From assembly GCA_045809185.1 (NCBI GenBank), contig JBJNRH010000003.1: a stretch of 32,000 nucleotides of DNA, one strand, 5' to 3'. The DNA comes from Nocardiopsis yanglingensis. Its GTDB lineage: Bacteria; Pseudomonadota; Gammaproteobacteria; Xanthomonadales; Xanthomonadaceae. How positions within the stretch are numbered: position 1 is the stretch's first letter; each line of letters opens with the position of its first letter. The position numbers and the translations under genes were made by a program. Shown here one piece after another: positions 1-32,000 of this stretch. The notes beneath the pieces were generated by a model that was not told the origin of the DNA, searched no databases, and saw only the letters and a list, made by a program, of their open reading frames with translations.

Positions 1-2
1 TC

Positions 3-1088
3 GTGTACCGGGTGCGCGTAATGCAGGGTGCGCAGCACCTTGCCGGGGTCGATCGCCGCGCTGCGGTTGAGGGTCACCACCAGAGGGGTGTCACCGGGCA
101 GCCCCTGCAGCAGGTTCATGCAGTAGCTGACCGTGCAGGGCGCGGTGCGATCCTGTGGCACGTGCGCGTTCCACGCCGCCCACGCCTTGCGGTTGCGCGG
201 CAGCAACGACGCATCGGTGTGCAGCACCGCTTCATTGGTTTGATAGTGGATGGCGCCGAGCACGTCGCGCTCGATGGGGTCGGCGTCACGCAGCAGCGCC
301 AGGGCCTGGTCGCTGTGGCAGGCCAGGATGACCTCATCGAAGCCTTCCACGCCGGCCGCGCTGTGCACGCGCGCCCCCCAGGGCATGCGCTCGACCGACT
401 GCACCGGGCACTCCAGCCGCTCATGCACCCGCCAGCGGGCGCGCAGGGCGTCGACATAGCGCGCCGATCCGCCGCTCACCACCCGCCACGGCGCACGCCC
501 GGTCATCTGCAGCATCTGGTGGTTGGCCATGAACTGGGCCAGATAGCGCGCCGGGAAGTCCATCACCGTGGCCGTCGGGGACGACCACAGCGCGGAGGCC
601 ATCGGCAGCAGGTGCTCGTCGATGAAGGCATCGCCGTAGCGCTGGGTGCGCAGGTACTGCCCCAGCGTTGGGCCCTCGTCTTCTGCCAGCAACAGGGGGG
701 CATCGCGGTAGAACCGGCGCAGGTCGGCCAGCATGCCCCAGAACCGCGGCGACACCAGGTTGCGGCGCTGGCAGAACAGGCCATCCAGCGAGGTGGCGTT
801 GTACTCCACGCCGCTGCGCTCGCTGTGCATCGAGAAGCTCATAGTGGTCGGCTGCGAAGCTACACCCAGCTCGTCGAACAATGCGGTCAGCAGCGGATAG
901 TGCTGGGGATTGAACACGATGAAACCGGTATCCACTGCCATGCGTATACCCGCCACCTCCACGTCGTGGGTGTGGGTATGGCCGCCCAGATAGTCGTTGG
1001 CCTCGAACAGCGTGACGTCGTGTTCGCCGTCCAGCCACCAGGCGCTGGCCAGCCCTGCGATGCCCGAACCGATGATCGCGATGCGCAT
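3..1088 (-). CDS. NAD(P)/FAD-dependent oxidoreductase (amine-oxidase-like); C-terminus runs off the window
   Basis: Absent from the ORF track because no stop lies in the window. Reverse-strand ATG at 1088 gives MRIAIIGSGIAGLASAWWL (GxGxxG fold), with an uninterrupted protein-like frame down to position 3 (...LHYAHPVH). The start sits 1 nt after the desaturase stop (TGAcATG). Confidence 0.8.
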   Translation of the reverse strand, partial: MRIAIIGSGIAGLASAWWLDGEHDVTLFEANDYLGGHTHTHDVEVAGIRMAVDTGFIVFNPQHYPLLTALFDELGVASQPTTMSFSMHSERSGVEYNATSLDGLFCQRRNLVSPRFWGMLADLRRFYRDAPLLLAEDEGPTLGQYLRTQRYGDAFIDEHLLPMASALWSSPTATVMDFPARYLAQFMANHQMLQMTGRAPWRVVSGGSARYVDALRARWRVHERLECPVQSVERMPWGARVHSAAGVEGFDEVILACHSDQALALLRDADPIERDVLGAIHYQTNEAVLHTDASLLPRNRKAWAAWNAHVPQDRTAPCTVSYCMNLLQGLPGDTPLVVTLNRSAAIDPGKVLRTLHYAHPVH

Positions 1089-1089
1089 G

Positions 1090-2040
1090 TCAGTACCTTG
1101 CCTTGGCCAGCACCCACTCGGGAATGGGCTTGAGTCCTTTGACCAGGCCCAGCGCCGCCATTGCGCGCAGCCCGTACCAGGTCAGATCCACTTCCCACCA
1201 GCGGAAGCCCTGGCGGACGGTGCCCGGGAAGAAGTGATGGTTGTTGTGCCAGCCTTCGCCGAAGGTGAGCAGCGCCAACCACAAGTTGTTGCGGCTGTCG
1301 TCGCGGGTCTCGAAGCGGCGGCGGCCAAAGCGGTGCGCCAGCGAATTGATGGTGACCGTGGCGTGGAACAGCACGATGGTGGAAATGAAGAAGCCCCAAA
1401 CCAGCAGCTGCGGACCAGATGTGTGCAGGCCTGGCGCCCAGCGCTCCAGCCCAGCACCCAGCGCGTACAGCGCTGCGGCCAGCAGTACCGGTACTGCCGT
1501 ATCGAAGCGGTCCAGCCAGCGCAGCTCCGGGAAGCGCGCCAGGTCCGGTACCCGCGACAGATCGGTGGCGAACGCTTCGCGGGTCAGGAACCAGCCCATG
1601 TGGCTGCGCCAGAAGCCACCTTCGCGTGGCGAGTGGGGATCCAGCGGCTGGTCGGCATGCCGATGGTGATGGCGATGATGGGCGGCCCACCAAAGCGGCC
1701 CACGCTGCACGCTGGAGGCGCCGATGACAGCGAACACGAACTGCACCGTTCGCGATGCCTGGAAAGTCCGGTGCGAGAAATAGCGGTGATAGAACGCGGT
1801 GATGGCGAACATGCGCACCGCGTAGAGTCCTGCTGCGACGATCACCGCTGTCCACGAAATGCCTACCCAGAGTACTGCGATACACGCCAGGTGCATCAGC
1901 GCGAACGGCACCGCGCGCAACCAGTCGATGCGGCCGGGTTGTTCGCCGGTGGTCTCTGTGGTGTTGCCGGTATCGATCCAGCGCTGCAACGTACGCAGCA
2001 GGCGCCGGCGTCGACGGGGGAGGGGCGCTACAGAGGCCAT
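1090..2040 (-). CDS. membrane fatty-acid (acyl-CoA/acyl-lipid) desaturase
   Basis: 316 aa with three histidine boxes (HRYFSHR, HHRHHHRH, HNNHH) and hydrophobic segments. Tightly coupled to the downstream oxidoreductase. Confidence 0.85.
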   Translation of the reverse strand: MASVAPLPRRRRRLLRTLQRWIDTGNTTETTGEQPGRIDWLRAVPFALMHLACIAVLWVGISWTAVIVAAGLYAVRMFAITAFYHRYFSHRTFQASRTVQFVFAVIGASSVQRGPLWWAAHHRHHHRHADQPLDPHSPREGGFWRSHMGWFLTREAFATDLSRVPDLARFPELRWLDRFDTAVPVLLAAALYALGAGLERWAPGLHTSGPQLLVWGFFISTIVLFHATVTINSLAHRFGRRRFETRDDSRNNLWLALLTFGEGWHNNHHFFPGTVRQGFRWWEVDLTWYGLRAMAALGLVKGLKPIPEWVLAKARY

Positions 2041-2121
2041 GACGGATCTCGGCGGGTGTCGTGTCTTCCTGTACGCAGCAGGATGCGCAATGGATGCGCC
2101 ACGGCGCAGTAAATTTCGGCT

Positions 2122-2898
2122 TCACCTGGGCGTCACGACGCAACGCTCCACCAGGGGTTGCGCCCACGCCTGTTGCCAGTCGCTTGCCGATCGCCCGGCG
2201 GGCGGAGAGTTGAAACGCACGATCACCTGTGGGTAGCTGCCGCGCGCATCGCGCAGGTTGCTGGTGCCGCGGAACTCCAGCAGGCGGCGGTCGGCAGTGG
2301 CATAGACCAGGGCCAGGCGCGGCGCGATGCCGCCGTACCAGGTGTCCAGACTGACCTCGATGGCCTGGGCGTCGATGCCCTGCCAGCGAACAGGGCCGGT
2401 GCGCCGCACCTGCACCGGAAAGTAGCGCTGGCGGGCCGGCACCAGGAACGGCAGTGTGATGCGCTCGCCCCGCAGCAGCGCTGGCCAGTGCAGGCGCACC
2501 GCGGCGTCGAACCCTGCATCGATCACCGCATCCGTCGGCAACTCGAGCTGGCCTTGCCGCAGCGGGCTTGTGCCATCTTCCTGCCAGGAGATCGACACCG
2601 AATCGCCGGCGGCCTCTACCTCGGCCTTCTGGCCGCTGCGATGGTCCTCGAGCGAGTAGCCCCGTGCCTGTGGCCAGGCGCTTGCCGGCAGATGCTTGCG
2701 CGCGAATGGCTGGCCATCCGGGCATTGGTACAACACCCATCGTTCGGCGCCCTCCGATACCTCGTGCCGCCAGTGCACTTCACGGTAAAGAACGGCGCCC
2801 TGGCTGGAGGTCGCCACGCCCTCACTTCGCAGCCAGGGGGCCGCCAGCGCGGCATGGGGCAGGCACAGCAACAGCCAGGCAGTGCGCATGGTCTTCAT
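2122..2898 (-). CDS. secreted/periplasmic conserved hypothetical protein
   Basis: The longest ORF (to 3165) overlaps the divergent sigma gene. The internal ATG at 2898 gives MKTMRTAWLLLCLPHAALAAP, a signal peptide. Function unknown. Confidence 0.6.
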   Translation of the reverse strand: MKTMRTAWLLLCLPHAALAAPWLRSEGVATSSQGAVLYREVHWRHEVSEGAERWVLYQCPDGQPFARKHLPASAWPQARGYSLEDHRSGQKAEVEAAGDSVSISWQEDGTSPLRQGQLELPTDAVIDAGFDAAVRLHWPALLRGERITLPFLVPARQRYFPVQVRRTGPVRWQGIDAQAIEVSLDTWYGGIAPRLALVYATADRRLLEFRGTSNLRDARGSYPQVIVRFNSPPAGRSASDWQQAWAQPLVERCVVTPR

Positions 2899-2939
2899 CC
2901 GGAAGGAGAGGGCCCAGGTGATACGGCGGAGGCGGCCGG

Positions 2940-2967
2940 TTGGATGCGCAGTGCCGGCTGCATCCAA
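2940..2967. promoter_or_regulatory. inverted repeat TTGGATGC-N12-GCATCCAA in the divergent intergenic region
   Basis: Perfect 8-bp arms between the secreted-protein/desaturase operon and the ECF sigma gene. Candidate operator; no factor assigned. Confidence 0.25.
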
Positions 2968-3022
2968 TGGCTGCTCCCGCGCGTACAGAGGACAGACCTT
3001 CACCTGCCCGCCGCGAACGCAG

Positions 3023-3646
3023 ATGTACCCTGACGCCGCCAGCACTCTCCTCAACTTCGATACCGCACGCACCGTGTCCAGTTCCCAGCAGCCCAGCAGC
3101 GAGCCGACGAACTGGGCCGGTGACATGGATGGCGTGGCGCGGCTGCGCGACCGCGACTGTTTCATGCGGATCTACGACTACTTCATGCCGCGGCTGTGCG
3201 TGTACCTGCGCGGCCTGGGTGCAGCTGATGCCATGGCCGAAGAAGTGGCGCAGGAGTGCCTGTTGCGGCTGTGGCTTCGTGCCGCTGATTATGATCCTGC
3301 ACAGGGCGCGCTGAGCACCTGGCTGTATCGCATCGCCCGCAACCTGCATATCGATCGAGTGCGGCGTGAACGCAGCTGGATGCAGGTGCAGGCGGCGGTG
3401 GAGGATGCGGCAACACTGGATGTGATCGAGCGCAGCAGTGCCGAGCAGTTCGCCGATCAGGCGCGTCTGCGCCAGCGCATCAACGAGCTGCCTGCGGTGC
3501 AGGCGCGGCTGGTGCGGATGTCCTATTTCGAAGCCAAGAGCCACAGCGAAATCGCCGAGGCGCTGGGCATGCCTCTGGGGACGGTCAAATCACACCTGCG
3601 CCGAGCGTTCCTGCAACTGCAGGCGAAAGTGGGAGGTGCGCCATGA
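3023..3646 (+). CDS. ECF (sigma-70 family) RNA polymerase sigma factor, RpoE/ChrR-type
   Basis: Region 2 (YDYFMPRL...LYRIARNLHIDRVRRE) and region 4 HTH (SYFEAKSHSEIAEALGMPLGTVKSHLRRA). The stop overlaps the anti-sigma start (ATGA). Start is uncertain: ATG 3023 is preferred and ATG 3125 is possible. Confidence 0.85.
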   Translation: MYPDAASTLLNFDTARTVSSSQQPSSEPTNWAGDMDGVARLRDRDCFMRIYDYFMPRLCVYLRGLGAADAMAEEVAQECLLRLWLRAADYDPAQGALSTWLYRIARNLHIDRVRRERSWMQVQAAVEDAATLDVIERSSAEQFADQARLRQRINELPAVQARLVRMSYFEAKSHSEIAEALGMPLGTVKSHLRRAFLQLQAKVGGAP

Positions 3647-4317
3647 ACCCGCACCACCACCTGCACGAATCCACCCTGATGAGCTATGCCGCCGGGGCGC
3701 TGCCGGCGCCGTTGAGCATCGTGGCCGGTGCCCACCTGGAGCAGTGCCCGCATTGCCGTCAGCGCCTGCGCGACGCCGAAGCGATCGGTTCGGTGCTGCT
3801 GGAGCAGACCCAGCCGTCTGCAACCGACGCGCGCCGCGAGCAGTTGCGCGAGGCGATGCTGATGCGGCTGGCTGCAGAGGCGCCGACGGCCATCGCTGGG
3901 CTCGCACGTGCCGTGCCGAAGGAGCGGCCCGAGGCCAACCCGGACCATCTACCTGCCTCTCTGCATCCGTATTTCGGCAGCTCGCTCAGCGGCCTGCGCT
4001 GGCGTTGGATGGCGCCGGGGGTGCACTGCATCCGTGCCGAGCAGATGCCTTCGCTGATCATGCTGAAGATCGCCCCAGGCAAATGCCTGCCCATGCACAG
4101 CCATGGCCGCAGCGAGCTGACCCAGATTCTGCGTGGCTCGTACAACGATGCGCTGGGGTTGTTCGCACCGGGCGATGTTGCGGATCTGGATGAGGATGTA
4201 GAACATCAACCGGTAACCGCGCCGGGCGTGCCGTGCATCTGTGTATCAGCGTTGGATGCGCCGTTGGTGTTCAGCGGTTGGCTGGCGCGGAAGATCCAGC
4301 GGTTTGTGAAGCTCTAG
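3643..4317 (+). CDS. chrR: ChrR-family anti-sigma factor (zinc-binding N-domain plus C-terminal cupin)
   Basis: N-terminal HLEQCPHC (HxxxCxxC zinc motif) and a C-terminal cupin-like segment (HSHGRSELTQILRGSY). Translationally coupled to the ECF sigma. Confidence 0.8.
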   Translation: MNPHHHLHESTLMSYAAGALPAPLSIVAGAHLEQCPHCRQRLRDAEAIGSVLLEQTQPSATDARREQLREAMLMRLAAEAPTAIAGLARAVPKERPEANPDHLPASLHPYFGSSLSGLRWRWMAPGVHCIRAEQMPSLIMLKIAPGKCLPMHSHGRSELTQILRGSYNDALGLFAPGDVADLDEDVEHQPVTAPGVPCICVSALDAPLVFSGWLARKIQRFVKL

Positions 4318-4318
4318 G

Positions 4319-5020
4319 ATGAGTGCGGCGATGGCAACGGGCGCGCTACGGGTTCTGTTGACCGGTGCCGCGGGGCTGGTGGGGCAGGGTGTGGCCCTGG
4401 CCTGCCAGCGCTCGCCCCGGGTCGCCAATCTGACCGCGCTGGTCCGGCACCCGGGAAGCCTCAACGGCAGCGGCAGCGAACTGATCGTGCCTGACTTCCT
4501 CAGGATCGAGGAACGGCAGGATGTTCTGTCGGGGTTCGATGCCTGCTTCTACTGCGCGGGTGCTCCACCGGTGGGCACGGCCGAGGCCGAGTATCGACGG
4601 GTGACACTGGACACCACTTTGGCCGTCGCCCGCGCCTGGGCCACGGCGAACCCACAGGGGTGTTTCCTGTATGTATCCGGCGCGGGTGCGGATGCGCGAC
4701 GCCGGTTGATGCCGTTGCGGGTCAAGGGCGAAACCGAGCGGGCACTGCAGGCGCTGCCGGTCCGCACGGTCATGCTGCGTCCGGGTGGCGTGCGCCCCGT
4801 GCAAGGCACCGGCACCCGTCATGGCCTGCTGAAGCCGCTGTACTGGGGTGGCGCACCCTTGATGAAACTGGCGGGTGTGATCGCGCCGTCACTGGTGACC
4901 AGCAACCTGGCACTGGGCCAGGCGATGATTGCGCTGGCCGGCATGGAGCATTCGCCGGCGACGGTGGAGTGCGCGGACATCAACCGGATCGCGACGGACG
5001 TGCGCGATCCGGTTGCCTGA
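4319..5020 (+). CDS. NAD(P)-binding Rossmann-fold protein (atypical SDR / epimerase-like)
   Basis: N-terminal VLLTGAAGLVGQG glycine-rich motif. Starts 2 nt after the chrR stop. Confidence 0.65.
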   Translation: MSAAMATGALRVLLTGAAGLVGQGVALACQRSPRVANLTALVRHPGSLNGSGSELIVPDFLRIEERQDVLSGFDACFYCAGAPPVGTAEAEYRRVTLDTTLAVARAWATANPQGCFLYVSGAGADARRRLMPLRVKGETERALQALPVRTVMLRPGGVRPVQGTGTRHGLLKPLYWGGAPLMKLAGVIAPSLVTSNLALGQAMIALAGMEHSPATVECADINRIATDVRDPVA

Positions 5021-5022
5021 TC

Positions 5023-7416
5023 TCAGTGCGCCGCACCTTCCAGCGCGGTACGCACCGCCTGGGCCAGGTCGCTGCGGGTAAATGGCTTGGGCAGCAGCGC
5101 GGCCGCCCGGCCCTGGCTGCCGACCGCGTCGTGATCGCGTGGATAGCCTGAGGTGAACAGGACCGCGACGTCGGGCCAGCGCTCCCGGACTTCCCGCACC
5201 AGCTCCCAGCCCGACATGCCGGGCATCACCACGTCGGAGAACAGCAGGTCGACCGTGGTGTCCGGACGCTCCAGCAGGCGCAGTGCGGATGGGCCATCGT
5301 GCGCTTCCAGCACGCGATAGCCCAGCAGGCGCAGTGCATCAACGGTGTGCGCACGCACATCATCGTTGTCCTCGGCCACCAGGATGGTTTCCTCGCGTGG
5401 CGAGTAACCGGCCAGGCCGGTCGGTGGTGCCTCGCAGGGCAGGGCCAGTGCCGAACGCGGGAACATCATGGTGATGCTGGTGCCGCCGCCCTCCACCGAA
5501 TCGATCAGTACATGGCCGCCGGACTGCTTGACGAAGCCATGCACCATCGACAGGCCCAGGCCGGTACCACGGCCAACCTGCTTGGTGGTGAAGAAGGGTT
5601 CGAACACGCGCGCGAGGGTGGCCGCGTCCATGCCGTGGCCATTGTCGCGAACCCGCAGCATCACGTACTCGCCAGGCGCTGCATCGGGGAACAAGGCGGC
5701 GTAGTCGTGGTCGAGATGGCTGTTGTCGACCTCGATCACCAGCCGGCCGCCGTGGGGCATGGCATCGCGGGCGTTGACGGCCAGGTTGAGTACCGATGCC
5801 TCCAGCTGGCTGACGTCGATCTCGACGCACCAGACGTCCTCGGCGGCACGGATTTCCAGCTGTACCAGCTCACCCAGGGCGCGCTGCAGCATGTCATGCA
5901 TGTCCAGCAGGCGGTCGTTGAGATTGGCTGCCTGGCTGTGCAGTGGCTGGCGCCGGGCAAATGCCAGCAGGCGCTGGGTCAGGCTGGCGGCACGGCCCAC
6001 GCCTTTCAGAGCATTGTCCAGCGCACGACTGACCATGGCGCCCGGCTCGCCGGCCCGCTCGCTGAGCAGCATGGCGTGTTCAACGTTGCCGGAAATCACC
6101 GTCAGGATGTTGTTGAAATCGTGGGCGATGCCGCCGGTGAGCTGGCCCACCGCTTCAATCTTCTGTGACTGGCGCAGCGCATGCTCGGCCTGCAGGCGTG
6201 CAGTCGTTTCCACCGCTTCGGAGACCACGGCGGTCACCGCGCCCTCGGCATCCAGTAGCGGACGGAACGAGAAATCGTAGCTGCGGCGGCCGGTCGGCAG
6301 TTCCAGCTCCAGCGCATGCAACGAGCTGTGGCCCTTCGCGGCAGCGGCAATGGCCTGGTCCACGAGGATGCCGACGTCATCGCTGGTGGCAAACCACGGC
6401 GATTGCCCATAGCGCTGACCTACAACGTCGGGCTTGTCGGCCAACACGGCAGCCAACGACGCGACATTGGCGTCGACCACGCGGCCATCCAGGTCCAGCA
6501 GCACCTGATGCTGGAAGCTGGATTCGAAGATGGCCTGCAAGCGCCGCTTGCTGGCCCGGAGTTCGGTGGTACGCGCCTGCACCTGCCGTTCGAGCAGCTG
6601 GTTGTCTTCGCGCAGGGCCAGCTCCGCCTGCTTCAGCCCGGAGACGTCGCTGCCCAGGCAGATGTAGCCGACCACGGCGCCGTCGGCGCCTCGCTCCGGC
6701 ACGCAGTCCATCTGCACGAAACGTGATTCGCCGCTGCGGTGGGCCAGCTCCACCTGGAAGCGGGTGCGCTCGCCCTGCAGCACCCGCTCGATGCTGGGCA
6801 GGGCATGTTCGAAGGCGGAAATGCCGCTGACATCGCGCGCCGTACGGCCCAGCAGTTCAGCCAGGCTGACGCCGTGCCAGTCGAGGAAGGCCTTGTTGGC
6901 GAAGCGGTAGCGATGCTCCCTGTCGAGCTGGGCGATCAGTGCCGGTACGGCATCAGTCACCTGCTGCAGCTGGGCCTGGCTGTCATTCAGGGCGGCCTGC
7001 GCGTGGGCCAGCTGGGTGCGCTCATGCGCCTCCTGGCGGGCGCGGCGGATCGCATCCGGCAGGCGTTGCAGGCGCTGCTTGACCACGTAGTCGCGCGCGC
7101 CGCGGGTCAGGGCCTGTACCGCCAGCTCCTCGGTAAGCGTGCCGGAGACAAAGATGAAGGGCGTCTGCGGGATGCGCTCACGGGCCAGCGCCAGCGCGGC
7201 GTCGCCATCGAATCCCGGCAGCACATGATCGGCCAGGATGACATCGAAGGCGCGATTCTCGATCGCCTCGATGAAGGCATTGCGGGTCCACAGGCGCTCA
7301 GCCTCGAAGTCGAGGCCGGCCCGCTGCAGTTGTGCGGTGATCAGCTCCGCATCAAGCGCACTGTCCTCCAGCATGAGGATGCGCAGGCGCTCGCTGCGGC
7401 GCGATCCATCACGCAT
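5023..7416 (-). CDS. hybrid sensor histidine kinase (REC-PAS-PAS-HisKA-HATPase-REC)
   Basis: N-terminal REC (ILMLEDS...ILADHVLPGFDG), PAS regions, H-box GGIAHDFNNIL, ATPase G-boxes (DNGHGM, GTGLGLS) and C-terminal REC (LFSDVVMPGMSG). The ATG at 7416 overlaps the upstream RR stop (ATGCGTGA). Confidence 0.9.
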   Translation of the reverse strand: MRDGSRRSERLRILMLEDSALDAELITAQLQRAGLDFEAERLWTRNAFIEAIENRAFDVILADHVLPGFDGDAALALARERIPQTPFIFVSGTLTEELAVQALTRGARDYVVKQRLQRLPDAIRRARQEAHERTQLAHAQAALNDSQAQLQQVTDAVPALIAQLDREHRYRFANKAFLDWHGVSLAELLGRTARDVSGISAFEHALPSIERVLQGERTRFQVELAHRSGESRFVQMDCVPERGADGAVVGYICLGSDVSGLKQAELALREDNQLLERQVQARTTELRASKRRLQAIFESSFQHQVLLDLDGRVVDANVASLAAVLADKPDVVGQRYGQSPWFATSDDVGILVDQAIAAAAKGHSSLHALELELPTGRRSYDFSFRPLLDAEGAVTAVVSEAVETTARLQAEHALRQSQKIEAVGQLTGGIAHDFNNILTVISGNVEHAMLLSERAGEPGAMVSRALDNALKGVGRAASLTQRLLAFARRQPLHSQAANLNDRLLDMHDMLQRALGELVQLEIRAAEDVWCVEIDVSQLEASVLNLAVNARDAMPHGGRLVIEVDNSHLDHDYAALFPDAAPGEYVMLRVRDNGHGMDAATLARVFEPFFTTKQVGRGTGLGLSMVHGFVKQSGGHVLIDSVEGGGTSITMMFPRSALALPCEAPPTGLAGYSPREETILVAEDNDDVRAHTVDALRLLGYRVLEAHDGPSALRLLERPDTTVDLLFSDVVMPGMSGWELVREVRERWPDVAVLFTSGYPRDHDAVGSQGRAAALLPKPFTRSDLAQAVRTALEGAAH

Positions 7417-7876
7417 TGTGCTGCCCCGAGCCGTTGGGGCGATGCGGCGGTGGCTGGTTGGTGATGCCCCAGAACATGCCCAGGCCCTGGATCGCGTCGA
7501 AGAATTCCTTGAAATCGACTGGCTTGACCACGAACGCATTGACGCCCAGTTCGTAACTGCGCACCAGATCCTGCTCTTCGCGGGAGGAGGTCAGCATCAC
7601 CACCGGCGTGCTGCTCAGGTTCGAATCGCCACGCACCTGCTCCAGCACCTCCAGGCCGTTCACCTTGGGCAGCTTCAGGTCCAGCAGCACCACCACCGGG
7701 CCGCCGTGATTGGCGCCGGCGAATTTGCCTTCGCAGCGCAGGTAATCCAGCGCTTCGGCGCCGTCACGTACATGGATGACATCGTTCAGCAACTGGCAAC
7801 GCGCAAGTGCGGCCAGCGTCAGCTCTGCATCTTTGGGGCTGTCCTCTACCAGGAGGATCGGCCGCAGGTCCCTCAT
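7409..7876 (-). CDS. single-domain CheY-like response regulator
   Basis: ILLVEDSPKD...VVLLDLKLPKVNG receiver motifs and no output domain. ATGA overlap with the bphP stop. Confidence 0.9.
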   Translation of the reverse strand: MRDLRPILLVEDSPKDAELTLAALARCQLLNDVIHVRDGAEALDYLRCEGKFAGANHGGPVVVLLDLKLPKVNGLEVLEQVRGDSNLSSTPVVMLTSSREEQDLVRSYELGVNAFVVKPVDFKEFFDAIQGLGMFWGITNQPPPHRPNGSGQHNA

Positions 7877-10113
7877 GGGTGATCTCCTGTGGAACGGGGT
7901 AAAGTGAAATGGATCGTGGCGCCCTTGCCGGGTTCGCCCTCGGCCCAGGTCCTGCCGCCATGGCGGCCGACGATACGGCGCACATTGGCCAGGCCGATGC
8001 CGGTGCCTTCGAATTCCTCGACGTGATGCAGGCGCTGGAACACGCCGAACAGCTTGTCGACATAACGCATGTCGAAACCGCAGCCGTTGTCGCGCACGAA
8101 GAAGTGTTCTTCGTCGTCGTTTCGCTGGTGACCGACCTCGATAACCGCCTGATCGCGCTCACGGGTGAATTTGACCGCGTTGGCCAGCAGGTTCTGCCAG
8201 ACCAGGCGCATCATCGTCGGGTCGGCCTGCACCTCCGGCAGCGGCGCCAGCGTCCACTGCACGTCGCGTCCGGCGTAGTCCAGTGCCAGACTCCTGCGGA
8301 CATCCTCGGCCAGTGCTGCCATGTCCAGCCGCACCCGGCCGAGCGTGGAGCGGCCCATCTGCGAGAAGCTCAGCAGGTCGTCCACCAGCGTTCCGGCAGA
8401 TTTGGCCGATTCCACGATGGTATCCAGGAAGCGGCGCTCGGTATCGTTGAGGCGTTCGCCGGCCGAGCTTCCCAGCAGTTCCGAGTAGCCGACGATGTGG
8501 CGGAAGGGCGCACGCAGGTCGTGGCTGACCGAATAGGAAAACGCTTCGAGTTCCTTGTTGCTGCGGACCAGCTGCTCGTTGAGCTCAGCCATTTCCTCGG
8601 CCTTGCGCAGCACGATGTCGACGATGGCCGTGCGCATTTCGTGCGCGGCATCGCGGTCGGCGTCGTTCCACGGCAGGCTGCGCTGCTGAACGGTTTCCTT
8701 CCACGCCTCGAAGGAGCTGCGCGGAGACAACGCCACGCCGGGCGCCGCCGCTTTGCGTGGGTCGCCACCCCAGCGCACGGTACGCACCACTTCGGGGCGG
8801 AACCACATGAGGTAGCTGTCGTGCAGCTGCGAAATGGACACCGCCAGGACGCCGCTGGCCACGTCGGACAGGCGTGCGCCGGGCGCCCAGTCGGCCGCGA
8901 GGTGGTCACTACAATACGTTTCCTGCCCGGCCTGCTGTGCGGCCAGCCAATCGGCCAGGGCCAGCACGTCGGTCGCGAGCGGGCACTGGCCCACACGCAT
9001 GCAGTCGCCCTTGTGCACAATGGCGGCGCCTGCGGCACCGGTCAGCGACAGCAGGCTGGCTTCATCGTGGCGCAGCGCAGCCATGAAATCCTCGTCGCCG
9101 GCCATGCGTGCCAGCAGCTTGACCAGCACCGAGCGGCGCGCCACGCGCTCTTCGATGGCACGTGCGCGCTCCTTCAGGGCGATCTGCAGCGAGAGGATCT
9201 GGCCCATGAATTCACAGGCGGTGCGCACGTGATAGGGCAGGCGGCGCGGCTGCACCGTGTGGCAGGACACCAGGCCCCACAGCTGGCCCTCATGCACCAG
9301 CGACACCGACATCGATGCGCCGGTGCCCATGTTGCGCATGTACTGCAGGTGCACGGGCGAAACGCTGCGCAGCACGGCCAGGCTCAGGTCGGTGGCCGGC
9401 GCGTCGCGGTGCTCCTCGCTGCGCATCAGCGGGGCGGGGGTGTAGTTGTTGTCCGCGATCAATCGCACCCGGTTGCGCCGGTACAGCTCGCGGGCCTGGG
9501 CCGGAATGTCCGATTCGGGGAAGCGCAGGTCCAGGTAGGACGGCAACAGGCCGTTGCCATCCTCGGCGACCACCATACCGTTCCAGCCGGCATCGAACTG
9601 GTAGACCAGGGTGCGGTCGAAGCCAGTCAGCCGGCGCATGTGCGCGGCCGCCAGCTGGCACAGATCTTCCACGGTGGTGGCCGATTCGATGCCGGTCATC
9701 AGTTCGCGGATCGACGGATACAGTTCTTCCAGCGAACCCGGCTGGCCGGGAACCGGTGCCTCCAGCTCGACCAGCAGATCGGTGGCGGATCGATGCACCA
9801 ACAGCTGATGCCGGCCGTGACCATCCAGGTGCACTGCGCCGACATGGGCGCTGCTGCCGACCGTGGCCTGCTGGAGCAATGCCTGGAAGGGCGCCAGCAC
9901 GCCGCCAAGCACCTCACTGACATGCTGCGTCAAAGGCTCGCCGAACTGCTGCAGCAGCCCTGGCTGGCTGATGGCGCGCTCACGCACCCGCAGTGACTGT
10001 GGCTCCACGACCAGAAGCACGCCGTATGGCTGGATGGCACCGGGCGTATGAATCGGTTCGCGCGCACAACGGGACTGGGCAGTGTCGTGCGTGGACTCGG
10101 CAGAAGGCATCAA
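7873..10113 (-). CDS. bphP: bacteriophytochrome histidine kinase (PAS-GAF-PHY-HisKA-HATPase)
   Basis: N-terminal CAREPIHTPGAIQPYGVLL (biliverdin-binding Cys context), a GAF/PHY body, H-box SHDLRAPFRHI and a C-terminal ATPase (DNGCGFD, GTGIGLA). Confidence 0.9.
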   Translation of the reverse strand: MMPSAESTHDTAQSRCAREPIHTPGAIQPYGVLLVVEPQSLRVRERAISQPGLLQQFGEPLTQHVSEVLGGVLAPFQALLQQATVGSSAHVGAVHLDGHGRHQLLVHRSATDLLVELEAPVPGQPGSLEELYPSIRELMTGIESATTVEDLCQLAAAHMRRLTGFDRTLVYQFDAGWNGMVVAEDGNGLLPSYLDLRFPESDIPAQARELYRRNRVRLIADNNYTPAPLMRSEEHRDAPATDLSLAVLRSVSPVHLQYMRNMGTGASMSVSLVHEGQLWGLVSCHTVQPRRLPYHVRTACEFMGQILSLQIALKERARAIEERVARRSVLVKLLARMAGDEDFMAALRHDEASLLSLTGAAGAAIVHKGDCMRVGQCPLATDVLALADWLAAQQAGQETYCSDHLAADWAPGARLSDVASGVLAVSISQLHDSYLMWFRPEVVRTVRWGGDPRKAAAPGVALSPRSSFEAWKETVQQRSLPWNDADRDAAHEMRTAIVDIVLRKAEEMAELNEQLVRSNKELEAFSYSVSHDLRAPFRHIVGYSELLGSSAGERLNDTERRFLDTIVESAKSAGTLVDDLLSFSQMGRSTLGRVRLDMAALAEDVRRSLALDYAGRDVQWTLAPLPEVQADPTMMRLVWQNLLANAVKFTRERDQAVIEVGHQRNDDEEHFFVRDNGCGFDMRYVDKLFGVFQRLHHVEEFEGTGIGLANVRRIVGRHGGRTWAEGEPGKGATIHFTLPRSTGDHP

Positions 10114-10362
10114 GGGCGGGACTCATGATTCGTGGATGGCTGGAATGGCCCAGCGTCGCATCCGGTATGCATGGATGGTGAAGCAAAATCGTGCATTCGC
10201 ATACCAGCACGTGCGCGTGAAGAACGTTTCATTCAAACCTGAATTCTTCATCTGGACATTCCAACAGCACTTGCATGTTTCGCGAAAGGTACATGTGCGC
10301 TGCACGCGCGCTCGACACCGACTTGCCTAGGGTGAATGCACATTCCTGAGTGACCACGTCCC

Positions 10363-10656
10363 GTGAACCTGCAGACCTTGCCTTCAACGCCATACCGCAT
10401 GCTTGCCGACAGTTGCCAGTTTGAGCTGCTGGATGTGGATGCGTTGCAGGACCCGGCCAGTGGACGCCTGCTCCACCTGTACTCGCTGGTTGCGCGGTGC
10501 ATGAGCTGCGAAACGGTGTTCAGGGCCGAGGAGGGGCAGGGGCTGGTCAGCCACACTGCGGCGCGCGTGGTGCGATGCCCCACAGGTTGTGGCCAGCAGG
10601 CGTTCAAGCCGGCGTTGCTGCGTGCATGGCAGCCGCGCCGCGTCGCACAGGCCTGA
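10363..10656 (+). CDS. hypothetical small Cys-rich protein (possible zinc ribbon: CxxC ... CxxxC)
   Basis: 97-aa ORF (GTG start; ATG alternative at 10399) with balanced composition and high GC3, between tspO and bphP. No recognisable family. Confidence 0.4.
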   Translation: MNLQTLPSTPYRMLADSCQFELLDVDALQDPASGRLLHLYSLVARCMSCETVFRAEEGQGLVSHTAARVVRCPTGCGQQAFKPALLRAWQPRRVAQA

Positions 10657-10672
10657 GCGCACTGAGACTGGC

Positions 10673-11173
10673 TCACAGCAACCCGGGATTGGCGCGCCAC
10701 ACCGCGAAGTTCAGCGCCGAGGCGAACGATATCCAGGCCAGGTAAGGCAGCAGCATCACCGCCGCACCACGATGGATGCGGGCGAAGGCAACGATCGTTG
10801 CGCACACCAGCGTGATCAGTGCCAGGATGTCGACGAAGGCCAGCGCGCCCAGCTTCCAGCCGAAGAACAGCCAGCTCCATAGCGCATTGACGGCCAACTG
10901 CAGCAGATAGAGCGTCAGCGCCGGTTGTGCACCTCGCCAGCCGCGCTCACGCCAGACCAGCCATGCAGCAACAGCCATCATCGCGTAGAGCAGGCTCCAT
11001 ACCGGGCCAAACACGCTGGCAGGCGGTGCCCACGCGGGCAAGGCGAGGGTGGCGTAGAAGCTGGCGGCGGATGTCGATGCCCATGCGCCGACTGCCGCCG
11101 CCGCAAACGTGACCACGCCCCATCCCAGAAGACCCATAACCTGTGAACGCCGCTTCATTCCGTGCCGCTCCAT
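10673..11173 (-). CDS. tspO: TspO/MBR tryptophan-rich sensory protein (tetrapyrrole-binding membrane protein)
   Basis: Five hydrophobic helices and Trp-rich motifs (PAWAPPASVFGPVWSLLY, LWSWLFFG, LPYLAWISFASALN). Alternative start at ATG 11158. Confidence 0.85.
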   Translation of the reverse strand: MERHGMKRRSQVMGLLGWGVVTFAAAAVGAWASTSAASFYATLALPAWAPPASVFGPVWSLLYAMMAVAAWLVWRERGWRGAQPALTLYLLQLAVNALWSWLFFGWKLGALAFVDILALITLVCATIVAFARIHRGAAVMLLPYLAWISFASALNFAVWRANPGLL

Positions 11174-11230
11174 CCTGCGTTTACCCGCTCATACGAACGG
11201 AGGCGGCAAATGGATGCAGCCCCAGGGCGA

Positions 11231-13456
11231 TCAGTCTGAAGAGCTCGTGGCGCTTCCACTTCCGCCAGCTGGCAACAGCGAAGGGCGTTGATCGAACCAT
11301 TCGCGCGCCTTGGCCAGATGCCACTGCCGCTGTTCGCCATCAAGCTCGATGCCCGCTCCCAGCAGCCCCCAGCGCAGGTAAAGATCGCCACGCTTGCGCT
11401 GCTCCAGAAGATCCAGCCGCGCACGTACCGTCAGGCGATCATTCTCGGCCTGCAGCCCGTCGATCAGCAGATGACCTGGACGCCAGCGCAACGTGGCCTG
11501 TGCATCGACCTGGCCGGAGTCAAGCAGTGAGAGCGTCCAGCGCGGGTAGTCGGTGCGCTTGGCGAACACCGCCAGCAAGGGGCGTGCATCGCTCAGGGTC
11601 AGATCGGTGGTGGCGTCCACCTGGAACGGGGACTGCGCGTCGATGCGGCCCCGCTTGAACACAGCACGGCCTTTCCACGCGCTGCTGGAGTCGGTACCGG
11701 CCACCTGCACATTGCGCAGTTCCACGGTGGTGCCGGACAGATCGAAATGGCGCTGGTTGAAGTCCCCGCGGCGAAGCGTCGCGTTCACGTCGACATCGCC
11801 GCCCATGTCCAGGCCTGCAACCTTCGCGCTGGTGTTGCGCCCCCGCAGGCGCGCGGTGCCATGGCCGACGCGGCCATCGGTGTCGAGCGTGGCGTCGCCG
11901 CTGAGGCTGCCGGTGCCACGCAGCAGGCGCACCTGTTGAGAGCCAAGGTAGCGGTTGTAGACGGCCAGGTCAGGGATGGTCGCCTCGCTGAAACGCAACC
12001 GTGCGCGAACGCCCTTGCGCAGTTCCTGCAGGCGGCCATCGCCGGTGAGGTCCACGGCCAGGTCACGCCCGTCGAACAGCCGCACATCCTTCGCATCGCT
12101 TGGGCGCGCGGTGAAGCGGGGCAGCCGGATCGCCAGCTGAGCCTGAGTGGGGGTGGCGGCCTTCAGCTCGCCATGCGCACTGGCCGTGCCGGCCAGGCGC
12201 ACGCCAGCGACCTCGGCCACGGCGGCAGCCGAAGGAATGTCCACGGTGCTGCCTTCGATCAGTTCGCCATTGCGCAGGCGCAGATCCGCCTTCAGCGTGC
12301 CGCCGCCGTCCAGCTGCAGCCACGGTTTGCGCACGAACAGGGCAGGGATCCAGTTGAGCGAGGTGAAGGTCCATTCGCCACGCACGGTGCCGGAGCTGCG
12401 TTCCAGCAACTGGGCAGGGTGCTGGAATGGAATCTCGCGCCCGGTGATGTGCAGGTCGGCATCGATGCCGGCGGCCGAATCCGGGCGTGGCGGCAGGCGG
12501 GCCTGCAGGCGCAGATCGTTGGCCACATTGAGCTGCAGGGCCAGCACACCGCGATCGGGCGCGCCATCGCCGAGGAAGAGCGGCACCTGCCAGAGCGCGT
12601 GGTCACCGGGTTGCAGTTGGCCGTTGATCATGTGAACTGCCAGTTGCAGGCGTCCGGGCACGGGCGCGCTGGAGATCTTTGGCGTTGTGGCGTCCGTATC
12701 CATGCGCAGGCCCTGGCTGCGCGCGTCCACCTCAAGTTGCGCATGCAGCAGCTTCAACTTGGCCAGGCCGGGCGCCTGGTCGCGATAGTGGCGCGGATAG
12801 CTGAAACGCGCAGTCAGATTCATGTCGCCCAGCAGCTGCACGCCGTCATAGCTGGTATCTGCATTTCTGAACGAAACCTCGGAATCGAACAGTTCGGACG
12901 GGCCGCCGCGCAGCTGCTTGAGGAACCCGACCGTGCCCTGGCCCTTGCCGATGATCAGCAGCTTGCCGAGCCGGGCACTGCGAATGCTGTCGCTGTGGAT
13001 GGCGTCGAAGCGCAGGGTCCAGCCCTGGTCGCTACGCGGCGGTGACGGAATGGCGTCCTCGACGCGACTGATCTCGGCCGACACGCCAGTGGCCTGCAAT
13101 CGCGGAACCCTCACTTCGCGGCGGAACAGGGGCAGGACCGCCAAGCGAGCGCTGGCACGCTCGGCGTGCAGTACGTAGACGGTATGGTTGACGTGACCGC
13201 GCATATGCACGTTCCACGCGATCACATGGCCGGGCAGCAGCGTGATGGCCGGGCCAGTCGTCATCACGAACTTGTGCGGCTTGCGGTTGGTGACCTGATC
13301 GAACAGCGGGGTGTTGAGGAAGATGTTGCCGGCCAGCAGGTAGAGAACGTACACGCCCAGCAGGATGTAGCCAGCGACGCGCCATCGGCGGAGCCGGTGC
13401 GGGATGCGCGCGGAAGTAGGGGGCATGTACTGCTCTAAGGGCCGGAATTCACTCAA
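11231..13456 (-). CDS. large N-terminally membrane-anchored protein of unknown function (AsmA/TamB-like architecture suspected)
   Basis: 741 aa with a single N-terminal TM (WRVAGYILLGVYVLYLLAGNIF) followed by a long beta-rich, repeat-like body. The family assignment is a guess. Confidence 0.6.
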   Translation of the reverse strand: MSEFRPLEQYMPPTSARIPHRLRRWRVAGYILLGVYVLYLLAGNIFLNTPLFDQVTNRKPHKFVMTTGPAITLLPGHVIAWNVHMRGHVNHTVYVLHAERASARLAVLPLFRREVRVPRLQATGVSAEISRVEDAIPSPPRSDQGWTLRFDAIHSDSIRSARLGKLLIIGKGQGTVGFLKQLRGGPSELFDSEVSFRNADTSYDGVQLLGDMNLTARFSYPRHYRDQAPGLAKLKLLHAQLEVDARSQGLRMDTDATTPKISSAPVPGRLQLAVHMINGQLQPGDHALWQVPLFLGDGAPDRGVLALQLNVANDLRLQARLPPRPDSAAGIDADLHITGREIPFQHPAQLLERSSGTVRGEWTFTSLNWIPALFVRKPWLQLDGGGTLKADLRLRNGELIEGSTVDIPSAAAVAEVAGVRLAGTASAHGELKAATPTQAQLAIRLPRFTARPSDAKDVRLFDGRDLAVDLTGDGRLQELRKGVRARLRFSEATIPDLAVYNRYLGSQQVRLLRGTGSLSGDATLDTDGRVGHGTARLRGRNTSAKVAGLDMGGDVDVNATLRRGDFNQRHFDLSGTTVELRNVQVAGTDSSSAWKGRAVFKRGRIDAQSPFQVDATTDLTLSDARPLLAVFAKRTDYPRWTLSLLDSGQVDAQATLRWRPGHLLIDGLQAENDRLTVRARLDLLEQRKRGDLYLRWGLLGAGIELDGEQRQWHLAKAREWFDQRPSLLPAGGSGSATSSSD

Positions 13457-13559
13457 CTATTGCCGAACCGATGGCGGTGGCGCGTGAAGCGGGTGCGGGG
13501 CACTTGCTGGATTCTGCTAGTGTCCGCCTTGCCCGCTACGCCGATCCGCGAGGAATTGC

Positions 13560-14039
13560 ATGGAAATCCGAGCCTCCACCGCCGGTGACTTCGACGCCAT
13601 GTGGGCGATCTTCAAGGCCGCTATCGCGGCCGGGGACGCACTGCCTTTTGGCCGCACATTCGAGGCCGAAACCTTTCGAAGTCATTGGTTCGGGCTGCAG
13701 ACAGCCGATGTGGCCGTTCTGGAAGACCGGGTGGTTGGAATGTACAAGATGGGCGCCAACTATCCAGACCTGGGCGCGCATGTGGCCAGCGCTACCTATG
13801 TGGTCGATCCGCTGACGCAAGGGTGTGGCATCGGGCGGGCGCTGGTGGCGCACAGCCTGGATCGCGCCAGATCGGAGGGGTTCCTGGCCATGCAGTTCAA
13901 TTACGTGGTCAGTACCAATGCGCCAGCGGTTGAGCTGTATCGAAAGTTGGGCTTCGCCGTGGTCGGGACGCTGCCGGCGGCGTTCCGGCATCGGTCGCTG
14001 GGGTTGGTTGATGTATATGTGATGCACCGGTTCCTGTAG
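13560..14039 (+). CDS. GNAT family N-acetyltransferase
   Basis: 159 aa with the acetyl-CoA motif QGCGIGRALVAHSLDRAR and ...ELYRKLGF. Confidence 0.85.
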   Translation: MEIRASTAGDFDAMWAIFKAAIAAGDALPFGRTFEAETFRSHWFGLQTADVAVLEDRVVGMYKMGANYPDLGAHVASATYVVDPLTQGCGIGRALVAHSLDRARSEGFLAMQFNYVVSTNAPAVELYRKLGFAVVGTLPAAFRHRSLGLVDVYVMHRFL

Positions 14040-14094
14040 ACAGCGATATCGCTGTCCATCGGCTTCGGTGCGTCGGGCGGAATGGGATTGAAAT

Positions 14095-14121
14095 GCCGTG
14101 GCGATGTGTATCGCCGACGGC
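14095..14121 (-). terminator. hairpin downstream of azoR (11-bp stem with one bulge, GTGT loop)
   Basis: GCCGTGGCGAT-gtgt-ATCGCCGACGGC lies 8 nt after the azoR stop, followed on the minus strand by AUUUCAAU. Confidence 0.45.
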
Positions 14122-14128
14122 ACAGCTA

Positions 14129-14737
14129 TCAGGCGAAGACGCGCTCGATGTCCTGCTGGGCGTGCCGCAGTGCCTGTGCACGCGCATCGTCGCCCATTGC
14201 CAGACCTTCGGCCCGGATGAACTGCAGGTCGGTGACGCCCAGGAAGCCGAACAGGCTGGTCAGGTAGGTTTCGTGATGATCCATGACCGCGCCAGGCGCA
14301 TCACCTGCATACATGCCGCCGCGGGTGGAGGCGATCAGCACCCGCTTACCGCCCGCTAGGCCTTCGGGCCCCTGTGCGGTGTAACGGAAGGTCCTGTCGA
14401 CAATCGCGATGCGGTCGATCCAGGCCTTGAGCTGGCTGGGAATGCTGAAGTTGTACATCGGCGCACCGATGACGACGACATCGGCCTGCAGGAAGGCATC
14501 CAGATCGTCGGCACCGAGCGCCACGTCCTGCTGCAGTGCATCGGCTTCGATGGGCGTGCCCTGGGCGGCGGCAAGATGGGATGGGGCGAGGTGGTCGACC
14601 GGTGCCAGGGCGAGGTCGCGGTAGGTCACGCTCACGTCGCCATGCTGCTGGCGGGCAGCCTCGATGAGCTGGGCGGTGAGCTGGCGGCTGACCGACTGCT
14701 GGCCCAGGATGCTGGAATCAATGTGCAGGAGCTTCAT
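14129..14737 (-). CDS. azoR: FMN-dependent NADH-azoreductase
   Basis: MKLLHIDSSILGQQSVSRQLT N-terminus and ...VIGAPMYNFSIPSQLKAWIDR, characteristic of AzoR/AcpD. Confidence 0.9.
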   Translation of the reverse strand: MKLLHIDSSILGQQSVSRQLTAQLIEAARQQHGDVSVTYRDLALAPVDHLAPSHLAAAQGTPIEADALQQDVALGADDLDAFLQADVVVIGAPMYNFSIPSQLKAWIDRIAIVDRTFRYTAQGPEGLAGGKRVLIASTRGGMYAGDAPGAVMDHHETYLTSLFGFLGVTDLQFIRAEGLAMGDDARAQALRHAQQDIERVFA

Positions 14738-14821
14738 GGCGGTTCTCGTAGTGGAGGTAGGACGGGCCCGGCGAACGCACTGCCATGGGCCACGGCTGCA
14801 CTTTATTTCCGCGCATTGGGC

Positions 14822-14932
14822 CCCACTAGCCGGTCGCAGCGGATTTCATTCGTCCACGGATGGGGGCAATCCCTCTGCGGGTGGATTCGTCCATGAATGG
14901 ACGGGTGTATTCCCCCTGGGTCGGCTAGTGGG
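14822..14932. promoter_or_regulatory. structured azoR-doxX intergenic element (11-bp inverted repeat enclosing two 16-nt direct repeats)
   Basis: CCCACTAGCCG (14822-14832) and CGGCTAGTGGG (14922-14932) form the inverted repeat. The direct repeats are ATTCGTCCACGGATGG (14848-14863) and ATTCGTCCATGAATGG (14885-14900). Confidence 0.3.
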
Positions 14933-15038
14933 CGGTGGTAGGGGCACCTAGAGTGCGTCCCGCTGGCAGTGATGATGTCGTCGTTCCTGCCGCTGCCACC
15001 GTCCCTCTTCTTTCAACACACCTCCAGGAAATGCAGAC

Positions 15039-15464
15039 ATGTCCACTTATTCCACAACCACCTTTGGCGCCTCGTCCTCCACCCGCCTGCAGGGCGCAGT
15101 CGAACTGCTCGGCCGCCTTCTGCTGGTCGCACTGTTCCTGCTGTCGGGATTCGGCAAGCTGAGCGCCTACGAGGCCACGGCAGGTTACATGGCCTCGGTC
15201 GGTGTCCCCGCGCTGATGTTGCCGCTGGTGATCCTTGCGGAGGTCGGTGGCGCGCTGGCGATCGCAGCGGGTTGGCAGACCCGGCTGGTCGCCATGTTGC
15301 TTGCCGGCTTCACCTTGGTCACCGCCTTCCTGTTCCACAACAACTTCGCTGACCAGACGCAGATGATCATGTTCCTCAAGAATGTCTCCATTGCCGGTGC
15401 ATTCCTGATGCTGGCCGCCAACGGCGCAGGCCGGTTCAGCCTGGATGCGCGCAAGGCCCGATGA
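15039..15464 (+). CDS. DoxX family membrane protein
   Basis: 141 aa with four hydrophobic helices and LLLVALFLLSGFGKL / FLKNVSIAGAFLML motifs. Confidence 0.8.
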   Translation: MSTYSTTTFGASSSTRLQGAVELLGRLLLVALFLLSGFGKLSAYEATAGYMASVGVPALMLPLVILAEVGGALAIAAGWQTRLVAMLLAGFTLVTAFLFHNNFADQTQMIMFLKNVSIAGAFLMLAANGAGRFSLDARKAR

Positions 15465-15553
15465 GGGCAGGGCGCTGCGCCGAGCGCGGCGACACCATTT
15501 GCAACACAATGCAAGGGCCTCCGTACCGGAGGTCGTGTGCATGGAGACCGCGG

Positions 15554-16456
15554 GTGATCGACCTCAATGATGTAGCCCTGTTCGTACAGGTGGCCAAGGC
15601 CGGCAGCTTCGCCGAGGCCGCGCGCCGCGTCGGCATGCCCTCCAATACCGCCAGCCGGCGCATCCAGCAGCTGGAGGCGCAGCTGGGTGTCCGGCTGCTG
15701 CATCGGTCCACCCGCAAGTTGACCCTGACCGATGCCGGTGAGGGCTTGTACGCACGCAGCGTTGAGCAGATCGAGGCGCTGGCGGACGTCACCCAGGAGC
15801 TTTCCGAGGGAAGCGAAGTGCCGGTCGGCAAGGTGCGTGTCGCCGCGCCGGTGGACTTCTTCAACTGGTTCCAGCTGGAATGGGTGCAGTCGTTCCTGCA
15901 GGCCCATCCCAGGGTCCGCCTGGAGTTCGTGCTCAATGATGCGCGCGCCGACCTGGTCGCTGACGGCATCGATGTTGCGATTCGTGCAGGTGCAGTCACC
16001 GGGCCAACACTGATCGCGCGCCGGGTGGGCAACAACCGTGCCGTGCTGGTGGCCAGCCCGGCTTACCTGGAGGCACGGGGAGCGCCCAGCGCACTGGAGG
16101 ACCTGTCCACGCACGATTGCATCGCCGTGCCCTCGGGCTCAGGGCGCACGCAGTGGCGCTTGATGGGGCCGGATGGCCCCGCTGAGGTCGAAGTGCGCGG
16201 GCGATTCAGCGCCAACTCGGCCTTGGCCTTGACCAAGGCCTGCGTGGCCGGCATGGGCATCGCGCTGCTGACCGAGGCGATGGTGGCGCAGCCATTGCGG
16301 GATGGGCTGTTGGTGCAGGTACTGCCCGACTACAGGATTGATGGCCTGGAACTGTTCGTGGTTTACCAGAGCCGGCGGCAGCTGCCTCGCGCCGCCAGCG
16401 CGTTTGTCGAGTTCGCCACGACCCATCTGGTGCAGGGGCAGCTGGTGGACGCCTGA
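15554..16456 (+). CDS. LysR family transcriptional regulator
   Basis: N-terminal wHTH (IDLNDVALFVQVAKAGSFAEAARRVGMPSNTASRRIQQLE) plus a substrate-binding domain. GTG 15554 is the preferred start; the ORF track starts earlier. Confidence 0.85.
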   Translation: MIDLNDVALFVQVAKAGSFAEAARRVGMPSNTASRRIQQLEAQLGVRLLHRSTRKLTLTDAGEGLYARSVEQIEALADVTQELSEGSEVPVGKVRVAAPVDFFNWFQLEWVQSFLQAHPRVRLEFVLNDARADLVADGIDVAIRAGAVTGPTLIARRVGNNRAVLVASPAYLEARGAPSALEDLSTHDCIAVPSGSGRTQWRLMGPDGPAEVEVRGRFSANSALALTKACVAGMGIALLTEAMVAQPLRDGLLVQVLPDYRIDGLELFVVYQSRRQLPRAASAFVEFATTHLVQGQLVDA

Positions 16457-16612
16457 ATCGGGCGGTAGCTGTTTCGGCGCCTGGCAGCGATTGCTCCAGC
16501 CGTGGAGAGGTGAAATCCGATCCGACCGGCTACTGCCGTGCGTGGCCGGCGCCTACCTTGGATGTACGACGCCGTCGCGTCGTTCGAAAACGACTTCCAA
16601 GGAGACCACGCC

Positions 16613-17485
16613 ATGCTTGCCGTCCACCCTTCCGAATCCACCGCGATCTCTCCGGTCGCCTCCGTGCGCCGCATCGTGCATCGCACCCGCGGCCGCAGCC
16701 ACGGACCCATTACCCGGCTGGTGAGTCCTTCCGACCTGGGCGAGCGCCTCAAGCCGTTCGTCTTCCTCGACCTTATCGATGCCCGCGATCTTTCGCGCTC
16801 CCAGGCCCCTGCGCTTGGCCTGCATCCGCACTCGGGCATCGCCACGCTCACCTGGCTGCTGGAAGGGGCGGTCGACTACGAAGACGACCAGGGGCGCCAG
16901 GGCAGTATCGAGGCCGGCTGGATGGAGTGGATGCAGGCCGGCAGTGGCGCCTGGCACGGGGGTGGATTCGGTGATTCCGATCGCCTGCGCGGTTTCCAGT
17001 TGTGGCTTGCACTGCCGCCGGTACTGGAGCTTGGGGCGCCCTTCAGCCGTTACTTCTCTCCTGGCGAGATCCGCAGCGAAGGTCCGGTGACCGTATTGCT
17101 GGGAGCGTACGGCACGGCCCGCAGCCCCATCGATGCCCCGGCACCGATCAACTACTTTTCGGTGAAGCTGGCGGCAGGGGATTCGTGGCGGTTCCAACCG
17201 CCGCCGGGACATGACGTGGCCTGGGCCGCGGTGAGCGTGGGCTCGCTGCGTGTACCCGAAGCGATCGGTGCAGGTGAACTGGTGATCTTCGAGGAAGGCG
17301 GTCAGGAGGTTGCGTTCTTCGCCCGTGAGGACACCGAGTTCGTGTTCGGTACCGCAGCACAGCATTCGTATCCGCTGGCAACGGGCTACTACTCGGTCCA
17401 TACCAGCCTGCAGGCACTGGAGGCGGGTGAAGCGCGTATCCGGGAGCTGGGGGAGCAGATCCGGGTGGCGGGAAGCGCTGGCTGA
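16613..17485 (+). CDS. pirin family protein (bicupin)
   Basis: AAGGAG RBS 8 nt upstream of ATG 16613. HPHSGIATLTWLLEG cupin metal motif. Confidence 0.8.
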   Translation: MLAVHPSESTAISPVASVRRIVHRTRGRSHGPITRLVSPSDLGERLKPFVFLDLIDARDLSRSQAPALGLHPHSGIATLTWLLEGAVDYEDDQGRQGSIEAGWMEWMQAGSGAWHGGGFGDSDRLRGFQLWLALPPVLELGAPFSRYFSPGEIRSEGPVTVLLGAYGTARSPIDAPAPINYFSVKLAAGDSWRFQPPPGHDVAWAAVSVGSLRVPEAIGAGELVIFEEGGQEVAFFAREDTEFVFGTAAQHSYPLATGYYSVHTSLQALEAGEARIRELGEQIRVAGSAG

Positions 17486-17525
17486 TGGAGCCGGCTCTGG
17501 AGCAGGGCAGGAGGGTGGGGCCCGG

Positions 17526-18374
17526 CTATCGTGAGTGGCCGCTACTGCTGCCGCGCACGAAGGCCGCTGCCAGCCGCAGTGCATCGTCGCTGCCGCGATC
17601 ACCGCGAAGCGCGTGGACCAGTCGACCGGGCGTGACGCCGGTCCAGCGCACCAGGTCATGCGTGGCATGGGCCTGGTCGCTGTAGCCGTGGCGCGCTGCG
17701 GCGGAGGCGATGCTGGTGGCTTCTCCATCCAGCGTGTGCAACAGAGCCTGCAGCCTGCATACACGGGCATATTCTTTCGGGGTCATGCCCACGGCCGCCA
17801 GAAAACGCGACTGCAAGCCACGCAGTGATATGCCCAGCCGCCGCGCCAGTTCGGCGATGCGCAGGTCGCCTTCCGCTGCATCCAGTTCCGCAACGGCCTG
17901 TTCGATGCGCTCGTCCAAAGTGAAGCTGGCACAGCATTCCCGCAGCACCTGCCATAACGGCTCGGGCGTGCCGCTTGCCGCGCTGGCGCGAGCGGCCGCA
18001 CTGAAGGTCTCGGCAAAGGAGGCATCCAGTGTGTACAGGTCCGGCGCCTGGTCGCGAAGCCCGGGTAGGTGGACGCCGGCAATCAAGGCACTCGCCGCCG
18101 GCTGCAGCCGCACGCCGATGCAGAACACCGGGCCGACGGCCCGCAGACGAATCGGGCCGCATTGCTGTGCGGCGAAACAGAACGGCAGATCGGAGCGGAT
18201 CCGGCCGTCTGCCCCATGCAGATGCATCGGCACGCCCAGTTCCGCCAGCAACTCGCAGCGGCCATCGGGATAGATGACCTGCACGTCATTGCCGGGGGCT
18301 TCGTCCCGCAGCCACCAAAGGCACTGGACATGACGGCGCAGGTCGTCGGGGGCAGGGTGCTCGCGGTAGTCCAT
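17526..18374 (-). CDS. AraC family transcriptional regulator
   Basis: C-terminal AraC HTH (IAELARRLGISLRGLQSRF...GYSDQAHATHDL). Confidence 0.8.
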   Translation of the reverse strand: MDYREHPAPDDLRRHVQCLWWLRDEAPGNDVQVIYPDGRCELLAELGVPMHLHGADGRIRSDLPFCFAAQQCGPIRLRAVGPVFCIGVRLQPAASALIAGVHLPGLRDQAPDLYTLDASFAETFSAAARASAASGTPEPLWQVLRECCASFTLDERIEQAVAELDAAEGDLRIAELARRLGISLRGLQSRFLAAVGMTPKEYARVCRLQALLHTLDGEATSIASAAARHGYSDQAHATHDLVRWTGVTPGRLVHALRGDRGSDDALRLAAAFVRGSSSGHSR

Positions 18375-18463
18375 GTGGCATCGGACGCCATCCTGCGCGT
18401 TTTTACAAGCGCCCCCGGGGCTGGCGCGCTAGCCTGCGTCCAACCGATCCAGGAGGTCAGGGC

Positions 18464-18940
18464 ATGTTGAAGTCGACGTTGGTGGTGCTCGGCGCAGGGC
18501 TGGCGTTGGGAAGCAGTGCCGTCACGGCTGCACCGGCCAGGTTCGACTGGCTGGCCGGGCACTGGTGCGGCGGTACCGAGGAGCGCGGGCTTGAAGAGGT
18601 GTGGCTGCCCGAGGCCGGCGGAGCGTTGCTTGGCATGTCGCGTACGTTGAGCCAGGGTGGCATGGCGTCATTCGAGTACATGCGGCTGGTGCCGGCAGGC
18701 AAGGCGGCCGGCTTGCATGTGCAACCCAACGGCGTGGCGCCGACCACGTTCGTCATTGCCGACCACGGCGAGAACTGGGTGGTGTTCGAGAACCCGCAGC
18801 ATGACTTCCCGAACCGCATCGAGTACCGGCGCGATGGCGCCGAGCTGAAAGCCAGCATTTCCGGGCCGGGGGAGGATGGGAAGACCCTGCGGATTCCGTT
18901 CGACTATCGGCGCTGTGGTGGTCAGGGGGAGGTGGGGTAG
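18464..18940 (+). CDS. secreted hypothetical protein (lipocalin-like / DUF6265-like, tentative)
   Basis: Signal peptide MLKSTLVVLGAGLALGSSAVTAAP and a 158-aa body. Confidence 0.6.
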   Translation: MLKSTLVVLGAGLALGSSAVTAAPARFDWLAGHWCGGTEERGLEEVWLPEAGGALLGMSRTLSQGGMASFEYMRLVPAGKAAGLHVQPNGVAPTTFVIADHGENWVVFENPQHDFPNRIEYRRDGAELKASISGPGEDGKTLRIPFDYRRCGGQGEVG

Positions 18941-19051
18941 GGGGTGAGCGGTCCGGCCCCCGATTGTGCTGGTGACGCTGTCGGTCCATCCTCTCGAGCG
19001 CAAACCTGCTCTCACTTGGCGGCAGGCGTTCGACCTCACAGAGGCCCCGTA

Positions 19052-20371
19052 ATGACTGCGGCGACCAGATTCCAGCTCCTCGCACCACCGGCGCAACGCA
19101 CGCTCGTGATAAGCATCCTGGTGCTCAGCTTGGTGGCCTGGGTGTGTACGGCCGCCGTCCTTGCCATCGGCGGCCGGCCTGATCCATCCAGGCTCCGCCC
19201 TGTGGCACCTTTGATTGACGGGCCGTGGAAATTTCACGTCGGTGACGATCCGCGCTGGGCGGGTATCGTGTTGGATGATTCGTCCTGGGAAACACTCGAC
19301 CTGAGCGCACCGGCCAGCAGCATCGACGGCGACGTGGGACTGCCCAACTATGTCGGCGGATGGATGGCACACGGTCACTCCGGGTACCAGGGATATGCCT
19401 GGTACCGGCGCTCGCTTGTGATTCCAGAGGGCGACCGCGTATGGGACATCCTCGGGCCTACCGTCGTGGAGGATGGCTACGAGCTGTACTGGAACGGCAA
19501 GCGCCTTGGGGGCTCAGGCAGGCTAGGGGAGTCGCCTCGTGTCGTGGGTACGCGACCGATGATCTTTTCGCTTCCCTCCGATGCGGCAGGCACGCAGGGT
19601 GTGATCGCCATAAGAGCATTCATGCAGCCTGGCAGCGTTGCCGGCCCCGCGAGCGGCGGCATCCACGTGGCCCCGACACTAGCTCCGCAGCCAGAAAGCC
19701 GTGAGCTGTATCGCGTGCAATGGTGGCGTAGCGTCGCGGGCTACATTGTTGAAGTGGTCGAGCCGCTTGCGATGGCCATGGTGATCGTGTTGGCGCTGTC
19801 GTTGAGGCAGCTCAGCAGCCACCAGTCGTTCATCGCCTTCGTTTGCGTCGCGCTTCTGCTCTCTGCCGTGAAGCGGCTCGACAACGCGATCGTCTCCTGG
19901 ACGGATCTGCTCAGCCTTCCTGCCTACACATGGTTGAACAATGTGCTGTGGATGCCGCTCAGCCTGGCGGCATGGGCGCTGGCGTGGAATCGCTGGGCGC
20001 TTCCACCTTCGCGGGGGATCGATGCTGGTAGCCTTGTTCTGGCGGCTCTGGGGATTGCCGGAGGCGCTATGGGGGCGGCCTGGGGCACACAGGTCTTCCG
20101 CCTCGGCACACTCGCGCTGCTCGTGCTTGTCGCCGCGCGGACAGCCCGCCATGGGCCAATGCGCGGCATGGCACTGACCGTGCTGCTGGTAATTGCCGTA
20201 TCGCAGTACACGAGCGAACTCGGCTCGCTGGGGGTTCCAACGATCTGGTTCCCGTTCGGGATTGGCGTGACGCTGACCCAGTATGTGTATGGAATTGCCA
20301 TCCCGCTGCTGGCGGTGTTGATCGTGCGGACGGTCGCGACGGCTAAAGTGGTTCCTGGGAGGCGGCAGTGA
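19052..20371 (+). CDS. 7TM membrane receptor-like protein with an N-terminal extracytoplasmic galactose-binding-like domain and no output domain
   Basis: ATG 19052 (MTAATRF). One N-terminal TM, then a domain of about 200 aa (WKFHVGDDPRWA...YAWYRRSL, 7TMR-DISMED2-like), then about 7 hydrophobic helices to the C-terminus. Confidence 0.65.
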   Translation: MTAATRFQLLAPPAQRTLVISILVLSLVAWVCTAAVLAIGGRPDPSRLRPVAPLIDGPWKFHVGDDPRWAGIVLDDSSWETLDLSAPASSIDGDVGLPNYVGGWMAHGHSGYQGYAWYRRSLVIPEGDRVWDILGPTVVEDGYELYWNGKRLGGSGRLGESPRVVGTRPMIFSLPSDAAGTQGVIAIRAFMQPGSVAGPASGGIHVAPTLAPQPESRELYRVQWWRSVAGYIVEVVEPLAMAMVIVLALSLRQLSSHQSFIAFVCVALLLSAVKRLDNAIVSWTDLLSLPAYTWLNNVLWMPLSLAAWALAWNRWALPPSRGIDAGSLVLAALGIAGGAMGAAWGTQVFRLGTLALLVLVAARTARHGPMRGMALTVLLVIAVSQYTSELGSLGVPTIWFPFGIGVTLTQYVYGIAIPLLAVLIVRTVATAKVVPGRRQ

Positions 20372-20500
20372 AACGGATGCCGGTGACAGGGGACCAGCGG
20401 TGTGGCCACATTGATTGCGAGGGTTGGCCAGATTCCCATCAGGCTCCATGCCAGGGCAGGAACTCAGGGACTGGGCGGGAGCCGTCTCGGCCCTCAATGG

Positions 20501-20528
20501 CTAGAACATAATATACATACCGCCGTTG
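20501..20528 (-). other. hybrid XerCD site (attL): intact XerD arm and spacer, degenerate XerC arm
   Basis: The bottom strand reads CAACGGCGGTA-TGTATA-TTATGTTCTAG, compared with dif ATTTCGCATAA-TGTATA-TTATGTTCAGA at 26438-26465. Confidence 0.8.
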
Positions 20529-20887
20529 TCGGCAGCGCTAACCGCCTGAATTTGGGCGGTTTTTGCGTTTGCGAGACCTGGCATCGACAGCGCTACCAGC
20601 GCGACGACCGCAGCCGCCGCGCTCATTCTGTCCAGCATGAGGCGCCAGAGAGCCCGCTCGGTTGCCGACTGCGCCCGTTCTGCGTGGATCAATGCAATCC
20701 ACAGCGGTCCATCCAGCTTTCCGAGGGCGCAAAGCTGCGCAATTCGCTCATCCGGGATCGGATTCCGGCCAGATCGCCATGTACTGACCACTGCGCGGGT
20801 CAGTCCCAGCCGCTGAGCTAAAGCATTGTCGGACGGGAAGTTTCCGGCTTCCCGGACCTTGTCAAGTAGATCGTTGACGCTGCTCAT
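20501..20887 (-). CDS. phage HTH repressor-like protein (Cro/CI-like) with a hydrophobic C-terminal segment
   Basis: ATG 20887. HTH NALAQRLGLTRAVVSTWRSGRN. Divergent from the phage structural operon. The last 5 codons and the stop lie inside the att site. Confidence 0.7.
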   Translation of the reverse strand: MSSVNDLLDKVREAGNFPSDNALAQRLGLTRAVVSTWRSGRNPIPDERIAQLCALGKLDGPLWIALIHAERAQSATERALWRLMLDRMSAAAAVVALVALSMPGLANAKTAQIQAVSAADNGGMYIMF

Positions 20888-20900
20888 GTATGCGATTCCG

Positions 20901-20929
20901 TTGACATGCCGTTTGCGGATCACTATACA
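20901..20929 (+). promoter_or_regulatory. sigma-70 promoter for the rightward phage operon (TTGACA-17-TATACA)
   Basis: -35 at 20901-20906, exact 17-nt spacer, -10 at 20924-20929. A leftward TATAGT (complement of 20922-20927) overlaps it face-to-face. Confidence 0.6.
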
Positions 20930-20936
20930 TCGCCCC

Positions 20937-20956
20937 TGTATGCAGGTTTGCATACA
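20937..20956. promoter_or_regulatory. candidate operator palindrome TGTATGCA-N4-TGCATACA
   Basis: Perfect 8-bp arms immediately downstream of the -10. A third half-site, TGTATGCG, at 20887-20894 overlaps the repressor ATG. Confidence 0.45.
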
Positions 20957-21024
20957 CCCGCTACCGGCACCCCAAGGCCGTTGGCGGGTTCCCTTGGGGC
21001 GGGGCTTGGGGGAAGGGCAGGGCA

Positions 21025-21189
21025 ATGGATGCGACCGTTCTAGGTATCGTGGGGATGTGCTTGATCGCGGTGATCGTGGGCTTGGCCCGGATCACGGCTT
21101 GGTGGTTGGACCGGCGTGAGTACGCCGCTGGTCAGGGGGCACGCCAAGCGATCGCCATTGCCCAGGCAAGCGCCGAGGTGCGCCGATGA
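21025..21189 (+). CDS. 54-aa single-pass membrane miniprotein
   Basis: MDATVLGIVGMCLIAVIVGLARITAWWL... with high GC3. The stop overlaps the next ATG (ATGA). Below the ORF-track size cutoff. Confidence 0.45.
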   Translation: MDATVLGIVGMCLIAVIVGLARITAWWLDRREYAAGQGARQAIAIAQASAEVRR

Positions 21190-21269
21190 TCTTCCTGATC
21201 CCGCTTGTTCTCGTGGCCATCTTCTGGTGGTTCAAACACGTCCGCAGCGGCAGGGGGCCATTCGAATGA
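21186..21269 (+). CDS. 27-aa hydrophobic micropeptide
   Basis: MIFLIPLVLVAIFWWFKHVRSGRGPFE, with ATGA overlaps at both ends. Confidence 0.4.
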   Translation: MIFLIPLVLVAIFWWFKHVRSGRGPFE

Positions 21270-21364
21270 GTGACCTCAAAACCTATTCGGTCATTGTCGG
21301 TGGCTGGATTCTGATCGTCGTTTTCATCGCATGGCTGCGCGCCCGCGAAGGGCGACAGAAGTGA
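21266..21364 (+). CDS. 32-aa single-pass membrane micropeptide
   Basis: MSDLKTYSVIVGGWILIVVFIAWLRAREGRQK. ATGA overlap with the preceding micro-ORF. Confidence 0.45.
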   Translation: MSDLKTYSVIVGGWILIVVFIAWLRAREGRQK

Positions 21365-21473
21365 GCCTCTTGCTCGACCGCCTTCATCGGTGGATCTGGC
21401 GTTTGCCCGCGTGCAAGCCCGGTCATTGCTGCTGCCGCCGCACGTGCATTTGCATCATTCAGGAGCCGACCGA

Positions 21474-22451
21474 ATGAGCGGCGGAACCTGCAAATTCTGC
21501 GGGAACATCAGCGTCCACCTGTTCAAAGGCGGCCTCTGCTACGAGTGCAGCGAAAGCGACGTGCGCGTGCCTGTATCGGCGACGCCGGTTGATCGCCGCT
21601 CACCCGAGCTAGCTGCATTCGACGCGGCAAACGCACGCGCCTACGGCGCCCAGCGTCGTGCTGAGCTGTTCAATGAGAAGAACGCCGCGCACGGATTCTC
21701 GGCGGCGGCCGGAGGCCGTCGCCTTGGGCTTGTCCATTCTTCAACAAGTGACACGCGGCGCGTGTCACTCACTCTCGATCCGAATCACATTCGCGGACTG
21801 CGACTGAAGAAGTCGCTGATTACCGGAGCAAGGCTTCATGACCAAGAGGCGAAACAAGGCTCGTTCCGTGGCGCGTGGTACATGCTCACCACGACTTACC
21901 GAAACGGAAGTGACGCTGGCCCTCGTGACATTAGCGAGACACTTAAGCGCATCCGGGGCTTCTTCAATCGAGCTGTCCGATTGCGCTACCGGGGATACCG
22001 TCCGCGTTTCCGTTACCTCTGGTGCGGTGAACTCACTAAAGCCGGGGTTCCCCATTACCACGTCTTGATCTACATCCCTCGCGGGATTTTCTTGCCCAAG
22101 GCTGACAGGGCAGGGTGGTGGCCTCACGGCCATACCAAGATTGAAAAAGCCCGCAATGCAGTGGGCTATCTGGCGAAGTACGCCAGCAAATTTTCCCCCG
22201 ACATGCTCGCGTCGTTCCCGAAGGGATTTCGGACCCATGCCATCGGTGGACTCAACACGGAATCGAAGCGTGAACTGCGTTGGTGGAAAGCACCTAAGGC
22301 AGCACGCGATGCACTCGGCGTACTTGCCGACATCCGCAAAGCCCTGGGCGGCTACGTGGACAAAATCACCGGCGATTTCTGGCCCTCGCCGTGGAAAGTG
22401 ATCACCGACAGGGGCCGGATCATCGTATGGAAATTGGAGATACCCGCATGA
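21474..22451 (+). CDS. rolling-circle replication initiator (HUH, gene II-like) with an N-terminal zinc ribbon
   Basis: AGGAG RBS 8 nt before ATG 21474. CKFCGN...CYEC ribbon, HUH motif PHYHVLIY and Tyr motif GYLAKYASK. Confidence 0.8.
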   Translation: MSGGTCKFCGNISVHLFKGGLCYECSESDVRVPVSATPVDRRSPELAAFDAANARAYGAQRRAELFNEKNAAHGFSAAAGGRRLGLVHSSTSDTRRVSLTLDPNHIRGLRLKKSLITGARLHDQEAKQGSFRGAWYMLTTTYRNGSDAGPRDISETLKRIRGFFNRAVRLRYRGYRPRFRYLWCGELTKAGVPHYHVLIYIPRGIFLPKADRAGWWPHGHTKIEKARNAVGYLAKYASKFSPDMLASFPKGFRTHAIGGLNTESKRELRWWKAPKAARDALGVLADIRKALGGYVDKITGDFWPSPWKVITDRGRIIVWKLEIPA

Positions 22452-22750
22452 GCAAGATCATCATCCGCACCGCCACCGTCACCCCGCGTCAGATCAAGCG
22501 GAAGGACGGCAGCACCATGGTTTTCCGCGAACAGTCCGCTGCGATCATGAAGGATGGCGAGGACTTTCCGCATCCGTTCCGCCTCGGTCTGGACGATTCA
22601 CAGGCCCCGTATCCGGCTGGCGAGTATCAGGTTGATGCGTCGAGCTTCAACGTGGGTCAGTACGGTGATCTGATCGTCGGTCGCCGCCTTGTGCTGGTTC
22701 CTGTCGCACCTGCTGCGACTGCAGCCGCAGCCGTCTCAGCCAAGGCCTAA
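22448..22750 (+). CDS. ssDNA-binding protein (g5p-like)
   Basis: 100 aa with an ATGA overlap on the Rep stop. Same size, position and Ala-rich tail as the prophage-2 counterpart at 31134-31436. Confidence 0.65.
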   Translation: MSKIIIRTATVTPRQIKRKDGSTMVFREQSAAIMKDGEDFPHPFRLGLDDSQAPYPAGEYQVDASSFNVGQYGDLIVGRRLVLVPVAPAATAAAAVSAKA

Positions 22751-22753
22751 GTC

Positions 22754-22945
22754 ATGGCGCGGTACGTCTACGAATGCCTGCAATTCAATCAGCAGACCGG
22801 CACCTGTGAGCAGGCTGGATTCGTGCCGCGCACCGATATTCCCGCACTTACCACTGCCGAGGTGTCGGGAATCCTGTCCATGGTTGCGGTGTGTTTCGCC
22901 GTGGCATGGGCATACAAGCAAATAGGCAGAACCATCCGTAACTAG
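22754..22945 (+). CDS. small membrane protein preceding the coat gene (possible minor virion protein)
   Basis: 63 aa with a C-terminal TM (ILSMVAVCFAVAWAY). Positionally equivalent to 30873-31130 in prophage 2. Confidence 0.55.
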   Translation: MARYVYECLQFNQQTGTCEQAGFVPRTDIPALTTAEVSGILSMVAVCFAVAWAYKQIGRTIRN

Positions 22946-22960
22946 TGAAAGGGGAACACC

Positions 22961-23098
22961 ATGGAACTCGACGCAACCGCCGCATTGACTGTTCTGCAAG
23001 GACTGGCCGCTGTCCTGGGCACCATCGGCGCAGCAAAGCTCGCACCGGCCGCAATCTCGGTCGGCTTCAAGTGGATCAAGGGCGCGATCTTCGGTTGA
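22961..23098 (+). CDS. major coat protein (g8p-like, 45 aa, Pf3-type without signal peptide)
   Basis: MELDATAALTVLQGLAAVLGTIGAAKLAPAAISVGFKWIKGAIFG has an acidic N-terminus, a hydrophobic core and a basic C-terminus. RBS AAAGGGGA. Below the ORF-track cutoff. Confidence 0.75.
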   Translation: MELDATAALTVLQGLAAVLGTIGAAKLAPAAISVGFKWIKGAIFG

Positions 23099-23110
23099 TC
23101 GCGGTAACAC

Positions 23111-23135
23111 GGGGCCGGGCAATCCGGCCCCTTTT
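23111..23135 (+). terminator. rho-independent terminator after the coat gene
   Basis: GGGGCCGG-gcaat-CCGGCCCC followed by TTTT, the classic inovirus position. Confidence 0.8.
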
Positions 23136-23151
23136 CTATGGGGGATTCGTG

Positions 23152-23214
23152 ATGCTGGGTCTATTCGTTCTCTGCGCCGGCAGTGCCGCGCTTTACATCG
23201 CCTTTGGTGATTGA
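23152..23214 (+). CDS. 20-aa hydrophobic peptide (g7p/g9p-like candidate)
   Basis: MLGLFVLCAGSAALYIAFGD. GGGGGA upstream, and the stop overlaps the g3p-like start. Prophage 2 has a 27-aa equivalent at 30139-30222. Confidence 0.35.
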   Translation: MLGLFVLCAGSAALYIAFGD

Positions 23215-24155
23215 TGATGGGACTGTTCCTTCGCCTAGCGGTGTTCGCGTTGCTGATTGGCGTGTCCTCGCAGGCGCTCGCGGATGATCAGGGCGAGGCG
23301 TATGCAAAGTGTGTTCAGCAACTTGCGAAATTGACTGGTGAACGGATCGTTGACCGCCAGTGCGTGGTTGAGATTTATACCGGTGGCGCGTTTGGCGGCG
23401 CATATCGAGCGAAATACCGACTCAGGACTGATAGTGGTGGTGTTAGTTCACAGATTCAGAGCGGCCCGGACTTCAACTGGATTAAGGCATGCAGCGTCCG
23501 ACCGGAAGAGCTTGGTTGGGAGGGCGGCGCGACAGCGGCATCGGTGAACGCCTGTCACAAAGGCTGCATGTATTCCAGCTCGCTCGACCCGCTAGGGGTG
23601 GCGGGTTTTAGCTACACACCCACGGGTGGCATCTGTACGGAGTCCGATGCTCCAGCGCCAACGCCAGCAGGTGATGGCGGCGGGGATGATGGTGGTGGAA
23701 CTGGCGGTGAGACGGGTGGCGGGGATGGTGACGGCGGGGGCGACGGCGGGGGCGACGGTGATGGAGGTGGGGATGGTGGCGGCAACGGCGAGGGCGGTGG
23801 AAATGGAGATGGTGACGGTGATGGCGGCAGTGACGGCGGGGAAGATGGTGACGGTGATGGCGATGGCGATGGCGAGAATCCTAGCCTCCCCGAGAACCCT
23901 ACGTATCCCGGCGACGTGCCAATGCCCTACATGGACCCACCGATTCCGAGTAGCTACTTAGGGCAATGGTCTAGTGGTCTTGGTGGTGGTTCCTGTCCCG
24001 CTGCGAAGGTCATCACTGTTGGCGTTGGACCTGTCTCTACTACCGTCAGTTTTGAGTTCAAACCGCTCTGCGATTTCGCGCTGATGATCAAGGGCTTGGT
24101 CATCGCCTGCGCCGCGATCGCAGCTGTATATATCGTTTCTGGAGTGCGCAAATAA
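23214..24155 (+). CDS. minor coat / host-attachment protein (g3p-like) with a Gly/Asp-rich linker
   Basis: Signal peptide ...SSQALA|DDQGEAY, a Cys-containing N-domain, a GDGGG-type linker and a C-terminal membrane anchor (LVIACAAIAAVYIV). Confidence 0.75.
   Translation: MMGLFLRLAVFALLIGVSSQALADDQGEAYAKCVQQLAKLTGERIVDRQCVVEIYTGGAFGGAYRAKYRLRTDSGGVSSQIQSGPDFNWIKACSVRPEELGWEGGATAASVNACHKGCMYSSSLDPLGVAGFSYTPTGGICTESDAPAPTPAGDGGGDDGGGTGGETGGGDGDGGGDGGGDGDGGGDGGGNGEGGGNGDGDGDGGSDGGEDGDGDGDGDGENPSLPENPTYPGDVPMPYMDPPIPSSYLGQWSSGLGGGSCPAAKVITVGVGPVSTTVSFEFKPLCDFALMIKGLVIACAAIAAVYIVSGVRK
23671..23876 (+). repeat. degenerate GGTGAYGGYGGNGGN coding repeats (Gly/Asp linker of g3p-like protein)
   Basis: Encodes GDGGGDDGGGTGGETGGGDGDGGGDGGGDGDGGGDGGGNGEGGGNGDGDGDGGSDGGEDGDGDGDGDGE. 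Confidence 0.8.
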
Positions 24156-24439
24156 TGCCGTGGTTAGCAGCCTTCCTTGTCCAGCTTCTGGGCAACTCTC
24201 TCGCCCGTGTTCTCACTGGCGCTGGCCTCGGTCTCGCAACAGGCGCAGCCCTGTTGCCGCTTGTGAAGGGCGCACTGAACCTCATCACCCAGAAGTGGTC
24301 AGGCATCGCGGCCGATCTCGCCAATGTGATGCTCATGGCCGGGGCAGGGGAGGCCATCACCATGATCGGTTCCGCAATCGTGACCAAGGTTGTCATTGAT
24401 GCGGGCAAGGTCGCCGTACAGAAGGCAGCTTCCAAATGA
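24155..24439 (+). CDS. g6p-like minor coat membrane protein
   Basis: 94 aa and hydrophobic. TAATG overlap with the g3p-like gene and ATGA overlap with zot. Confidence 0.6.
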   Translation: MPWLAAFLVQLLGNSLARVLTGAGLGLATGAALLPLVKGALNLITQKWSGIAADLANVMLMAGAGEAITMIGSAIVTKVVIDAGKVAVQKAASK

Positions 24440-25650
24440 TGTATCTAATCTCGGGGCAACCCGGCAATGGCAAGACCTTGCGCGCGATGTCGATGGCGCT
24501 TGAGTTCTACGAGCAGAACCAGCAGCAGGTAAAGGAAGGCAAGGCGCAGCCGCGCCGATTCTTTACCAACATCGCGGGCGCCACAGTAGAGGAGGGCGCA
24601 GACGCTTTCCCGTGGATGGAGAAGCTGCCCGAACACAACGACTGGACACAGCTTCCGGACGGCTCTTTCGTGATCTACGACGAAGCGCATTCCGATGGCA
24701 ACACTCAGGGGCTGGAGCGTTACGGCAAGCTGTTCCCGTCGACCGGAAAGCCAGGTGAATCCGATGATCCTCGCATCCGCGCTATGTCGACACATCGGCA
24801 TCGCGGTTTCGATCTTGTGTTCGTCACGCAATGGCCGAACAAGATTCACCATCAGGTGCGCACTCTCATCGGTTCGCACACGCACATGAATCGTTCGTTC
24901 GGCATGCAGCGGGCAGGCGTCCTTACGTGGTCGCGCGTCCAAAGTGACCCGTACGATGAGAAGGTGCGCGACAAGGCCGAAGAGGAAATCTGGGCTTACC
25001 CCAAAGCGCTGTATAGCCGCTATCGCAGTGCGACGCTGCACACGGCCAGCCACAAATTCAAGGTTCCTACGAAGGTCTGGCAGGCGCTGTCCGTCACCAT
25101 TGCGCTAGTCCTTGGTGTCTGGATGATCTACGCGTTCATCATCAAACCGCCATCGGCACCAAAGAAGGTGGATCAGGGGGCCGGTGCTTTGCCGGCGGCT
25201 GGAGCCCTGGCGCCCTTGGGCGCGGGCGTGCCGGCGGCACGGCCCCTCAACCGTGAGGAGTACATCGAACGTCACAAGCCGCGGATTGAGTTTCAGCCGT
25301 GGTCGGCACCCGCCTTTGATGATCGCAGCGTTCAATCGCAGCCTGAGTTGTATTGCATGGCATCTGGCACCACCGAGCAGGACACAACGTGCACGTGCGT
25401 AACAGAGCAGGGCACTAAGGCCAAGATTTCAATCCCGGTATGTGTGGCGATCGCACGCGATGGCCCGGCTTACAATCCCTACCGCGCTCCCCGTCAGCAG
25501 TCCGAACCCGTTCGGGAAGAAGAATCCCGGAGTATTGCGAAGGCCGCTTCAACGGATTCGCCAGAGGCGGCCGCGCACGCGCTGATTGAGGTTGGCAAGC
25601 GTCCTATGGGCACATTCCCAGAGACGCCACCGTACCCGGCAAGCTTCTAA
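24436..25650 (+). CDS. zot: Zot / g1p-like assembly ATPase
   Basis: Walker A GQPGNGKT, Walker B VIYDEAH, a central TM (ALSVTIALVLGVWMIYAFI) and a periplasmic C-terminal domain. Confidence 0.85.
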   Translation: MMYLISGQPGNGKTLRAMSMALEFYEQNQQQVKEGKAQPRRFFTNIAGATVEEGADAFPWMEKLPEHNDWTQLPDGSFVIYDEAHSDGNTQGLERYGKLFPSTGKPGESDDPRIRAMSTHRHRGFDLVFVTQWPNKIHHQVRTLIGSHTHMNRSFGMQRAGVLTWSRVQSDPYDEKVRDKAEEEIWAYPKALYSRYRSATLHTASHKFKVPTKVWQALSVTIALVLGVWMIYAFIIKPPSAPKKVDQGAGALPAAGALAPLGAGVPAARPLNREEYIERHKPRIEFQPWSAPAFDDRSVQSQPELYCMASGTTEQDTTCTCVTEQGTKAKISIPVCVAIARDGPAYNPYRAPRQQSEPVREEESRSIAKAASTDSPEAAAHALIEVGKRPMGTFPETPPYPASF

Positions 25651-25976
25651 CGTGACGCATCACGGGCGCAGGTCGAAGACACCTGCACCCATCCGTTCTC
25701 AACTCTGCGGAACGTTTGACCATTGATGCATCGGTGTCCTGCAGGCAGGACCTTGGGGGCTTCCGCTCGGCCCGCAGCTTCGCGCTGCTGGCGCACCTCA
25801 TCGAGCGACATGCTCTGGCCAATCTGCCGGGTAAGCTGCTCAATGGCGCGTTCCTGTTCTTTCATGGCCGCGTGTCCTGCGATGCCCAGGACACCGCATG
25901 TGGCAAGCAGCAGAGCGCTGCCGCCTACGAACACCCCTAACGCCACCTTCCAAACCAATCCCGTCGAATTCGCCAT
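25647..25976 (-). CDS. membrane-anchored hypothetical protein (phage accessory)
   Basis: 109 aa with an N-terminal TM (VALGVFVGGSALLLATCGVLGI). The C-terminal CINGQTFRRVENGWVQ motif is shared with 26993-27400. Convergent with zot, with a 4-nt overlap. Confidence 0.5.
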   Translation of the reverse strand: MANSTGLVWKVALGVFVGGSALLLATCGVLGIAGHAAMKEQERAIEQLTRQIGQSMSLDEVRQQREAAGRAEAPKVLPAGHRCINGQTFRRVENGWVQVSSTCARDASR

Positions 25977-26017
25977 CTATGGCACCCCCAAGTGATCCAG
26001 CGGCCATTCTACGGGGT

Positions 26018-26036
26018 GTAGGGGCGGCGCCCCTAC
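26018..26036. repeat. GTAG...CTAC palindromic hairpin (REP/SMAG-like); probable terminator or phage DNA structure
   Basis: GTAGGGGC-ggc-GCCCCTAC. A homologous copy lies in mirror position at 26966-26984 with conserved flanks. Confidence 0.6.
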
Positions 26037-26045
26037 GGAAGCGCC

Positions 26046-26387
26046 TCACACGCGCTGGCGTGGTCTCGGCCCCGGCAGCGGCAGGACACCCTCAACAGGA
26101 TCGGCGTCAGGACCAGCCATCACCGTGGAAGACCGCTTTGCGCGGCGATGGGCAACCTCAGCCAGGTCAACGATGCCCGCACGCCCGAATGGCCGTTTCT
26201 GGCCGCCTCGGGCAATCTCCATCATGCGGCGCCATTCCTGCGCTTGCGCGGCCAGCAGCGACAGCCACGCAAGATCCTGCGGCTCCAGCTCACGGCCCTC
26301 GGGAGTGACCAGTCGGCCACCCTTAAACGAAAAACCGGCCCAAGGGCCGGTTAGGTTGCGATCACGCACAATCAGGCTCCATGCCAC
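26046..26387 (-). CDS. DUF3653-like phage protein (candidate XafT-like Xer activation factor), prophage 1
   Basis: Only the C-terminal 113 codons of the 253-aa track ORF are supported. GTG 26387. About 55% identity to the 26575-26955 product (LTGPWAGFSF.G.RL.TPEGREL.P.DLAWLSL...QAQEWRRMME). Lies 51 nt from dif. Confidence 0.6.
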   Translation of the reverse strand: MAWSLIVRDRNLTGPWAGFSFKGGRLVTPEGRELEPQDLAWLSLLAAQAQEWRRMMEIARGGQKRPFGRAGIVDLAEVAHRRAKRSSTVMAGPDADPVEGVLPLPGPRPRQRV

Positions 26388-26437
26388 AGCAGGGCTGGGG
26401 ATCGAGGCAAGATGCGTGCCAGCCACCCCCGGATTGC

Positions 26438-26465
26438 TCTGAACATAATATACATTATGCGAAAT
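26438..26465 (-). other. dif: intact XerCD dif site (XerC arm - 6-bp spacer - XerD arm)
   Basis: The bottom strand reads ATTTCGCATAA-TGTATA-TTATGTTCAGA; E. coli dif is GGTGCGCATAA-TGTATA-TTATGTTAAAT. GGGNAGGG polarity switches here. Confidence 0.85.
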
Positions 26466-26574
26466 CGCGTATCCGTCGAATCTGGGCCTTTGTTGGATCC
26501 GCGTGGCAATGGCTGGGCCTCTGGCTCGGCTCTTGCCTGCGCCCTCAGACCCCGGCCAAGGATGAGATCGCGGC

Positions 26575-26955
26575 ATGATCGTGTTCGACCCGCACCACCG
26601 TATCGACTTGACCGGCCCTTGGGCCGGTTTTTCTTTCCTAGGCGACCGCCTGATCACGCCCGAAGGTCGTGAGCTACTGCCCGAGGATCTGGCCTGGCTG
26701 TCGCTCACCGCCTGCCAAGCGCAGGAATGGCGTCGGATGATGGAAGCTGCACGCTCGGCACCGTCGATCGACAGTTCCAGAAATGGGCATAATCGGCACG
26801 CCAGCATTCGTCATCATCCTGCCACTGTTGTCAATCTGCGGGACGTTGTGAGCCAACGCAAACAGCGTTCGGCGGTGGCGATGGCCGGCCCTGACGCCGC
26901 ACCACCTGCAGCAGACCTACCGGCACTGGGGCCAAGGCGCCACGAGCGCGTGTGA
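26575..26955 (+). CDS. DUF3653-like phage protein (candidate XafT-like Xer activation factor), prophage 2
   Basis: 126 aa. Paralog of 26046-26387, transcribed away from dif, 110 nt from the XerC arm. Confidence 0.65.
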   Translation: MIVFDPHHRIDLTGPWAGFSFLGDRLITPEGRELLPEDLAWLSLTACQAQEWRRMMEAARSAPSIDSSRNGHNRHASIRHHPATVVNLRDVVSQRKQRSAVAMAGPDAAPPAADLPALGPRRHERV

Positions 26956-26965
26956 AGCGTTTCTC

Positions 26966-26984
26966 GTAGGGGCGCTGCCCCTAC
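26966..26984. repeat. GTAG...CTAC palindromic hairpin, mirror copy
   Basis: GTAGGGGC-gct-GCCCCTAC. The flanks GTGTGAAGCG...ACACCCCG match the reverse complement of 26010-26050. Confidence 0.6.
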
Positions 26985-26992
26985 ACCCCGAT

Positions 26993-27400
26993 TCATTGCT
27001 CGCGGCAACGCAGCCATTCGCCCTTGGCATTTCGCAACTGTTCCCAGCCGTTGTTTAGGCGGCGCATCGCAGTGCCCCCCATGCAGGCAGCGCCCAGCTG
27101 CTTTGCCTCAGCGCTCCCGTAGGCTGGCATGCGCACAATCTCGCTCGATGGCGTTGGTATGCCTTGACGATGCGCCTCGCTCTGGATCAAGGATCGTTCA
27201 ATGTCAGCGCAATAGAGCCGAATGCGCGGATCGAGGTGCTGCTGGCATTTCAGCGGCTCAGCGCCAAGATTGCTCGCCTTCGGTGTTGGCGGCACGTACC
27301 TGGGCACTGGTTGCGATCCGGTTGCCGAGCGTAGTTGTTGTGCATGCGCAGGTGCCCACAGCAGCAGTAAAGCCAGAACTAGGCCTGATCGAATGTCCAT
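26993..27400 (-). CDS. secreted hypothetical protein (phage accessory)
   Basis: ATG 27400. Signal peptide MDIRSGLVLALLLLWAPAHA. The C-terminal CMGGTAMRRLNNGWEQ motif is shared with 25647-25976. Confidence 0.55.
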   Translation of the reverse strand: MDIRSGLVLALLLLWAPAHAQQLRSATGSQPVPRYVPPTPKASNLGAEPLKCQQHLDPRIRLYCADIERSLIQSEAHRQGIPTPSSEIVRMPAYGSAEAKQLGAACMGGTAMRRLNNGWEQLRNAKGEWLRCREQ

Positions 27401-27442
27401 TTCGCCCCCAAGGTTCGGGGGCATGGTATCCCATTGCGAAAA

Positions 27443-28735
27443 TCAGAAGCTCGCCGGATAAGGCGGCGTCTCTGGGAACGTACCCAACGGGCGCTTCCCA
27501 ACTGCAATTAGAGTGCTCCCGTTCGCCGCGGCGGTGGTCGGCTGTGTCTCGCTCGCGCTCGTCACAGGCGACCCCGCCGCAGCCTTTATGCGCGCGGTCG
27601 TAGCATCGGACTGCTCGCCAAACGGGTCTACGGGCCAAGTCGTGGCAATGATCTCGTGCCCCTTAGCGCTCAGCAGCACGCCAAATTCGGTGCGTTTAAC
27701 CGACCACCCCAGCGCCCACAACTGCTCAGTGGTGAATCGATCAAGCACCTGACCGCCGCCCGTAGCCCGAAACTCCACAATGTCGCGCTGCCCATACCAG
27801 CCGGCATGCCGCGCCCTGGCATTGGCCGTCATGTCCAGCACGTACTGCACGCCTGCTGGAAGGCGCTCCTTCTCCTTCGCAGGCTCAGCCACCTTTGTCA
27901 CCACTGTTGCAGGCTGAGAGCCGGGGGCGTGGGCAATGGCCGGAATCGCGGCCTTCTGCGAAGCAACAACGCCTTTAATCTTGTCTGTACCGCCCGTGGT
28001 GCCATCTGCGATAAAGAACCGCCCCAGCATTACGACGCCGACAATCAGCGCGAGCGCCATAAGGATTGCCGGACCGCGCAGGGTCTTCCACAGGGTGCGC
28101 GTGTTCCCCTTGTAGACCTCATTGGATTCAATGCCCGGCTGCACGCCGTGGTAGAGCTCCCAGATGGCCGGGTCGTACTTGCGGACCTCTGTGCCCACCG
28201 TTTCATATTTGCCGGTGCCAGTGGCCGCATAGAACCGCACCGAATATCGCTGATCGGACCCCAGCGCGTCGAGCTTGGTATACGTGTTCTTCTTCGCCAT
28301 GCGGCGGATGATCAGGCGATGCAGGTCTTTGCAGTCCTGCGAGATGATCACCATGTCCAAGCTGATATGGCCGTGCTTGGCGAAGAAGTTTGCAGCGCGC
28401 TCAGGCAGATTGGCGCGATTGGTCGGCCAGTACTCGTGCGCCTCATCGATCACGATCAGTGCGTGCTTCTCGATGTGTGGGAACGAAATGGCGCCATCGT
28501 TGTCGGTGTCGCATACGCACCAATCAACCACTTCCTTGTCGCCCATCACATGCACCAGCTCGCGCACCTCTTCTTCAGGCATGCCCAGGTGGGCAGCGAT
28601 CTTATCGAGGCTCTCCCCTACCCCGTTTAGACGCACGTAGACATGTCGCTTCGCCCGCAATGCAGGAAGGATGTGATGCAGAACCGCCTCGTAGCTCTTG
28701 CCGCTGCGCGGCAAGCCTTCATGGCCGAAGATCAT
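27443..28735 (-). CDS. zot: Zot / g1p-like assembly ATPase
   Basis: ATG 28735. Walker A GLPRSGKS, Walker B VIDEAH and a TM (ILMALALIVGVVMLGRFFI). C-terminal GKRPLGTFPETPPYPASF is nearly identical to the prophage-1 Zot tail. Confidence 0.85.
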   Translation of the reverse strand: MIFGHEGLPRSGKSYEAVLHHILPALRAKRHVYVRLNGVGESLDKIAAHLGMPEEEVRELVHVMGDKEVVDWCVCDTDNDGAISFPHIEKHALIVIDEAHEYWPTNRANLPERAANFFAKHGHISLDMVIISQDCKDLHRLIIRRMAKKNTYTKLDALGSDQRYSVRFYAATGTGKYETVGTEVRKYDPAIWELYHGVQPGIESNEVYKGNTRTLWKTLRGPAILMALALIVGVVMLGRFFIADGTTGGTDKIKGVVASQKAAIPAIAHAPGSQPATVVTKVAEPAKEKERLPAGVQYVLDMTANARARHAGWYGQRDIVEFRATGGGQVLDRFTTEQLWALGWSVKRTEFGVLLSAKGHEIIATTWPVDPFGEQSDATTARIKAAAGSPVTSASETQPTTAAANGSTLIAVGKRPLGTFPETPPYPASF

Positions 28736-28739
28736 TTCG

Positions 28740-29138
28740 TTACGTCCACTGGAAGAGAGTGAGGAACACCCGCACAAGGCGGAATACAAGTGCAGCCGTC
28801 AGTACCGCGATAGCCTCACCGACGCGCAACTGGGCAACGATGAACGCGGTCCACGGCCCCGCAGCGTTGAGCATTGCGCAGAAGCTGATCTGCGACAGGA
28901 AATCAGGCGCTGGAATCAGATACACGATGGCCTTGACGAACGACAACACCAGCTCGATGAAGTCGGTCTGTAGATCCGTCATGAAATCGGAGAAATCCGC
29001 CCACAACGACGTGATCTGCTCCTTTGCCCACGTGGTGAGGGCGGTGACCGGCCCTACCCCATCGGCATATGCCCACGACGCTGACAGCACGAGCACAAGC
29101 AGCGCCGCAGCCAGCACGATCAGATGATTACGCTTCAT
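28740..29138 (-). CDS. g6p-position minor coat/membrane protein (unrelated in sequence to prophage-1 g6p-like)
   Basis: ATG 29138 with an ATGA overlap on the g3p-like stop. 132 aa with several hydrophobic helices. Confidence 0.55.
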   Translation of the reverse strand: MKRNHLIVLAAALLVLVLSASWAYADGVGPVTALTTWAKEQITSLWADFSDFMTDLQTDFIELVLSFVKAIVYLIPAPDFLSQISFCAMLNAAGPWTAFIVAQLRVGEAIAVLTAALVFRLVRVFLTLFQWT

Positions 29139-30142
29139 AGCAGTGCCCACCTCAGCGCAACGATGCCCATGCCCGCAAGGAAGACGAATCCGGCGTACTG
29201 AAATAGCTGTAGCAGTGGGCCGGAGCACAGCGAGGCCAGGTCAAACTTGCCCGCGTACTGTCCACCGTCCCACGTTGCGGTCGGACAACTGCCACCGCCG
29301 GTACAGCTGCCAAAGAAGCCTTTGACCTTCGACAAGATCGGGGCCCCTTCAATGGCCGTCTTGAACTCCGCTATCACCTTTTGAACCGTCTTGCCCGACT
29401 TCTTGTAAAGACGCCCGGTCGTTGGGCCTGTTCCGCCGCCGTCACCTCCCTCACCTGGCCCCGGGCCAGTACCGCCACCGTCACCCGGGCCGGTACCACC
29501 ACCGTCACCGTCACCGTCCCCCGGCCCCGTGCCGCCGCCATCGCCGCCGCCCGGGCCAGTACCTCCACCATCGCCGCCGCCCGGGCCTGTGCCGCCATCG
29601 CCACCGCCACCATCGCCGCCACCATCGCCGCCACCGTCGCCCGGACCGGTGCCGCCGCCATCGCCGCCTCCTTCGCCGGGATCGGGATTGGTTGGCTCCG
29701 GGTGGTCGTTCGTGCTGCACGCCTCACCGGTAGGCGTAAATAGACGCCCCGTTGGGGACTGCGCATAAAGCGAACCCCCATACGTGCAGCCGTTACTGCA
29801 AACACTGCCTAGGCCGTTGTCGCCACCACCCTTCCAGCCAAGTTCCTCCGGTCGGGCGCTGCATGCTTTGATCCAGTTGAAGTCCGGACCGCTCTGAATT
29901 TGTCCACTGACACCGCCACTGTCAGTCCTAAGCCGGTACATGGCTCGATAGGCGCCACCAAACACACCAGTGGTATAGATCTGGTTCACACACTGGCGAT
30001 CAACAATTTTTTCCCCCGTCGTCTTGGAAAGCTGATTAAGGCACTTGGCGTATGCCTCGCCCTGATCATCCGCGAACGCCACGAAAGGCATCAGCCCGAA
30101 GGCAAGAAGTACAGCGAGCACTGCACATCGGGCGGGCGTCAC
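29135..30142 (-). CDS. minor coat / host-attachment protein (g3p-like) with a GGGDGGGTGP repeat linker
   Basis: GTG 30142. Signal peptide ...FVAFA|DDQGEAY. The N-domain is about 70% identical to the prophage-1 g3p-like protein; the C-domain is different. Confidence 0.75.
   Translation of the reverse strand: MTPARCAVLAVLLAFGLMPFVAFADDQGEAYAKCLNQLSKTTGEKIVDRQCVNQIYTTGVFGGAYRAMYRLRTDSGGVSGQIQSGPDFNWIKACSARPEELGWKGGGDNGLGSVCSNGCTYGGSLYAQSPTGRLFTPTGEACSTNDHPEPTNPDPGEGGGDGGGTGPGDGGGDGGGDGGGGDGGTGPGGGDGGGTGPGGGDGGGTGPGDGDGDGGGTGPGDGGGTGPGPGEGGDGGGTGPTTGRLYKKSGKTVQKVIAEFKTAIEGAPILSKVKGFFGSCTGGGSCPTATWDGGQYAGKFDLASLCSGPLLQLFQYAGFVFLAGMGIVALRWALL
29428..29682 (-). repeat. approximately 30-nt coding repeats (GGGDGGGTGP units) in the g3p-like linker
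   Basis: Repeated CCGGGCCNGTNCCNCCNCCATCGCCGCCGC units on the + strand. Confidence 0.8.
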
Positions 30143-30222
30143 TGACTTGCCTCATTGAATGCCAGGGCGACCGCATGACCAGCAAGGCCGCCGATGAACG
30201 CAAAGACCATGCACACAAGCAT
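30139..30222 (-). CDS. 27-aa hydrophobic peptide (g7p/g9p-like candidate)
   Basis: MLVCMVFAFIGGLAGHAVALAFNEASQ. Strong SD AGGGAGGA, and GTGA overlap with the g3p-like start. Confidence 0.4.
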   Translation of the reverse strand: MLVCMVFAFIGGLAGHAVALAFNEASQ

Positions 30223-30224
30223 CG

Positions 30225-30494
30225 TCAATCCTCCCTTTCTGATTGGCCGCAGAAGACGCATTCGCCGCCATCGAACTCGTGCCCCACTTCATCGCAAACG
30301 GCTTCATCTACCTCGCCCGCCTGATCGTCCGCGTGTTCGTCGGCGTCAAGCTCTTCCCGATCTTCGAAGAAGCCTGCGATCTTTTCGACGCACCAGCGCC
30401 CGAAAAGAGGAAGGGCCAATAGCGTGCCGGCACCCACAATCGCGGCCAGTGCTTGTGCAACTGAAAGCCCGAGAAATACCCCACTGAAGTCCAT
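30225..30494 (-). CDS. coat-protein paralog with an acidic, Cys-containing C-terminal extension
   Basis: ATG 30494 with a GGGGGA SD. Residues 1-44 align with the prophage-2 coat (about 45% identity: MDF..GL.V..A..AI.GAG.L.A.P.F.RW...K.A.FF). They are followed by EDREELDADEHADDQAGEVDEAVCDEVGHEFDGGECVFCGQSERED. Confidence 0.6.
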   Translation of the reverse strand: MDFSGVFLGLSVAQALAAIVGAGTLLALPLFGRWCVEKIAGFFEDREELDADEHADDQAGEVDEAVCDEVGHEFDGGECVFCGQSERED

Positions 30495-30502
30495 CGTTCC
30501 CC

Positions 30503-30640
30503 CTAGTAGTCGATGACCACCCGGCATTCCGTGCACCACAGATTGCCGTCATCCAGAACGATCACGTCATCGCCGCCGCACTCGGGGCACCAGTCGTCCT
30601 GGCACTCATCGACATTGACGTCATCAAGCTGGGGCTGCAT
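30503..30640 (-). CDS. 45-aa acidic zinc-ribbon miniprotein
   Basis: MQPQLDDVNVDECQDDWCPECGGDDVIVLDDGNLWCTECRVVIDY (CPEC-x15-CTEC). Below the ORF-track cutoff. Immediately upstream of the coat paralog. Confidence 0.5.
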   Translation of the reverse strand: MQPQLDDVNVDECQDDWCPECGGDDVIVLDDGNLWCTECRVVIDY

Positions 30641-30690
30641 AGGAATCGGGGCCGGTTTCCCAGCCCCTACCCGGCGCGACTCTTCCGCTA

Positions 30691-30825
30691 TCAGCGGAAG
30701 AAGTTCGCGACCTTGTTGGTGGCCCAGCGGGCGAAGCCCGGCGAGGCCTTCAGTGCGCCCGCACCGATGATGGCGCTCACGGCGCTGGTGACTGCGAGGC
30801 CGGTCAGGATGCTGTCGAAATCCAT
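30691..30825 (-). CDS. major coat protein (g8p-like, 44 aa)
   Basis: ATG 30825 with an AAGGAG SD. MDFDSILTGLAVTSAVSAIIGAGALKASPGFARWATNKVANFFR. Confidence 0.75.
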   Translation of the reverse strand: MDFDSILTGLAVTSAVSAIIGAGALKASPGFARWATNKVANFFR

Positions 30826-30872
30826 TGCAATACTCCTTCTGTGATGCGCGTTTTGCGCGTTGGATGGGGTGG

Positions 30873-31130
30873 TCAATCCCGCTCTGTACTGACCGACTTC
30901 ACGACGGCGCCCACGATGTAGCCCAGCACGTTGAGTGCGAGCACCAGCGAGAACACCCCCGAGAACCAACCAGCGGCCACTTCCGGTTCGGGCCACTGAA
31001 ATAGATCGATGAGAATTGAGGCCTGTGCGTGTTCTGCCGCCGACACAAGCACATACCCACCACACTGCGATGCAGGCTCCCCGGTGGGTACGAGCGTCCC
31101 CTCAGCTGTCAGAGACACGCACACGGCCAT
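30873..31130 (-). CDS. small membrane protein preceding the coat gene
   Basis: 85 aa with a C-terminal TM (WFSGVFSLVLALNVLGYIVGAVV). Same position as 22754-22945. Confidence 0.55.
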   Translation of the reverse strand: MAVCVSLTAEGTLVPTGEPASQCGGYVLVSAAEHAQASILIDLFQWPEPEVAAGWFSGVFSLVLALNVLGYIVGAVVKSVSTERD

Positions 31131-31133
31131 GAC

Positions 31134-31436
31134 TTAGGCCTGAGCAGCCGCGCGAGGTGCGGACTTCGGCACCATGCGCAGGACGGTGAACTTGCTCAGC
31201 GATGCCACGCCCTTGTTGACCTGCAACATGGACTCAACGTCGAGCTCGTACTCGCCTTCGGGGTAGCCCGGCTGGCCCTTGTCCAGGCGCACGTCGAACG
31301 GATAGGCAAAACCACCGGTTTCAAGCTTGGCCTTCTGCTTGCGGGTGGTGTACTCGACGTTCTCACCAGCGTCGTTCTTGAAGCTGCCGCCGCGTTCGTC
31401 AATTTCGTTCTTGAGGACGGTGACCTTGATGCTCAT
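31134..31436 (-). CDS. ssDNA-binding protein (g5p-like)
   Basis: 100 aa, directly downstream of Rep. Similar motif to the prophage-1 protein (PYPAGEYQVD versus GYPEGEYELD). Confidence 0.65.
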   Translation of the reverse strand: MSIKVTVLKNEIDERGGSFKNDAGENVEYTTRKQKAKLETGGFAYPFDVRLDKGQPGYPEGEYELDVESMLQVNKGVASLSKFTVLRMVPKSAPRAAAQA

Positions 31437-31442
31437 GTGCTG

Positions 31443-32000
31443 TTACCCCTTTGAGGTTGGCTGTACGGCCGCGATTTCGGGCCAGTGCGCTGCTGTGTCA
31501 CCTGTGACCCACTTCGGCAGCGATGGCGAAGTGCAGGATTCGATTACCGCCCGCAACGCCTGATCGTCAGGGCAGTTCTTGGCGATGAAATTGAGGGCCG
31601 CACCGTACTGGCGACGAATGTGGCGACGAACGCTCTTCCATGTCGCTTCAACGGCGGCTTTCGTGATTTCGATGCGCGTGGCAACACAGCGCAGAAAGGA
31701 CAGGACCGGATAGGCGCCGAGCAGGTAGGAGGCCGGGTCACGCAGAATGTCGAGCGGCAGTTCCTTACGATTGGAGTTGCGGAACTGGGCCTCGTAGCGC
31801 ACCCACGGCGAACTCTTGTCGCCCTGCTCCCTGCCCTTCTCGTAGACGCGCAGCTGCTTTTCAGATTTCTTGCCGCCGACATAGAACGTCTTGCCGTCAC
31901 CGCTGTCGTAGTCATCCACCAGCTGCGCTTTAGGGCGCTGACCGCGATTGTTGAACTCACCTTCCTCGTACCACTTCTGCGCGAGCCGCAATGGGTATTC
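31443..32000 (-). CDS. replication initiation protein, Rep_trans (RstA-like) family; N-terminus outside the window
   Basis: The frame stays open to position 32000. FYVGGKKSEKQLRVYEKG resembles the YxGSRxSxxxxRxYDK motif of RstA-type initiators. Unrelated to the prophage-1 Rep. Confidence 0.65.
   Translation of the reverse strand, partial: EYPLRLAQKWYEEGEFNNRGQRPKAQLVDDYDSGDGKTFYVGGKKSEKQLRVYEKGREQGDKSSPWVRYEAQFRNSNRKELPLDILRDPASYLLGAYPVLSFLRCVATRIEITKAAVEATWKSVRRHIRRQYGAALNFIAKNCPDDQALRAVIESCTSPSLPKWVTGDTAAHWPEIAAVQPTSKG

Follow-up and report, generated by a model that had tools for sequence, protein, structure and literature searches.

At dif, the chromosomal site for unlinking chromosome dimers, several filamentous phages integrate with the help of their host, and such Xer-exploiting elements are known as IMEXs. 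The characterised IMEX routes, of the CTX, VGJ and TLC types, rely on an attP with a recognisable XerC arm and give rise to tandem arrays. In the case of the VGJ-phi type, the attP consists of both arms around a central region that is non-homologous to dif on the XerD side. Among the phages of Xanthomonas, XerCD-dependent integration of XacF1 at dif via the core TATACATTATGCGAA has been shown experimentally (PMC4076744), and integration of phiLf-UK and phiLf2 has been demonstrated by PCR (phiLf2 preprint). Accessory factors were described as well: XafT activates XerD catalysis and is needed for efficient integration (PMC6744903), and PSB15 of phiLf-UK, which binds to the packaging signal, is reportedly not required for integration.

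Here we analysed a stretch of 32,000 nucleotides, in the following called the window, which crosses the replication terminus of a Stenotrophomonas chromosome and in which two filamentous prophages flank dif. Our main reading, to which we give a probability of about 85%, is that both prophages were inserted at dif via the host XerC and XerD, and hence are IMEXs, and that the site between them (site A) was made from both phages. The features on which the analysis is based are the following.

19052-20371, plus strand: gene for a host membrane protein, on the XerD side, with no further chromosomal gene between it and site B
20501-20528, minus strand: site B, distal junction of prophage 1, read directly as CAACGGCGGTA-TGTATA-TTATGTTCTAG
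20501-21025, minus strand: HTH/DUF3693 regulator of prophage 1
20504-20518: left copy of the 15-bp direct repeat GAACATAATATACAT, crossover core
20529-26437, plus strand: prophage 1, complete inovirus with a unit of 5,937 bp and a class-2 attP (spacer and XerD arm)
21390-22451, plus strand: replication initiator REP_ORF2-G2P of prophage 1 (Pfam)
22391-22750, plus strand: ssDNA-binding protein of prophage 1 (Phage_DNA_bind, Pfam); the true start is probably downstream of 22391
23211-24155, plus strand: pIII-like minor coat protein of prophage 1, by position only, matching phiSHP2 ORF328; no match in the Pfam scan
24155-24439, plus strand: DUF2523 (pVI-like) protein of prophage 1 (Pfam)
24436-25650, plus strand: Zot/pI assembly ATPase of prophage 1 (Pfam)
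26046-26387, minus strand: DUF3653 protein of prophage 1, PSB15/XafT-like (Pfam)
26438-26465, minus strand: site A, composite dif, read directly as ATTTCGCATAA-TGTATA-TTATGTTCAGA (XerC arm, spacer, XerD arm)
26441-26455: right copy of the 15-bp direct repeat
26466-32000, minus strand: prophage 2, inverted inovirus with a class-1 attP (XerC arm and spacer), cut by the window end
26575-26955, plus strand: DUF3653 protein of prophage 2 (Pfam)
27443-28735, minus strand: Zot/pI of prophage 2, 430 aa, with an identical protein in 66 blocks of the collection
29135-30142, minus strand: glycine-rich pIII-like protein of prophage 2, by position, as in relatives
30225-30539, minus strand: Inovirus_capsid protein of prophage 2 (Pfam)
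30691-30825, minus strand: second small Inovirus_capsid protein of prophage 2, called as 44 aa in relatives
31134-31436, minus strand: ssDNA-binding protein of prophage 2
31443-32000, minus strand: Rep_trans replication initiator of prophage 2, C-terminal part, continuing past the window

Within the window, site A is the sole dif-like site with both arms. Allowing up to 3 mismatches, a 28-mer dif query matched there and nowhere else in the window (0 matches in 100 shuffles), and in a scan for the inner arms around any 6-nt spacer site A scored 17/17, with nothing else in the window reaching 12; the maximum in 30 control shuffles was 13. The 13-mer TGTATATTATGTT was found in the window at sites A and B only. 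Taken together, these three results mean that site A is not a chance match. Both sites read letter by letter as a previous sequence-only reading had given them, site A on the bottom strand, and they share exactly the 15 bp reported, with different bases beyond the repeat on either side. The same reading had placed a 5.96-kb inovirus between them. It is indeed bracketed by the two sites; the figure of 5.96 kb is the outer span 20501-26465, while the repeats are spaced by 5,937 bp. Similarly, its description of site A as an intact dif holds for the presence of both arms and needs to be qualified for the XerD arm, which departs from the native TTATGTTCTAG at its three outermost positions (3 of 11).

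The native sequence was obtained from a relative that is free of prophages at this position. Contig L085 is 100% identical to window 17123-20518 and then continues with ATTTCGCATAA-TGTATA-TTATGTTCTAG, with no phage genes across the available 1.3 kb on the XerC side, so that the alignment proposed earlier as a check did recover the ancestral dif. Where L085 has one site, the window has sites A and B bounding prophage 1. Since the XerD arm in the relative is TTATGTTCTAG, site B retains the host XerD arm and that of site A is phage-derived. An alternative assumption, that the native XerD arm was of the E. coli type TTATGTTAAAT and that both sites would therefore look hybrid, was discarded because the comparative loci show the Stenotrophomonas arm TTATGTTCTAG. 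Site B is thus composed of a phage pseudo-XerC arm, CAACGGCGGTA, which is identical to the pseudo-arm of the SMA7 attP, the spacer TGTATA and the host arm, which together with its flank is identical in L085. The last codons of the HTH/DUF3693 regulator (..GGMYIMF and stop) lie in site B, and its stop TAG is supplied by the host XerD arm. In the case of site A, comparison of the flanks showed that DNA of prophage 2 lies next to the XerC arm, and DNA of prophage 1 next to the XerD arm. The proposal that both arms were supplied by phages is therefore borne out, for the XerD arm by the attP reconstruction described below and the comparison with L085, and for the XerC arm by the prophage 2 flank.

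Prophage 1 is a mosaic of a phiLf/Xf409-like replication module, phiSHP2-like structural genes and an SMA7-like att module; 60% of its length aligns with phage phiSHP2, at about 85% identity. Joining its ends gives CAACGGCGGTA-TGTATA-TTATGTTCAGA, which is collinear with the SMA7 attP region (72 nt to one side, 67 nt to the other) and also with the phiSHP2 attP. The joined ends thus recreate the SMA7 attP, in agreement with the earlier suggestion of a good XerD arm and spacer next to a non-consensus XerC arm. This attP, with its non-consensus XerC-side arm, TGTATA and TTATGTTC, lies on the strand opposite to the genes. An identical copy of the DUF2523 protein occurs in 141 blocks of the collection; for Zot of prophage 1, an exact-protein look-up found no identical protein on record.

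Prophage 2 lies immediately to the right of site A and in mirror orientation to prophage 1, as had been noticed from the sequence. It combines an SMA7-like body (92% of 26466-32000 aligns with SMA7, at about 85% identity) with an SMA9-like att module, in which the XerC arm and a spacer identical to that of dif are contiguous with phage DNA. The 570 bp beside the XerC arm (window 26448-27022) are 87% identical to the SMA9 attP flank. Moreover, prophage 2 is 90-95% identical to the prophage found in L060, L059 and L065, with the L060 match reaching 26441, up to the att core, and these relatives bear class-1 junctions. Both observations agree with the Cf/SMA9-type attP that had been assigned to it. 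L060 and L065 show both phage ends: the distal one is TTTTCGCATAA-TGTATA-CAACGTGGGCG, and the proximal one is ATTTCGCATAA-TGTATA-TTATGTTCTAG followed by host DNA. The hybrid site predicted for the far end of prophage 2 is thus found in its close relatives, and its own distal end lies beyond the window. A complete prophage 2 would end near 33.5 kb, at a predicted junction of (A/T)TTTCGCATAA-TGTATA and a degenerate, CAACGTGGGCG-like XerD arm. In most close relatives, L059 among them, a Tn3-family transposase gene is situated about 340 bp upstream of the Rep gene, and these relatives have no att site in the covered ~6-9 kb upstream; prophage 2 may be truncated. Identical proteins are on record in other genomes for its Zot and ssDNA-binding protein, and none were found by exact-protein look-up for its DUF3653 protein, nor for a pIII-like protein and a 135-aa ORF. 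In a Pfam scan of the ORFs of both prophages in the window no integrase, resolvase or transposase was recognised, and the same was true for the complete relative of prophage 2 in L060.

To describe the two attP classes beyond this locus, free phage genomes were compared. All attP of both classes carry the 6-bp dif spacer TGTATA and only one consensus arm. In class 1 (SMA9, PSH1, Cf1c, XacF1, Xf109), the site consists of the XerC arm and a degenerate XerD arm and is located on the gene strand. In class 2 (phiSHP2, SMA7, SMA6), it consists of the XerD arm and a degenerate XerC arm and is located on the strand opposite to the genes. The good arm in either class is the one closest to the DUF3653 gene, downstream of zot. 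The 15-bp core TATACATTATGCGAA, which the sequence-only reading had named, is present in the Cf1c and XacF1 genomes and is named as the att core in PMC4076744 and in the phiLf2 preprint. Among eight distinct degenerate XerD arms of class 1, seven have G at the fifth innermost position, which is reported to be important for the TLC-phi attP (PMC9226527). In the pseudo-XerC arms of class 2, the base conserved at this position is C.

The convergent class-2/class-1 layout recurs in at least six other Stenotrophomonas genomes and in five IMG/VR contigs. It is seen in complete genomic context in L062, L066, L063, L075, L082 and L084. The IMG/VR contigs (L100, L115, L141, L169, L200) were derived from a 14-mer scan with 126 matches, of which 92 were in low-GC contigs and mostly noise, so that only contigs with a GC of at least 0.55 were used. 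In L200, the match to site A covers all 28 bp and extends 20 nt further into the flank on the prophage 1 side.

Regarding the polarity of the region, the KOPS-like motif GGGNAGGG is distributed with plus to minus counts of 10:0 in the host flank, 4:0 in prophage 1 and 0:4 in prophage 2, which adds up to 14:0 on the left side of site A and 0:4 on the right side, with the strand switch exactly at the site. KOPS-like motifs also converge on the complete site in L060, L059 and L062. The cumulative GC skew has its maximum at about 24-25 kb of the window, and site A therefore shows the switch in KOPS polarity and GC skew that is used to recognise a dif. Of the KOPS-like motifs in nine free phage genomes, 39 lie on the gene strand and 2 on the opposite one. 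This gene-strand bias could partly reflect coding-strand composition, yet it also holds in Cf1c and XacF1, whose GC skew is about zero.

Altogether, site A is most probably the working chromosome-dimer resolution site, as judged from its sequence and position. It might instead be a mere prophage-prophage junction, with the working dif located past prophage 2, for instance, or at a different locus of the terminus, as the sequence examined covers 32 kb and ends inside prophage 2, and as 3 of the 11 positions in the XerD arm at site A depart from the native sequence. We consider this improbable. As the mode of integration predicts, the distal junctions of class-1 prophages in relatives (L060, L065, L005, L082, L084) have a degenerate XerD arm, the KOPS-like strand switch falls on site A, and the complete genomes CP028899.1 and CP196976.1 bear the same hybrid site. 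As for the XerD arm, its first eight bases TTATGTTC are invariant in 44 of the 44 complete sites collected and only the three outer bases vary (CAAG in 15, CAGA in 13, the native CTAG in 10). Even less probable is an origin of the tail-to-tail geometry by inversion, through homologous recombination between tandem prophages of the same attP type. The two prophages do share inverted homologous segments, comprising short DNA matches and DUF3653 proteins that are about 80% identical in their first 50 residues, and class-1 tandem arrays exist in L054, L055, L057, L063 and L064. However, the joined ends of prophage 1 form a known attP region without interruption, site B has the native XerD arm and flank of the host exactly as in L085, the two attP orientations already exist in free phage genomes, and the layout recurs with different phage pairs, such as an SMA6-like phage and a class-1 phage in L062 and L066. 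Inversion end-points within the phages should also have left chimeric gene orders, and none were seen. For these reasons, the inversion hypothesis was rejected. As the sequence-only reading had it, no inversion is needed for the tail-to-tail geometry, because there are two mirror-image attP classes.

The order of integration concerns the history of the locus and not its structure. The sequence-only reading had prophage 2 integrating first, which we could not uphold: written out, either order leads to host-C/S/d2-P2-C2/S/D1-P1-c1/S/Dh-host, and as this final structure is identical, the order cannot be inferred from it. The opposite order, with prophage 1 entering the native dif and prophage 2 then entering the resulting host-XerC/phage-XerD site, is in our estimate close to an even bet, if slightly short of one. 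It yields the same product, and class-2 prophages do occur alone beside a host XerC arm (L078, L079, L081, L083). Class-1 prophages occur alone too (L059, L061), and in the syntenic relative L005 a class-1 prophage is present and prophage 1 is missing, neither of which is decisive. L005 was the one syntenic Stenotrophomonas locus in a contig search with the host membrane protein, the other matches being mostly from Dyella, Luteibacter and Acidobacteria. The gene is therefore accessory and a poor synteny anchor; the 750 bp between it and the site in L005 had no match among the sequences compared.

Next to site A, the DUF3653 genes start about 50 bp from the XerD arm (prophage 1) and about 110 bp from the XerC arm (prophage 2), and both are transcribed away from the site. 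Their products match PF12375 with E = 1e-8 and 5e-8 and bear the LTG/WAGFxF/TPE motifs of PSB15, which is the closer homologue. A role as XafT-like activators of XerD had been considered and was withdrawn; since PSB15 is reported to be dispensable for integration, such a role cannot be assumed.

Based on these comparisons, a model for the locus can be proposed. Class-1 prophage 2 is located on the XerC side of dif, and class-2 prophage 1 on the XerD side. With the good arm at the same location in the phage genome and the site mirrored between the classes, the complete two-armed site would always be found at the zot end of the prophage. Phage genes and KOPS-like motifs would then aim at the complete site, and a pair of different classes would end up tail to tail. 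The one degenerate arm at site B and at the distal junction of prophage 2 should bar FtsK-driven XerCD recombination, which may stabilise the prophages. We infer the Xer dependence of both prophages, as well as the order in which XerC and XerD exchange strands. More tentatively, and with the odds somewhat against it, the attP of the phiSHP2/SMA7/SMA6 type could represent a fourth IMEX attP type that mirrors the TLC/Cf1c type and has a mechanism of its own. XerC, and not XerD, would then be recruited to a minimal pseudo-arm that retains only the fifth innermost base pair; the element would swap the host XerD arm rather than the XerC arm; and the types would have evolved through mirroring of the site at one fixed position of the regulator gene. 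If true, phage genes and KOPS would always face the regenerated dif, arrays would extend on both sides, and phages would progressively rewrite the dif of their host.

Several consequences follow for the study of such regions. A second inovirus family uses the other half of dif, here and in many public Stenotrophomonas genomes. This yields a simple rule for how prophages are oriented at the terminus and explains convergent prophage pairs without rearrangement. A dif read from a genome can be wholly phage-derived, which matters for its automatic annotation and for the reconstruction of ancestral sites. Finally, the two classes provide a natural mirror-image pair of sites for studying the recruitment of XerC and XerD to degenerate arms and which of the two initiates the exchange.

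Compared with described phages, the structural genes of prophage 1 share about 85% DNA identity with phiSHP2 (NC_015586), and its attP region hardly differs from that of SMA7 (NC_021569). In all of these, as well as in SMA6 (NC_043029), the anti-gene strand bears the layout of pseudo-XerC arm, TGTATA and TTATGTTC. Its replication module is of the phiLf/Xf409 type (REP_ORF2-G2P), in contrast to the Rep_trans type of phiSHP2. With the TLC-phi-type attP, to which Cf1c, XacF1, Xf109, SMA9 and PSH1 are assigned, prophage 2 shares the XerC arm, the spacer identical to dif and the adjacent DUF3653 gene, and its relatives likewise show the degenerate XerD arm; different from TLC-phi, the DUF3653 protein here is encoded by a small ORF of its own and lacks a fused HTH domain. 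The attP of phiLf2 and phiLf-UK has the core TATACATTATGCGAA, and the att site, like those of class 2, lies on the minus strand with respect to the genes. In phiLf2, however, both arms are recognisable (TCTTCGCATAA-TGTATA-TTATGTCAGGA), so that it belongs neither to the one-armed class 1 nor to class 2. A CTX-phi-type attP, with two inverted dif-like sites and a forked ssDNA hairpin, does not describe these prophages, as each unit has a single dif-like site, with no second one scoring at least 12/17 in either unit within the window. The VGJ-phi type does not apply either, given a TGTATA spacer identical to dif in all sites and one degenerate arm.

The closest parallel is formed by the IMEX arrays at dif1 of V. 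cholerae (TLC-phi, CTX-phi/RS1, VGJ-phi). These elements have no integrase of their own and use the host XerC/XerD at dif, as proposed here for the two prophages; their integration regenerates a complete dif that takes the next element, and the element supplies part of the current dif, with TLC-phi replacing the XerC arm. Since both phages fall into known groups and the general mechanism is established, the arrangement is a variant of this known class and not a new kind of system. The difference is that the V. cholerae elements in the reports compared all keep a XerC arm, with tandem arrays only, while in the present case there is a second attP class in which the XerD arm is the one retained; therefore, the array can extend to either side, its prophages are convergent, and the working site can have both arms from phages.

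On rereading, both sites carried the sequences that the sequence-only reading had described. Site A (26438-26465, minus) is ATTTCGCATAA-TGTATA-TTATGTTCAGA and site B (20501-20528, minus) is CAACGGCGGTA-TGTATA-TTATGTTCTAG. They are direct repeats with exactly 15 bp in common (GAACATAATATACAT, the core, at 20504-20518 and 26441-26455), and the repeat spacing is 5,937 bp. A full dif query allowing up to 3 mismatches matched only site A in the window and gave 0 matches in 100 shuffles. Additionally, a query made of the spacer and the inner XerD arm matched only sites A and B in the window, and in a scan with the inner arms around any 6-nt spacer, site A scored 17/17 with no other window site reaching 12. 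Because these searches match nothing else, chance is ruled out as the source of the two sites. The feature is genuine, and the sequence-only reading described it correctly.

The host belongs to Stenotrophomonas: the phage matches are Stenotrophomonas and Xanthomonas inoviruses, and the left 14 kb of the window show 83-87% identity to Stenotrophomonas genomes. The elements around the two sites are as follows.

Left of site B: chromosomal genes for a flavodoxin-like protein, a LysR-family regulator, pirin, an AraC-family regulator, a DUF6265 protein and a 439-aa membrane protein
20501-20528, minus: site B
20529-26437, plus: prophage 1, with a full inovirus gene set (HTH/DUF3693 regulator, REP_ORF2-G2P replication protein, ssDNA-binding, pIII-like, DUF2523, Zot, DUF3653)
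26438-26465, minus: site A
26466 to window end, minus: prophage 2 (DUF3653, Zot, pIII-like, two Inovirus_capsid proteins, ssDNA-binding protein, C-terminal part of a Rep_trans initiator)

The two DUF3653 genes, one on each side of site A, point away from it, and their products are ~80% identical across the first 50 residues. No integrase was found in the visible sequence of either prophage. The HTH/DUF3693 regulator gene of prophage 1 (20501-21025, minus) contains the att core in its 3' end. In the integrated state the regulator ends ..GGMYIMF*, with the TAG stop coming from the host XerD arm, while in the circular state its frame would run 22 codons further, entering the DUF3653 gene at its start. 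Integration thus alters the regulator C-terminus, as likewise noted for XacF1 ORF12. A 5-kb block at 14040-19084 (flavodoxin-like protein, LysR regulator, pirin, AraC regulator and DUF6265 protein) is missing from the otherwise syntenic locus of Stenotrophomonas sp. RAC2 (L005); gene content near the terminus varies.

Att sites were located by scanning published phage genomes, and two classes of attP could be identified. In class 1 (SMA9, PSH1, Cf1c, XacF1, Xf109) an XerC arm, the spacer and a degenerate XerD arm are read on the gene strand. In class 2 (phiSHP2, SMA7, SMA6) a degenerate XerC arm, the spacer and an XerD arm are read on the opposite strand. In the case of phiLf2, both arms are kept. 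In gene orientation, the good arm occupies one position in both classes, nearest the DUF3653 gene and in the regulator 3' end (..CGCATAA TGTATA in class 1, ..AACATAA TATACA in class 2), and the attP site is mirrored in place between the classes. It follows that the complete site after integration always lies at the zot/DUF3653 end of the prophage, that dif gains class-1 elements on its XerC side and class-2 elements on its XerD side, and that phages of unlike class come to lie tail to tail. The convergent geometry consequently needs no inversion, as had been proposed, since opposite attP orientations are already present in free phage genomes. Prophage 2 combines an SMA7-like (class 2) body with an SMA9-like (class 1) att module; in prophage 1 the replication module is phiLf-type, the structural genes are phiSHP2-type and the att module is SMA7-type. 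Att modules have therefore been swapped between otherwise similar phages, and in these two prophages att and regulatory modules shuffle independently of the phage bodies.

Where each arm came from could be traced by rejoining and by comparison. Joined at the core, the ends of prophage 1 give CAACGGCGGTA-TGTATA-TTATGTTCAGA, and the flanks continue unbroken into the SMA7 attP region for 72 and 67 nt on the two sides; they are also similar to the phiSHP2 attP region. Thus, site B has its pseudo-XerC arm, and site A its XerD arm, from the phage. The host XerD arm is TTATGTTCTAG, which is followed by chromosomal DNA both in S. maltophilia genomes with a class-1 prophage only (L051, L052, L059, L061) and in genomes with a class-2 prophage only (L078, L079, L081, L083). 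A prophage-free relative, to which the sequence-only reading had looked for the ancestral dif, was recovered: contig L085 matches window 17123-20518 with 100% identity and carries, exactly at the core, ATTTCGCATAA-TGTATA-TTATGTTCTAG; the 1.3 kb of sequence that it has beyond this site hold no phage genes.

In the case of prophage 2, the DNA adjoining the XerC arm of site A shows 87% identity to the SMA9 attP flank, and the visible part is 90-95% identical, up to the core, to a prophage in L060, L059 and L058. This prophage is complete in L060 and L065, where its distal boundary is TTTTCGCATAA-TGTATA-CAACGTGGGCG and its proximal one ATTTCGCATAA-TGTATA-TTATGTTCTAG, then host DNA. A distal hybrid of the same kind also occurs in L005, L082 and L084. 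The hybrid site predicted for the far end of prophage 2 is thus present in relatives, and this genome's own copy would lie beyond the window, at ~33.5 kb if the prophage is complete. Altogether, the origin of each arm and a crossover inside the 15-bp core are established.

The distal end of prophage 2 may be non-intact. In most close relatives, genes for a Tn3-family transposase, an integrase/tyrosine recombinase, MerR and a cation-efflux (czc-like) system lie ~340 bp upstream of the Rep gene, and no att site was found upstream of that gene within the ~6-9 kb covered by these loci. In most S. maltophilia relatives (L051-L059, L061-L064 and L066-L068; e.g. L059 1082-5780) this set takes the place of the regulator and distal att site of the prophage-2-like element, which points to transposon insertion or replacement.

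The claim that prophage 2 integrated first could not be upheld, as both orders lead to one and the same product and natural genomes with either prophage class alone are found. Regarding the mechanism, XacF1 is known to integrate at dif by XerCD via the core TATACATTATGCGAA (PMC4076744), and integration of phiLf-UK and phiLf2 was demonstrated by PCR (phiLf2 preprint). Here, each attP would recruit the missing recombinase cooperatively to its own pseudo-arm, spacer identity would permit both pairs of strand exchange, and the degenerate arm at the distal junction would block FtsK-driven excision, as proposed for the gonococcal genetic island (PMC6744903). The fifth innermost position, reported as important for TLC-phi attP (PMC9226527), is C in 13/14 distinct class-2 pseudo-XerC arms and G in 7/8 distinct class-1 pseudo-XerD arms. 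The pseudo-arms thus appear non-random, with the caveat that the same bases also lie in coding sequence and that the variants are mutually related. XafT activates XerD (PMC6744903); PSB15, a closer homologue of the DUF3653 proteins found here, binds the packaging signal and was reported dispensable for integration.

Several observations favour site A as the working dif. No other site in the window is two-armed, and the three differences of site A from the native XerD arm are all outermost. The KOPS-like motif GGGNAGGG (plus:minus 10:0 in the host flank, 4:0 in prophage 1, 0:4 in prophage 2) changes strand exactly at site A, as it does at the complete site in L060, L059 and L062, and the cumulative GC skew peaks at ~24-25 kb. 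In nine free Xanthomonadaceae inovirus genomes (L001-L004, L069-L073) the motif occurs 39 times on the gene strand and twice on the other; this bias is not just compositional, because it holds in Cf1c and XacF1, where GC skew is ~0. Once the phage is integrated, its motifs are always directed towards the regenerated dif. The dif annotated for X. campestris ATCC 33913, ATTTCGCATAA-TGTATA-TTATGTCAGGA at 2,442,019 (PMC2731167; bioRxiv 10.1101/2023.12.30.573655), lies inside a 12-kb phiLf-homologous region deleted by the preprint authors (bioRxiv 10.1101/2023.12.30.573655), and this reference dif may likewise be an inter-prophage site. Its XerD arm is identical to that of the phiLf2 attP.

Other genomes also show this convergent layout, in which the complete site joins the XerC arm of a class-1 phage to the XerD arm of a class-2 phage. 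In L062 and L066 the class-2 partner of a class-1 phage is SMA6-like, in L063 one class-2 prophage faces a tandem pair of class-1 prophages, and L075, L082 and L084 show the same layout, as do IMG/VR contigs L100, L115, L141, L169 and L200. The last is identical to site A over all 28 bp and over the 20 nt that follow on the prophage 1 side. Among 44 complete sites, a sample biased by fetching loci via phage proteins, the XerD arms were CAAG in 15, CAGA in 13 and native CTAG in 10; the first eight XerD-arm bases (TTATGTTC) are constant in all 44, but the filter demanded all eight, so that this is no independent evidence. Overall, the layout is common in Stenotrophomonas and made of known phage groups. 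On the XerC side of the array, L060 and L065 (2097-5216) also carry two tandem 1.5-kb non-phage mini-elements, each with a HicB/SEC-C-like gene and bounded by TTTTCGCATAA-TGTATA-CGCCCTCTTCA, which resemble small IMEXs (integrative mobile elements exploiting Xer). In L005, where the XerD arm of the site is TTATGTTCAAG (phiSHP2 type), a stretch of ~750 bp (11280-12030) that separates the site from the membrane-protein gene had no match in the sequences compared; it may be what remains of a decayed class-2 element or else the flank native to that species.

The two-prophage arrangement is an IMEX array and an example of an under-described mirror-image attP class. In the literature searched, which did not cover the original SMA6/SMA7 description, one related remark was found, namely that DUF3653 gene position and orientation relative to dif differ by subclass; an earlier description of the class-2 attP is possible. 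The V. cholerae dif1 arrays follow the same logic, including an XerC arm supplied by the element. In contrast to them, the array here is convergent and two-sided, includes a second attP class that retains the XerD arm, and has a complete site with both arms phage-derived.

Follow-up and report, generated by a model that had tools for sequence, protein, structure and literature searches.

A coat-protein paralog with an acidic, cysteine-bearing tail and its zinc-ribbon neighbor in a Stenotrophomonas filamentous prophage: a candidate module for filament assembly

Within the 32,000-nucleotide window analyzed here, a Stenotrophomonas filamentous prophage (prophage 2, genes on the minus strand) carries ORF89, a functional gene that originates from duplication of the leaderless major coat gene. 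The encoded protein has retained the coat domain, while the basic end of the coat protein is replaced by an acidic tail, as had been noticed in a first-pass annotation of the window: K26 and R44 are lost and the tail bears a net charge of -18. The gene is preceded by ORF45, which encodes an acidic miniprotein predicted to be a four-cysteine zinc ribbon. Judging from the sequences, ORF89 and ORF45 most likely act on filament assembly. The reading we prefer, with a probability of about 0.35, is that ORF89 serves as a low-copy subunit that packs with the coat protein, places its polyanionic tail where DNA would otherwise lie and thereby caps or terminates the filament.

The genes of interest are compiled in Table 1; for the coat gene, ORF45 and ORF89, coordinates and strand agree with the first-pass annotation. 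Over 94% of the query, prophage 2 and phage SMA7 are 86.5% identical at the nucleotide level. ORF89 has a GGGGGAA Shine-Dalgarno sequence that overlaps the stop codon of ORF45, ORF27 starts 2 nt past the ORF89 stop codon, and the ORF27 stop in turn overlaps the g3 start (GTGA). ORF27 is present at the same position in all related phages with a dN/dS of about 0.01; it matches no family in Pfam, PHROGs, PADLOC or NCBIfam and may be a pVII/pIX-like minor protein. As stated before, the pair ORF45/ORF89 is absent from the co-resident prophage 1. The coat protein of prophage 1 belongs to a different Pfam family, PF05356 (Phage_Coat_B), whereas that of prophage 2 is a member of PF25631 (Inovirus_capsid). 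The N-terminal domains of the two g3 proteins are about 80% identical, and the two prophages therefore probably share a receptor and compete.

Table 1. Features of the prophage 2 structural gene region (positions in the window)
Feature	Position	Strand	Basis or remark
Coat gene, prophage 2 major coat	30691..30825	(-)	PF25631, 68.8 bits; AAGGAG Shine-Dalgarno upstream; 44 aa
Hairpin between coat gene and ORF45	30648..30667	(-)	RNA folding, covariation
ORF45, acidic zinc-ribbon miniprotein (predicted)	30503..30640	(-)	45 aa; CPEC-x14-CTEC
ORF89	30225..30494	(-)	coat paralog, 89 aa
ORF89 residues 1-43, coat-derived membrane/lattice helix	30366..30494	(-)	PF25631, 63.4 bits
ORF89 residues 44-89 and stop, polyanionic tail	30225..30365	(-)	net charge -18; knuckle at 30249-30296
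ORF27 (MLVCMVFAFIGGLAGHAVALAFNEASQ), small hydrophobic 27-aa protein	30139..30222	(-)	sequence reading; conserved position
Downstream morphogenesis genes, prophage 2	27443..30142	(-)	ORF list; PHROG 10432 and 974 matches
g3-like	30142-29135	(-)	morphogenesis gene, prophage 2
g6-like	29138-28740	(-)	morphogenesis gene, prophage 2
Zot/g1-like	28735-27443	(-)	Pfam Zot recorded for the equivalent gene in related loci

The coat gene of prophage 2 is the parent of ORF89. The two proteins align without gaps and share 22 of 44 residues; the likeness had been recognized in the first-pass annotation, and its figure of about 45% over 44 residues has to be raised to 50%. BLASTP yields an E value of 1e-15, and the local alignment score of 120 compares with 21.7 +/- 4.4 for shuffled sequences, of which none (0 of 20000) reached 120. 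Residues 1-43 of ORF89 cover positions 1-41 of the 41 positions in the PF25631 profile at 63.4 bits, with 68.8 bits for the coat protein itself and a cut-off of 27, and distant acid-tailed relatives also exceed this cut-off (60.7, 42.9 and 29.6 bits). In view of the shuffling, BLASTP and profile scores, the likeness does not reflect generic transmembrane composition, a caveat attached to the original observation. An AF2 model places a helix over residues 12-44 (pLDDT 88-92). Of the searches that had been suggested, the one with profiles thus assigned the N-terminal part to a family, while Foldseek with the whole ORF89 model returned nothing significant (all E >1, weak zinc-knuckle pieces only). 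ORF89 does not match pVII/pIX or any other minor-coat family in Pfam, PHROGs, PADLOC or NCBIfam.

ORF89 shares with the PF25631 coats, which are leaderless inovirus coats functionally resembling the 44-aa coat protein of Pf3, an acidic N terminus, GL/AG small-residue packing motifs and F31/W34/FF43, and the genes adjoin. It keeps the positions that the coat family conserves for its membrane and lattice helix, D2, G9, L10, A18, A22, G23, A27, F31, W34, V39, F42 and F43, and across the paralogs 11 of the 15 most conserved coat positions are still conserved to at least 80%. The basic residues behave differently. At position 26, they occur in 65% of coats and in none of the paralogs; at position 44, the share drops from 75% to 0%, with Asp or Glu in 50% of the paralogs, and at position 38 it drops from 100% to 62%. 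R33 is retained in 73% of the paralogs, which also keep the acidic MD(F/Y)S start of the coat. The prophage 2 coat is a 44-aa protein lacking a signal peptide and has four basic residues (K26, R33, K38, R44) and a basic end, whereas the 89-aa ORF89 retains two of the four and lacks the three to four lumen-lining, DNA-neutralizing basic residues in the C-terminal third that are typical of major coat proteins. Overall, the paralogs keep the packing residues of the coat and lose the DNA-facing basic ones, i.e., the lumen-facing K26 and R44 and often K38. They are slightly closer to their own coat than other coats are (permutation p about 0.002, mostly due to the phage L013), a weak signal because the coats are 75% identical to one another.

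The tail begins after residue 43 of ORF89 and comprises 46 amino acids, 43% of which are Asp or Glu. It contains the motif C67-x11-C79-x2-C82, which together with the invariant H72 reads C-x4-H-x6-C-x2-C; C67, H72, C79 and C82 are all invariant within the Stenotrophomonas group. In alignments, the tail matches the CxxC...CxxC ribbon found in the wider family, most members of which have CxxC-x8-20-CxxC, the first knuckle being represented by C67-x4-H72 in the Stenotrophomonas group. According to AF2, a disordered linker (pLDDT 49-66) is followed by a small beta element (pLDDT about 80). On the basis of these sequence features, the ORF89 tail probably binds metal. Zinc-binding anti-sigma (ZAS) domains with the motif H-x3-C-x2-C are cytoplasmic domains joined to a membrane helix. 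A ZAS assignment was rejected: the spacing H72-x6-C79-x2-C82 is wrong, the domain order is reversed and there is no Pfam anti-sigma match.

ORF45 is a soluble, acidic protein of 45 amino acids with 10 Asp and 3 Glu and the motif CPEC-x14-CTEC, and its cysteines C18, C21, C36 and C39 are invariant in 11 orthologs from different phages representing three subtypes. The acidic character and cysteine pattern of tail and miniprotein had both been seen in the first pass, which also counted the Glu residues of ORF45 correctly, whereas several of its other figures do not hold (a 45-residue tail with about 50% Asp/Glu, a C-x12-C-x2-C motif, CPEC-x15-CTEC and 12 Asp in ORF45). The best Pfam match of ORF45, PF08271 (Zn_Ribbon_TF), scores 25.0 bits and stays under the cut-off of 29. 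AF2 predicts three strands with pLDDT 82-89 over residues 21-45, and the top Foldseek matches are zinc ribbons from ribosomal proteins, TFIIB and Cas12a2 (probability 0.9; rmsd 0.7-1.9 A over 26-31 residues), at E values of about 0.4 that are due to the shortness of the domain. A search of PDB sequences with the miniprotein profile gave marginal zinc-finger matches only (best E 0.066). ORF45 is predicted to be a zinc ribbon with four cysteines and acidic character. Given its pair of CxxC knuckles and the three strands of its model, it can be compared with the TFIIB N-terminal ribbon, the ribosomal L37ae/L43e type, the zinc-binding domain of T7 primase and anti-TRAP; these small ribbons mostly bind nucleic acid or RNA polymerase, whereas ORF45 is extremely acidic. 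The ribbon in the tail of ORF89 matches the profile of the soluble miniprotein with an hhalign probability of 88% (E 2.8e-6).

Coat gene and ORF45 are separated by a GC-rich hairpin of the sequence GGGGCUGG-GAAA-CCGGCCCC, followed by GAUUCCU and then AUG, such that the ORF45 start codon lies 7 nt downstream. The equivalent structure in prophage 1, GGGGCCGG-GCAAU-CCGGCCCC, runs into UUUUCU. The sequences therefore agree with the earlier remark that the hairpin of prophage 2 lacks the U tract found in prophage 1, and a terminator scan called no site after the prophage 2 coat gene. The 66-nt hairpin region folds at -35.6 kcal/mol (z = -3.85), all related phages have a hairpin at this place, and compensatory changes affect four pairs of the stem across nine sequences. 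It likely acts as an attenuator, an mRNA-end stabilizer or a translational element. The idea that it places a G-rich, Shine-Dalgarno-like run near the ORF45 start was dropped, as RNAalifold pairs this run with the pyrimidine tract behind the stem. GC3 amounts to 0.60 for ORF89 and 0.80 for ORF45, compared with 0.89 for the coat gene, the highest value in the prophage. The pair had been described as lower in GC3 than its neighbors, which is correct with respect to the coat gene but not with respect to ORF27 (0.61) and g3 (0.64). Since the latter two are as low as ORF89, a foreign origin as the explanation of low GC3 is not supported and was rejected. The very high expression signals of a major coat gene are missing from ORF89, which lies behind the hairpin and has the lower GC3; on this indirect evidence, it is probably not the abundant protein and would be made in low amount relative to the coat.

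ORF45 and ORF89 are real genes under purifying selection. Across ORF45 (0.05-0.13), the N domain of ORF89 (0.04-0.05) and its tail (0.07-0.18), dN/dS ranges from 0.04 to 0.18, with estimated dS of about 0.8-2 and synonymous sites near saturation in some pairs. Constraint is thus stronger on the N domain of ORF89 than on the tail; the coat itself has values of 0.12-0.15. It is very improbable that ORF89 is a decaying or meaningless duplicate or an artifact of ORF calling, to the point that we hardly give this credence. The genes are small and without functional annotation, and NCBIfam and PADLOC returned nothing for them, as would be expected of an artifact, but dN/dS lies far below 1 with many synonymous changes, reading frames are unbroken in about 15 distinct phages, the four metal ligands are conserved, and Shine-Dalgarno sequences and translational coupling are present.

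An exhaustive profile search for acid-tailed coat duplications, a survey proposed in the first pass, revealed a family of about 25 clusters at 50% identity with proteins of 82-108 aa. Each combines a coat domain with an acidic linker, usually followed by a CxxC...CxxC ribbon; the tails measure about 45 residues, carry a net charge of -10 to -20 and usually end in the small Cys4 zinc ribbon. The paralog gene always resides between the coat gene and the gene for a 27-aa hydrophobic protein, which is followed by g3. Of 13 distinct Cys-type phages open to examination, 12 encode the zinc-ribbon miniprotein directly upstream of the paralog. The shared order coat, hairpin, miniprotein, paralog, ORF27, g3, g6, Zot was found in SMA7, in S. 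maltophilia genomes, in viral and metagenome contigs and also in metagenome-assembled genomes labeled Hyphomicrobiales and Cypionkella, and the module accompanies the structural genes across different Rep types. A scan of metagenomes added four further loci and a scan of genome contigs with a narrower family alignment confirmed one, while a scan of viral contigs with a signal-peptide-bearing coat (P0034) gave no loci beyond the five contigs already in the set. Conservation in related phages, a point on which the first-pass proposal of a function had hinged, hence extends well beyond the source genome. As the module occurs in phages of unrelated genomes and metagenomes, it is not tied to the co-residence of prophages 1 and 2.

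The pair is accessory and not universal. Neither paralog nor miniprotein is present in L030, a related phage that has an ORF27-like gene and whose coat belongs to PF25631, nor in prophage 1 and phiSHP2. L013 has the paralog and lacks the miniprotein, and relatives in L019 and L031 possess an acidic tail devoid of any Cys. PADLOC (5027 models) returned no match for ORF89, ORF45, ORF27 or ORF85 at E values up to 0.1, and NCBIfam none for ORF45 or ORF89. In the GenBank notes for phage SMA7, the two proteins appear as 'hypothetical' and 'putative capsid protein'. Apart from these notes, our literature search came across no report of a coat paralog whose tail is acidic or a zinc ribbon and, in line with the first-pass annotation, no described inovirus function of this kind; we thus found no earlier description of the acid-tailed coat-paralog family and no function described for it.

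How might the two proteins work? The first-pass proposal that ORF89 caps or poisons filament assembly is compatible with what the sequences reveal. We propose that ORF89 would insert into the inner membrane like the coat protein, its N terminus lying outside and its tail in the cytoplasm. Made in low amounts, it would pack laterally with coat subunits where assembly takes place. Its tail may take the place of DNA against the basic inner face of the coat, so that ORF89 could join the lattice without DNA and could not carry DNA packaging forward. It would then act as a capping or chain-terminating subunit at a filament end, and its place in the gene order, together with the coupling of its translation to that of ORF27 and g3, points to the trailing, g3/g6 end. 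ORF45 may be its cytoplasmic partner and either shield the tail or compete with it. For the phage, this would mean that the virion end is sealed, that the number or length of filaments is controlled or that production is slowed down. In this proposal, ORF89 would become part of the virion. Dense negative charge can occupy a DNA-binding surface, as exemplified by the polyanionic phage DNA mimics Ocr and ArdA. ORF89 is not related to these in fold or sequence and carries its charge on the disordered tail of a coat helix, such that the comparison is an analogy only.

The cryo-EM structure of f1 is in line with such a role: the N termini of pVIII are oriented toward the leading tip and the C termini toward the trailing tip, a strongly positive lumen measures about 20 A in width, and small coat-like helices build both tips (PMC10175506). 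In Ff phages, pVII/pIX at the leading and pVI and the pIII C-domain at the trailing end are such small, coat-like inner-membrane helices that enter the coat lattice in few copies and close the filament (PMC10175506). Several points speak against a cap. The Ff tip proteins that touch DNA, pVII/pIX, contact the DNA hairpin with basic C termini (PMC10175506), the opposite of the polyanionic C terminus of ORF89, which lacks this pVII/pIX-type trait. Space is a further difficulty, as five tails and their folded zinc knuckles would need to be accommodated inside a lumen of about 2 nm or beyond it. In addition, the pair is accessory, unlike the minor tip proteins of Ff.

It is also conceivable, albeit rather doubtful, that ORF89 stays out of the virion altogether and works at the assembly site as an adaptor or decoy tethered to the membrane, its coat-like helix positioning it among coat subunits or beside Zot, while tail and ORF45 bind a basic partner. 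Candidates for the latter are the DNA-binding face of the g5 single-strand binding protein, which would be stripped from DNA, the basic coat tails in the membrane pool, for which ORF89 would be a chaperone, Zot or a host factor. Zinc ribbons as acidic as these probably do not bind DNA and suit protein binding or nucleic-acid mimicry; ORF45 weakly resembles the zinc protein anti-TRAP, which acts by blocking an RNA-binding surface (Pfam E 0.098, far under the cut-off), and soluble and tethered copies of a similar ribbon that are translationally coupled suggest a shared ligand. The accessory distribution, too, suits a helper better than an obligatory cap. However, a generic anchor would not need the packing residues of the coat, and yet the N domain is the most constrained part; moreover, the Cys-less tails in L019 and L031 indicate that the ribbon is not the core of the function. 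An inverted topology appears very improbable to us. Driven by the membrane potential, the tail would in this case be exported to face the periplasm or the outside of the particle, and its cysteines would form disulfides instead of a zinc site. In its favor, the C-terminal flank of the paralog has few positive charges, and in leaderless coat proteins such as the YidC-dependent Pf3 coat acidic residues are moved outward by the proton-motive force. Against this, 45-57 highly charged residues are long for YidC-only export, R33 and K38 are found just past the helix in 73% and 62% of the paralogs, respectively, the acidic MD(F/Y)S N terminus is kept, and the tail ribbon resembles a miniprotein that is leaderless and free of transmembrane segments and is therefore cytoplasmic.

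Superinfection exclusion or a brake on production appears unlikely. Here, the coat mimic would hinder disassembly or DNA entry of phages with the same coat or would poison assembly of its own phage, keeping chronic production tolerable. This would explain why likeness to the own coat is needed, agrees with the accessory distribution and the probable common receptor of prophages 1 and 2, and has a precedent: PfsE of Pf4, a small inner-membrane protein encoded within the structural gene cluster, has a non-structural role in superinfection exclusion and targets the type IV pilus protein PilC (PMC8764522). A position in the structural cluster is accordingly no proof of a structural role (PMC8764522). 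On the other hand, ORF89 belongs to the morphogenesis operon and follows the coat hairpin, no separate promoter was detected for it, and it would therefore be made mainly alongside virions, and no match to known defense families was found with PADLOC. In contrast to ORF89, PfsE is not known to have a coat domain, acidic tail or zinc site. That coat mimicry excludes the co-resident phage, as the first-pass annotation had considered, is not borne out: the prophage 1 coat belongs to PF05356, shows no significant similarity to the paralog and, being of a different family, is not a suitable target.

Integrative filamentous phages of Xanthomonas, Stenotrophomonas, Vibrio and Ralstonia are devoid of pIV and recognizable pVII/pIX, and how their filaments are started and finished is an open question (bioRxiv 10.1101/2023.12.30.573655). 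The lack of recognizable pVII/pIX homologs, as reported for the Xanthomonas and Stenotrophomonas phages (bioRxiv 10.1101/2023.12.30.573655), leaves room for other end proteins. With lattice contacts kept and a built-in polyanion in exchange for DNA binding, ORF89 is a concrete candidate, either for a subunit at the end or termination of the filament or for a protein that naturally regulates assembly, and SMA7 as an isolated phage with both ORF45 and ORF89 allows this to be tested. The family illustrates how duplication and fusion have put the inovirus coat fold to further use, resulting in an architecture of Inovirus_capsid, acidic linker and zinc ribbon that annotation pipelines label as 'hypothetical' or 'capsid' only, and a natural coat variant that tolerates a cytoplasmic extension of 45-60 residues could be of interest for the engineering of phage display. 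As a tentative possibility, ORF89 and ORF45 may represent an unrecognized class of inovirus end protein, a coat subunit with its own DNA surrogate that polymerizes where the genome ends or begins. If true, the pair would make up for part of the initiation or termination machinery that is missing from integrative filamentous phages in which pVII/pIX are not recognizable and would set filament closure and length.

ORF89, the larger of two small genes behind the coat gene of prophage 2, encodes a genuine coat paralog, as the first-pass annotation had claimed. Residues 1-44 align without gaps to the 44-residue coat protein with 22 of 44 identities (BLASTP E 1e-15), and the similarity is statistically solid (local score 120 versus 21.7 +/- 4.4, with 0 of 20,000 coat shuffles scoring as high). 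Both proteins cover Pfam PF25631 (Inovirus_capsid) from one end to the other and clear its curated cut-off by a wide margin. Past residue 43 the coat stops with an arginine, and ORF89 adds 46 residues with 43% Asp plus Glu and a net charge of -18. The preceding gene, ORF45, encodes an acidic, putative zinc-ribbon miniprotein with the pattern CPEC-x14-CTEC and 13 acidic residues. All these features had been recognized at first pass, only the cysteine spacings and the Asp count being slightly wrong, and it was also correct that the hairpin behind the prophage 2 coat gene lacks the U-tract of the terminator in prophage 1. The remark that the pair is low in GC3 was half right: ORF89 (0.60) lies far under the coat gene (0.89), but ORF45 reaches 0.80. 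Neighbouring ORF27 and g3 have values of 0.61 and 0.64. Foreign DNA was rejected as a source of the low GC3; the pattern looks instead like that of a very high coat gene and lower minor genes.

The two inovirus prophages lie tail to tail in the last third of the window. Prophage 1 has the gene order of phiSHP2, and prophage 2, which extends beyond the window end, is 86.5% identical to Stenotrophomonas phage SMA7 over 94% of its length. The SMA7 record lists both ORF45 and ORF89, each named 'hypothetical protein' and annotated as 'putative capsid protein', so that the existence of both genes, not their function, was already recorded. The true 44-aa coat gene and the 27-aa ORF are unannotated in the SMA7 RefSeq entry (NC_021569), and the 'ORF305' CDS differs in reading frame from the g3-like ORF, which is in the frame matching other g3 proteins.

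Coordinates of features in the two prophages and in related phage loci
Sequence	Feature	Strand	Coordinates	Remark
Prophage 1	Rep	plus	21390-22451	
Prophage 1	ssb	plus		
Prophage 1	ORF63	plus	22754-22945	
Prophage 1	coat	plus	22961-23098	
Prophage 1	g3	plus	23211-24155	
Prophage 1	g6	plus		
Prophage 1	Zot/g1	plus	24436-25650	
Window	dif-like 15-mer		26449-26463	perfect copy
Prophage 2	Rep	minus		
Prophage 2	ssb	minus	31436-31134	
Prophage 2	ORF85	minus	31130-30873	
Prophage 2	coat	minus	30825-30691	
Prophage 2	second hairpin		30682-30700	overlaps coat stop codon
Prophage 2	post-coat hairpin		30648-30667	equivalents in L001, L003, L009, L015-L018, L027, L028
Prophage 2	ORF45	minus	30640-30503	
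Prophage 2	ORF89	minus	30494-30225	
Prophage 2	ORF27	minus	30222-30139	
Prophage 2	g3	minus	30142-29135	
Prophage 2	g6	minus		
Prophage 2	Zot/g1	minus	27443-28735	
Prophage 2	segment of dS comparison		30139-31130	window versus SMA7 (L001)
SMA7	coat		2774-2908	unannotated
SMA7	27-aa ORF		3381-3461	unannotated
SMA7	'ORF305' CDS		3561-4478	
SMA7	g3-like ORF		3458-4495	
L031	coat and tandem paralogs		59-813	
L019	acid-tailed membrane protein		3670-4597	
L030	coat and ORF27-like gene		2727-3260	

Some further properties of the two prophages deserve mention. The two are convergent, and between them, amid their DUF3653-type regulator genes, lies the dif-like 15-mer TATACATTATGCGAA, a sequence given for Xanthomonas phage phiLf as its dif site (bioRxiv 10.1101/2023.12.30.573655), which suggests that both phages integrated in XerCD-type fashion at one dif site. 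The Zot/g1 proteins, otherwise divergent, have nearly identical last 18 residues, GKRP[M/L]GTFPETPPYPASF, and this common end may be a docking motif, for example for a host secretin, a candidate target since neither phage encodes pIV. ORF85 and ORF63, small proteins encoded directly upstream of the respective coat genes, are alike in having a Cys pair at the N terminus and a membrane helix at the C terminus; the ORF85 equivalent of phage L013 is recorded as PF17091 (Inovirus_G7P_1), and window ORF85 has no Pfam match, its sole match being PHROG 969. The prophage 2 g3 protein is a chimera: it is 58% identical to that of prophage 1 over 197 aligned residues, with about 80% in the N-terminal ~100 residues (about 23-107), and over the last 96 residues it shares 96% identity with SMA7 g3, the N-terminal part of which is unrelated. 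Judged from these sequences, the two prophages probably compete for a receptor through a common receptor-binding domain, possibly acquired by recombination between the two.

When the window is compared with SMA7 and with L003, a third S. maltophilia prophage, dN/dS is 0.05-0.13 in ORF45; within ORF89 it is 0.04-0.05 over the coat-like part and 0.07-0.18 over the tail. The estimated dS of about 0.8-2 brings synonymous sites near saturation in some pairs. ORF45 and ORF89 are thus real genes. The Shine-Dalgarno sequence of ORF89 (GGGGGAA) overlaps the ORF45 stop codon, the ORF89 stop is followed after 2 nt by the ORF27 start, and the ORF27 stop overlaps the g3 start, an arrangement packed for translational coupling from ORF45 to g3. 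Between the window and SMA7, dS rises from 0.08 in ORF85 over 0.59 in the coat gene and 1.1 in ORF45 to about 1.8 in ORF89; this sharp change suggests that a breakpoint of recombination lies close to the coat gene.

Word-indexed searches returned homologues from the S. maltophilia group only, all within the same prophage. An exhaustive profile search yielded 37 representatives, about 25 of which are proteins of 82-108 aa with the plan of ORF89, in which the coat domain (MD[FY]S..AGLSV...ARWLT.KVA.FF) leads through an acidic linker to C-x2-C-G and, 8-20 residues further on, to C-x2-C. In Stenotrophomonas the tail is a derived version of this plan, with C-x4-H as first knuckle and C67, H72, C79 and C82 invariant in that group. 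Genomic context was recovered for about 15 distinct phages from the window, SMA7, S. maltophilia chromosomes, metagenome-assembled genomes labelled Hyphomicrobiales and Cypionkella, and IMG/VR and metagenome contigs. Wherever the paralog is found, the order is ORF85-like gene, leaderless coat, GC hairpin, miniprotein (where present), paralog, 27-aa hydrophobic ORF, g3, g6 and Zot. The miniprotein resides between coat and paralog in 12 of 13 distinct examinable Cys-type phages, the exception being L013 with a coat-paralog gap of just 49 nt; the contig of L028 stops directly after the miniprotein gene. It occurs in three sequence subtypes, all with four invariant cysteines. Replication proteins beside the module differ (Rep_trans in most loci, REP_ORF2-G2P in L012), and the module is therefore part of the structural block. 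Distant relatives are coat-like proteins with long acidic tails devoid of cysteines. Locus L031 encodes a signal-peptide coat followed by two tandem paralogs of 48 and 116 aa with acidic, Cys-free ends, both passing PF25631, and L019 a transmembrane protein reading ...KVAGFFG, with some 110 aa of acidic tail and a score of 17.1 bits, under the PF25631 cut-off. What all have in common is thus a coat helix bearing an acidic tail; the zinc ribbon is confined to a sub-family. Locus L030 has a PF25631 coat and an ORF27-like gene with neither an ORF45 nor an ORF89 counterpart; the pair is therefore accessory, not universal.

Conservation of the hairpin 3' of the coat gene is structural: four of its stem pairs show compensatory changes among nine phages. 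The run GGGGGA directly precedes the stem, and the miniprotein AUG follows the stem at a distance of 7-10 nt, except in L009, where the ATG overlaps the coat stop codon (TAATG).

A position-by-position comparison of 20 coats with 26 paralogs indicates what was kept and what was lost. Helix residues conserved in coats and retained in paralogs are D2, G9, L10, A18, A22, G23, A27, F31, W34, V39, F42 and F43, and 11 of the 15 most conserved coat positions stay at least 80% conserved. Basic residues drop from 65% of coats to 0% of paralogs at position 26, from 75% to 0% at position 44, from 100% to 62% at position 38 and from 35% to 8% at position 37; at positions 44 and 37, half of the paralogs carry Asp or Glu. 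Family tails have net charges of -10 to -20. Paralog N domains evolve faster than coats (mean identity 56% versus 75%) and are each slightly nearer to the coat of the same phage than to the remaining coats (permutation p ~0.002), most clearly in L013, where a divergent coat (GLSTTTAV...) is matched by GLSTSTAV... in the paralog.

In an AlphaFold2 model built from the family alignment, ORF89 forms a single long helix (residues 12-44, pLDDT 88-92), a disordered acidic linker (pLDDT 49-66) and a small beta element at the Cys/His cluster (pLDDT ~80); the whole model had no structure match in the PDB. ORF45 is modelled as a three-stranded ribbon, and the PDB entries nearest to it are classical zinc ribbons (ribosomal L37ae/L43e type, TFIIB, Cas12a2 and T7 primase; rmsd 0.7-1.9 A over 26-31 residues), with E ~0.4 because the domain is so short. 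It scores 25.0 bits against Pfam Zn_Ribbon_TF, under the cut-off of 29.

Cryo-EM of f1 has revealed coat helices with N termini toward the leading and C termini toward the trailing tip, a lumen about 20 A wide that is strongly positive owing to four Lys per subunit, and small coat-like helices forming both tips (PMC10175506). With lattice contacts kept, ORF89 should be able to pack with coat subunits, and with lumen-facing positive charges lost and a flexible tail bearing about 18 negative charges it would not need DNA and would repel it. Most economically, ORF89 would be a subunit that caps the filament or terminates its chain, entering the lattice where DNA is absent, its tail replacing DNA and neutralising the basic inner face. 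By rough arithmetic, five tails together bring about 90 negative charges, close to what about 20 coat subunits carry in positive charge. ORF89 would be incorporated into the virion, presumably at the trailing end, a site favoured by the order of the genes and by the coupling with ORF27 and g3, and ORF45 may serve as partner or shield of the tail. To this statement as a whole we assign a probability of roughly 0.35. Such a constructive cap and the assembly 'poison' proposed at first pass are one mechanism with different consequences.

It is also conceivable, if rather unlikely, that ORF89 serves some basic partner (g5, coat tails or Zot, for example) as adaptor or decoy. An exclusion factor or production brake, which we consider unlikely, has a precedent in PfsE (PMC8764522) and would agree with the accessory distribution of the pair; exclusion of the co-resident prophage by coat mimicry, as suggested at first pass, is not borne out, the prophage 1 coat belonging to PF05356 (Phage_Coat_B) without significant similarity to ORF89. 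An inverted topology of ORF89 is very improbable. The profile of the paralog tail matches that of the miniprotein at 88% probability, and the latter has neither signal peptide nor membrane segment, which argues for a cytoplasmic tail ribbon and hence for the topology of a coat protein, N terminus out and C terminus in. That both genes are junk is contradicted by the selection data and hardly credible.

In domain terms ORF89 belongs to the Inovirus_capsid family, but functionally it lacks the property that defines a DNA-coating coat protein. It is alike in kind to the Ff tip proteins but has no library match to them and a tail of opposite charge. Integrative Xanthomonas and Stenotrophomonas phages have been reported to be without recognisable pVII/pIX (bioRxiv 10.1101/2023.12.30.573655). 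Our literature search found no mention of a coat paralog whose tail is acidic or a zinc ribbon, PADLOC and NCBIfam contain no model matching the two proteins, and PHROGs places the pair in the function-unknown families 29356 and 31963. We therefore rate ORF89, known before like ORF45 as hypothetical, as a coat-family protein of new architecture with a conserved partner.
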